Shown here: piece after piece, positions 1 to 64,000 of the stretch | Layout: every line of letters begins with the position of its first letter | How positions within the stretch are numbered: the first letter of the stretch is position 1 | Origin: Squalus acanthias | Lineage: Eukaryota | Length of the DNA stretch: 64,000 bases | Direction of reading: 5' to 3' | NCBI GenBank assembly: GCA_030390025.1 | Contig: CM059428.1 | Span: 155,558,001-155,622,000, forward strand | Position numbers and translations under genes: made by a program | The notes under the pieces: model-generated | The model's database searches: none | The model's input: only the letters and a program-made list of their open reading frames with translations | What the model was told of the DNA's origin: nothing

Positions 1-372
1 AGGTTACTACCCAGCAACTCTGAACAGTCAAAATTAAAATCTGGAATCCTGGTATTATGTTGCTTAAGATTGTAATTAGTTGCTGAATGCAGGCTTAATG
101 AGGAATATAGGTTTATTGTAAATCAGAAAACACCTCCATTGCAAAACCTGATGGCATAAAGTGGAAATTTGATATGGTGTTATTAATTTTGGAATAAGTT
201 AACCAGGCTGTGCTGTAAAGATTTGACTGGCAGTAGCACATGAATTTTTAACAGCCTCAAAGGTGCTATTTTTGGTACGTGGGTGTTGGCTAGCCTGTGC
301 TCCAGTTGGAAGTTTGTTTCAGAGCACTCTGAGCTTTAGTAGCGTGCAGGTTTGTTGCAGTAACTGCGAAGC

Positions 373-3300
373 ATGGGTTGCTGCTTCAGTAAAGAGAAAA
401 GTCCTTTGCTGGCCAACAATGTCACCGAAAAAACAAGTTTGTTAAGGAATGTAAGAAGTGAAACAGATATTGAAAACTGGATCCAGAACCCAGGGTCAAT
501 ACTTAAAGAAGTGACTGAAAATGGGGACTTGGATGAACAGGCTCACGAATATGGCAGGCTGAAGCGTGCACAAATTGTGAATGCAAGTGTGGATACTAAC
601 CAAGGATGGTTGAAGAACAGCAGGCACGTAATCTGGTTCTTGCTAACAAAGAAACCCTTCTACCATAATCAAATGTGCCTGCAGCAAGCTGAAAATCTTA
701 GAAGGAAAGTTAGTGAAGACTTCCTGACAGATGATCCTTCATCGTCAAATGTACAAACAAGGAGTCTGTGGGAGACGAGTGGTCTATCGAGGAAAAAAAT
801 CTTGGCTGTCAAAGGAAAGGAAGATCTGAAAAGAAAACGCCAAACATCAGGGAGTCCTGTTAAAATAGATGAAAAATCTGTTCGGAGGCAGAGAACTGAA
901 AATGTTATTGAAGGTGCACCGTTTGTATTAGACCGTAATCATCCAGAGGACAAGATTGTGCTCTCGCACCCCGAGGAAGAGGCTTCCTTAAATGGCGAAA
1001 ATTTGACAAGCTGCCAGATGACTTTTGAGAATTCCCACTCGCAACAGCAAGAACTGAAATGTCACTCACTCGTGGCAGAGGTTTATGCTAAAAATAACAA
1101 GACTGATGGAGTTCAATGTATTACAACACTGCATAATATACAAGAACATTTCTTGGATACCAGTAACGTGTCTGCTGAAATTTATATTAAATCTCGAACC
1201 AATGATTTTTATAGTATCTGTACAATAGATCTGGAGGATGTAGAAAATGATGACGGGGCACCTGTTTTCCCTCATCAAATTGCTTCAGATCTTTACTGTT
1301 CAGCTGTTGCAGCTGATAGAAAGCAAAGCCTAACATGGTCTGTTGATACTGCTGTGGATTTTTCAAGACACTGTCCTTTAAGTAGAGCAGCTGTGTCTGA
1401 GCAGCAGGAAGTAGTTCGAGTAGCACAAGCGATGACAGTAGAAGTAGACATTGTGAAGCAGCATGGTTTTTCCACTGAAGTATACCCTGATGAGGCACAA
1501 GCTGCTACATTACTGCTGCCAGAATCAAATGCAGCACTTTTATCTGCAGAAATGACCAAAGATGAGGCAGAAAGTCTTGATATTCATCCTAAATGTGGAA
1601 AGAGACACAGCCTTGTAAAGTCTTCACTTTCTGAGAACTTGACTGAGGTAAATGACTTCATTAGTTCAGACACTTGTGCTTCAAAATATGCAAATATTTA
1701 CAACCATGCCAAATGCTGCCATCTGTGTGAGGCAAAGCAGATAGAGACAGAGTCCCCCGCAAAACATAGCACTAATTTTGAAGTTACAGGAATTAATGAA
1801 TATCAACAATGCAAGCTCAATATGTTGGAATCCAAAAGTATGATGTATCCAAACACAGCTGTACAGCAGCTTGATGGGGTAAGAAATGGCAAAAATATTA
1901 TCTCCGACTCCTCTGTAACCAGGCAAGCAGTGCTGCCAAAGTTAAATCATTTATGGACTGTTAATTCTTCAACAGAAAAAATACCTAATTTTAACTCTAA
2001 ATCAATGTCAGACTGTTGTCTTGAAGGTGAGCTCATTCTTAGCCATTTAGTCAGTGCGCCATCTAATTTGCTGGAAACAGAGTTTACCAATCAGAAGAGT
2101 GAGACTGATGAACTGCAACAAGATCAAGCTACTAAGTTAAGTAATGTAAATGTGTTTGTGGAACCTCTGGAAGATAAATACTTGGATGTAAATTTGTTAA
2201 AGTCCTTATCCATACCTTCTGTTGGAAAACCATTTGAGCATATGAAAGCTGAAGGGAATAGTTTGAAATCCAGTTCTTGTGCCAAGTTAGATGATGTAGC
2301 TTATATCAGTAATTCTACCATTGAGGAGCAGATACTTAATCCAAGAAGCAGAGGTGACCAAAGTGGTAAACTTTCATCAGAGTGCATTGATGACATTTTG
2401 CAAGCTGACCTCAAATTGAGGGTGCCCTATGCCTCTGAAGAAACTATATTGGAAAATTCAAGACTTCACCTTTCAGCTGAACACGACGCAGTTGTTGAAG
2501 TGTATGATGATACATGTATGTGTGAGCCATTTAACATTGGCTGCAGTGCCAGTGTTGCTTTAACAGAGTTGGATGAAATCAGAAGTATTTTGCCTACTAA
2601 CGATGATAGCTGGGATTCTGTTCAGAAAGGACCAGCTGCAGAAACAAATATGAAAAACCAACAGGAAAAAGGTGAGACAAGGTATAGTGAACAAAACCAA
2701 GATTCTACTGATTTTTTAGCAGTCAATACTGAAATAAGCAGTGAAATGGATTTTGCCACCCATAATTTCTCTGATACTGTAGTAAACAGTGCAGACATCT
2801 GCCTAAAACAATATACCAACAGTCTGAAAGCTGATAAAGAAGAAAGTTTATTGAATGGAATAACTGAACAGATCCTTCCGATTCAAAATAATCTTTCTAC
2901 ACATAGGCAAATTTCATCTGCTCCAAATGCAGCACTTGGAGGTTCAGAGACACTGCAAAATATCCATCCACAGATCGAGAACAGAACTAGCTTTGTAAAT
3001 GGGCATCTCTCAGAATGTTGTAATGAAAAGACTGATGAAGACTTGAAACAAACATTTGATGCTGACTGGATTACAAATGAGTGCTACAATCCCATTTTGT
3101 GCTTGGTGCAAAATGAAGTTCCGCAAGTCGTGTTCGACACAAGCTGTAAAACCATACAGTTATTGGATAAGTCTGTGAAGAGTCCACCCACCTTTGAAAT
3201 TGAAACAAAGGAGGGGAAGTGTTCACAAGCTAATGCCCCAGCACTGGAAAAGAGTGTTCCTTTTACTAGTGCTTCAACAGGTGCGGAGGCTGTTAAATTG

Positions 3301-3843
3301 TACACATCAACAGAATCATGTGAAATGACTGTGAACAGTCTTGTAGATCCGAGTCAGATAGATCGATATGCATCAACTCCTTCATATGAAATACCTCATG
3401 TCATAGCTGGAATCTTCAGCAATGGTGATGATAAAGAGAAATGCTCATCTGATGTGCTGTGCAGAAGCAATGAGAGATGTGTGGATGTGATGGCAGTCAT
3501 TTTGAGAGAGTCTGGAGATGAACCTAAAGTAGATCACAATTTAGAACGTGACGTCTGGCCACCATGGACGATCAATCCAGAAATTGACGCAATGTTTGAA
3601 GATGTAGCTGAGAATATATTTTCTGAACAGCTGAAGATAAATGTAGACAGCCGTATGGGTTACTTATGGAACACCAACTTCTCTGGAATTATCAAAGAGA
3701 TCGGACCACAACAAAATGATGTAGTCCAATCAGTTGTATCAAAGAATGTTGCCCCCAAAAGCCTTATTGGGATGTATCCATACCACCTTTCTGTGTCCGA
3801 AACCATTGATTCTTGGAGTTGGCTCAACTACTGTGACCAGACT
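373..3843 (+). CDS. LARP4B: Giant putative alternative first coding exon of LARP4B (1157 codons): N-terminal MGCCFSK acylation motif, then a long acidic/Ser-rich, probably disordered region
   Basis: Stop-free ORF 373-3873. Strong Kozak context (aagcATGG) with an in-frame TAA at 361-363. Donor ACT|GTGAGT after 3843 is phase 0 (3471 nt), matching the phase-0 acceptor at 9317. The join to LARP4B is inferred, not observed. Confidence 0.72.
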
Positions 3844-5629
3844 GTGAGTATCTTTCAAATGACACCGATTTAATCCCACCTTTTGGCTCTGTTAAAATTG
3901 TAACTTTTGTACATGTCAGCAAATTTGCCATTTTTTAAATTTTTGGAATCACGTATGGGCCAGATGAGGCAGCTTTCATGGCTATTTTTCTGGTGCCTGC
4001 CCCTGATTGATTTATTTAATTCAAAAGTGGGATTTGAATTTGTGACCTCTGGGTTGGTAGTCCATACCATAACCACTCTGCGCTCATACCCTACAAATTA
4101 AACTTAGCAGTTTATGTTCAGAAGCAATGAGGATGGTATTTTGTCTTCCATCTTAAACACTGTCTAAAACTTCATTGTCATTTCCTTTCAATGAAACAAC
4201 AATCCAACATTCTCATTAAAATTCTTCAACTTTGATACTTTTTAGGCGTGAACAGCATTTATTTATGAAAGAACATTTAAATTTTGGACTTTTTCTTTAA
4301 TTGAAATGATCTACTTTGTATACAGTGGCATTTTAAATTTAAGTATTTCCTGTGCATAAAGAACTATAAAAAATTGTTTGAGTGCACACTCAAAAGCCAA
4401 CTAGTGTTTTCTGTTTACAGATACTGACTGACCTGTGTATTTCCATGTTTTCTGTTTCAGAATTCAAGCATTTACAGTTTCCTTTTTTGTATTTTAATAT
4501 TTTTTAAATCAGCTAGGAGCTATTTTGTTTTCTATATTCCTCCTTCAGTCTCAAAGCGCAGTCAACCTTTTGGAAAAACCTTGTTTATTAGATTTTTGTT
4601 TCTAAACTTCTCATGAATTAGAGTTGAGACTTCATCACTGCAATTTTATTTGCTTTCTCAGACTTGGATTTCACCACCAGTTTGTACTGAGTCTATTGAT
4701 GTTGGTTAGTGAAGCATTGAATTGCTGAACTTGGCCTTCATGTCCAGGGACTAGGGAAGGCAAAGAAAATCGTCCAAGATTTCCACTTGCAACAATGGAG
4801 TCATAGCTCATATTGGCACCTTCTGCTCCAACTCATTAAATTGAATCCTCAAAGTTGTTCTTGCCATTTTGTGCAGTTCCAGCATACTTATACATAATTG
4901 CATTGATTCTTGAACCCTCAATCTAAATTTGTACCGGTTTTGGTCCTCAGCTTCACATTATCCTTCATCTGTTCCTTTTAGAAACCTTGGTTGCAAGCTG
5001 GAGGATTTTCTTCATTTTCCTGCCCAACCTCATTTTCTGACCTCGTTTCTTCTGCTTGTTTGCCAATTTTTAACAGTTTCAGATTCTCTGGCCCCAATAA
5101 TTATCTCGTCACCTTGGGTGCCTGTTTTGGGTGGGTCTCGATATTTGTTGGAGTATGGTGATGCTGCTCACAGATGCAAGTAGCTTGAGTGTTTTGCCAA
5201 TATCTCATTATACCATGTCGTGTAACAATAGGGTTTGTTGTGATCTACCTGGATATAATGTATTTTGCATGTGCACTTCTCCAATCTCTTTGAAGGTAGA
5301 TTGAGAAGCACTTGGTGAGCTGAGGCCAGATACGAATCATTAAGCTACTTTATTTCACAGACAGCAAGGGAACAAACTGCAGACGCCTGTTTAAAACCTG
5401 TCTAACCATGCTTCCTTTTCTCTGTTCTTAGCCAGCGGAAGGGCTGACGCTGATGTCCCCATTAATGATTTGGCTACCCCTCTCTCTTTCTCTTCCAACG
5501 GTGTTGTTTTAAGATATATGCGGATTCTAGCTTTGCTTGTCTTTTCATAGCAGTCTCGCTTGTGGCATAATCTGAGTAACTGGAGCGCCATCAAATACAT
5601 AGAAGGCAGTTCAAAAAATATTCCCTGCA

Positions 5630-6170
5630 AGTGCAGGTAGACGAAGCCAGAAAGGCCCAGCAGCATTTTGGGATTCATAATTAGGGGCATAGAGTAAAAG
5701 AGTGAAGATGTAATAAACCTGTACAAAACCTCGGTGAGGTCACAGTAGTGTGCAAGTTTGGGCACTCCATTACAGAAAGGACATGAAAGCTGTACAGCGT
5801 AGATTCACCAGGATGATGCCAGGGATGACAAATTATAGTTATGAGGAGCGACTTGAGATACTGAGACTGTTTCCACTTGAACAGATAAAGCCAAGATATT
5901 TGTCAGATTGTTTAAAATGATGAAGGGCTTTATGGGATGAATTGGGAAAGATCACTTCCCTTTGGGATTCAGTAATGAGGGGTCATCAAATTTAAAGTTG
6001 GCACTTAGTGAGAAATTTATTTATGTAGTGGGTTGCTGGAGCATGGAATACTTCACGGGGAGTGGTTGAGGCCAAGACCATTGCATCTTTTAAGGGAACA
6101 TTGGATAAATGTTTGAATCCAAAAAAGGAACAGGGCAGAGATTAGTTTTGGAATGCTCGAGCAAAGAGTG
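5630..6170 (+). mobile_element. Decayed CR1 3' fragment
   Basis: GGGGCATAGAGTA...CTGTACAAAAC...AGATTCACCAGGATG, collinear with the CR1 ORF2 end. Confidence 0.7.
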
Positions 6171-6409
6171 TAAAGTATAATGAGGTATTTATAAATCAAC
6201 TTGCAATTATATAGTAACTCGAGTCAAAGAACACCAGGAGGGGGAGGAAGAGCTGAGCAGTGATGGATTTGGGGATATGGTTAGAGATTTTGAAGACCTG
6301 AGGTAAGTTTTCATGAGCTGTGAAGGAAGGTGACGAGGTTTTATCAACATTCCCCCAGAAGTGCAGTAGTTGTAGTGCTTGACAAGTTGGCCTCCAATAA
6401 TGGAGCAGG

Positions 6410-6720
6410 AGATGGGAATATAGGAACCAGTGTAGGCCATTCAGCTCCTCCAGCCTGTTCCATTCAATTGGATCACGGCTGATCTGCACCATTATTTTAA
6501 ATAGCTTGATTAGATCACCCCCTCAACCGTCTAAACCCAAGGAATACAAGCCAAGTTCATGCAATCTGTCTTCATAATTCAACCGTTTAAGCCCTGGTAT
6601 CATTCTGATGAATCTGCGCAGCACCCCTTCCAAGGCTGATATATATTTCCAGAGCTTTTGTTCCCAAAACTGAATGCAGTACTCCAGTGTAGTGGTGGGT
6701 AAGCTGAGCAAACCAGGGCA
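6410..6720 (-). mobile_element. CR1 fragment
   Basis: Minus-strand ORF reads LEYCIQFW...ALEGVLRRFIRMIPGLKRLNYEDRL, with a CR1 3' end at ~6412-6490. Confidence 0.8.
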
Positions 6721-7616
6721 GTACAGAATAATAGAAAAATGTCAAGTTTGTAAAAAATATCCTATGTAAATAAAGTGGATAAGGTGCTGAACTGCCATCT
6801 TAAATCATTGGTACTTATGAGCATTATGCTGATCCAAATAGTTTTTGCTAAAGTCTTCACAAATGCACCATTGCTTCTTTGCGCGTGCATGGGCACAGTG
6901 GAATAGGGTATGGAGATTTAGGCCTCAATATGACATTGAAAATTATTGTGCATCAGAGTTCTTGGTGGGGATCCCAGCCCTTGTGCTTTAGCTCGGTCTT
7001 CCGTCCTGCTGTTACTGATCCTTATGGTTTCTGTGCTTGGTGAACTTGAAGTTTTGCACATGTCGTGAATATTGTCTCTTATCGGGCACTGTCCAAAAAT
7101 AAGTCTGGAACTTTAATATTTCTGGCTGTGCACAAGTTCTACTTTCTGTTGTGAATGGAAAATTTACTATCCTTAAATTTGTGTTTGAAATTTTTGTGTG
7201 CTGCTTCTGTCGCTATAGCGGATAACAAAATGCTTGGACATTGCAACTTCAATTTGTCAGCACATGTGATGCATAGAATTGCTCAAGGCTGCAGGTTAAT
7301 TGTGACTTCAGAATTTAGTTGCATGTATTTTCTACTTACAATAATAACATCATTTGTTTTGGCTGAAAAATTTAGGAATGACTGGGTGTTGCTGTATACT
7401 TGCATTCCAAACTGGGGCAGGAGGAGCTTAGCTGAGCTTGAAATGAACATGCATCAAAGTGCAGGATAAAATAAGCAATCTTAAGTGCACGGAAATGGGA
7501 AGAAAGTTGACAAGTGCCCAGTCTCTAAAGAATTTGGAATTAAACTATTGACAAGTCATGCAGGCTAGATGTGAGAATATTTCAATTAATCTGAACAGTG
7601 TTAGCCGCCCTCTGCC

Positions 7617-7618
<2 letters not shown>

Positions 7619-7648
<30 letters not shown>
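7619..7648 (+). repeat. G30 homopolymer
   Basis: Read directly from the sequence. Confidence 0.95.
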
Positions 7649-7649
<1 letters not shown>

Positions 7650-8149
7650 GAGCAACAGGGACTATTATTTTCCTCACCAAGCTCCTTCACTTATTTGCCC
7701 TCAAACTCCCAATTCTCGCTCCTCTGGCCCTCCACTCGTCACAACCACCTTTGCCCTCGTCTCCATTTGCTGGTTCCCATACCTACTGTTGTTAACTCTG
7801 CACCCTAGGGTTGTCGATCTGGTGTGCCACTAGTTTTGTTATCCCCACCAAACCTGGGTTGACCGTGTCCAGTGTTACTGTTTTGCCCCACCCCACCCAT
7901 TTGAAAGTAAAAGAGAATTTTTTCCCTCTACATGATGGACCACCTTCACATACCCCCTTGCCCCACCTCTCCATCCTCACTCAGTGCAAGGTGCAGTATA
8001 TTTCTTTGCATCCAAGATTTGAAGCTCTGCTGCCACCTTTACTCCCCTGGCCGCACCTCTTGAGTGTCTCTTGGAATGGAGAAGAGTTGGGTCTGTGTGA
8101 GAGACAGATGCAGTATGATTGACTTGGGCATTGGGAGTGTTACATAGAA

Positions 8150-8885
8150 TGACTTCGAATTTTAACGCATAGTAACGGGCCATTCAGCCCATGCTGGTGT
8201 TTATGCTCCACATGAGCCTCCTCCCACCTTGCTTCATCGCAACCTATCAACATATCAGATTCCTTTCTCCCCCATCTACTTGTCTAACATCCCCTTAAAG
8301 GCATCTATGCTACTCGCCTCAACCACTCTGGTAGCAAGTTCCACATTTACACCACTCTGAGTAAATAAGTTTCTTCTGAATTCCTTATTGGATTTATTTG
8401 TGACTATTATTCGTGCTATTTTGGATGCTCCATTGTAGAAAACAAATTCAAGCCTTGAATAGATTACAGTGGGATTATCTAGGATAATACCAGGGAGAAG
8501 AAATGGAAGTTAAGAGAAGAGACTTGAGATATTGGGACTATTTCCACTGAAGTGGAGAAAGCTAAGAGCAGATTTAAGAGCTTTTTAAAACGGAAGGGTT
8601 TTGATGGGAAAGATTTTCCTCTAGTTGGAGAGTCGGTGATGAGTATCAGTGAGAAGAGAAGTTAGAAAAAAGTTCTTCACAAGTTTATTAGAGCATGGAA
8701 TGCTTTGCAATCACATTTTGTCTCCTCTTCCCTTAAAATATGCATTGGTCTCTGCCTGAAACATTCCTTGGGCAGAGGGAAATACAGGCAAAGAGCAGTG
8801 CAGTAGGATTAGATTTGGATCACACTAGCAGAGAGCTGGCCTGGAAAGAATGGGACACTTGGCCTTATTTGCTGTAAACCTCTGG
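8150..8885. mobile_element. Two decayed CR1 3' fragments in opposite orientation (- ~8150-8410; + ~8430-8885)
   Basis: GGGCCATTCAGCCC...GTTCCACATT...CCACTCT on the - strand; AGACTTGAGATATTGGGACT...AGAGCTGG...ATGGG on the + strand. Confidence 0.6.
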
Positions 8886-9316
8886 TTCATTGGCAGACCC
8901 ATAAGGTGCCTCAGCCCTACCCAGTGGAGCTCCGTCCATAGATTCTCTGCCTTTCCCCCCCCCCCCCCTCTGTCTTCTGAACCTATTTCTTCAACCAAAC
9001 CTTTGGTCATATCTCCCACTAAGGCTTGGTGTCTGTTACTTGCTTTCCTGTGAAGTGCCTTGCAGCACTTATTTCTGCTTTAAGGTACCAATATAAATGC
9101 AAGTTGCGGTGTCCAGTTAAAATATTTTAATATTGTCAAATGAGTACTATAACATTCTATTTTGTGCACAATTTTATAGTTGCAACACTTGCTCTAAGAT
9201 TGTAAATTTAGTGTTCACTGTTTCTGGAACAGATTTTAGCCCTGAAAATGCTTTATTTAAAAAAAAAGTAATCTGCATAGCAGTCTTTAAGTGGAACATG
9301 TTTTTTGCTTTGGTAG

Positions 9317-9452
9317 GAGTCGGCCAAGGTTTCAGAGCTGAATCCTAATGCCAAAGTATGGGCAAATCACGTGCTAAATCTGGATGCTGCTGCGAGCAAT
9401 GCCTGTGAACCTTGGGAAGAACAATTGGGGGCTCCTGATACTTGCCCAGAAG
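9317..9452 (+). CDS. LARP4B: LARP4B exon with the PAM2w motif (ESAKVSELNPNAKVWANHVL...CPEG)
   Basis: tag|GAG acceptor, G|gtatgg donor, phase 0 to 1. SELNPNAKVW matches the LARP4-family variant PAM2 (SELNPNAEVW in human LARP4B). Confidence 0.95.
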
Positions 9453-9624
9453 GTATGGAATTCTCTAGTGATTTTTCTTAATTTATATTTTATTCCAAAA
9501 GAATTCTCTTTCAGACCTATATACTAACATGGCCAGCTGGTATCTTTAGAAATAACCAAAGAAATTAACCTCTGATTTGTCACGCTGCTTGTCAGACATC
9601 CTGCATTAGATGAGCAGAAATTTC

Positions 9625-10450
9625 CTCCCAACTAAATACTGGGAATACCAAAGCCATTGTCTTTGGTCCCCGCCTCAAACTCCGTTCCCTAGCTACCAGC
9701 TCTATCTTCCCCCTGGCCACTGATTGAGGCTGAACCAGACTGTTCGCAATCATGGCCTACTATTTGACCCTGAGATGAGCTTCTGACCCCAGATCTGCTC
9801 CATCACTGAGACCGCCTACTTCTACCTCCATTACCCCCCCCCCCCCCCCACCCTCCTGCGTCAGCACACTTGCTGCTGAAACCAAATCTATATCTTCTAC
9901 TGCTAAATGTGACTATTCTAATGCTCTCCTGGCAAGCCTCCCACCTTACACTCTCTGTAAACATGAGCTCTTCCAAAACTCTGCTGCCCATATCCTAACT
10001 AGCATTAAGTCTCATTCACCCATCGCCCATGCGCTCACTAGCCAACATTAGCTCCCAGTCCGGCAACGCCTTGATTTTACAATTCTCATCTTTGTTTTCA
10101 AATCCCTCCATGGGCCTCGCTGTAATCTCTGTAATCTCCTCCAGCCCTACAACCCTTTGAGATCTCTACGCTGCTCCAATTCTGGCCTCGTGTATCGCCG
10201 ATTTTCTTCACTCCACCATTGGCGGCCGTGCTTGCAGCTGCCCAGGCCTTAAGCTCTGGAATTCCCTCCGTAAACCCCTCTGCTTCTCTGCCTCCTTTAA
10301 GAAGCTCCTTAAAACCTACCTCTTTGACAAAGCTTTTGGTCACCTGTCTTAATCTCTTTGTGGCCCGGTGTGTAAAATTTTGATAATCACGTGCCTTGGG
10401 ACGTTTTACTACATTAAAGGTGCTATATAAATGCAAGTGGTTGTTATGTA
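9625..10450 (+). mobile_element. L2-clade LINE 3' fragment
   Basis: GACTATTCTAATGCTCTCCTGGC, CTCTGGAATTCCCTCC, CTTAAAACCTACCTCTTTGAC, and tail AAAGGTGCTATATAAATGCAAGT. Confidence 0.8.
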
Positions 10451-10597
10451 ACACTGACTTTGATTATGGCCGCTTCAGTGCTTTGGCAGTGGCGGAAACT
10501 AAATGAGTGACAGAATTCGTAGGCCGAGCAGACTAACTCCCATTGTATTTTGAATCAAATGTGGGGAGACTAGAGAAGCTGGGATTGCCTTTCTTAC

Positions 10598-11110
10598 AGA
10601 AGAACATATGAAATAGGAGTAGGCCATACGGCCCTTCGAGCATGTTCCGCCATTCAGTAAGATCATGGCTGAACTTCAACATCAACTCCACTTTTCCGCC
10701 CTATCACCATATCCCTTGATTCCCATAGTGCCCAAAAATCTGTCGATCTCAGTCTTGAATACACTCATCGACTGAGCATCCACTGCACACTGGGGTAGAG
10801 AATTCCAAAGATTCACAACCCTCCAAGTAAAAACAAAATTCTCCATCTCAGTCCTAAATGGCCGACCCCTTATCCTGAGACTATGACCCCGAGATCTAGA
10901 CTGTCCAACAAGGGGAAACAGCCTCTCTGCATCTACCCTGTCAAGGCCTCTAAAAATGTTACACCTTTCAATGAGATCATCTCTCATTCTTCTAAACTCC
11001 AGAGAACATAGGCCCATTTCTGTTCAATCTCTCCTCATGGGACAACCTTCTCATCCAGGAATCAATCGAGTGAAACTTTGTTGCACCCCCTCCAAGGCAA
11101 GTATATCCTT
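10598..11110 (-). mobile_element. CR1 3' fragment, apparently inserted into a + strand CR1 fragment
   Basis: Minus-strand ORF reads GLCSLEFRRMRDDLIE...GHSLRIRGRPFRTEM...WNSLPQ. The host copy starts at ~10567 and resumes at ~11111. Confidence 0.88.
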
Positions 11111-11434
11111 TTGAGCAGAGAAGGTTAAGGGGAGATTTAAAATTGAGGGGTTTTGATAGAGTAGAAGGGGCGAAGCTTTTTCCACTGGCAGGAGGGTCGG
11201 TAACCAGAGGAGACAGATATAATATAATTGGCAAAAAAACCAGTGGAGATGCGATGTTTGTTTACGCAGAGAGTTATGATTTGAAAGGATGGTGGCAGCA
11301 GATTAAATAGGAACTTTCAAAGGGGAATTGGATATATACTTGAAAGTAGTGGGACTAAATGGATAGCTCTTCAAAGAGCTGGCACGGACACGATGATGGG
11401 CCGAATGACCACCTTCTGTGCTGTATGATTCTAT
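11111..11434 (+). mobile_element. CR1 3' fragment
   Basis: GAGCAGAGAAGGTTAAGGGGAGATTT...GATGGGCCGAATGACC...CTGTGCTGTATGATTCTAT. Confidence 0.8.
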
Positions 11435-11557
11435 AAAATCTCAAGCATTTGGTGGGGGGGGGGGGGGAGAATGAAGAGAATCGTAAAAAATGAAATTCTT
11501 ACTCTTGTAATTTGACGTAACTTACTGTAAAAATTAATACTGCTTTGTGGTTGACAG

Positions 11558-11722
11558 GGTTTGAGACCAATGGTGATGCTGGCAAGCCATTTCAAAGTCC
11601 ATCACAGGAGTCCTCTCTGACAGTTCCTTCCTCTGAGCAACCAGATCTGGATGCTGTAACACTCCAGTGCTCTGATTCTTTCTATTCAGAGTATGAGACA
11701 ATGCACGGAACCAGACAGACAG
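11558..11722 (+). CDS. LARP4B: LARP4B exon (GFETNGDAGKP...SEYETMHGTRQT)
   Basis: cag|GG acceptor, G|gtaaaa donor, phase 1 to 1, 165 nt. NGD and SEY motifs align with the human LARP4B N-terminal region. Confidence 0.88.
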
Positions 11723-12969
11723 GTAAAAGAAAAAGCACTGCAGTTTAATTATCAAATTGATTCTCTAGAGTTCATTTCGCAAAAGCATGCGCCATACTAC
11801 ATTGTTTGAGTTTCTCATGATTCACATGACCAGTTGGAATAACTCTACCATCTGTCTTCAATTGTGATTTTCACAATTTTAATGGGCAGTAGATTTCTAT
11901 GATTTGCTAGCACGTCTCAGTTTATGTTCACTTTGAACCAAAATGAACAGTATAAGGAATGCATGGAACACATTTGCTTCAACGGCCTCCTTGGTAACTT
12001 ATTCCATATGTCAATTATTTGCACAATATAGTTATGCTTAAATTTCTTTTTTATTTTTGCCAGGTTACAGTCTAAATTGACGTTTTGAAAAGAGAACTTT
12101 TTTGGTCCTGGCAATAGTATGATGTAATTGTGTCTGTGCCTGGATGTGTTGGTGCATTTCAGCTGTTGTACATTTTTTGGAATTATTTGCACAACTTCTT
12201 TTCCTTCAACTCTTTGGTACTTCACTTCAGGGCCCAGTGTGATCCTATATTAACCTGAGATAATTGATTCTAATGTCAATGGGCACTATTCTAATATAGC
12301 TTAAATATGTTCTCGTAATTTTAGGGCTTCGAGCATTTTGGTTGAATATTTCAGTCCTAGATCACTATCTAAAATGTGAACTGCAAGTCTGTGGCGGTTT
12401 TCATCTTGATGTATAATGTTATATGATACATAAGAACATATGTGAAAGGTTAATCCACAGCAATCTGTTTGTGTTCATTTTGTTTTCCCTAAATTGACAG
12501 AATTCAACATCAATGTGCAGACAGTAGTCTGGGATATCATGCACTGTTCTAGTGAGTTAGTACTAGCCATTATATTTAATAATTTCACCATATATTTAAA
12601 TGCTAGTTATCTTCACTGCAGACTTTGTTCCCTTTTTATACATTTTCTTTTGAAGGCATCTACATTTGTCAGGCTTTTGCGTTCGATGTGAGGTAAAATT
12701 CCCCATCCCCATCTTGTAACTGACAGATCTTGCATACACAAGTTGCTGTATTGGGTTTCTTCTCCTGGTAGGATTTAAATTTGTAAATTAACTTTGTGAA
12801 ATCGGCTGCTACACTCATGTAATTTACCTGTCTGCCACCGATGAAAGCCTAACGATGAAAGACACTGCTGTGCAATCTGGGTGAAAGAGATTAAGTTGCA
12901 CTGTATTAGATCAGTAATGTACAAGTGCATTTTTCCTGGAGAAACTATTGTTTTTCTCTTGGTTTGTAG

Positions 12970-13063
12970 GAGGAGGAGATCAGTCTCTATTGGAACAGCA
13001 GACAGTTGGTCAAGAAGACCTTAGAGAGTTGCTGAAAAAGACACTGGAGTTCTGTTTGTCTCG
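12970..13063 (+). CDS. LARP4B: LARP4B exon, start of La motif (QEDLRELLKKTLEFCLSR)
   Basis: tag|GA acceptor, CG|gtgagt donor, phase 1 to 2. LKKTLEFCLSR is identical to LARP4B. Confidence 0.96.
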
Positions 13064-13127
13064 GTGAGTCCTTAGTTGTAGTTTTTCTCATTTTATACAT
13101 GTAAAGATTAATTTTATTTCATTTCAA

Positions 13128-13440
13128 CACGGTGGCATAGTGGTTAGCACTGTTGCCTCACAGCGCCAGGGACCCGGGTTCGAATCCGGCCTCGGGTGAC
13201 TGTCTGTGTGGAGTTTGCACATTCTCCCCGTGTCTGCGTGGGTTTCCTCCGGGTGCTCCGGTTTCCTCCCACAGTCCAAAAATGTGCGGGTTTGGTTGAT
13301 TTGGCTGTGATAAAATTGACCCTTAGTGTTAGGGAGGGATTAAATACGTGGGGTTACGGGGATAGGGTGGGATATGTGTCGGTGCAGGCTCGATGGGCCG
13401 AAATGGCCTCTATCTGCACTGTGGGGATTCTGTGATTCTA
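13128..13440 (+). mobile_element. tRNA-derived V-SINE (HE1-like) with CR1-derived tail
   Basis: A box TGGCATAGTGG, B box GGTTCGAATCC, V-domain GTGTGGAGTTTGCACATTCTCCCCGTGTCTGCGTGGGTTTCCTCCGGGTGCTCCGGTTTCCTCCCAC, and tail GGGCCGAAATGGCC...GATTCT. Confidence 0.9.
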
Positions 13441-13944
13441 TTGCAGATTTAAGTGCTTAACAATGTAGTTTAACCATTTGGACTTGATGTTTAATGCTGT
13501 AGACAATATACACTCTTTATAAAGTTTTTTGACCGAAATAGTTTTCTTATCAAATTGAAAATGAATATAAGAATCTCTTCTCCCTCCTCCCGGCTTCCAA
13601 AAACAGAACATGCTTTCAGTATCTCAAAAGTACTGCACAAATTCTGCCGACAAAATTTTAAACAAAATAAATAAACAAATTAATGAAAAATTCCTAAACT
13701 GCAAGAAATCAACTTGGTGTTGGGTGTCTGCATACCTTAGGCATCCAACATTGATTGTGGACAAATAGAGGAGTTGGTATACCTGAACCAAATGAGCCAT
13801 CTCTAAAAACACTGCCCCATTTAAGTTTTCTCTCCTCCCTAGAAGGTGCTGTAAGCTTATAGATCTTGAAAAGCCATCAAAGAAATGAGATCCAGAAGTT
13901 GGTGCAAGTGGGGGAGGGGGTGGGGACAAAGTTCTTGTAAGATT

Positions 13945-14345
13945 CATTAGGAGCAAAGGAGGTTGAGGTGTGATTTGATAGAGGTGTACAAGATTATGGT
14001 GGGTTTGGATAGGCTAGACAGGGAAAGGCTGTTCCCACTAGTTGATGGTACAAGGTCTAGGACACAGATTTAAGGTTTTGGGCAAGAGATACAGGGGGAA
14101 TGTGAGGAAAAAAACTTTTTTACGCAGCGCGTGGTGATGACCTGGAATTCGCTGCCGACGGAAGTGGTGGAAGCGGAGACACTCAATGTTTTCAAGGGGA
14201 GACTGGATAGGCACTTGAGGGAAATAAACTTGCAGGGCTACGGGGATAGAGTGTGGGAATGGGACTGACTGGGATTGCTCTACAGAGAGCCGGCATGGGC
14301 CGAATGGCCTCCTTCTGTGCCGTTATGACTCTGACTATGATTCTA
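13945..14345 (+). mobile_element. CR1 3' fragment
   Basis: GATTTGATAGAGGTGTACAAGATTATG...TGGAATTCGCTGCC...GGGCCGAATGGCCTCCTTCTGTGCCG with an ATGACTCT-type tail. Confidence 0.85.
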
Positions 14346-14473
14346 AGATCTTCAGGAATGCAGCATGCTGGCAAACATTAGCACCACAGCCAAAACACAG
14401 GAAGCACCATGCAGAGACTGCTGGCATAAATTAACTGAAGGGTAAATAATACATTTTTAATTAATTACATAGA

Positions 14474-15430
14474 ATGGGAGAGCAGGTGATGTGTTACTGC
14501 TGCAATATGTGGGAGCTGGTGGACACCATTGATGTTCACGGTGAACACATTTGCAGTAAGTGTTGGCTGCTCGAGGAACTCCGGCTCCGTGTTGATGAGC
14601 TGGAGTCCGAGCTTCAAACACTGCGACACATCAGGGAGGGGGAGAGTTACCTGGACTCCGTGTTTCAGGAGGTAGTCACACCAATTAGAGTAACTAATTC
14701 AGAAGTAGCCCGTGGTCAGGGACAGGAAGGTGTGACTACGAGTGAGGCAGGTACAGGGATCCAGGAGGTAGTGTTGGAGGAGCCGCAGCCCTTGCTCTTG
14801 TCCAACAGGTTCGAGGCTCTTACTCCCTGTGTGGATAGGAGCGGGGACTGCAGGGAGGATGAGCAACCTGGCCACAGCACCGTGGTAAGGGGGGCCATTC
14901 AAGTGGGGGGAGTAAAAAGAAATGTTGTAGTGGTAGGGGATAGTATCATTAGGGGGATAGATAGGGTTCTTTGCAGCCAAGAGCGAGAGTCCCGAAGGCT
15001 GTGTTGCCTGCCCGGTGCCAGGGTTAAGGACATCTCCTCTGGGCTGGAGAGAAACTTGGAGTGGGAGGGGGAGGATCCAGTTGTCGTGGTCCATGTTGGT
15101 ACCAATGACATAGATAGGACAAGGAAAGCGGTTCTGCTGAGGGAGTTTGAGCAGCTAGGGGCCAAATTAAAAAGCAGAACCTCGAGGGTAATAATCTCTG
15201 GATTACTACCTGAGCCACGAGCAAATTTGGCTAGGGTAAATAAAATCAGGGAGTTGAATGCGTGGCTCAAACACTGGTGTGGGAAAAATGGGTTTTGCTT
15301 CTTGGGACACTGGCACCAGTACTGGGGCAGGAGAGAGCTGTTCCGTTGGGACGGACTTCACTTGGCCAGTGCTGGGACTAGTGTCCTGGCGAATCGAATA
15401 ACTAGGGCTGTGGAGAGGGCTTTAAACTAA
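14474..15430 (+). CDS. CR1 ORF1p: zinc finger/leucine zipper plus SGNH esterase domain
   Basis: CxxC...CxxC followed by a Leu heptad (LEELRLRVDELESEL), and esterase blocks VVVGDS, LPGA, HVGTND and DGLH. Confidence 0.92.
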   Translation: MGEQVMCYCCNMWELVDTIDVHGEHICSKCWLLEELRLRVDELESELQTLRHIREGESYLDSVFQEVVTPIRVTNSEVARGQGQEGVTTSEAGTGIQEVVLEEPQPLLLSNRFEALTPCVDRSGDCREDEQPGHSTVVRGAIQVGGVKRNVVVVGDSIIRGIDRVLCSQERESRRLCCLPGARVKDISSGLERNLEWEGEDPVVVVHVGTNDIDRTRKAVLLREFEQLGAKLKSRTSRVIISGLLPEPRANLARVNKIRELNAWLKHWCGKNGFCFLGHWHQYWGRRELFRWDGLHLASAGTSVLANRITRAVERALN

Positions 15431-15468
15431 TTAGTGGGGGGGAGGTTTCAAGAGAGCAAAAAATAAAA

Positions 15469-18421
15469 ATGACAACAGAGAGGGTCATAGACATAGGTAG
15501 CAGTAGGGGAATCACAAATCAGAGCGTGGCAGGAAGGGACAGAGTGTGTGGAGTAAAAGGTAAACTGGTAAAAAGTGAAAAAGCAGGAACTAAGTGCCAC
15601 AAAGCATATTTGAAAGTTCTCTATCTGAATGCACGTAGCATTCGTAACAAAATAGATGAGTTAATGGCACAAATAACTACATATGGTTATGATATTGTGG
15701 CCATTACAGAAACATGGCTGCAGGGTGACAATGCCTGGGAATTAAACATACCAGGTTATTTAACGATCAGGAAGGACAGGCAGGAAGGAAGGGGAGGTGG
15801 GGTGGCTATGTTAATAAAGGAAGGAATCACTGTAATACAGAGTAATGATATTGGGTCAAAAAATCATGATAATGAAACAGTTTGGGTGGAGATAAGGAAT
15901 AATAAGGGGAAAAAAAACATTAGTGGGCGTAGTCTATAGGCCTCCGAACAGTTGCAACTCTATTGGACGGAGTATCAATCAGGAAATAGTTGAGGCATGT
16001 AATAAGGGAACATCTATAATTATGGGGGATTTTAACTATCATATTAATTGGACAAATCAAATGGGGCAGGGCTGCCTTGAGGATGAGTTCATTGAGTGTA
16101 TTAGGGATGGGTTTCTTGAGCAGTATGTAACTGAACCGACCAGGGGGCAAGCAACCTTAGATCTGGTCCTGTGTAACGAGACAGGATTAATTAAAAATGT
16201 CCTAGTAAAGGATCCCCTTGGAATGAGTGACCATAACATGGTTGAATTCCATATTCAATTAGAGGGTGAGAAGGTTGGATCTCAAACAAGCGTGCTAAGC
16301 TTGAATAAAGGAGACTATGAAGGTATGCGAGCGGAATTGAGTAGAGTGGATTGGGAAAATAGATTAAAGGGTAAGACGACACATGATCAGTGGTGTACAT
16401 TCAAGGAGTTATTTTACAACTTCCAAAAAAAATATATTCCACTGAAAAGAAAAGGGTGTAAAAGAAAGGACAGTCATCCGTGGCTAAGTAAAGAAATTAA
16501 GGATAGTATTCGACTAAAAACAAGGGCATATAAGGTAGCGAAATCTAGTGGGAGGACAGAGGATTGGGAAAACTTTAAAAGGCAGCAAAAAATAACAAAA
16601 AGATTGATTAAGAAAGGGAAGATAGATTATGAAAGTAAATTAGCAAAAAATATAAAAACAGATAGTAAGAGTTTTTATAGTTATATAAAAAGAAAAAGGG
16701 TGGCTAAAGTAAATGTTGGTCCCTTAGAGGATGAGACCGGGAAATTAATGGTGGGAAATATGGAGATGGCAAAAACACTGAATGAATATTTTGTATCAGT
16801 CTTTACAGTAGAGGACACTAAGAATATCCCAACACTGGACAAACAGGGGGCTATAGGGCGAGAGGAGCTAAACACGATCAAAATCACTAAGGAAGTGGTA
16901 CTCGGTAAAATAATGGGACTCAAGGCGGATAAATCACCTGGACCTGATGGCTTACATCCTAGAGTCTTGAAGGAAGTGGCGGTAGGGATTGTAGATGCAT
17001 TGGTAATAATTTTTCAAAACTCCCTGGATTCCGCTAAGGTCCCGGCAGACTGGAAAACTGCTAATGTAACACCCTTATTTAAAAAGGGCAGTAGACAGAA
17101 GGCTGGTAACTATAGACCGGTTAGCCTAACATCTGTGGTAGGTAAAATTTTGGAGTCCATTATTAAGGAAACAGTAACAGGACATTTGGATAATCATAAT
17201 TTAATAGGACAAAGTCAGCATGGTTTTACGAAGGGGAAGTCATGTTTGACAAATTTGCTGGAGTTCTTTGAGGAAGTAACATATAGAGTGGATAAAGGGG
17301 AACCAGTGGACGTAGTGTATTTAGACTTCCAAAAGGCATTTGACAAGGTGCCACACAAAAGATTATTGCTTAAGGTAAAAAATCACGGAATTGGGGGTAA
17401 TATTCTGGCATGGATAGAGGATTGGCTATCTAACAGAAAGCAAAGAGTTGGGATAAATGGTTCATTCTCAGACTGGCAATCAGTAACTAGTGGTGTTCCA
17501 CAGGGGTCAGTGCTGGGTCCCCAACTCTTCACAATCTATATTAACGATTTGGAGGAAGGGACCAAGTGTAACATATCAAAATTTGCAGATGATACAAAGA
17601 TGGGAGGGAAAGTAGTGAGTGAGGAGGACATAAAAAACCTGCAAGTGGACATAGACAGGCTAAGTAAGTGGGCAGAGATTTGGCAGATGGAATACAACAC
17701 TGGAAAGTGTGAGGTGATGCACTTTGGCAGGAAAAATCCTAGAGCAATTTATTATCTTAATGGCAAGAAACTGGAGAGTACTGAAGTGCAAAGGGATCTG
17801 GGGGTCCTGGTGCACGAAACTCAAAAGGTTAGTATGCAGGTGCAGCAAGTGATTAAGAAGGCAAATGGAATGTTGGCTTTCATTGCTAGGGGGATAGAAT
17901 ATAAAAATAGGGAGGTATTGCTTCAGTTGTACAAGGTATTGGTGAGACCGCACCTGGAATACTGCATACAGTTTTGGTGTCCTTACTTAAGGAAAGACAT
18001 CCTTGCTCTCGAGGCAGTGCAAAAAAGGTTCACTCGGTTAATCCCGGGGATGAGGGGGTGGTCATATGAGGAGAGGTTGGGTAGATTGGGACTCTACTCA
18101 TTGGAGTTCAGAAGAATGAGAGGCGATCTTATTGAAACATATAAGATTGTGAAGGGGTTGGATCGGGTGGATGCGGGGAGGATGTTCCCGATGACGGGTG
18201 AGACGAGAACTAGGGGACATAGTCTTAGAATAAGGGGCTGCTCTTTCAAAACTGAGATGAGGAGGAACTACTTCACTCAGAGGGTGGTAGGTCCATGGAA
18301 TATGCTGCCACAAAAAGCTGTAGAAGCTACAACATTAATTAAATTTAAAACAGAAATAGACAGTTTCCTAGAAGTAAAGGGCATTAAGGGTTACGGGGAG
18401 CGGGCAGGAATTTGGACATGA
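15469..18421 (+). pseudogene. CR1 ORF2p (APE endonuclease plus reverse transcriptase), split by a +1 frameshift in an A8 run at 15910-15917
   Basis: Endonuclease motifs YLNARS, ITETW, GDFN and SDH; RT motifs YLDFQKAFDKV, GVPQGSVLGP and FADD. Removing one A fuses ORFs 15469-15939 and 15923-18421. Confidence 0.92.
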
Positions 18422-18724
18422 GTCTAGGTTCGGATCGGTCATGGCCCTGTGGGTAGTGGAGCGGGCCCAGGGACTGTGTAGCCTGATTCTGCTCCTATTT
18501 CGTGTGTGCAATTCTGTTAGATGCAGGAGATGGTTCTGTGATAGAAAGTAGATTGGCGGTTAGGATCAGATCAGCCATGATCTTATTTAATGGCGGAGCA
18601 GGCTCGAGGGGCCGATTGGCCTACTCCTGCTCCTATTTCTTATGTTCTTATGTTCTTATGTACTGAGGATCCAGCTGCTCAGTGTTCAGGTCCCATAATG
18701 CTGACCATGGGCATCAGTACATTC

Positions 18725-19880
18725 TATGGTGCAAAGCATCACAGCCAAACCCAGTCCATCTCACCGAGGATTCCCCTCTACCGTGGTCAACACGGCCCTC
18801 GACCGTGTCCGTTCCATCTCCCGCACTTCTGCCCTCACCCCGGCCCCTCCCTCCCGGAACCACGATAGAGTTCCCCTTGTCCTCACCTTTCACCCCACCA
18901 GCCTCCACATTCAACGGATCATCCTCCGCCATTTCCGCCACCTCCAACGTGATCCCACCACCAAACGTATCTTCCCCTCATCTTCCCCTCACCTCCCCTT
19001 TTAGCATTCCGTAGGGACCGCTCCCTCCGAGACACCCTAGTCCACTCCTCTATCACCCCCCAGCACCCCTTCCCCTTCACCCGGCACCTTCCCGTGCAAG
19101 CGCAGGAGATGCAACACCTGCCTTTATACATCCCCCCCCTTCCCACTCTCCAGGGCCCCAAACACCCCTTCCAGGTGAAACAGCGATTTACTTGTACTTC
19201 TTGCAATCTAGTATACTGTATTCGCTGCTCACGATGTGGTCTCCTCTACATTGGGGAGACCAAACGCAGATTGGGTGACCGCTTTGCGGAACACCTCCGT
19301 TCAGTCCGGAAGGGTGACCCCGAGCTTCCGGTCGCTTGTCATTTTAATTCACCCCTCCACGCTCACTCAGACCTCACCGTCCTCGGCCTCTTGCATTGTT
19401 CCACGGAAGCGCAGCGTAAGCTCCAGGAACAGCACCTCATCTTCCGTTTAGGCACTTTACAGCCTTCCGGACTCAATATCGAGTTCAACAATTTCAGATC
19501 ATAACCCCGGCCCCTACCACATATGTATACATTTTATCCACTCTTTTGGTCCGTGCCTTTTTCCTTTTTTTCTCTCTCTCCCCCCACGGCAGCTGTCTCT
19601 GATTTCTGCCAGCATTTCACACCTTACCTTTTGTTTCTCAACCTGTCCCATTACCATCTCGTCTTGCCTTGAGCATCTCTCAATGTCTCTACTCACTAAA
19701 GACCATCCCTTTTGTTCTTTTATTCCTCCCCCCAGCCTCCCCCTTGCATTTTTATCTGTTTATTTCTTGCTCTCTCAGTTCCGACGAAGGGTTTCGACCT
19801 GAAACGTTAACTCTCTTTCTCTCTCCACGGATGTTGCCTGGCCTGCTGAGTTTTTCCCAGCGTTTTCTGTTGTTATTCCA
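18725..19880 (+). mobile_element. Penelope-like element 3' fragment: GIY-YIG endonuclease region plus terminal repeat with a mutated hammerhead core
   Basis: ORF 19094-19504 reads NLVYCIRCSRCGLLYIGETKRRLGDRFAEH...HF...E...LGTLQPSGLN. A hammerhead-like core lies at 19777-19812. Confidence 0.88.
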
Positions 19881-20301
19881 GTCCATCTCTCGCCTGAATT
19901 CTACATGCACATGATCCATCAGGGGTCACTGGACAGTGGTTAGAAATGTTTGCTTATGTTCTTTATCCTCCTAAGGACACTGAGGCTAACCGTGCCTCAA
20001 TTTCTATCTTGGTTCAGTTGAGCTAACCAGGAATTGATCCTGCAAACTTCTGGTCTGTATGGCTGAATACTATATAAAGTTGTAACTTTAACTATCATCC
20101 AGGCAGTGGAACTGTGTTTCTCCTCTAATTTGAAAAGTCAATCTGTTGGCTTATTGGAACATATTAAGTAGGCATTTACACACTCAAAACTTGAACAAAT
20201 CCTTAAAATGTGAATACTTCATTAACATTGAGCTTGGAAATGGGTGCAAATCTAATTAAAATTCTAGTTGTTCACATTGAAGGTAATTTTTGTTTTTGCA
20301 G

Positions 20302-20438
20302 AGAAAATCTGGCCACTGATATGTACCTGGTCTCCCAAATGGATAGTGACCAGTATGTGCCAATACTGACTGTAGCAAACCTTGACCATGTGAAGAAACT
20401 GAGCACAGATGTGGACCTGATTATTGAAGTTCTGAGAT
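20302..20438 (+). CDS. LARP4B: LARP4B exon, La motif ([20 protein letters not shown]...IIEVLR)
   Basis: cag|A acceptor, T|gtaagt donor, phase 2 to 1. Near-identical to the LARP4B La motif. Confidence 0.97.
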
Positions 20439-20517
20439 GTAAGTATGTGTTGCATAAAATGTAAAACGCAGTATTTTGAAGAGAATTGTTGCTGAAAATA
20501 TCCTGTAATTCATTTAG

Positions 20518-20621
20518 CATTGCCTTTGGTCCAAGTGGATGAGAAAGGAGAGAAAGTCAGGCCAAATCAAAACCGCTGCATTGTAATTCTACGAGAAGTA
20601 CCAGAGTCGACACCCATTGAG
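20518..20621 (+). CDS. LARP4B: LARP4B exon, La motif-RRM junction ([35 protein letters not shown])
   Basis: Follows a 79-nt intron. tag|CA acceptor, GAG|gtaaga donor, phase 1 to 0. Confidence 0.97.
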
Positions 20622-21164
20622 GTAAGAATTGAGCAAAAACAGACACACTCTAATTTAAAATATTTTTCAGTTGAATTTAAAAAAAAAAAAAAAAAAATCA
20701 ACAAATGATGCATGGAAGCTTATCAAAAACTATCAAATGGGATCAGAAGTTAGTGCAAGATGGGGTACAATGACTGGCAAGCAGGTTCAGCATAGTTCTT
20801 GTAAGCGAGATCTTCAGGAACATTAGCACCATAGCCAATACACAGGAAACCGAGCTGATGCACTAGATCAAGCTCCAACTCCATCGTGCTGACCTCTTGC
20901 TACAAGGTCCGTGAGAGGAATCCAGATCACTGCTAAATGTATGCAATTACTGGAGTACGAATGTACATGAGGATTTTTAAAGAAATAAATTGCATCTGGG
21001 CAAATTTGTCATGTTGGGGATGGAGAGAATAAATGGTGCCTTCAGGCTGGTGAATATTCCTTAACATTTTAGTCAAAGTGGAAAGAGGCAATTCCACTTG
21101 TTATGGGATAAATACAGTGATCGATTAGCTTGTTCCAGACATTCAAGTAATGCAGTAGGTAACC

Positions 21165-21977
21165 CCAGTAGACTTTTAGAAGTTACTATTGAATCTGCTT
21201 CCACCGCCCTTTCAGGCAGCGTGTTCCAGATCACCACAACTCGCTACGTTAAAAACAATTCCTCAAGAACATACGAATTAGCAGTAGTAGGCCAAATAGC
21301 CCCTCAGGCCTGCTCTGCCATTCAATAAGATCACTGCTCATCTTCCACCTCAACTCCACTTTCCTGCCCGATCCCTTGATTCCCCTAGAGTTCAAAAATG
21401 CAACTTGCTTTCAGCTCCTCCGCCGGTTTCTGTTGCCAGTTATCTTAAATCTGTGTCCTCTGGTTACCTCCTGCCACTGGAAACAGTTTCGCCTTATTTA
21501 CTCTTATCAAAACCCCTCCTGATTTTGAACACCTCTATCAAATACTACTCTTACCCTTCTCTGCTCTAAGGAGAACAACCCCAGCTTCTCCACTCTCCAC
21601 GTAACTGAAGTCCCTCATCCCTGGGACCGTTCTGGTAAATCTCCTCTGCACCCTCTCCTCTATGCAGGGGGGATGTTTCCCCTGGCTGGGGAGTCTAGAA
21701 CCAGGGGGCACAGTCTCAGGATAAGGGGTTGACCGTTTAGGACTGAGATGAGGAGGAATTTCTTCACTCAGAGGGTGGTGAATCTTAAGAATTCTCTACC
21801 CCAGAGGGCTGTGGAGGATCAGTCGTTGAGTATATTCAAGACAGAGTGATAGATTTTTGGATATCAAGGGATATGAGGATAGTGCAGGAAAGTGGAGATG
21901 AGGTAGATCATCAGCCATGATCTTATTGAATGGCAGAGCAGGCTCAAATGGCCTACTCCTGCTCCTATTTCTTATGT
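21165..21977. mobile_element. Cluster of CR1 fragments (- ~21165-21660 with a nested 3' end at ~21265-21400; + ~21661-21977)
   Basis: TAAATCTCCTCTGCACCCTCTCC on the - strand; GGACTGAGATGAGGAGGAATTTCTTCACTCAGAGGG...CTCCTATTTCTTATGT on the + strand. Confidence 0.8.
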
Positions 21978-22615
21978 GATAACATGTTGTTGGTCTAATT
22001 TGAACAAAACTCTTGTAGCTAATCTATAGAGTAAAATTCTTGTGTGGGAGATTGAGGTTGCTCACTTTTTAGGTTAGACAGTTTTTTCTTAATTTGAAAG
22101 GTACACTTCCCTTTCTTGCCAGGTAACAGTATTAGGTTAGTCGCTATAGTAATCTTAAACCACAGAACAGTCCCTTAGATCAGCCTCAAAGAATTGGGAC
22201 TTTCGGTCCAAAATTGTTTTGGAACTAGACCCAAAAGGATAACCGTACAAAAAAAAAATACCGGTGGTTTTGCTTGTTATAACTACTGCTGTGAAAACCT
22301 GTCAACACTCGTATGTTGTGGAATACTCCACTCATGAACCATGTAAAATGCTTGACTGTTGAGGCAGTTAGTGCTCCAGGACACCGGAGCAACATAAATT
22401 ATAGAGTAGGAAATCCGTGCCAGGGCAGTGATTGTGTGGGGTAGTGCTTAGTGAAGGCTGTGTATGTGCTTCTCGAGTGGTTGGGATTAAAGGGAGTTAT
22501 ATATTTTAAGAGCAATTGCACAGGAACTGTCTTCTACTTGGATGACATTATTAGGTAGAACCTGCCTGCATGGAATATGTATTTGGCATAATCATCAAGC
22601 TTATTTTCTTTCCAG

Positions 22616-22726
22616 GAGGTAGAAGCACTCTTCAAAGGAGAAAATTTCCCGAAGTTCATGAGTTGTGAGTTTGCCTACAATGACAACTGGTTTATCACCT
22701 TTGAATCAGAGGCTGATGCACAACAG
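22616..22726 (+). CDS. LARP4B: LARP4B exon, RRM ([37 protein letters not shown])
   Basis: cag|GAG acceptor, CAG|gtaaag donor, 111 nt, phase 0 to 0. Confidence 0.97.
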
Positions 22727-22863
22727 GTAAAGCCGATTATTCTTACCAAGATTTTGGAAATTGAGACAATGTATACAGGAAATCTTTAGCAATTTAAATA
22801 CTTTGTGCTTCAATCAGTTGTACTTCTGCACAAGCTTTCAGTACAGCACTAAGTTCTGTTGAG

Positions 22864-23310
22864 TGTCATCTGTGGCTCAGTGGGTAGCACTCTCGCCTCT
22901 GAGTCAGAAGGGTTGTGGATTCAAGTCCCACTCCAGAGACTTGAGCACAAATCTAGGCTGACACTCCATGCAGTACTGAGGGAGTGCTGCACTGTCGGAG
23001 ATGCTGTCTTTCAGATGAGATGTTAAACTGACCCTGTCCACCCCCTCAGGTGATCGTAAAAGATCCAATGGCACTATTTCGAAGAGGAGCAGGGGAGTTA
23101 TCCCCGGTGTCCTAGCCAATATTTATCCCTCAATCAACATCACTAAACAGATTATCTGGTCATTATCACATTGCTGTTTGTGGGAGCTTGCTGTGCGCAA
23201 ATTGGCTGCTGCATTTCCTACAGTGACTACACTTCAAAAGCACTTAATTGGCTGTTAAGCGCTTTGGGATTTCTGGTCATGAAAGGTGCTATATAATTGC
23301 AAGTCTCTTT
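22864..23310 (+). mobile_element. Deu-SINE (SacSINE1-like), full length
   Basis: tRNA head (TGGCTCAGTGG...TTCAAGTCC), Deu-domain GATGAGATGTTAAAC...AAAGATCC...CCCCGGTGTCCT, and L2-like tail GCTATATAA. Confidence 0.85.
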
Positions 23311-23444
23311 GTTAGTTGTCTTATAAGATTCTTTTAAACTGGGTGGTGCACTGGGTCAGACACAGCCTTTTGCTTCTGGGACTAGGGTCCAGATTGATGA
23401 CATGAAAGTCACCTGTGTTTGTAAGGATTGTATGTAGAATACAT

Positions 23445-24450
23445 TGTGGTTGAAGGTCAATCATCACAGCCCCAGGACATCGCTGCAGGAGTTCCTCAGG
23501 GCAGTGTCCTAGGCCCAACCATCTTCAGCTGCTTCATCAATGACCTTCCCTCCAACATAAGGTCAGAAATGGGATGTTCGCTGAAGACTGCACAATGTCA
23601 TTCACAACTCCTCCGATAATGAAGCAGGCCATGCCCACATGCAATAAGACCTAGACAACGTTCAGGCTTGGGCTGATAAGTGGCAGGTAACATTCGGCAG
23701 GCAATGTCTATCTCCAACAAGCGAGATTCTAACCACCGCCCCTTGACATTCAACGGCATTACCATCACCGAATCCCCCACCATCAACATCCTGGGGGTCA
23801 CCATTGACCAGAAGCTTAACTGGACCAGCCACATAAATACTGTGGCAACAAGAGCAGGTCAGAGGCTAGGTATTCTGTGTCGAATGTCTCACCTCCTGAC
23901 TCCCCAAAGCCTTTCCACCATCTACAAGGCACAAGGAGTGTGATGGAATACTCTCCACTTGCCTGGATGAGTGCAGCTCCAGCAACACACAAGAAGCTCG
24001 ACACCATCCAGGACAAAGCAGCCCGCTTGATTGGCACCCCATCCACCACCTTAAACATTCACTCCCTCCACCACCGGTGTACCGTGGCTGCAGTGTGTAC
24101 CATCTACAAGATGCACTGCAGCAACTCGCCAAGGCTTCTTCGGCAGCACCTCCCAAACCCGCGACCTCTTCCACCTAGAAGGACATGGGCAGCAGGCGTG
24201 CGGGAACACCACCACCTCCAAGTTCCCCTCCAAGTCACACATCATCCTGACTTAGAAGTATATCGCTGATCCTTCATCGTCGCTGGGTCAAAATCCTGGA
24301 ACTCCCTCCCTAACAGCACTGTGGGAGTACCTTCACCACACGGATTGCAGCAGTTCAAGAAGGCAGCTCACCACCACCTTAAGGGCAATTAGGGATGGGC
24401 AATAAATGTTGACCTTGCCAGCGACACCCACATCCCATAAACAAATTTTT
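23445..24450 (+). mobile_element. 5'-truncated, frameshifted LINE (CR1/L2 group) covering the RT C-terminus and 3' end
   Basis: GVPQGSVLGPTIFSCFINDL, ILGVTIDQKLNWTSHI, MEYSPLAW, and tail GGGCAATTAGGGATGGGCAATAAATG...CCCACATCCC. Confidence 0.85.
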
Positions 24451-25656
24451 AAAATATATATTTGGGTGGTTTTTATTCAGTTGGGTATGAGTCTGCAGCA
24501 CAAAACTACTGCTAATTTAGAGAAGCCCCAGAATGGCTGATGCAAAAAAATTGGAAGGGGGTAATACTACACTGGTGCAGTAGAGGGCACACTTGGGGCT
24601 GAGGCACGGAGACAGAATGAAGGACACTTTGCTCTGCCTCTAACTACTGTGCCTGACCTGGGGAGTGCTTGATGTTGACACTGGGTGCTTGAAATGGAAA
24701 GTCTTCAATTTCATGGGATTAATGCCCTTAACGTTAAGCACAAAAAGAAATTTACAGAAGAATTAAATGTCCCACTTTGTCCTAAAAGCTGTAGCAATAA
24801 TTGTAAAGCCTTTTGTAAATTAAAATGTGCATTAACAATTCTTGGAACTGTTCAACTTTAATAAACTACCTGCAAATGTGATAATAGTTGGTCTTCCCTT
24901 TCCATCTCCACCATTTATAAGGGGTTTTCCAGGAATTAACTTCTTGGTTTAATTTTCTGAAGTTTCAATTTTGAATATTTATATTCAAATAGTATGTATA
25001 ATGTGGGATCGGTGGAGACCTGGTATGGGTTTATTGAATCGCCATGTAGAAACTGAGTTGATGCCCGAGGAGACATGATCATTGGAGTATCCTAGTTGAA
25101 TGACTGTTTTCAGTAGAGTACGCTGAGCTTGTTTCTCTTGTGAATGTATCTTGTTAACTCCGAGCCAGTTTTCTCCTTTAGTTAAAAGTTCTGCTTAATT
25201 TTTTTTCTTGAAGTAACAAGACTTTTTTAAATATGGCAAAACTTTTAAAGGAAATTTTTTTTTTGATGTACACTCTCAAATCTGGGTTGAATGTATTTGA
25301 AGGGCAGTGGTTCTGCATACAGCCCTTATCTGCTGAACAGGAATTGAACACTTAATAGCAGTGCTCTCAGCAGAGAAAGTGTTTTCCTGTGCACAAAAAA
25401 CTGCTTCCATTAAGAGTGGTTTATATCTTGAATTGTTTGTGACTGTAATGCTAACTTTGCAATTCTAATCATCAATCTGCTGACTTCAAACTTACTAATT
25501 GAAGTGGAGTAGCATTCCTGCGACCACACCAGAGCTGGCATTTTAACTGAAGACTAATGTGCATTTCTGTAGTTTATTGATCATGCACCACATGTGTAGT
25601 GTTATAACATGCGTGACCAGTTTATTGTGTTCTAACTTGTCACTTACATTGGTCAG

Positions 25657-25710
25657 GCTTACAGATATCTTCGAGAAGAAGTAAAAACCTTCCAGGGAAA
25701 GCCTATAAAG
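25657..25710 (+). CDS. LARP4B: LARP4B exon, RRM (AYRYLREEVKTFQGKPIK)
   Basis: cag|GCT acceptor, AAG|gtaaaa donor, 54 nt, phase 0 to 0. Confidence 0.96.
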
Positions 25711-25809
25711 GTAAAAGTTGGATACTATTTAACACTGATTTAGTTCCTTGATTCTTCTGTTCAGTACAGTGTCAAGTATTAACTTGAACATGAAACTTTT
25801 TTTTTGCAG

Positions 25810-26019
25810 GCAAGGATAAAAGCAAAGCCAATGGCTATCAATACTTTTCTACCAAAGAATGGTTATAGACCTCTTGATATGAACCTATACACTCAACAAC
25901 AGAGGTACACATCATTTTATGTGCCTCCGATATACAGCCCCCAACAGCAGTTTCCACTTTATAGCCTTCTTACTCCTCAGTCTTGGTCTACAACCCATAG
26001 CTACCTGGATCCTACATTG
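25810..26019 (+). CDS. LARP4B: LARP4B exon (ARIKAKPMAINTFLPKNGYRP...HSYLDPTL)
   Basis: cag|GCA acceptor after a T-tract, TTG|gtaagt donor, 210 nt, phase 0 to 0. Confidence 0.96.
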
Positions 26020-29000
26020 GTAAGTGTGATGCACTTGGAATTGTTTCAAACTGTTGATCATTTCTTCATTTAAAGTTGACCTAACTGTATTCATAGTATG
26101 CAAATTGTGTAATAATTTCTGACCTTTTAGAATTCTCTTGAATTTATTGTGCCTTTTTATAAATTGGGCACTTAAAAGATTTTAAACGATAACGGAATCA
26201 GTTGCAAGCTATGACCTCTGATATCTGCTTTTATAAATGTATCTCCGTGCTTCATACTCATTATTGAGACACATTAGAGAGAACTACTCGGACACTTGCA
26301 TCCTTTAAAATTTCCATAGGACGGTGGAGCATCTGGGTAATTGCATGTTTTGATTGACTTCGTCCAGGACTGATCAGTTACCCGTAGAGGGTATCCTATC
26401 GCTTTTATGACTTCAGCATTTATATTTTGAGAGAAAGTTGTTTCCTCCGCTTTGCGCCCTATTATTCACTAGCTGAAGGTTGCGGGCAGGCAGGCAACTT
26501 GCTCCCAGGTCTCTGCCAGTGCTGCTCTGTCAACAAAGATTTTTTTTTTAATGTCCTCAATTGTTTAACTCACCCATTCTATGCAGCATTTCCTCTCAGT
26601 GCGCAGATGGCCTCCATCCAAAAGTCTGGCAATTCAGCTCAGAACCAGACACTAGCAAGTACATGGGTGACTCATCCTGGGGGAGGGGCAGAAGCACATA
26701 CTGAGTCTTTCTATCAGTCGCCTGACTTGAGTGTAGGAACCCATTATGTAGGGAAGTGAATAAAACCTGCATCTCCGCACTCAATGGCAGTATATTAGTA
26801 CACAACTATATTGGGCTAAGCTCGGGATTTTGGGGTTTCTCACAACTTAAAGTGCAAATGTTCCACTTTCATCTTGCTAGTCACGAGTCAGATTTTGAGC
26901 CAAAAATGAACTAAGTATTAGGCATTAAAAAAAAATCTCTTGGAAGCTGCTGCCAGCTTTAATTTCTTCCCTTCTGTAAAGTTTGTTTCATGTTCTGGCA
27001 TCAGGTGTGAAAACATTGGGATTTGGTATGGGGGGGGGGTTTCTGAGATAGAAAGTAGCTGGGGTTTTAGCAATTTTTGGCCAGTTGTCATATTGCTATC
27101 CGGGTGGAAAAGGCCCTAGTTTCTAAATTTCTTGTAGAAACATGCATTGACACCAATGTTAACCAATCAGCTTCCTGCATAGGAGATCTAAAATAGTGTC
27201 TCTGCACTAGATGAGAATGATTTAAAACTAGGATTGCCTCCAGGTTGACTTCACTTACTAATTTGGGAAATGTATGCCTGAAATAGTCCAGCTGCAACTT
27301 TTTTTTTTATCTTCAGGCCTGCTAGAATGAGGGGCAGATACTGAATTTGCTTCGTTAATATCCACAGCTGCAGAAGTTGGCAGATGCACATCATGCTGGA
27401 TCCTAAGATATAAAAGCACAGTCAAAATGCGTTAGTTTCTGTTGTGTGGCTTGAAAGGAGACTTGACGGGTCACACTCCCGTTTTCCTAAGAAACATGGC
27501 TATGCTTATCTATATACTTGAGAACCTTATTTAGTTTTTGATGTCAAAGTCCTAGTCAACGCACGACCACAGTCAATTGACTCACCAGCAGAAATCTGGG
27601 AGTTTTGACTTGTGTTGGCAGCCATGAGTGGCCATGTGGCATCTGGCAAGTTGCTAGATGAGAGCACGTGAATATCCAGCTAAAAATAATTTAATACTGC
27701 ATTTCTATCTGCTTTATTTCAAGGTAGAACTGCAGTTGGTTTGCTGGTAGGCTATTGCTGAATACTGAACCAAGATGGATGTTGCACTGTTAATGAAAAC
27801 TACTTCAGATCGAAATATTCAGATAGCAAGAGTTTTCTTGGACATAGGTGCAAAAATTAAAGCTCCATCTTCAAGCAATGCAACTCACCTTTCTTTGTAT
27901 AACATGAAGAAAGCTAACTTAACTATTAATTAGAGGCTCTTGATTTAAAGGATCAAGGAAATTTAGAATTTTATGTATTTTACCTCTGGTTATATTTTTT
28001 GGGAGACTTAAGTTGCATAGAGTCCATGATCTAGTAGTTGTGCTGTGTTGTAGGGAGTCGGCTCAGTGAGCCTTTTGTTTTGTCTTTTGACCTCGGTCAA
28101 CCCCAGTGTGTATTCTCTACTTCAGTGATTTCAAGATATTCTTAAGTCTCAAGAATAACTGCCTGAGCTAAACTTAATGTTCCATCTAATTTTTTTTCCC
28201 TGCATCAATGTGGAAATTCTTAAGCATTCTGAATTTCGCTGCTCGTGCGCTCTGTATTCCCAGAATAACAGTTTTCACTTTTTTGGCTCTGTGTGGATAA
28301 CCTTAAGTTTTATTGACCACTAAGAGGGAGAGAGGTTTGATTCCCACTCAGTTTGCCAAGGTGCAATCCAACTAGTATACTAGTGTCTGAGTCACTATTA
28401 CTTCGCTTAACTAGTCACAGCAGACAAAATAATGTCCTGTTATTAAATTGTCTCACGTTTCATGCTCCTGAGTGGAAGGTCCAGTGTTAGTTCAACCCAT
28501 TTCTTGGAGTTGTGTATATCTGAAGATAGATCTGTTAACCCTTCTGAATGGTAGCTCCTGTCGGTGGTGGTGTGGTATTTCCTTTTCTTTGGCGCAAAGG
28601 TTTCTTAGCATTTCTTCCATTTCTCCCTAATACCAGGGATAGTTCAAAATATGCAAGGAGACGGAGCAAACGTTATACTGGTAATCGCTTGTTAGTCCTT
28701 CAAACCATGTTTCTTGCACATCACAACAATAAGTAAATGGAGGATCCTGTTGCATTCACGAGGCATCTATTCCAACTTGTGAAGTAAAATACCGCGTCCG
28801 ACTACCTAATTATTGAAGACAACAACTAGTGGATCAGGGTTTCCCATTCCTGTCTGTAGATACTTTGATCAGTTCCTGCAGGGCATCTATTTAAATTGAG
28901 TTTATAACACAAAATGGAAACTGCTTGTTCAGTGGTCTACTAGGTCAATCCTGTTCACGTGATGATCTGCATATTCTGGAACATCTCCAGCATCTGTTCA

Positions 29001-30410
29001 ACACTGGCTTCAAATCTAGTTTTATTGGCAGTTGCATCCAAGAAAACATCCTTTATCTGATCCCCAATATAATTGAGTGAAATTCCAGAATACAGACCTA
29101 ATACTAAAACCTACTTTAATCGGCCACTGCACCATATGACATTTCCATAGCCCCAACAGGAGCATTGTGGTCGATGGAAGATTTTTTTTCATTTTTAATT
29201 CCTTTGCCGTAAAACCTTCAACTTTATGCGGGACTTCTTTTAAGGTGTTAAGTCATTGTGGCGTGAACAGATTTTACTTGGCCCCTATTTCACTGACATC
29301 TTCTGTTCTGGAGGAGGGGTTCTAATTTCTGGTCTTGAGGCTTGTGAACTTGTTACTTGTTTTCTAGTTCTGCAGTTAGTCGGAGTGCAGTAACTTGTTT
29401 TTCCAAGAAATGTACATCTCATTTTCAAGACTTGGATCATATCCTCTTAGTTAACGTGGTCTGTGAATCCTCCATCCTAACTTGTACCCCTGGATTTATC
29501 CTTGTTGCTTTTTGACCCATGTCCCAGAGCATGTATCTGTTTGAGGGTTAGATACCCAAAATTATATGTTACTGCTTTGTTAATGGACCCATTGTATACA
29601 CTGGTTTCCTCTACTATCTGACATTAAAATCCGTTTCATTCCATGGCTTTTCCAGGTCCTTTTTGAATGCCCTGTGTCATTAGTTATCTGCTCATGTAGC
29701 TTCGTTTTCAGAAAATTTTGTAATAGTGTAACCAGTGCATGCAGAGCAGGTTCCTGTGGAATAATGCTAATTACTGTCTCAACATAACTTCACATTTATC
29801 ACCATCTGCTTTTTTTTTATTAAGCTAGAAAGCTAACTTGTCATTTATTCAATGGGCCTTTATCTTTTTAAAGTCTCAGATGCTCAAAACTTTCTGAAAA
29901 TCAGACTAAGTTCTTTTCTTTTCACTGGATTGCTCATGTCTGCAAACGTATTTGTCCTTCAAGATTTTCAGAGGACATGTTGCACAAATCCAGTGTTTTC
30001 AAAGCCACATCAATTTGTCTTTATGGCTTCTGTGTTTTAGATGAAGATAGAAAGTATCCTTTTGAAAGCACCAACATTTTACCTACTGTAAATTCATAAT
30101 TCCTGCCTTTTTATTGAACATCAAGAATAAAGTGAAATCTTTATTTCATGAATGGAGTGACTTCGAACTTAACTTGGCCTAAATTAAGGAACTTGATTGC
30201 GGTTCCACTCTTGATAGTGCTTTGTTAAAATGGAAAAATGAGCACAGTAATTTATTTAACTGCGAAACATTCCTTCTGGACTTCACAAATGTGGAATAAA
30301 GATTACACTATTGATTTTTCATGTTTTTCTACACTTGGGCTGTCATTTTTATAAAAAGAGAATTGAAATATTACTTGCATATAAGAGCATATATTCTATT
30401 TCTTTTGTAG

Positions 30411-30520
30411 GTATCTCCATTCCCAAATGCTGGCTTCATAAATGGATTTACTGCAGCTCCAAACTTCAAATCTGCTACAGCCCCTTTGACCTCACTCAGA
30501 CAATATAATCCTAGAAACAG
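30411..30520 (+). CDS. LARP4B: LARP4B exon (VSPFPNAGFINGF...LRQYNPRNR)
   Basis: tag|GTA acceptor, AG|gtaaga donor, phase 0 to 2. PFPNxGFINGF is conserved in the LARP4 family. Confidence 0.95.
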
Positions 30521-33500
30521 GTAAGATCTTTTTGAATGTATTTTTTTTTAAAGTAGAGAGCATCTAGTTTGGAAGCAAGTACAGCCTTCCTAGTTTCTGG
30601 AGAGAAGTGCAAAAAGGAAATTGGCTGTTCCATAGAAATGGAGGAAAGTGGAGGAAAATCCAGTTGCATTTGCATACCTTTTATTACAAGTCATTGCTGC
30701 AGGCTTGGAGTATGTTTCCTGCTTCCTTCCATAGGGGAGAGAGTTTAGAGGAGGAAGACAACTTGGGTAAGAATGATTTAAGATCAGTACAGCAATATGT
30801 ATTAATTTAGATACGTACTGCTAAAAAACAAATCTTTCCTTAAACTTCAGCTCCTTTATATTTGGGAGCTTTTTTCCAATACTTCTTTACATTTTTTTAT
30901 GGTGTGATCAGAACTGAACACAATGCTCCAAGTGTGATGCGACCAGTGCACTCTGAAGTGTTAATATTTCTGCAGATGGGTTTGCTGCTGTTCTTATTAA
31001 CTTTGTAAAAAAGCTTGCCACAATGTCTAGGTGTTGAAAATAAGTTCACTATTACTCCCAGATTCTTTAGGTCTCAATTCTAATTCAGTTCCACGCATTC
31101 CTTAACTATGATGCAAAGTTTTCTGACCAGAGTACACTGTTTCAAATTTCTGAAGTGTTAAATTTGATTTTCCCAAATGGCTAACTAGTGTAAACCATTC
31201 TGCAAAGCTTTCTAGCTGTGTCATGTCTACTGCTCTCCCCATTTGTGTTGCCAGAGTATTTGGTATCCAAGTCATTTATCTAGATTAGAAAAAGGGTCCA
31301 AACGCTGACCCCATTTGGAGCTTTATTCAAAACCTCCCCATGTTTTACCTTCTGAATAATGTTTCCTATCTTGGTTTAACTCAATTTAACATGTTCTATT
31401 CTGAATTACTGAAGTTTTTAGTTTAATTAGGAATCTTTTGTGTGGAACTTTGTTAAAAAAAAGCTTTCCAGATTAAAGATCTATGTGGCCCTTTCGTGTG
31501 GGGTATGCAAGTCAAAATAATAGTGACCATAGTGTTTTCATTTGGATATTCAGTGAAGTAATGGGTGTGTAAAATGTTCAAATGATGGCTACTTAATCTG
31601 TGGGGGAAACTCCCAAGTACAATTGTATTTTGTTCTTCCATATTTGGGTTGTATCTGGAGAACAAGTTGATGTATGTAATGTAGTTTTGGTGGTTGTAGA
31701 CGTCACTAATGGTAGTAGGAGCAGCTTGAAACAATAACAGAAATCGTATCACAAACCATGGAGGTTTTTGGGTTTAAGTTGATCATGTGTAGTACAGTAT
31801 ATTGGTACCAATATGCTAAATAAGCCTAACGCATTTTATTTAATGTGTAATTGTATCATTGTTTTGACTTCAAAAATGGCAGAACTGCCTGTACCTGTAG
31901 GAAAGGATATGGCCATGGGATACGTGCCAACAGAGGAGAAACATAATGCACATTTGTTGCAGCATTAATGGATATAATATGCAGTGTGTTTCAGAGTAAT
32001 TGCAGGAGCTTGAAGTGTCCCTTTTTATGTCGTATTCATGCACAAACAGAAGAGATCAAGCAACAGGAACACTTGTTTTTTCAAAACATTTCAACTGTTG
32101 ACTTGTTTCAGATCTGAGCAGTGTTTTTTTTCCCACAAGTAGTAATTAACATAATATGTAAAAATGCTTATCTTGCATTTGTTTGTTTTTTAAGATCTAG
32201 CTCTTAACTTGAGGGCATTTTTATCTTGGTGTAATGTGCTCACTATTTCCTGCAAGCAAAATCTTGTAACATATCTTAACACTGCTGTGGTCAATATGGT
32301 GGCATTGTACATATAGTTTCTAATATTCAGTGCCACAGAATCGTAGGCTGCCGATTTGTCACTAGGATTCTTCATTTGAGTCTTTGTTCTAGTAAGTAGC
32401 TGTAGTGAAAGGAGGCCAGGTGCTTCCACATGGAGCTAGTCACTCACAGAGCAAACATTAGCAAAATGCTGCAGGAATGAGGAAAGAAAGTTGGGTGAGA
32501 GAAGGAGGAAGACATTTATAATCTTCAAAAACCATATCTGCTCAAAGCATTTCAACCTTTCAACAAGTCAAAAACATTGGAGCAGATGATCCAATGAAAT
32601 CCAGCTAATAGTTCTTTTCCTACCCGCCCCCCCCCCCCTCACAAAACTCCTATTGCTGCTACTTATAGTATCCTGTACCCTGGATGGCAGGACAGTCCGC
32701 TGTGAGGTACTGTAGTTAGGAGGTATAACTTGAGCAGGAACTGATTTAGTCTGCAGATATCTTTCTGAAAGGGAATGAATGCATCTCCTTTCAGCATTTA
32801 TCGCATGGGCTGGAACTGAGCTACCTCAGGGAAGCAAGTTGGAATGACGGGCAGCCTTGCAACTCGTGGCCATCAGATCTGCAACTGGGTGGACCTGCCA
32901 TTTGACCTCCTGGGATGCCCCGAACTGACGTATTTAATGCATATATTGCTGTTTTTTTAAACAAAGTGCACCTTATTGAGCATGCTAAGTCTGCAGTGGC
33001 TAAAAACTAGACAAAAAGATTGCAATCTGCTTGACTGTAGTATCTTCAGTAGGGGGTGTTCAAACGGAGGGATAATCTTGCAGTTTTGCAGTATTTACAG
33101 GAATATACACGTACAGTAAGTCAGTGTGCATAATTATGCGTACTGATCTGGGAAATCAGGATAGCCAGACAGTGCCACGCTATCTACCCTATCTTGTTTG
33201 GTTAGGCTGTTGCATTAAATGCTGTCCTTGTGCCAATAGCAGATGGTGCACTCCGATTTTCCCAAGAGGTGTTTCTTATTCTTTTATTTATATAAATATA
33301 AAATAGCTCTGCAGGAAAGGGGTCCAATTGCTGGGCAATTATGCAGCTTTGGGTGGAGACTTGTACATCAATCTCAACTGGCTGTAATCTGACGGATGCT
33401 TAATTGAGATGTTTGGGGAGGTGGGCTCTGTTGTAGCAGGGGGTTGTTTCATCCTGCTGCTAGCAGTAAATCATGCGAAAGAGTGTTAGTCTGGATCATC

Positions 33501-33868
33501 ACAATGCTAGTCATGGCCTTGATAGCCAGACTTCTCTCTGGGGTGGTTAGTCTTGGGACTAGGCCCAGAAGTTATGCAGGAGCAAACTAGTGTAGCTGCA
33601 GCATCTCTAGTACTCATCAGGCATGGCGCTTTCCGTAGCATATCCTCTTGGTCCTCCAATCTTGCACTGCCTACCACTCAAATAAATTTTTTGTAGTATT
33701 TCCAAAAACTTACTTATTTTGGTGGAAAAATACTATACCCTCGGGATTTCAATGTTGAATTACAAATTTTTAAACTTTACTGTTACCGGTTATGTTGTCT
33801 TAATCTGTTTGTATTACAATGATTAGTCTTGCTCTAGATCAGCATAATTAATTTACATTTCTGATTAG

Positions 33869-34120
33869 GAACCACAGTAAATCTCATCTACGCCCCACGT
33901 TGCCGAACACAGATCGTGGACCAGGACTTTTGGAGAGCCCAACGATATTTAATTTTTCTACGGATCGCCTGTTGAATGGTGTTCGAAGTCCTCAGATGCG
34001 ACCGGCTGGACCTAACCGGGCACGGATCCATAGCAATGCAGCTTATAATAAGAGAGATTTTGGGATTGGAAGGTCAGAGCAAATCAATGCTGATTCATCA
34101 CCCAGCATGGGCCGAGGAAG
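33869..34120 (+). CDS. LARP4B: LARP4B exon (NHSKSHLRP...RGPGLLESPTIFNF...SSPSMGRGR)
   Basis: tag|G acceptor, AG|gtgagt donor, 252 nt, phase 2 to 2. RGPGLLESPxIFNF matches human LARP4B. Confidence 0.95.
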
Positions 34121-34663
34121 GTGAGTCTGAATAACCGAAATAAGGAAACAATACCGAGAATCGATTCCTTTCGCATTCCAGCTGTGATCTGTTTACAGTC
34201 AGACATCTTCTAAAAGATGTTTAGCTAAATAAAATGCAATTACCTGCTAAACAAGGGGAAATCTGAATTTTCTGCAGGTCAGCCTGTAGTGCCATCTTGT
34301 CTCTTGACTTTTTTTTCTTCCCCCACTCTCTCTTTCTTCCCCCCCACCCCCCCGGCCCAAGCCCTTCATTACCCTTGTTGCTAGTCTGTAGTTTATCACC
34401 TGATAATGACTGGGCTCCATGCACATTGCAATCTATAATCATACCCATATAAAATGACCAGAAATAGGTTTGTGATTTAAACCCACTGAACTACAACGGG
34501 GCAGATTTAGGAAAGAGTCTCTTGGTTGACTTGCACTATCAAACGGCCTTAAAGATTGACCATTTATGATCTGGTGTATAGAAGATGTGAGAAACATGTA
34601 GCCGATACTGATTTGTTTTCCTTGAATACTAAAGTCTTTATGGAATTTTAATTTTTTTTCCAG

Positions 34664-34709
34664 GAAGAATTCATATGGATACAGGAAGAAAAGGGAAGAC
34701 AAGTTTACG
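34664..34709 (+). CDS. LARP4B: LARP4B exon (KNSYGYRKKREDKFT)
   Basis: cag|G acceptor, ACG|gtatga donor, 46 nt, phase 2 to 0. Confidence 0.95.
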
Positions 34710-35202
34710 GTATGAAGTTTTTAATATTGAAGCTTTAAATATTGACTCATTGAGGTTGTTGTGGTAGAGCACCAGTATGTAGCATCACTACATGGAAGGA
34801 TGTTGGCTTGAGCTTCGAGCTCTCTGGAGTAGCTTGCCTATCCCATCCAACGCAGGCTCAACCTGAGAGGGGTGGAAATAGTTTGTGGTTTGTGAACATT
34901 AAAATGGTTTTGGCTCCAATGTGGTATACAAAAGGTTTGCACCACAGTTCCCAACCTTCATTCCAAACAGCTTTACTATTGCGAGGCATTGCGCTGCATT
35001 AAATATGGAAGAATATGTTCTTAAAACTGCTGTCACGCGATTTGTACAGCAACGTGGGCAGACTCCTCGGAATCGAATGCTTCCGACCACTTTGACCTGA
35101 CTTGTGGGTTTAGCCCAGAGAGAGAAACTTGAATGTTTGTTTATTAGATTCTCTGCAAATGTGTACAGTGGTTGAGATTATCAAGTTTCCATCTGAAGCT
35201 TT

Positions 35203-35512
35203 TTATTTGATGGGATGTGGCAAAACTGGCTGCACTTATTGCCCATTCCTAATTGCCTTGACAACTGGCTTGCCAGGCCACTTCAGAGGGGATTGAACCT
35301 ACAATGTGGGACTGGAATCACATGGGCCATACCAGGTAGGACTGAAGGGTATTGGTGAACTAGTTTGTTTTTACAAGTCTGGCAGCTTTCATGGGCATAT
35401 TTCTGGTACTGGCCCAGAAATTGCCAGATTAATTGAACTCTATTTCATAAGTTGCCATGCTAAGATTTGAATTCATAATTCATGGCTGTCTAGTACTGTA
35501 ACAATTACACTA
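35203..35512 (-). mobile_element. Second, more decayed copy of the SINE at 52495
   Basis: GGGATGTGG...TTATTGCCCATTCCTAATTGCC...GGCCACTTCAGAGG...TTGCCATG...GATTTGAA is the reverse complement of that family. Confidence 0.65.
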
Positions 35513-35594
35513 TCATGCCCAGATGTTGCATCCACTTCAGAGCAAAGTATGGCTCTTGTTGTTTTGACCATTTTACAATCTTTTATTTATCCCT

Positions 35595-35845
35595 CTCCTT
35601 TTGTCTCACCATTGGTGGCTATGCCTTCAACTGTCTAGGCCCTACACTCTGGAATTCACGCTCTAAACCTCTCCACCTCCCTTATAACCGTTTAAGATCC
35701 ACCTTAAAATCTAACTCTTTGCCCAAACTTTTGGTCAACCCTTCTAATGCATCCTTTTTGGCTCACATCCATTTTTGTCTAATTTACATTTTTGTGAAGC
35801 GGCTTTTCTACATTAAAGGTGCTCGAAAATCCAAGTTGTTGATTA
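35595..35845 (+). mobile_element. L2 3' fragment
   Basis: CACCATTGGTGGCTATGCCTTCAACTG...CTCTGGAATTC...CTACATTAAAGGTGCT, as at 10215-10430. Confidence 0.7.
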
Positions 35846-37802
35846 AGTGAGCATCATTCTGCTCAGCACAATCTTTCTTTCTCCTTTTGTTATGCAAAGA
35901 CATGGGGAAAAATCCAAAACCAGTTGAGACATTTTATTCAACTCATGTTTTCAGCTAATAAAAGGGAACAGCTTGAATCATACCCCTCTGGGTGTGCCTT
36001 GATCCCTTTTCCTTTAAGTAGTGTTACTTTGGCCACTTTTCAATCTTCGAGAATTCAGTGTTTGTTCAGATGACAAATTTCAATATGCAACTCCTTTAAG
36101 GATCATGGACTCTGTATTTTTTCTTTTAAGTGCATAACTTTTTTACTTAGTCACTGGCACAGTGTCTATCTCCTCTGCCAGTAATGGCAATCTGATTTCT
36201 GACTTGGGTAGCTTTTTGTCTTGGGTTTCCAGCGTCGCACTATTTCAAAATGAACCAGTACACTCTGTTTACTACATTTATTGGAGAAATCTTTTTATTG
36301 GAGAAGTCCTTGTTCCTCTTGACTTCTAAATTTTTGAACCTGTGTTTGCTTATCTGTAATTTACCCAAACTTGTTCTCTCTGCTTATTTCTAACATACTC
36401 TTTATATATCCCCTTGTAAACATGATGCCCTCCATTGACTTTTAATTTGTTTTGACTTGGTGTAGACTAGAGTTCTGAAATACTTCACACTTTCTACTGC
36501 AGGTGTTTCAATTAATCTTTTTCTGATATTCATTTCCTTCAGGGTCGGTTTGAAGTTCTGCAGTATGGCACTGTCTCTTTAATATCGTCATGTGCATTTT
36601 AATTTTTAAAAAATTAATCACTGGTCCCAGGTGCTTCATTATCCCTAACGTTATTACCATATCTGTGTCATTACAAATAAATAGATCCTCCTATTTTGTT
36701 GGTTGTTGCGCACTTCGCGAGCAGTTTTTAGTGTTGACTTCAAGTCCTGTGAACAACTCCGTTGCAGATGTGACAATTTTTTTCCCCCCAAGTAAAGTCC
36801 TGTCTCATTTTAAAATTGGACATGTTGAATTGGTTTGTTCGTTGAGATGATGGATTTTTGTTGCTCAACACTGAAACACTTTTTCCATTTTGGGCATCTG
36901 TGGTCAACATTAAACATTCCCAGATTAGATCAAGTGTAGGCCGATGCAGAGTGAAGTTCTCATACTTTGCCGAAATTTAATCTCGGAAAAAGGCCCACAC
37001 GATGGGTTTGGCAGCTTGTACACACTTCTGTTTGGGTCCATACCATTTGGAAGTGGTTTGAGACTCTCCAAACTGGCATTGTGTAACACCCTGCAACTGG
37101 CAGAGAATTTTCATTTAATCTCTTTGACTGAATTCAATTCCAGGTTAAAGTACAGCAAGCTTAAAACACCATCTCCAAAGCTGTGTGTTTTTTTACTTTT
37201 TGTATATTTCCCATGAGATGTTATGAAATTACAGAACTTGCTTCCAATAGTATTCTGAGCATTTAAAAAAAAAAAAAAAATTGAACACTTTATTTGAACT
37301 CTCAATTATCCCACAGAGTATGAGAAGTTTACAGCACAGAAAGAGGTCATTCAGCCCATCATGTGTTTGGCAGTTGTTTTGCTGGATCGAACCAGAACAA
37401 ATTCCACTGCCCTGCTCACTCTAACACTAAGTCTTCTCTGCTTAAGAATTTATTCATATTTTCTTTAGAGGTGCAAGGGTCTCTGCCTCATTTACTCCCT
37501 GTGGCAGTGCATTCCATGTTCTCGCAACTGCATAATAAACACATTTGAACCTGAATGGCTCTGATGAATAACAAGTAATAAATCACGATAGCATCAAAAA
37601 AGAGTAAATGGTTTTCTTGCTTTAACCTCCCCTCTCTGTAAGGAAAGAAGCTGGAGTTTTTCAAGCTGCTGCCAATCAAGAGCATCAGAAGACCAATAAA
37701 CCTTTTTGGCTCAGGAGGAGGGATAGTATGTTTAGACCATTCCTGAGGCAGAGCCAATTAACATAATTGACCTTTAGATGTGCCTTTTTGCAGTACTCTT
37801 TC

Positions 37803-38860
37803 TGCTTAGTGGCAGGAGGCAGAGGGTGATGGTCGAAGGTTGTTTTTGTGACTGGAAGCCTGTGTCCAGTGGTGTACCACAGGGATCGGTGCTGGGTCCT
37901 TTGCTGTTTGTAGTGTACATTAATGATTTAGACATGAATGTTGGAGGTATGATCAGTAAGTTCGCAGATGACATGAAAATTGGTGGAGTGGTAAATAGCG
38001 AGGAGGGAAGCCTCAGGCTACAGGACGATATAGACGGGATGGTTAGATGGGCAGAACAGTGGCAAATGGAATTTAACCCTGAAAAGTGTGAGGTGATGCA
38101 TTTTGGGAGGACAAACAAGGCAAAGGAATACACAATGAATGGTAGGACCCTAGGAAGGACAGAGGATCAGAGGGACCTTGGTGTGCATGTACATAGATCC
38201 CTGAAGGCAGCAGAACAGTTAGATAAGGTGGTTAAAAAGGCATATGGGATACTTGCCTTCATTAGCCGAGGCATAGAATATAAGAGCAGGGAGGTTATGA
38301 TGGAGCTGTACAAAACGTTAGTTAGGCCACAGCTGGAATACTGTGTGCAGTTCTGGTCGCCACACTATAGGAAGGATGTGCTTGCATTGGAGAGGGTGCA
38401 GAGGAGATTCACCAGGATGTTACCTGGGCTGGAGCGCTTCAGCTAAAGAGAGACTGGACAGGCTGGGGTTGTTTTCCTTGGAGCAGAGAAGGCTGAGGGG
38501 GGACTTGATTGAGGTGTACAAAATTATGAGGGGGGTCGATAGAAAGGAACTTTTCCCCTTAGTAGAGGGGTCAATAACCAAGGGGCATAGTTTCAAGGTA
38601 AGGGGCAGGAGGTTGAGGGGATTTGAGGAAAAACTTTTTCACCCAGAGGGTGGTTGGAATCTGGAACTCACTGCCTGAAAGGGTGGTAGAGGCAGGAACC
38701 CTCACAACATTAAGAAGCATTTAGATGAGCACCTGAAACACCATAGCATACAAGGCTACGGACCAAGTGCTGGAAAATGAGATTAGAATAGATAGGGCTT
38801 GATGGCCGGTGCGGACATGATGGGCCGAAGGGCCTCTTTCTGTGCTGTATAACTCTATGC
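37803..38860 (+). mobile_element. 5'-truncated CR1 LINE (RT C-terminal half plus 3' UTR)
   Basis: GVPQGSVLGPLLF...KFADD...VRPQLEYCVQFWSP, and 3' end GGGCCGAAGGGCC...CTGTGCTGTATAACTCTATG. Confidence 0.92.
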
Positions 38861-38990
38861 TCTCTTTCACCCGCCTCCTTCAAACTGCCCATCCACCAGT
38901 ATTGAGTGAGTAAAATATGAAATTTCTCCTCTGATGCAGTTTGACTCTGAGTTCAAAGGAATAGGCTAGTTTAAATACAACTCCATCTTA

Positions 38991-39073
38991 ATGAGAAGTC
39001 GCACAACACCAGGTTATAGTCCAACAGATTTATTTAATTTTACAAGCTTTCGGAGCTGTCGCGCCACATCATG
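38991..39073 (-). mobile_element. Truncated/inverted copy of the 54711 family with a 12-bp target-site duplication
   Basis: GAGAAGTCGCACAACACCAGGTTATAGTCCAACAG...AAGCTTTCGGAGC, with AACTCCATCTTA at 38979-38990 and 39074-39085. Confidence 0.75.
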
Positions 39074-39949
39074 AACTCCATCTTAGGCAGCTTTGCTCAG
39101 GTCAATCAGGAAATGACTATCAAGACATTAACACTGTTTAATATAGTGTACTTTTATTTTTCCAATACTAAGCAAATCATTGAGGATGTAGGCTGTAAAA
39201 TGTTTTGACAAAGTGAAGCCAAGCTGGCTTAAGTCTTTATGAAAATATTTATGTAATGCGTACTGCCAAATATCTTCACTGCGGAAAGGGAGGTAGAGCA
39301 GAGGCTAGGTATTTACCCATCAGGAGAAAGGAAATTGAGGACGGGACCAGGAACTCTGCATCAGCACACCCACCATTAAATGTGTTATGCTCCAAAAATA
39401 TGCACAGGAACATTAATGATTACAATATATAGAAAATTTGTGGCGGAACAAAAAATTGAAAAGGATTTTAACAATTCTGAACTAATATTTAATATTGAAG
39501 CCTTTGTATTTAATTGGTCTGAGTCTCATACAGGAGGTTAGCTGAGTATACCTATTACAACAAGTGCTTATTTATAGCTGGAGGGGCTCTTATGATTGCA
39601 GCTGCCTGTCTTTGCTCTGGATAGGCATGTTTCATTGGGAGATCAAAATCCTGTGAGCTTTTTTTTCCTATTTCTGGTGGGTCTTCACCCCACTCCTTTT
39701 TCTGTGTCTGGTTAATTCTGTTCTTTACTCTGAGCCTCATGCCACCAAACATCCTACATGCTGCTTCAAAATGCTAGTTACTGAAACTTCCTTTTAAGAT
39801 GAATGTAATTGCTGCCAGGTCGCTTTTACTCTGCTCTAAGCTAGGAGGGAGAGGGAAAATTATGCAACAAAACCGATTTTGAGCTGCTATTGAGTTGAAG
39901 TTCAAAATGACTTTCTTAAGGATACATCAGTAAAACTGATTATTTGAAC

Positions 39950-40110
39950 ATTACCACTTTGCTGTTTGTGGGACTATGCTGTGTACAAATTGGCTGCCAC
40001 ATTTCCTACGTTACAACAGTGACTATACTTCAATAGTACTTTCTTGGCTGTACAGCGCTTTGGGATGTCCGGAGGTTGTAAAAGGCGCTATATAAATGCA
40101 AGTCTGTCCT
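39950..40110 (+). mobile_element. Deu-SINE 3' fragment
   Basis: GCTGTTTGTGGGA...AAATTGGCTGCCACATTTCCTAC...AAAGGCGCTATATAAATGCAAGTC. Confidence 0.75.
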
Positions 40111-40454
40111 TTTTCTTGTTGCCCCTGGTGGCATTCCACCAAATTTGATTTCTTTGCTTTTTTGATTTTGTACATAATGTTTCTAAGTTTGTAGTTATTG
40201 CCAACACCAGATTTGGCTGTGAGCAGTTTTGTTTTGTATGTACAATACCCTCTCGGAAAACTCTTGACATAGTGACATACCTTATTCATAAAGCTAATAG
40301 CAATTTGAAACATTCTATCTTTTTTCATATCCATTTAATAATATGGGTTGGTGCTTTCTTGGACAGTTAAATTGGGATCAATTTTATTTGAGTGCCTTTT
40401 GATATTTTTTTGGGAATGGGAACTGTATCTTTTAAAACTCTTTTTTTTTGGCAG

Positions 40455-40631
40455 AGATCCCAGACACAATCCCCTCCACCAAAGCCACCATCACCCAACT
40501 TTGAACTAGGGTTGTCCAACTTTCCTCCTTTGCCTGGAGCTGCAGGCAATCTGAAGACCGAAGAGGTTCTTGAGAACAGACTTTCTAACGTGGTCAAAGC
40601 AATTCCGAAAGAGAAGGCACAGATATTACAG
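40455..40631 (+). CDS. LARP4B: LARP4B exon (RSQTQSPPPKPPSPNFELGLSNFPPLPGAAGNLKTE...KEKAQILQ)
   Basis: cag|AGA acceptor, CAG|gtattg donor, phase 0 to 0. The 3' boundary could alternatively lie at 40616. Confidence 0.9.
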
Positions 40632-41399
40632 GTATTGTGATCATTTATTCTGCTTTTGAAGAACACTCATCGAGAGAGAATTATGAAATAGTTAATTATA
40701 AACTCTTATTGTTTTGAAACCATAGAAACAAAGTACAGCATTTGCCTGTCTTAAATATGATGCGGATTCTAGCCAGATGAGAATCAGTCAGGTCTGAACA
40801 AAGATGATTACATAATTCAGTTCAGTTAAATGGTTAAATTCAGACCAAGAATTCTGAGCAAATCTAGATTGGAGGGTATATGTAGAAAGCTTTGCACCAT
40901 TACTGAAGAGCCTTTACACCATGTAGAATGGAATAACAACTAGTGGAATATAGGAATGATGTACATGTCTCCCAAGCAGGTTGTTGTCGAGTCCCAGGAC
41001 TAATATCACCATTGGAGGTATTTTACTACTTTGAACTTCTTGCCTAATCTCTCACTCAATGTGCTGTGTCTTGGACCATTTGATAACTTAAACTGATCGT
41101 GTGGTAAATTATACCAGTATGGAGAGGAGACGTAGTATCTCTTAACAGTTATTTTAAAGGTGAAGGCTAGCTTTGGAGCCAAGATAACTTGAGCTTTACA
41201 GGCACAATGACTCCCAAAAGGCAGCATGTATCTTTCCTTGTTTTTCTTTGAAAACCACAAGCTATTTGAGTTGCAGAGCGCTTACCCTGAAACATCACTT
41301 CAATAATTTATATTTCTGTATTCTTCACACATATAGGAAGACATCTCAAGTATTTTATTTTACATTGAGAAATTTTAGATGCTGATCAGAAGGGCAGAA

Positions 41400-41915
41400 A
41401 ATGCAATTAGAGTAGGGTTGTAGTGGAGATTGAAGGCACAGTCAAAGAAAAGGGATTTGAGGAGGCTTTTGAAGGGAGGAAGGTGGCAAGGCGGAGGAAA
41501 CTGAAGCAGAGTTCCAAAATGCAGTGGCTAAATGGGTGTCTACCAATAATGGAGCCGGTGGACAAGGCATAGCCTGGTGTTAAAGGAGTAACAGGTGCAT
41601 AATGTTAGAAGACATCATTTAAGATAGATGGGGAGAAAGCCATGGGAGAATTGGAAAGCAAGGATAAGTCTTGTGAAATCAACACACTGGGGCACTGAGA
41701 GCCTGGAGAGGATTGGGGTTATGGGAGTGTTGGACATTGTGTGGGGAGAACATGGCCTGCAGTATTTTGCAAGAATTGTAACTTGTGCAGGCTTGAGTTG
41801 GGAAGGCCAACTGAAATGATGATGGACAAGTGAGTCTCGAGTTGAGAGCATCGACGAGGTATCCCAGTGGAGGTGGAAGAAAGCATCTTGGTAATGAGGA
41901 TATGGGTGAGCAAGC
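41400..41915 (-). mobile_element. Decayed L2 fragment
   Basis: Reverse complement of the 9625-10450 family (GAGGAGGCTTTTGAAGG, GAGTTCCA, GCAGTATTTTGCAAGAATTGTAACTT, GTCTCGAG). Confidence 0.65.
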
Positions 41916-41917
41916 TG

Positions 41918-42228
41918 AATTCGGAGGTGCTGTCTTTCAGATGAGACGTTAAACTAAGGTCCCACTTGCCCTTGCAAGTAAATGTAAAAGGGTACTATTC
42001 GAAGAAAAGCAGGGGAGTTCTCCTGGTGTCCTGGCCAATATTTATCCCTCAACCAACATTATTAAACAGATTATTTGATCTTGTATCTCATTGCTGTTTG
42101 TGGGCCCTGGATGTGTCAAAACTGGCTGCCACATTTCCCTACATTACAACAGTGACTACACTTTAAAAGTACCTCATTGGCCCTAAAGCATTTTTTGAGA
42201 GGTGCTATACAAATGCAAGTCCTTTTCT
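41918..42228 (+). mobile_element. Deu-SINE, 5'-truncated
   Basis: TCGGAGGTGCTGTCTTTCAGATGAGACGTTAAAC...GGTGTCCTGGCCAATATTTATCCCTCAA matches the other copies. Confidence 0.8.
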
Positions 42229-42836
42229 TTCCTTCTGAAATATATTGTTTATACTGTGAGGCTGTACTAATTTAACATGCTCATTTCAGTTTACATCACT
42301 TTATCTGGTTGCTGAGCACCTAGATTGCGTATACGAATTAGTACTTTAAAACATATTTGAGGCATCTAGATTGACCTGAACAGATCACTTATTGACACTG
42401 CCAGTGTATATTAACAAATGCCAAAATGTATATAATAATTAGCCCAGCTATCCATTTTCCAAATAGAAAACAGTTCACATTTTATATTTTGTGGCCAAGA
42501 TGAGACGGATGGACATTTCCATGTCTGAACAAGCCATTTTGGTCATTTGACATCAGTATTTTGCAATCTTAACTGAAGGAAATTGAGTGCAAAATTTATT
42601 CTCAAGTTCTCAGTGCAGTGCTTTGTGCAAGCATCTGAAGTGTAGTCATGAGTTGAAAGAGAATTGTGTTGGAGGTAAGGTTAATGCTTGTAACTAAATT
42701 GCAAGCAGAAAGATGACTAAGACCCGAGATCCAAATGGCAACTTGCTTGACTGTGAAGTCAGCTTGCTATATTTTCGACTGTAAGATCTCTGGACTAGTG
42801 TAAATAGGATTATAATACTGATCATTTTTATTTTAG

Positions 42837-42970
42837 AGTATAAATGTTGATGCAAGCACTAACACTATACCTTCGGGAATACCACGGGAGACATTGCCAT
42901 CCATATCTCCAACTGCACTGCCAGTGAGTTCTGAGGGCTCCCCTTCACCACCTCGTTCTCCAGAAATCAA
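42837..42970 (+). CDS. LARP4B: LARP4B exon (SINVDASTNTIPSGIPRE...SPSPPRSPEI)
   Basis: tag|AGT acceptor, AA|gtaagt donor, phase 0 to 2. DASxNT and SPSP align with human LARP4B. Confidence 0.92.
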
Positions 42971-43875
42971 GTAAGTTATTTAAATTCTGCCTATTGTTGG
43001 TACTGATGAGCCTTGTATGAGAGCATCTTTATATGTACCTATCTGTTGATGAACTTGTTTTAATTAAACAAAATGGAACTCCAGAAGGTAATTTAGTGAA
43101 CTTGCAACAACAGAAAATAATTGGGAACCTGCAAGGATCTCTTGTATGATGTATGCTGCAACACTAACTGCTTGGGCATTATCGTATTAAATGCTGTATA
43201 TTAGTAACCTCCACAGAAGCCTTTTTTAAAACTCTAACCAATTGCCTTTGCTCATCCTGGTAAATCGGTAATGACCTGTTTGGTAAATTGCTAGTTTCTT
43301 GAGGTTTTTCTATGGAGAAATGATTCTCAAACTCAGTCGGGCTGCGTCAACCACTAGCTATACATACTGAGATTTATGTTTGCAGGGTTTCCAGGGACAC
43401 ATTACCTAATTAATTATTTCCACTTGTGTGCATTTTCCAACATTTTGGCGTAGACTTTGTAATATATATGTAAACCGTTTTTATGTGTGCATATACTTCA
43501 TATGTCCTAACTCCGAATTGAGAGGATAGTAAGAGTGAATCATGTATGCATAATAATCTATTCTTTGAAGTTCTTTGCTGATCTTTCACTCCAGATTATC
43601 TGTTTTTCTCCCGTGTGTATGTAATTTGCTTTATTTATCAATGACCGACTCCCCTTTCCCCTCGCAACCCCCTCCAAAGCAAAATTGAGCGATGTTGAAT
43701 TATCTCATAATTGCCTTAATATGCAGAATTTCCCTTTTATGTACTCTTAATTGTGTGGCAATTAGCATTGATAATTGCATAAATTTTTTTTTTTTTAAAA
43801 ATCCTCATAGGAGGATACCAGACACTACTGGGGCTTTTTAATCAAGTTTCTTTGATCTTTCTCTCCTTTTCTCTT

Positions 43876-43895
43876 CCCCCCCCCCCCCCCCCCCC
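43876..43895 (+). repeat. C20 homopolymer
   Basis: Read directly from the sequence. Confidence 0.95.
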
Positions 43896-44587
43896 TCGCC
43901 ATCCTGCATTTAATTATTAAATTCAGTTGTTCGTAGACATGGGTTCATTCATGATATCACCATGTATGAAGCTTTGTAGATTGTTAATCAGACAGGCAGG
44001 AGGCAAACATGTGCCGAGTAGCAGGAAGCAACGCATCATTAGGGTGAAAGGGAGCAATTGATTAGCAGTTGGGAAACTTTTTCCATGCTGCTCACTGCAC
44101 CCCAGTGTTTGAGGGTCAATGCTACAGAGCACTGCCTGTTTATAGTATTAAAAAGGAGTCACTTAAAGCTCCTTTTAACCAGAATGACTCAACTTGCTGT
44201 GTTTTAGGCATGAAGTGGAAATAATGATTCGAAATGGTGATAAGGGATGAAAGTTTGGGTTCTACTATTTTTATCCCCAAGATATATTTCCTGTCAAGAC
44301 TCTCGCAACCAGACATGAGTGTTGAATTGGCCAGTAATCTTGGAACTGTACCTTTCAAGCTTCTACTAGGAGTTCTGCTTTCAGCTGGAACAGCTAATAC
44401 ACATCTGCCAACCTTTTTGGAGGAACAACTTGGGATTTAGTAATAAAACATTTTTTGGTGTTTCCTGACGTGTTGGAATAATTTAGATTTTTAACATCAT
44501 TTTCAGCGTTCTGAGTCTCAAATGTCTGCCAGCCACTCAGTTGGCATCAGCTATGGCCCAGCAAGCAGCCCGGTAGAGTCTGAACAA

Positions 44588-44770
44588 AAAGCAAAATACT
44601 GTAGATGCTGGAATTCAAAACAAGAACCATGCTGGAACTAGTGAGCAGGTCAGGCAGCATCTGTGGAGATAGCAGACAGGTTGACATTTTGGCTTTGGAT
44701 CTTTGGAACTTATGTTGGGTCAGGCAGCATCGACGGACAGCAGTGTCTCCAGTATTCTGGTTTTTGTTTC
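44588..44770 (-). mobile_element. Decayed copy of the 49941 Penelope-like family (further remnants at ~62015-62100 + and ~4405-4480 +)
   Basis: AAAATACTGTAGATGCTGGAA...GCAGGTCAGGCAGCATCTGTGGAGA. Confidence 0.65.
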
Positions 44771-46929
44771 TGTGGAGTCTAACTTCGTTTGACTTACCTT
44801 TCTGATCTCGGAATGGAAAACTTGTCCCTATCAGAATCGGTGCAGCCACTCGTAAGAAAAGCTTGCTATAACTCCAGTTTGATCACCACATAATATTTTC
44901 AGCATCTTCACTGGCCAGCTATAAGGAGGTGCGGTGAAAAGTCCAGGCACTTCTCCATAGGGAAGAAAAGCAAATTGTAGCGTTTTACTCACGCAGAGAT
45001 AGTTTTACACAGTAGCCGTGTTACAGGCTGAGGGCATGTGTCTCAGTTATAGGAGGTATTTGGCTTTGAGAGACTGCAGGAGGGAAAAATAGGGGACAAA
45101 GTCACCAAAAAGATGGCATTAGCTTTGAGTCTGTTTTTCAGTTTTTGGTGTTACTTGTTTTTATAGCCTTCTGATTGCTTTTGCACTGCTCTGTTGTCCC
45201 CTATCCCTGTATAAATTAAAGGTCAGTCCAGCTTGATGTTCTCTCTTCCTAATGTATTAAATTACATTTCCAGCAGGTGGTGCCCATTGCCAGTTTCTTC
45301 CCTCCAAAAATCATGCACTTTGTGTTCAGTGCACCAGTTAGATTTAATTAAGGTTTCACTGGTTCTATCATGGACAAATTGATTATTTTGCACACTATTT
45401 ACAGTAAAAATACAGTTTGCAAAATTAAATGTCATGAAGCTGTTGATAAAATGTAGTTCTTGCAGCCAATCAGTGTAATGAAATGTTAACTACTGTTTAT
45501 TTTTATTAACTCTGAATTTCATTCATGTCCGTGTTGTGTATTGGGTAATTCCTTTGTTTAAATAGCTAACAGATCCTCTTCCTACAATCATCACATGATG
45601 GAGCTTTGTCTTTTCTTTAGTGACAAGGATTCTTGCAGTCCTGCCTAGTTTCCAGTTTTAAAACCTGTTTTCAGTGCCATGCATGCATTCAGATAACAGA
45701 TTCTCACAGGGGTATCTTCCATCATCGTACAACTTGAAGTATGAAACATAGGACAAGGTTTGATATGACTGATTCCTTTGCTGAAAGGTGACCCTCTGGG
45801 CCGCCCAGTTCAAGATAGAATCGCTCATTCACTCCAGAGGTAGCACTGGGGAATGTTTTTTGAACCTTTCCATTATGATGTGCACAAGATGAACCATATT
45901 CAAAGTGTGTGCATATGACTGAGAGAGTGGTCCCGAGTTCCATCTCCAACATCAGTCACCACAGGCCCCATCTTTAGAATTAGCCACCTGTCTGTCTCTT
46001 CCAGTTGTGATCAGAGCTTCTAGGTAACCAATTGATAGTCAGCTTATTCATTGCTCCCATAGCAGTCAAAGCAGCTACCTTTGTTCTGGAATCAGTCTTT
46101 ATTGCCAAGACCCTGGCAACCAGTGGCTCATACCAGAATGGACCTGCTGATAAATTTAGCATGAGGAAGTAGGAAGCTAATCAAGTAGCCACCCCACAGG
46201 GAATTAGTAAAGGTAACTTTTTGTAGTTTTTCCAGTTATCAAAGCTTATTGCAGACTATGGTGAAGTTTGTCAAAATATCTACCTTGATTAACCCAAGCA
46301 GGGCCATCCTATAGAGCCTCAGACCTGCTTTAGACAGTGATGGACCTCAGCAGCTTTGGTGTTGCCAGGAGTGAGTGCTGTTTTATCCAAGTGTCCAAAG
46401 CAACTAATTTTGCAAAAATACAGACTCTTCTGTTTTCTGAGGCAGGACGATGACCTGGGCAAGACCTGTTGTGCATCAGTGATAATTTTTTATGTTTATA
46501 AGTAAGAGGACCATAAGACCTTGTTGGGGAAAGCTACAGAATATGATCAAAGCCCTATCAATATCCTGAAGCCCATATTGCTTGGAGTAAGTCAGATGGT
46601 TGAACTCTATAATGAACAAAGCAAAGGTTAAAATAACAAGGAAGGAAGCACAGGATTTGCACTTTCAATTGGAGGAACAGATTTATTGAGTTGGGATCTG
46701 TCCAGGGTGTGATTTGGCACCAGAGGTTTGGAAGAAATTGAATTCTCACATGACCTTAATATTGAACAACAACTTTAGTTTACTGGTGTTTGTTTCTAAT
46801 GAGTACAGGGAGAAACCAAGCTAGTTATTGGCATTTACTCTGAGGAAGCAACAAGGGTTTATATGATCCTTTGATAATTTTCCCTCTGGTGATTGATTCT
46901 TACAAGCCTATGCTTCATGCGAACAAAAA

Positions 46930-47400
46930 TAGGCTCTTCAGTTTCAAGCCAGTTGTGCCATTCAATTAGACTATTGCTGATCAGTACCTCAACTCCATTT
47001 ACCTGACTTTTTGTTCCATATGCTTGATATTCTTGACAAATAAAGATATATTGATCACAGTCTTGTAAATTTTAATTGACCCAGCATCCATAGCCTTTTG
47101 AGGGGCAAGTTCCAGATTTCCAGTGTGAAGTGCTTCCTGATTTCTCTCCTAAATAGCCTAGCTCTTCCCCACCACAGAATCATAGAATAATACAGCCCAG
47201 AGGAATTAGTTTCTCTGTATCTACACTATCGAATCCCTTTATCATTTTAAATACTAAAAGATTAGATCATCCCTCAAGGAATGCAAGCCAAGTTTATGAA
47301 ATCAGCCCTCATAATTGAACCCTTTAAGTTCTGGTGAATCTGCACTGTACCTCTTCCAAGGCCAATCTATCCTTCCACATGGGTTCTGTGCCCAAAAATG
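46930..47400 (-). mobile_element. Decayed CR1 fragment
   Basis: ACCTCAACTCCATTTACC...GTTCCAGATTTCCA...TTCTGGTGAATCTGCACTGTACCTCTTCCAAGGCC. Confidence 0.72.
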
Positions 47401-47643
47401 AACAGGTTGTGTTTGTTGCTATTCTGCATATAATGTGATTTTGACCTCTTTTTACTTCTGGGAGGGGAGCAGGTTGCTCACATTGCTATATAACATAAAA
47501 TTGAAAAATAGAATGGAGGCGGGGTGGTGACACGTAACAGTGATCTGAACTAGATATCTTCTTGCACGTGCACTTCACTTTGCGGAAACCAAAAAAAAAT
47601 GGCGTGCCTCCTGTAGTTTAAGGAAGGGTAGCAGTCTGCACTG

Positions 47644-47659
47644 GTGTCACCTAGTGGCC
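47644..47659 (-). promoter_or_regulatory. Candidate CTCF binding site
   Basis: Minus strand GGCCACTAGGTGACAC differs from the consensus CCASYAGRKGGCRS at one position. Motif match only. Confidence 0.45.
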
Positions 47660-47757
47660 TTTATGCACTGCAACAGGATTATTTTTTAGGAAGAATGTTC
47701 ATAGTTGGTGTTTATAACAAAAATGAAAGTTACATTTGTGGTCTTTTATTTTTATAG

Positions 47758-47869
47758 TGAAACAAAGAGCCAAGAAACCAAGCAAAGAGAAACACAGACT
47801 CCCTTGGAAAGACTGACTACACCTCTATCTACTGCAAGTAAATCAGTACAGGTCAATGGAGCAGCCACA
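47758..47869 (+). CDS. LARP4B: LARP4B exon (ETKSQETKQRETQ...KSVQVNGAAT)
   Basis: tag|T acceptor, ACA|gtaagt donor, phase 2 to 0. KSVQVNGAAT is identical to LARP4B. Confidence 0.95.
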
Positions 47870-48884
47870 GTAAGTGTTTTCTGGGAGGGAGGAAATTGAT
47901 TTTATTGGTATGTACAACAACTTGTGATTTAAAAAAAAAAAAATGTAGCTGCTATTTGATCCAATTGATTCTTGCCAAATTTTGCGTCCAGGTATTCCCT
48001 ACTTTCAAATTCGTTTGACTACTTCCAAATCTTTTCAACAGTCCAAAACAAAATTTGCCAACTTACTTTGGTCTCAATGGTTTCTATCTGAGTTGGTGTT
48101 GCAGTGATGGGAGCAGCTTTAAATCAGAAAAGTGAAATCGAGGAATTGACTTGGCATTGCCTGACTGAAGATGCATATTATCTGTTGAGACTGAAAACTA
48201 GTTATCAATTCTTATTGAAGCACAAGTGGTAGTGTACTAATGAACTACATGGAGTGGTAGAATCGGGGGTGTCCCACATGTTCTTAATCTCCTCCTTAGA
48301 GTGAAGTATCTCAGTTTTTAGTAGATTTTGGCTTAAAATGTCCTTGAAAACTAGCATTGTTTTTTACTGTTAGTTTTAATTTAAAATGAAGTTTTCACAT
48401 TCTTGAATGTTGGGTCTCCCATAGATATTCTTTTGGGTACTCCTGTAACTGGTCCGAGCATCTTGCTTTCAGGGGGGTCCTGGTACCGCCAATTGTCTAT
48501 TTACGCAGTAGCTTAACCCAGGGGTGTAACCCTTTGTGATCTAAACTGGATGTCTTATTGCACATACCTTCGTGCACTTCTCCATTTTTTTTCTCTCCAA
48601 AGGCAGACTGAAAAACACTAGTGAGATGAGGCCTGATGCAAATTGTTAAGCTGCTTTATTTTAGAGAGCGCAAATGAATGTACACAGTAACAGTGATCAA
48701 ATCGCACTCTACTAACTACAGAGCCCTCTGAGAACAAAAAACTAAGTCCTACCTCTTGTTAATAGGTTTGCTTAACTTTTCCTGGTCAGGCTTCTGATTC
48801 CAACTGCATCTCGGCTTGAGTTGTGAGTTTCCCTTGCTAGGCCAGGCTCCTTCCCTAACCTACCTGGTTGTCTAGCTGTCCATG

Positions 48885-49770
48885 TGTCATAGGAACAGCC
48901 ACTCAGCCCCTCGAGCCTATACCACCATTCACTTAGATCACAGCTGGTCTGTACCTCAACTCCATTTACCCGCCTTCATTCCATATCTCTCGATACCCTT
49001 ACCTAACAAAAATCTATTGATCTTAGTCTTGAAAATTTCAGTTGACCCAATATGCACAGCCTTTTGGGGGAGCGAGTTCCAGATTTCCACTACCCTTTGT
49101 GTGAAGAAGTTCTTCCTGATTTCACTTCTAAATGGCCTAGCTCCACCATGCTAGTGGACTCCATGAAAAAAAATTCAGCTAGATTCATCAAACATGACCT
49201 ACCTGTTGCAAATCTATGGCGACTCTCTGATCTGCTCATACTTGTCCAAGTGCTCAGTCACTCTTGTCTCTGATTGATAGATTCCAGTAATATCCCCTCA
49301 ATTGATAAGTCTGTAGTTACCTGATATCTTCCTCTCTTCTATCTTAAGTAATGGAGTGACATTTGCAATTTTCCAGTCCAAAGGCACTATTCCTGAATCT
49401 AGAGAGCTTTAGAAAATTATGGCCAACTCATCTGCAATTTCTTTCAATATCCTGGGGTGGAAACCATCAGGTCCTGGAAATTTGTCTATCGTAAGTCCCA
49501 TTATCATCTCCATTACTATTTTTATAAAAAATTTTTAAAAACTTGCGTTGAATCCACGAAGTTCCTCTCCTTGACTTATTTTTAGGTTCCCTTGTAGCGC
49601 TGGTATTTTGTCATCTTCCTCCACTGAAAACTGATGCAAAGTATTCATTTAATTAATCTGCCATTTTCTTATCCATTATAGTCTCGCCTGCATCTGTCTG
49701 TAATAGGTCCCCATTACCACTTTCTCAATATATTTATAAAAACTTTAGCTGTTGGCTTTGATGTCCCTTG
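48885..49770 (-). mobile_element. Decayed CR1 fragments (3' end joined to RT/endonuclease pieces)
   Basis: CR1 3' end at 48885-49140, followed by reverse-strand remnants such as TGACATTTGCAATTTTCCAGTC and GGGGTGGAAACCATCAGGTCCTGG (SPGPDG-like motif). Confidence 0.7.
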
Positions 49771-49940
49771 CAAATGTTTTATTCCCCCACCCCTCCACAA
49801 AAAAATCCGAGACTTCAGCCTGTGTCTTTTGTAAACCTGTGCAAATACACTATTTTAAATACAACAGTTAAATATAATATTCAGAATTCCTGTTTTTTTT
49901 AAAAAAAAATTATAACTCATGATGGTCCACAAGTTCTGTT

Positions 49941-50103
49941 AAGTAAAATACTGCAGATGCTGGAAATCTGAAATAAAAACATAAAATGCTGGAAATACTC
50001 AGCAGCTCAGGCAGCATCTGTGGAGAGAAACAGAGTTAACGTTTCAGGGCGATGACCTTTCGTCAGAACCCAGTATTTGCAGCATTTTCTGTCTTTTTAT
50101 TTG
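49941..50103 (-). mobile_element. Penelope-like terminal-repeat insert (same family as ~19770-19880) with an intact minimal hammerhead core
   Basis: Reverse complement reads GTT-CTGACGA-A-AGG(TCATCGC)CCT-GAAA-CG-TT-AAC. It has a short inverted end and the direct repeat AGTTCTGTT (49932-49940, 50104-50112). Confidence 0.75.
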
Positions 50104-52494
50104 AGTTCTGTTCAGGTAGGTTTATGTTGGGACTATTTCCATCCTTCATGATGTGTTCACATTTGGTTTGATACGATATTGCCATGGATAGTCAGTTTTA
50201 GAAATATGTCCAGTTGGGTCCCATGTGAGTTTCTTTATTGCATGGAAAGCTTCATGGCAGTGTTAATGAACTTGCCAGCCTTTTATGTAAATCAACTGTA
50301 TTTGAGTTGGCATTCAAGACAGTCCATTAGACTCGTATGCAGCTTTTTAAGATCTACGGTTGTTTCCCAGTTTCATTTGGATCAAAAAGTTGTTGCATTA
50401 TTTTATCCACATTGTTAGGACTGTGACCTAATTTCCTGTAGATGCTCACAAAGTCCTAAGCTGCATCTAATGCAGAGCAATTGGAAGCCTGAAAGGTTTG
50501 TTTTCTATGGTGCGAAGGCCCAAGGCAAACCACTGATTAATGAATAGCCAAGTGGCTGACAATGCATTGTAACTACTATGTTGGGGGAAAAAGTTTGGGG
50601 GGTGAAGGTTAAATCCACCTGTTCTATGCGTGCTTTCTGGGCATTACTGATAGCTCGTTCCAGTTTAATAGCATATATCTGGCTGCCACATGAAGCATTC
50701 CTCTCCTTTATTGGACATTACTATCCAGATTTAATTGCAGTGCACAATCATTCCTTTGGCAGATGAGTGCTGACAGCTGAGGTTATGTCTCCTACATATG
50801 GCCTAACTGTACTACGGTGTGCTCGTGTGTGTTCAGGAGGCTAGATTATCAACATGGTAGCTCAGTCTTCAATTTTTGAAGAATACGTCTTTCAAAAGCT
50901 ACAATTTCCCACAGGCCCTGGGGCATGTTTTGTTTTTTGGGTGTCACTCTGTTGAGTGGTTTGCTTCACTTTAAAACAATATGGCCATGGTGATGGGCCT
51001 GGTAATTCTCTCAAATGCAGGAGCAGGTAACAATGTGCAATGCTGCACACTTGCAATATCAGTGGCACTTTCGTGTGAATACTTAGCACATGGTTTCCCA
51101 GGAGCTATTAAGCCAGGCTTCAGTATGTGGAGGATGCATATCATTCAAGGCATCAAGATTGCTCTATCGGGTAGGTAATCTATCTGCTGAGTGCTCTTCA
51201 GTTGAAGTAGCTGTGGTAGGGTAACTGGGTATGTTAATCCCCTAAAACTGCTTTCTACTCCATATGTTTACAACAGTTTGAACTGTATCACTGGCTGTTG
51301 CCCACATTTTTAAGGTTTGTTTTAAACCCACGAAAGACTTATGAGCAGGCAGACTTTGGTAGAATGGTCACATGGCTTAAGGAGAAAAAGGTTTGGTGAA
51401 ACATTTTTGTATTAACTAATGCATTAGCTAAACTGTTTTTTTAAATCTCCAAATGGTTGCTTAATGTGTCTAGATGCAGGTTTAAATTATGTATGCATTC
51501 TACACTAATTTTCAGAGTATGGTGCATGAAGATGTCAGGAGTGCTAAATTTAGCATCTTATTGTGCAGGTCCAGCATATGGGCTTACATTGTCAATTAGT
51601 GATTCGCATTATGTTTTAACGTGAGCATTGATCTTTTTACTATCACAAGCTTTTAGGACATAATTCCATTGTGGGAGACTTCATGGAATTCTGCTGTGTA
51701 TTTTGAGATGAATTAGGCAGTAGTGGTGACACTTCAGTATTGAGGCAGGCTAGCTAGGACTGATGTAGTGAAGTGTGAAAGGGGAGTCAAGTTTTTTTTT
51801 GTCATGTAGGTAATTGTACTGAGGACTGGGACTTTGGTACAAATTCAGCAGACAAAGATTTACTTTGAAGTAGATACTGTTTTAAGGTCGATGTGCTCTA
51901 ACAAGACCCTTCATTGTGTAACTGAGTTCCAAAGTGTCTCATGTGCTGCCAGTGCATGACTATATCTTTTCATGAGCCTCACTCATTTCCTATCTCTTTG
52001 TAGCATCAAAAACAAAGAATTATGTAAACTTTGCTGTTGATGTGGCATACCTCACTTTGCTAGTCAGTATCGTGGACTGAATGGTACTCAACGAGCAAGA
52101 ACTGTATGGCTCTCGCCAACTTCTTAACTCAACTGCTGCAAACTATTGTTTCTGCCACACAACGCTGGACCTGCAGAATCTGTATAGCTAAGGCCCCGTA
52201 CTGCTCGATGAATGAATGGAAGCCATTCAAAAAAATTATTGAGCCCATGTGGCGGTGGTGGACATTTCCCATTATCTGAAACTAGTATGTGGAAAACACA
52301 ATTCTGTTAACTGCTTTAGTATCCCAGGTAAAAGTCTAAATCCACATCCTGAAATAACTTGTGTGGTTTTTGGGAGCCAACGACAAGTGAACCACATTTA
52401 ATATCATAGCAACAACATTAAAATGAAACGAAGCCTTTTCCTGGACAAATAGTCAAAAATTTCAGTGTGAGAAAGTACAGAAACTAAATTAGGT

Positions 52495-52855
52495 GTATAA
52501 TAGTGCAATGCTTATGTTACTGGATTAGTAATTCAGAAAACGCAAGTGCAAATCCCACCATGGCAGTTTAAGAATTTGAATTCGGCTTTTATTTTAAAAA
52601 AAAAACTGTTATCAGTGAAAGTGACCGTGAATTTGTCAAATTGGCATTAAAATTGATTCACTAATGTCCTTTTGGGAAGCAAAGCTGCTGTCCTTTCTGG
52701 TCTGGCCTACATGTGACTCCAGTGCCACACTAATGTGGTTGACTCTCAACTTCCATCTGAGGTGGCCGAATAAGCCACACACTTATCAGGGCAACTAGGG
52801 GTAGGCAATAAATGTCAGCCTTGCCAGTGATACCCACATCCTGAGGAATGCTTCT
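52495..52855 (+). mobile_element. Decayed SINE sharing its 3' tail with the LINE at 23445-24450
   Basis: Decayed tRNA-like head (CAAATCCCACCATGGCAG) and tail GGGCAACTAGGGGTAGGCAATAAATGTCAGCCTTGCCAGTGATACCCACATCC. Confidence 0.7.
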
Positions 52856-53930
52856 TAAATTACCCATATTGGGCATGTGTGGTGTGATTCCTACCTGACA
52901 GACATTTTACACCTTCTATAAAATTGTATGGGGACTGCTTTAGATAGGAGAGAAATGCAATTGGTGTTTGCTGGGAGTGCAGAAAGTAAATTAATACAGT
53001 AAAAGTACAACTCTGCCAGATCCTTTGCTTGTAATTCCTGCCTAATGAACTAGGAGATACTGTGTTATGGCTCAAATAATTCTTGTTCACTTTTGCTGGA
53101 GTATTTTTTTATTTAGACACTTGATGCTTTACTAGATATTGAGCAGTAAATTCTAAACTAAATAATAGGAGTAGACACAGAACCTTGCATGTAGCTGTTT
53201 CTACTGAGTTTAAACTGTGATTTTAAAAAAGCAGAAGCCGGTAGGAATGGATTAGTGCGTGCAGTGCTCACAGGAAAGTGCACTGCATGAAAAACTGGTA
53301 ATGACTTATTAAAAGACCTGGTTGCATTCATGACATTTAGTTGCTATTGGAAGTGTTGATTGTGCAATATTGATTTGGGGATACACCACCCACGTAATAT
53401 TGAAATGAGAAAAATGGTGAGAAAGGAATTAACTTCAGTGAAATATCTGAGAAATGTATATACTTTGTGTGTGTAATTCTGGTACAATGTACCCAAGGCA
53501 CAATGCGCAAGGGAGTAAGTGGGGCCTTGTGACCTATGGACATCTACATCTGGGCTTACACATAAACAAAACGGTTGCTAAGGTGTTGTGGCAAGAATAG
53601 GACATATTTGCTTTGATCTGTCAATCTAACGTCCAGCAACCTTTTTGTTCTAAGAATCCCATTGAAGATGAACAAAAATGTGCAGTGAAACCTGGTTACT
53701 TAGACATGTAGTTACTGGTCATTTGTTCAGATTTGGGATCAACTCTGACTTAGTCAGTTTAAATATGTGTGGGTTCCTTTAAACAGAATATGACTATTAA
53801 TCCAGGAAGGTACGATTTGCGCTTTACTGTTGTATAGTTTCTGCAAATGTAGCCAAATTTCATCATACACAACTTAATGTTGAGATTTGAAAACCTTTTG
53901 TTTTCATTTTGTAAAGAACTGTATCTACTT

Positions 53931-54698
53931 TGTCTCAGCGTTGGCTCACAGGTAGCACGCTCGCCTGAGTTAGGAGGCCAGGAGTTCAAGCTCCACTCCA
54001 GAGACCTGAGCACATAATCTTGGCTGACACTCCAGTGCAGTACTGAGGGAGCGCTGCACTGTCGGAGGTGCCCTCTTTCGGATGAGACGTTAAACCGAGG
54101 CCCCGCCTGCTCTCTCAGGTGGATGTAAAAGATCCTACGGCACTATTTTGAAGAAGAGCATGGTAGTTATCCCCAGTGTCCTGGCCAATATTTATCCCTC
54201 AATCAACATCACTAAAAACAGATTATCTGGTCATTATCACGTTGCTGTTTGTGGGAGCTTGCTGTGTGCAAATTGGCTGCCGCATTTCCTACATTACAAC
54301 AGTGACTACACTTCAAAAAGTACTTCATTGGCTGTAAAGCGCTTTGGGACGTCCGATGGTCATGAAAGGCGCTACAGAAATGGAAGTCTTTCTTTACTGA
54401 GGGAGAGCTGCACTGTCTGTGCTACCTTCTTTCAGATGAGGCATTAAACAGAGGTCCTATTTGTCCTCTCGGATGGATGTAAAAGATCCCACAGTACTGT
54501 TCAAAGTGCAGCAGGGGAGTTTTCCACGTGTCCTGACCAATATTCATCCCTCAACCAATTAGTAATTTATTTTATCAGTGTTTGTGGGACCTTGCTGCCA
54601 TGATCCCCCTACATTACAGCAGTAATTACAGTTCAAAAGTAATTCTTTGGACATCCAGAGGTCATGAAAGATGCTATATAAATGAAAATCCTTCCTTT
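53931..54698 (+). mobile_element. Two tandem Deu-SINE copies (full length ~53931-54395; headless, more decayed ~54396-54698)
   Basis: Both are collinear with the copy at 22864-23310. Confidence 0.85.
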
Positions 54699-54710
54699 AC
54701 TTGAATTGTA

Positions 54711-54840
54711 CCTGTACCTGAAGAAGGAGCGGAGCTCCGAAAGCTCGTAATTTTAAATAAATCTGTTGGACCATAACCTGGTGTTGTGCGACTTCTCATT
54801 TTTGTCCACCCCAGTCCAACACCGGCATCTCCGCATCATG
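54711..54840 (+). mobile_element. Short Penelope-like terminal-repeat insert with a minimal hammerhead ribozyme core
   Basis: TAC-CTGAAGA-A-GGAGC(GGA)GCTCC-GAAA-GC-TC-GTA at 54715-54749, flanked by the direct repeat TGAATTGTA (54702-54710, 54839-54847). Confidence 0.75.
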
Positions 54841-55050
54841 AATTGTAAGGTGTTGAGAACATTGTCTCACATCTCCCCAGTGGAAAGAAGCAGCTTGGGC
54901 CACTTTAATGGACTAAATTGGAGACGGGGAGTGCTTTAAACAAATAAAGGCATGCTAATTACTAATGCATTTAAACCGTACTAAAAGTCTTGTATGAATA
55001 ATGCAAATTATTCTTCATGAGGTATTGATTCTCTCTTTGTAATTCCACAG

Positions 55051-55344
55051 GAACTTCGAAAACCTAGTTATGCAGAGATTTGCCAGAGAAGTGCTAAAGA
55101 ATCTCTAACACTACAGCCACAGAAGGAGCAAAAACCCAACACTGCAATCAGCAACAAAGATGACAAAAAAGCTCCAGAAAACCCAGTCGATAAAGAGTCT
55201 AAAAATAAAGACCTGCCTCTTGGAAAGGCAAACCCAGGGAAGCCGAGAGACCAGCGAAGACAATCGGGTCGCAGAACACCCCCTCAGGGCATCAACAAGC
55301 GTACAAATAAAGAGCAGCACACCCCCCCCAAATCACCCAACTGA
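55051..55344 (+). CDS. LARP4B: LARP4B last coding exon (ELRKPSYAEICQR...EQHTPPKSPN*)
   Basis: cag|GAA acceptor, phase 0, TGA at 55342-55344. ELRKPSYAEICQR and the TPPKSP terminus match LARP4B. Confidence 0.96.
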   Translation, partial: ELRKPSYAEICQRSAKESLTLQPQKEQKPNTAISNKDDKKAPENPVDKESKNKDLPLGKANPGKPRDQRRQSGRRTPPQGINKRTNKEQHTPPKSPN

Positions 55345-58300
55345 AGGTGCAGAAATTGTGGCATTGATTAAAGGGTCTGGTCTGTTCAAGTGTAATCCCC
55401 CCCCAAGTCTCCAATCAGAGCACAGAGGTTGTTGAAATAATGGGTTGCTGGAAAAGGGCTTGAAGGCAACAAAAAGCACTTTTTGTATTGGGAGTGAGAG
55501 TGTAATACTACTTGCCTTAGGCTACCACTTTTCAGTATTTGGTGAAATGTTGTGTAATGTCTACTGTAACTTAATCTCTTGCTCAGTTATGGATTGGGAA
55601 AAGATTCTTCGCCCATTTGAAGGTGGGGGGAATAAATGGAACCATGATCAGCAAACTGGCATGAGCGTTATGCTGTGGGCCAGAATGTGGTCTTTTATGT
55701 TAACAGTGTGATTTGTTTGCTGTAATTACACAAGGATAAAATGGGGAGCAGTAGACATTGGATCTACTTTCATGGTGTTAAGCAGTGTTGCAGGTGGCTT
55801 TCTGTTCCACAGATCGATTTAGCACAGAATATGATCAGTGTGTGAATGCTGACATGGAAAAAAATAAATATTTTTTTGTTTCTATATAGAGGCTAGTGGC
55901 TTGAAGTACAACAAATCTCAAACCCATTAGGTGTTAGTGGGAAGTGATTGGATTAATAACCTGGATGGTAGATTTAACAGAAAAAAGCTGTCTAGTTTCT
56001 TTCTTTTCTGTTGTGGGTAGGTTTCCATTGGTCTTGATGCTTCAGAGTTTACTTTTGCACTGTTAATAGTAAGCGGCCAGTTGATTTTTGGATAAGGGTA
56101 GGGCTACTGTCCAATGTGTAACACATAGTGATTATGAATCACTGCAAAAGACTGGTTTATGTACCTATGTGCTCTAAAGTAGGTGGCGACAGTTGTTTAT
56201 TTTTAATGCTCTGTTCCAAGTGCTTTTTTTTTTCTTTAAAGAGAAACTCCCAGTCAATACACTGGCACCTTTCTGTAATTTGGTACGTTGTAGAGTACTT
56301 GAAATGGGGTGAGAATTAAAGTTTGGAGTGGAATTCCCCCGAATTTTCACAATGTTTTTGTCTTGCCAGTTTTTTTTTCTAATAGCGATTCATCTCTGCT
56401 GTGTGTAAAATGTTAGATTAGTTGCTGAGTTTTTTTTTAAATATATAATTTTGAAGGACAGGAGTGCACTGAGTCTACTGCCATCTACTAATGTTGCAGG
56501 TGATATGTGGCTGCTTCTTGTTTTGCTACACAGGAAGAAATTATTGGCTTTTTAAAAATTCCTATGGCTAGTCGTCATAGTAACCCAGACTAAATTAACT
56601 GCTTCAAAAAGAGAGAGAAGGCAGTACAGCACTAGGCACAAACTTGCTGGTCATAGGAGACAATGGGTAAGTTATTCCATAAAGGGTATTATTATTTCAA
56701 CAACTGTGTTCTTTTCATGCTATAAATTAATTTCCATCCAGTGTCAAAATGAGAAACTTGAATTTCATTTTAAACTTGAAAATGACTTTGCCTTAACTTT
56801 TGTACGAGACAGATTTAGATGTTGCTATAACTGACCCCAGAGGGTTGGAATGGGCAAGATAAAGTTACTCAGTTACATCTACTGTCACTAGTCTTACTGG
56901 GTAAATCAGATGTGTGCAAACTAGCAGTAAATAGCATTTTTTGTAATATAATTTATGAAAGATCTTAAAGTTGGATCCTTTTTTCAGATTGTTAAAAACC
57001 CTGTAAATGCAAAGATAGTCAATACTGTATTAAACTTGTGCACTTGGAAGTGTGTGCTTTGCTTGTACAGTTGTAAATAATCAGAACATATAAAAGGTAC
57101 CTTTAAAAAAAACTGATATAAAAATATTGATATTGTTGGCATATCCTCAATGTTGCTGTTGAGCTGGATGTAGCAAAAAAAAATTAAGTGTTGTAGTCTG
57201 GATGTTTTTTTTCCTGGTGTGCTGAACTGATCCTGCCCTCACTGCAAAAGGGGAAATTGGGGAAATGCAGCAGTAAGATAAATGGCCTTTTTCCATTAAT
57301 TCTCTCTCCTCTCTTTCGTTCACTTCTCCCCCACCCCCCAAAACAAAAAAACCTGGTTACTAATAAACAGGTTCTAAAACTTTTGTCAGCCTGTTGATTT
57401 GCATCATTATTTTTAAATCTTAATTAACATCTCAGGTAACTGTTTAAAAATGCACACATCAAACAGGATGAAATTATGTATGAACTTAAAATATGTAATT
57501 GAATGGTAGAAAATAACTAAAGCAGCTGTGCCATTGCATTCTTCTTTACTAAGCGCTCTCATTTTCCCCTGGTGCCAGTGTGTGCAGCAGTTTGACAACT
57601 TGTATTGGGTTAAAGTCAACTGTGGGTTAATTTGCTTGGCTGCTGAAAGTATGGTGATCAACAGCTGCATCCGGTGAGAATTGCTGATCACACAACCAAT
57701 TCATTATCTTGTAGCCAACTGGTACATTTTTATTGTGATGTTCAGCATCCTGCTATAAGTGTGAGTGCACTGTTAATTATTTGCTTTTTTTTTAGTGAAG
57801 GGCACACAATTACTTGATTTCTGTTACTGGAGCAGGGAACTTTGATCATATCTGATCAGGGGGTTGTAGTGGGTACTGTTATTTCCATGACAGCAGCTGA
57901 ATATGAAGTTGCATTGTTTAACTGTCACGTCTGCGGAAGCTTGCTGTGTCAAAGCACACTGTCATAAACTTGGATCTAGGTAGGACAATTGAAACAGTGG
58001 ATAAAGCACTAAAAATGAGTAAATCTTCCAACATAAAACAGCTACCTGTTTGTGTTGCACCTCAGTAAAGTTACATAAGGATATCAAACTACACAATGTA
58101 TTGTGAATGCCACAACAGTACTGTTCTATTGATAGGTCACTGAGCTGTTAACATTAATCTGTTGCGGCCAATCATAATGACCCCTTTTGTCTGTCTGCGT
58201 GTAGTGCAGTTTATAAAAGCAGGAGATGGCCATGACGACGCCTATTGCTGTATTTACTTCAGCTTGTTGCAATTTTGTGTGTGTACTGTAACCAATTACA

Positions 58301-59520
58301 CTAACAATGGTGGACAATTGAGGATTTTAAGGGGAGGTAATGGCAGAACCTGCTTTGGAGTAGAAATCTATTGGAAGCATTGAGGGTTTTTTGTTTTGTT
58401 GTCTTAAAATGCTGCGATACAAACTGGAATCAAGCTTACATGTAAACTATTGGTAATTTAATTTTTCTTTTTTGTGTCATACAATGCAAAACTGTCTCAT
58501 TTGAAAATGTAGCTTATGAAAAATAAATTGAGTTAGCAATTGTAAAGTCAATTTGCTGTGATAGTGTTCTCTGCAATATGAATAATACTGACCCCCTAAA
58601 GCACAACCATTCTATTTCTTGCCACCTTAGCACAATATAAATATGATGGAGTGGTAAAGCACATGCATTTTTAGATGGTTTTTGCTACTTACGATATTAA
58701 TATCTACTAGGTCCATAGTGGGATTGACTGTCTAGGAAGTCAACACCCAAGGAACACTGAGTTATGAGAAAACTTGAGTTCTTCAGCTTTGAAATGAAGT
58801 GACTGAATGGAGACCTCTGCTATATTTGATAGCAAATGGTATAGAAAAGGTAAATCTGGAACACTACTTCAAGATAAACCGTGACTAGGAGAAAGACAAA
58901 CGGGTAAAAGGCAAATAGGACTGTTGCTGGAAGTTGATCATTTGCAGTGATTAATACTTGAATCATCGGGTCCAGAAAGTTAAAATCCTGGAATAATTTC
59001 AGAAAATATGGTGTGATGGTGAGAGACGATAAGTTATTCTGGAGTTGACGTTTCCCCATTTGCATGTACACAAAGAAAGGTGATGTGCAATGTAGTGCCT
59101 CCCTTCTAATATCAAACTAAAACTCAATGGTTTCTTGTGTGGTGTTTTGCTAACTTCGAGTTTGGGTTGACTTTTTGTTCGATCAGACTAAATTTGGTGC
59201 ACTTAGTGCATGTAATTAAACATTAATATATAGCTGAAATGCTCTTATTCATCCTCCACTTACTGAAAATTAGATTGAATGTTTTATTTTCAATCTGTTA
59301 CCAGGGCCAGGTTTTAAAAAGGTGATTAAGTTAAATTCTGTTCTTTGAAACTTTGTATCATGTTTTTGAATCATTGTTTTGAGGATTGTATTCTGTAACT
59401 CTATTAATTTTTCTCTTGAAAATGAAAAGCTTTTCATTGCATAAGCTTTTGGGATTTTAATGGTTGCTTGGAGATCAAAATCTGTGAATCATCATCCAGT
59501 TTTTTTTCCATGAAAACCTG
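55345..59520 (+). other. Presumptive long LARP4B 3' UTR (end uncertain)
   Basis: AT/U-rich and lacking recognisable LINE/SINE pieces, unlike the introns. AATAAA at 55631, 55863, 57362 and 58522; ATTAAA at 59215. Confidence 0.5.
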
Positions 59521-61896
59521 TTTAAGATGGCAATGTCCAACCTTTTGAGTCGGGGGGGCCTTAACTGACGGACGATACAGCAATGCAAGACTGATTCATT
59601 GAAAATTCAAATACCCCCACATGGAAAAATTGGAAAGGAATAAACACATACATGCACACCTTTCATAAACACACAAAGTCAGAATCACCTTCTCTTACAC
59701 ACAACCCAGAACATGTACACAAAGTTTCAAAGCCCCTATCCTTCGTCCCAGTACCCTCAGCCTATCCTCCTTCTCTTCAATGTCCTCACTCCCTACTACT
59801 ACTCCTCCTCATGACTCTCCTTATCCCATTTCACCCTTTGCTCAAAACCTGCAACAGTAAGAAGTTTCTGCTACAACTCCAAACTCCCACATTGTAAGGA
59901 TATTTGGTTGACTAAGGCTGATCCCTGATGGATGGAACCACTAGTCGAGGAGAAGACTTTGCTAGTCCGTCGGGCAGAGATTCAACGGGCTGCAGCTAAG
60001 TTCTTCATTTTTCCATGGCCTCTTCTCTCATTAACTATAGAAACCTTATTCTCTGCTGCAACTAGCTTCAGCTCCCAATGGAAGCAACCAAGGTTTAAAT
60101 AAGTGCTTGAGGTGAGAAGCATGGATAGATGAAAAGTGCTTTAGGATGGGATTTGGCCCACGATCTGCATGCTGGGCATTCCCACTTCCAAGACAGCTTG
60201 TCCCCCCATAAGCTACACATCACAGCATAAAGGCCGCCGTGCTCAGAGAACCAGTAGTACCGTAGACCCACAAAAAATCACTGAGGGAACTGGTTTCAGG
60301 AAACTTTCTCATGTTTCTATTGATGCAGTAATTGGGTCTCCAGGTTCTGCAGTTGAGCCCGGCGTGACTAACACCCACTGGTAAAATAGATTGGGGGGGT
60401 GGTGGGGGAGGGAGGAGAAGGGAGTGATGCATTGAGATTCCCTCTCTGGACGGTGTAAATTCGACAAATACTTTTGCTATGGCTGGTGCTACCCATAATT
60501 AAGGCATAATGTGTTTTTGTACCAAATCTGTTCACATCCATACACCTCCAGTGACTGAAGGTGCTTCTGATAGACTGGATCTATCTTCAGTCAATTCTGG
60601 TTTTCAGGTTATTGTACCAACCATGCATCTGGTAACATTCAGTATTTCTGAATCTGCGCTTGCCTACCAGATTAGTTTTCAGATTCGAGGAACCCCACCT
60701 CATCTCTCTACAAGGTACTTTACAGCCCTCTGGCCTTAACATTGGCTTTAGCAACTTCAGACCTTAACCATAGCTTCCATTTTCTCCTGGACAGCGGGTG
60801 CTGATAATGTAGAAAAGAGTGCACCAGCGCTTATTTGAATGGGGGAGGTTGTGGGCTGGTGCTTGGGATAGGGATTCCTGGTGGGGTAGTGTGCACCTTG
60901 GGTTGCCAGGTATTCCTGGAGGTTTGACCTCGTGACATCCGCAAATATTGCATTTGCCATCTGAAGGTTGGATCCCCTGTAGTTGAATATTTTTAAACGT
61001 GGTTTCCTGCCAGGAGCTGGTGTGAGAAGTTGCAAGAACCAGGAAGCCACCTGCGAGCAAGCGACTTGGGAAGAGGGCAAATCAAAGGTGGGGGAGGGAT
61101 TCGCAGGGGGGACCAAAGATGGGGGGAACTTTAATTTCACCAGTAACTAATAGTAATACCAGTAATGCTCATTCTGCTCGTACCCAACAGTAACACACTA
61201 ACTTGCTGATTGTCTACATAACTGGTAGCAATAGGTGTTGCATCTTAATATTCTACCTGTAACTAGTAGTAATCCTATAACTTGCTGATATTTACCCTGA
61301 AACTACAACCAGCATTCTCCTGCACTGCACAAGGTGTGGTCTGGTTCACTAGTCAATGCCACTTTTGACAGGACCCATCCCTCTCCCTATCGCCTCAGAT
61401 TCTGGTTTAGGACTGAGATTCTGTGTGAAGGTGACCACTCTGAACTTGGGAGTCTGTCAGAGCCGATCTGTACTTTGACTTCACGTGTCAAAATTGGCTG
61501 AAGACTTCTGTGGTGGCAGCTGGTGACATCACGAGTGGGGGTGCGGGGCGCCATGAGAAATTTTACGGGCAAATTTCTCACGTTGCTGGCAGCAATGCCT
61601 GGGCGATATATGCCCCATTCCAAGAGATGGCCAGACAATCCAGGAGGACTTGGCAACCTTATCTGTACCCCTGGTGTCACTTGCCTTTTTCTTTCACCAT
61701 GCACCTGGGTCACCTGGAGACAAATCTTGTATGCTTCCCTACCCCTCCCTTTACTAACCACTTATCCACTGAGTCACCTCTCATTGTCTCCTTTTGTCAC
61801 TTATGTCATTTCCTATTCTACACCTAATCAGAGTCCATTGTTGTGTTTTCTTCCCCCTCCCCACCCCCTTTTTCCCTGGTTATGTTCCTCATAAGG

Positions 61897-61980
61897 TTGA
61901 GAAGTCGCACAACACCAGGTTATAGTCCAACAGTTTTATTTGAAATGACGAGCTTTCGGAGCTCTGCTCCTTCAGGTACA
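61897..61980 (-). mobile_element. Third copy of the 54711 family, with 3 nt deleted from the hammerhead core
   Basis: Reverse complement reads TGTACCTGAAGGAGCAGAGCTCCGAAAGCTCGTC...CTGTTGGACTATAACCTGGTGTTGTGCGACTTCTC. Confidence 0.75.
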
Positions 61981-63862
61981 GATCCTTTATACGGTGTTCA
62001 TCTGTAACATTTCCCAGGTCAATGACCTGAAACGCTAATCCGACCTCCCCCATCACAGGTGCTGCCTGACCTGCTGAGCGATTCCAGCATTTTCTGATTT
62101 GCACGCTGCTTTAAATCAGAATTTATGCAGGATGCTCATTTTTAGCCACTAGATTTTGTGCATACGTGACCTCTTGGAAAGTTTTTTAAGCTCTGAGGTA
62201 GGCATTCTCATTAAATAGCCTCGGTTGATTACCTGTGCTGGTGCGTCTCATTTGCTTTGATGCATTTAATAATAATTTGGCACTGTCCTGGATTGTTGTG
62301 TGATCTGTTTATAATTGCTCTTGGGTCATAATTCCCAAATGATGATTCCAGCTGGAACTGCACTCAACACTGTTCCTTCCTGGAATTTTGACTCCCTTCT
62401 TGGTGAGCCAGTAGGTGGTGCTCAAACTGCTTGATGGGGGGAAAAGTCCCTCTGCTCTTTTCTAAACATAACTTGAACTCAGACAATAACCAGTAATTAT
62501 TTTACTGCATCTTGATCACTGCAAAGGGAGATTAATGTTTACCCATGTTTTCAGAATACAAGGACACACAATTGCTCTCGCTGTTCAGCAAACTTCTCAC
62601 CCCTTTGCACTTTCATGTTGGCCAAACTTTCTTTCTTTCTCAATTCTATCTTCTGTTGCCGTTGTGTACTGAAATAAAAGGTCCACAAAACTGACAGTCA
62701 CTTAATTCTATCTGGTGCCCGTTCTTCGTATAGGACCCTCAATATTGAGTGTTGGCAGGCTTCCAGATCTTGGGGAGGTGAAGTGAGACATTTTAGCTGA
62801 TGCCAAGTCTGGTCCTGGTGCTTATCTGGCATCCATATGTTTGGAATTTGCAGTAGAGCTCCTTGGATAGGGATCAGGAGCAACCACTGAGGACAATTGT
62901 AGCACCCCCACTGTTGCCATGGGTGAGAGCAGCTTCTTCAGTGTTGATCAGAAATATAACCTAGGACCACTCTGGCCTTTTATGATTTCAGTAACTACAA
63001 TGATCCACTGGGCTATTAGGTGACATCTCAAACACTTGTTTTCAAACTTCCCTGGGCTGTCCAACAGGTGGGCTGACTATCTGCTGTCGAGCCTGTGGAG
63101 CTATTGAACCTTGTAGATGTATCAGAAAGCAACACTGTGGCTACCATCTCCCAGAGACAAATAATTATCAGTAATGGTAGAGTGGCAGATTTAAACCTGC
63201 CACTGTGTCATACCATGCATTGGGGCTCCAACTTGCTGCTTTAGGTCTTTGCTAAATACTCTGAAATGTTTGCACCTTAAAACTGGAGTTTTGTCTGAAA
63301 TAGCTATTCAGATTTTTATGAATGTGTATATATTGCTTAACATTTTATTGCAAAACTTAGTGCACGCCCATCTCTTTTGGTAGGAGGATCTAGGAACCTG
63401 AAAGTTAACATCCTCTCAGCTGTGCTATTGTATGGAGAAGCAGAGGTATGGTGTTTTCCTGACTGGTAAGGAAGATCTGAAGTGTTGACTTGGAAAAGAT
63501 TCCACTCCTATATCTCTCAGCTGGTTTCAGACTAGTAATGATTTGAGGTATGGGAATGATCCATGGAATGCTATACCTCCCCAACCTCGTGCAACAAGAA
63601 TTGTTTGACCAGACTGCTGCTTTTTGTGATAAAAGGGTTAATTTTTTTTAAACCGAGTAAGTGGATTGTTCACGTTTGTTTCACTTCCTTGTACAGCCCA
63701 GTTATTCTGGGCTGGATTAGAACCTGGGTCCTCACACTGACTTTCCCCATCAATTTAATCTCACCCATATCCCAGAAAGGACCGTGTGCTTAATCAACGT
63801 CCTTCCTTCCCCTGTGGTCTTCAACTACAGTACTGTTCCACAACAGCAGCTTGCATTTGCAA

Positions 63863-64000
63863 GTGTCAGCCCTGGTTGAGTGGTAGCACTCTTGCCTCGG
63901 AGTCAGAAGGTTGTTGGTTCAAGTCCCACTTCAGAGATTTCAGCACATAATCTAGGCGAGCATTTCAGTGCAGTACTGAGGGAGTGCTGCACAGTTGGAG
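63863..64000 (+). mobile_element. Deu-SINE 5' part, running off the window end
   Basis: GTGGTAGCACTCTTGCCTCGGAGTCAGAAGGTTG...GGTTCAAGTCCCACT...CAGTACTGAGGGAGTGCTGCAC, as at 22870-23000. Confidence 0.85.

Follow-up and report, generated by a model that had tools for sequence, protein, structure and literature searches.

The stretch of Squalus acanthias DNA analysed here (64,000 nucleotides, hereafter the window) contains most of the gene LARP4B, as shown by the alignment of the catshark LARP4B protein in 14 tblastn pieces between 9317 and 55341, which cover residues 28-738. The assignment to LARP4B agrees with the presence of the La module (La motif and RRM), of PAM2w, CR1 and CR2, and of a start exon of the MTSDQ type, the latter lying upstream of the window. 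The PAM2w exon itself finds its best match in catshark LARP4B, with 96% identity. Between the usual start exon and the PAM2w exon there is one open frame, at 373-3873 (1166 aa), whose larger part is treated below as a giant alternative exon. The features needed to follow the argument are these:

4.3 kb upstream of the window: usual LARP4B start exon (MTSDQDTKVV...), with the 4B-type MTSDQ and the donor CTG/GTAAGT in phase 0
351..363, + strand: tttgttgcag, which resembles an acceptor, with an in-frame TAA directly behind it (361-363), a candidate acceptor proposed from sequence only
373..3843, + strand: coding part of the giant alternative exon, an open frame of 1157 codons (3.5 kb)
373..396, + strand: MGCCFSKE, predicted anchor by N-myristoylation (Gly2, Ser6, Lys7) and S-palmitoylation (Cys3, Cys4), from conservation and consensus
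394..411, + strand: EKSPLL, first acidic dileucine match, lineage-specific and possibly incidental
427..444, + strand: EKTSLL, conserved [DE]xxxL[LI] match and predicted AP-adaptor sorting signal
1207..1239, + strand: FYSICTIDLED, arm motif (residues 279-289) recognised by conservation
3346..3822, + strand: cluster of arm motifs recognised by conservation, DxxQxDxYAxTPSYEI (992-1007), ExCVxxM, YLW, YPY and WxW
3844..3873, + strand: donor ACT/GTGAGT in phase 0, with the read-through VSIFQMTPI ending at TAA 3871-3873
9317..9452, + strand: PAM2w exon (ESAKVSELNPNAKVW), acceptor TAG/GAG in phase 0, common to the short and long isoforms
11557..55344, + strand: remaining LARP4B exons with La motif, RRM, CR1 and CR2, from tblastn, family match and motif scan
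about 20288-20437, + strand: La motif, PF05383 match
40521, + strand: CR1 (FPPLP), from motif scan
55066, + strand: CR2/RACK1 site (SYAEIC), from motif scan
55342-55344, + strand: LARP4B stop codon

Downstream of the giant exon, PAM2w, the La module, CR1 and CR2 are all intact. The intron separating the La-motif exon from the next one measures only about 80 bases (20438-20517), the other introns being of several kilobases. Another LARP4B intron harbours a near-complete and apparently young LINE (14465-18421), composed of a 321-aa frame followed by overlapping frames of 177 and 841 aa and carrying endonuclease/reverse-transcriptase-like sequence; we take this LINE to be CR1-like. Directly behind it stands a 183-aa frame (18953-19504), which presumably resembles the GIY-YIG endonuclease of Penelope-like elements.

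The original prediction held that the frame belongs to a long LARP4B isoform, and the splice phases match this proposal. The giant-exon donor (3843/3844) and the PAM2w acceptor (9317) are both in phase 0, which permits an in-frame join and gives a predicted long isoform of 1,868 aa, a length obtained by summing. The context of the MGCC Met (A at -3, G at +4) is strong. An in-frame TAA precedes it by 12 bases, and no further Met follows in the frame before residue 101. Since the TAA at 361-363 is in frame, upstream coding sequence cannot be fused before the MGCC Met via the candidate acceptor at 351..363, a site that two RNA contigs cross unspliced. At the other end of the exon, read-through after the donor meets a stop 9 codons on, and ATTAAA occurs downstream of the donor at 4097 and 4215. 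No Pfam family, the LAMTOR domain included, scored above cut-off with the 1166-aa frame. The C-terminal block of the encoded arm is single-copy in the 3.7 Gb genome, and the search with this block (4 candidates scored) revealed no paralogue with this arm in the same genome. Judging from the phases and from the relatives described below, the giant exon is real and deeply conserved, and probably serves LARP4B as a 5' coding exon in place of the usual start.

Giant-exon models fused to the PAM2w exon do occur in other species, where the arm-bearing proteins are database predictions known here at the protein level. With the PAM2w exon as query, 84 proteins were recovered. Chimaera, birds, axolotl, frogs and a skink were represented among them by long forms of 1,183-1,842 aa, and the updated chimaera LARP4B model begins MGCCFSKERGPVVPDQVDEKTSLL. 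The whole frame gave four phmmer matches against 1.84 billion representatives, one of them being coelacanth LARP4B X2 (E 1.2e-25) and the other three, from crocodile, owl and anole, being all labelled 'uncharacterized'. A profile built on the arm end recovered 112 of 6,785 candidates and added turtles, lizards and many birds. Database models with the giant exon come from chimaera, coelacanth, amphibians, lizards, turtles, crocodile and birds. The 272 proteins collected comprise 158 that bear the arm, either fused to the PAM2w exon (119) or arm-only (39). The last WxW motif lies 8-10 residues before the PAM2w junction in 107 of the 119 fused models, and 28 of the 39 arm-only predictions continue as VSI at the donor position, this being what a conserved GTGAGTAT donor would encode. 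Arm proteins derived from run assemblies were arm-only in every case seen. Bird models use splice sites internal to the giant exon, their arms measuring 641-1218 aa; in one quail model the usual start exon is spliced to such an internal acceptor, so that this long form lacks the anchor.

Neither mammals nor ray-finned fish were among the named matches of the PAM2w-exon, phmmer and arm-profile searches, but these were of low sensitivity, the profile missing even a frog protein from which it had been built. No shark or ray record above 796 aa was present among the cluster members listed (15/17 and 14/14). A single-sequence search with residues 1-70 retained none of its 30 candidates at an E threshold of 1, and a search of the ESM Atlas gave no usable match.

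Translation of positions 373-444 yields MGCCFSKEKSPLLANNVTEKTSLL, confirming the 24-residue start and both dileucine matches that had been reported there. The myristoylation consensus consists of a Met-Gly start with Ser at 6 and Lys at 7, and Cys at 3/4 are typical palmitoylation sites; the Met-Gly start, Cys3/Cys4, Ser6 and Lys7 are all found in the shark sequence and kept in orthologues. Apart from EKSPLL and EKTSLL, the 1157 residues of the exon contain no [DE]xxxL[LI] match. In a composition null of 20,000 draws, at least two such motifs in the first 30 residues arose with a frequency of 0.00095, at least one with a frequency of 0.039, and G-C-C at positions 2-4 with a frequency of 2.8e-5, all three figures being post hoc and uncorrected for genome size. 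Conservation was judged a stronger test than composition of whether these N-terminal motifs arose by chance.

An MGC start is found in 132 of the 158 arm-bearing proteins and a [DE]xxxL[LI] match within residues 11-30 in 125 of these 132, counts that are not independent in a protein set dominated by birds. All 132 starts read MGCC[FY]S (MGCCFSKE in 124, MGCCYSKE in 4, MGCCFSKD in 2, MGCCFSKG and MGCCFSDE in 1 each), the remaining 26 models beginning inside the arm or elsewhere. The conserved dileucine begins at residue 16 in 110 proteins, at 14 in 7, at 19 in 5 and at 15 in 3, and the seven exceptions correspond to six frog forms with LF or TK and to one pigeon model. An equivalent of EKSPLL (residues 8-13) was present in none of the 132 MGC-starting orthologues, chimaera having ERGPVV there. 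Only one of the two acidic dileucines originally proposed as sorting signals, EKTSLL, is therefore retained, in a low-pLDDT and predicted membrane-near segment as would suit AP-adaptor cargo, whereas EKSPLL fails on conservation. In the amphibian long forms residue 10 is also a Cys (ELCP/DLCP), the third of this N-terminus, and may be palmitoylated as well.

Because birds dominate the set, eight representatives of deep lineages (chimaera, coelacanth, axolotl, frog, skink, turtle, crocodile and owl) were scored too. Residues 1-8 were identical in 8/8 (F5 in 7/8), as were E19 and L23, with L24 in 6/8. An apparent conservation of L12 (6/8) was discarded as an alignment artefact, this residue having been aligned with L9 of other species. 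The mean identity count per exon position is 1.34 of 8 and only 47 of 1157 positions reach at least 7; no other stretch of eight residues in the exon scores as high as MGCCFSKE (7.88). The spacer from the anchor to the dileucine varies in length and sequence among orthologues, so that the expected pattern, in which MGCCxS and ExxxLL are kept while the spacer diverges, holds from chimaera to birds.

The remainder of the exon had been viewed as a long flexible arm. In the AlphaFold2 model of the 1166-aa frame (37-sequence alignment) the mean pLDDT is 36.1, with 1153 of 1166 residues under 50 and no secondary structure except one 3-residue turn. The arm is accordingly predicted to be disordered, low pLDDT on a shallow alignment being a result that fits disorder without proving it. 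Its identity averages about 17%, and its length is conserved, with a median of 1132. The flexible part of the proposal is thus in line with the model, but a spacer alone does not account for the conserved short motifs, among which FYSICTIDLED has F279, Y280, S281, C283 and D289 invariant in 37 sequences. On the evidence of these several motifs, the arm is more than a mere spacer. The FYSI of the arm presumably fits the loose LIR core. The arm motif TPSYEI (3370-3393) resembles KPSYAEI (55060-55083), the core of the RACK1-binding CR2, and is a possible second RACK1 or WD40 site.

RNA evidence in sharks was sought in 4 of 10 listed runs, taken by guess to be RNA, from two studies and as contigs only; 7 of the 10 listed runs are RNA by guess. 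The region covered extended from window position -4599 to 5400, with the PAM2w exon excluded, and repeats swamped the tables of joints and loose ends. Contig depth cannot rank gene parts in this check, intron contigs being about as deep as exon contigs. One contig spans the usual start exon and continues on both sides, as expected of the short form. Another fits the genome up to the giant-exon donor plus one base and then carries 29 non-fitting letters, a suggestive number, since a contig from a 31-letter assembly graph would be expected to extend 30 letters into a shared exon. A further contig reads 21 bases past the donor. Given such thin RNA support and the size of the listed elasmobranch records, the sampled sharks probably make little of the long form or confine it to certain tissues.

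The N-terminal arrangement agrees with the likeness to LAMTOR1 (p18/Pdro) on which the original prediction was built. According to PMC2882324, LAMTOR1 combines G2, C3 and C4 with a dileucine at 17-22 and resides on late endosomes/lysosomes. The corresponding signal occupies residues 16-21 in the majority of LARP4B long forms and 19-24 in the present sequence. The first 39 residues of LAMTOR1 suffice for lysosomal targeting of a fusion, as stated in PMC7039192. By these motifs and their conservation, the long LARP4B isoform is likely to be organelle-tethered, and a pathway of successive steps can be envisaged. The giant exon would replace the 27-residue usual start and join the PAM2w exon in frame, as suggested by the phases observed here, by the database models of other species and by the one suggestive shark contig. 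Translation would start at the MGCC Met, given its strong context, the upstream in-frame stop and the conserved start, after which NMT would add myristate to Gly2 and a DHHC enzyme palmitate to Cys3/4. AP-3, AP-1 or AP-2 could then read EKTSLL and route the protein to endolysosomes, by analogy with LAMTOR1. The predicted-disordered arm would space the RNA-binding end from the membrane, while its conserved motifs would recruit partners. At the distal end, PAM2w, the La module and CR2 would engage PABP, mRNA and ribosomal RACK1 just as they do in the short form, and the outcome would be organelle-local mRNA stabilisation, translation or transport. PMC11565960 describes LARP4B as binding RACK1 via CR2 and reports a mitochondrial location for LARP4/4B, which in the case of LARP4 depends on AKAP1; this would make organelle-local action already a trait of the LARP4/4B family.

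That the long isoform is acylated, sorted by EKTSLL and placed on late endosomes, lysosomes or a related organelle, where it would face the cytosol and hold mRNPs, is regarded as having slightly better than even chances, the frogs that weaken (LF) or lose (TK) the dileucine being counted against it. A more tentative proposal, whose chances we would put somewhat below even, is that of a self-anchoring LARP4B predating the shark/bony-vertebrate split, which would dock poly(A) mRNPs and ribosomes on endolysosomal/lysosome-related membranes with the motif-studded 1,100-residue arm as scaffold. Such a protein may be absent or rare in mammals, which would explain why it is unstudied. A role in yolky oocytes, at yolk organelles, would fit the lineages found.

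The same observations can be accommodated in other ways. The protein could be membrane-bound but depend mainly on AP-2/AP-1, cycling among the plasma membrane, recycling endosome and trans-Golgi network or serving a cell-type-specific organelle. The organelle is indeed not fixed by the signal, because the [DE]xxxL[LI] class binds several adaptors, AP-2 and AP-1 as well as AP-3, and the frogs with LF or no dileucine keep MGCC and gain their third Cys; this reading is nevertheless unlikely in view of the dileucine spacing, equal to that of LAMTOR1, and of the retention of the motif in all but seven of the MGC-starting proteins. The conserved aromatic/acidic motifs of the arm, including the presumed LIR-like FYSI, could also recruit autophagy or sorting factors, in which case the anchor would serve disposal or storage, delivering mRNPs to endolysosomes for sequestration, turnover or entry into intraluminal vesicles, or titrating PABP/RACK1 from the short form. 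We hold this to be quite unlikely, since a 1,100-residue arm of conserved length joined to an intact CR2 better fits a lasting cytosolic platform.

More radical are the readings that dispense with the RNA-binding end or with the anchor itself. If donor read-through and intronic polyadenylation were the rule, the main product would be the arm alone (about 1166 aa), a membrane scaffold encoded within the LARP4B intron and lacking the RNA-binding end, a reading compatible with the early stop, the two ATTAAA sites, the 39 arm-only predictions and the contig reading past the donor. Against this, the read-through tail is conserved solely as VSI, the donor consensus, the 119 fused models all share one boundary and one contig stops fitting at the donor, which together make the arm-only product improbable. 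There is finally a very slight chance that the exon is not translated from the MGCC Met and that the motifs arose fortuitously. Weak expression in the shark runs and the lack of a long elasmobranch record among those listed would be in keeping with it, but it has to contend with a 1157-codon open frame and with motifs conserved in all lineages found, and conservation nearly excludes it.

The preferred reading, an endolysosomal tether, concerns a protein form that is apparently old and undescribed. Within the open literature, subscription journals being outside the coverage, no paper on a long LARP4B isoform was found, and the accessible part of the LARP evolution review PMC7928011 describes a short N-terminus only. 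In databases the long isoform figures as unnamed 'X1' models or as 'uncharacterized protein'. It has yet to be settled how animal cells hold mRNA and ribosomes on endosomes and lysosomes, the known links being separate adaptors. If the endolysosomal reading is true, one alternative exon makes a well-studied cytosolic PABP-/RACK1-binding protein its own organelle tether.

Canonical LARP4B (about 738 aa, with PAM2w, La module, PBM, CR1 and CR2) is the product of the same gene and shares everything from PAM2w on, differing in that its conserved 27-residue start, assigned to 'P2+' in PMC7928011, is swapped in the long form for the 1157-residue arm with its predicted anchor. The likeness to LAMTOR1 is one of layout only, as no homology was found: membership of the LAMTOR1 family was rejected in the absence of a LAMTOR Pfam match in the 1166-aa frame and of a PDB sequence match to residues 1-30 at E up to 10. 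The LARP4B anchor is, moreover, isoform-specific and bears an RNA-binding protein 1,100 residues away. Alternative first exons give a myristoylated and an unmyristoylated form of ABL1 (1b and 1a, respectively), but examples of this type are signalling enzymes with short alternative ends, and we know of no mRNA-binding protein with isoform-specific N-acylation and an added dileucine. ANXA11 and FERRY mediate mRNP/ribosome hitchhiking on organelle surfaces. The LARP4-AKAP1 pair similarly tethers mRNPs or ribosomes at the surface of mitochondria (PMC11565960). These organelle tethers rely on separate adaptors or on lipid-headgroup binding, in contrast to the covalent lipid anchor predicted to be encoded here by an alternative exon. 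In Ustilago, Upa1 attaches to membranes via a FYVE domain. The Upa1/Rrm4/Pab1 system resembles the long form in that a membrane-attached protein offers a PAM2 to the MLLE domain of the poly(A)-binding protein (PMC9249222). Upa1, however, needs a separate RNA-binding protein, whereas the long form of LARP4B would combine the anchor, PAM2w, the La module and the RACK1 site in one chain.
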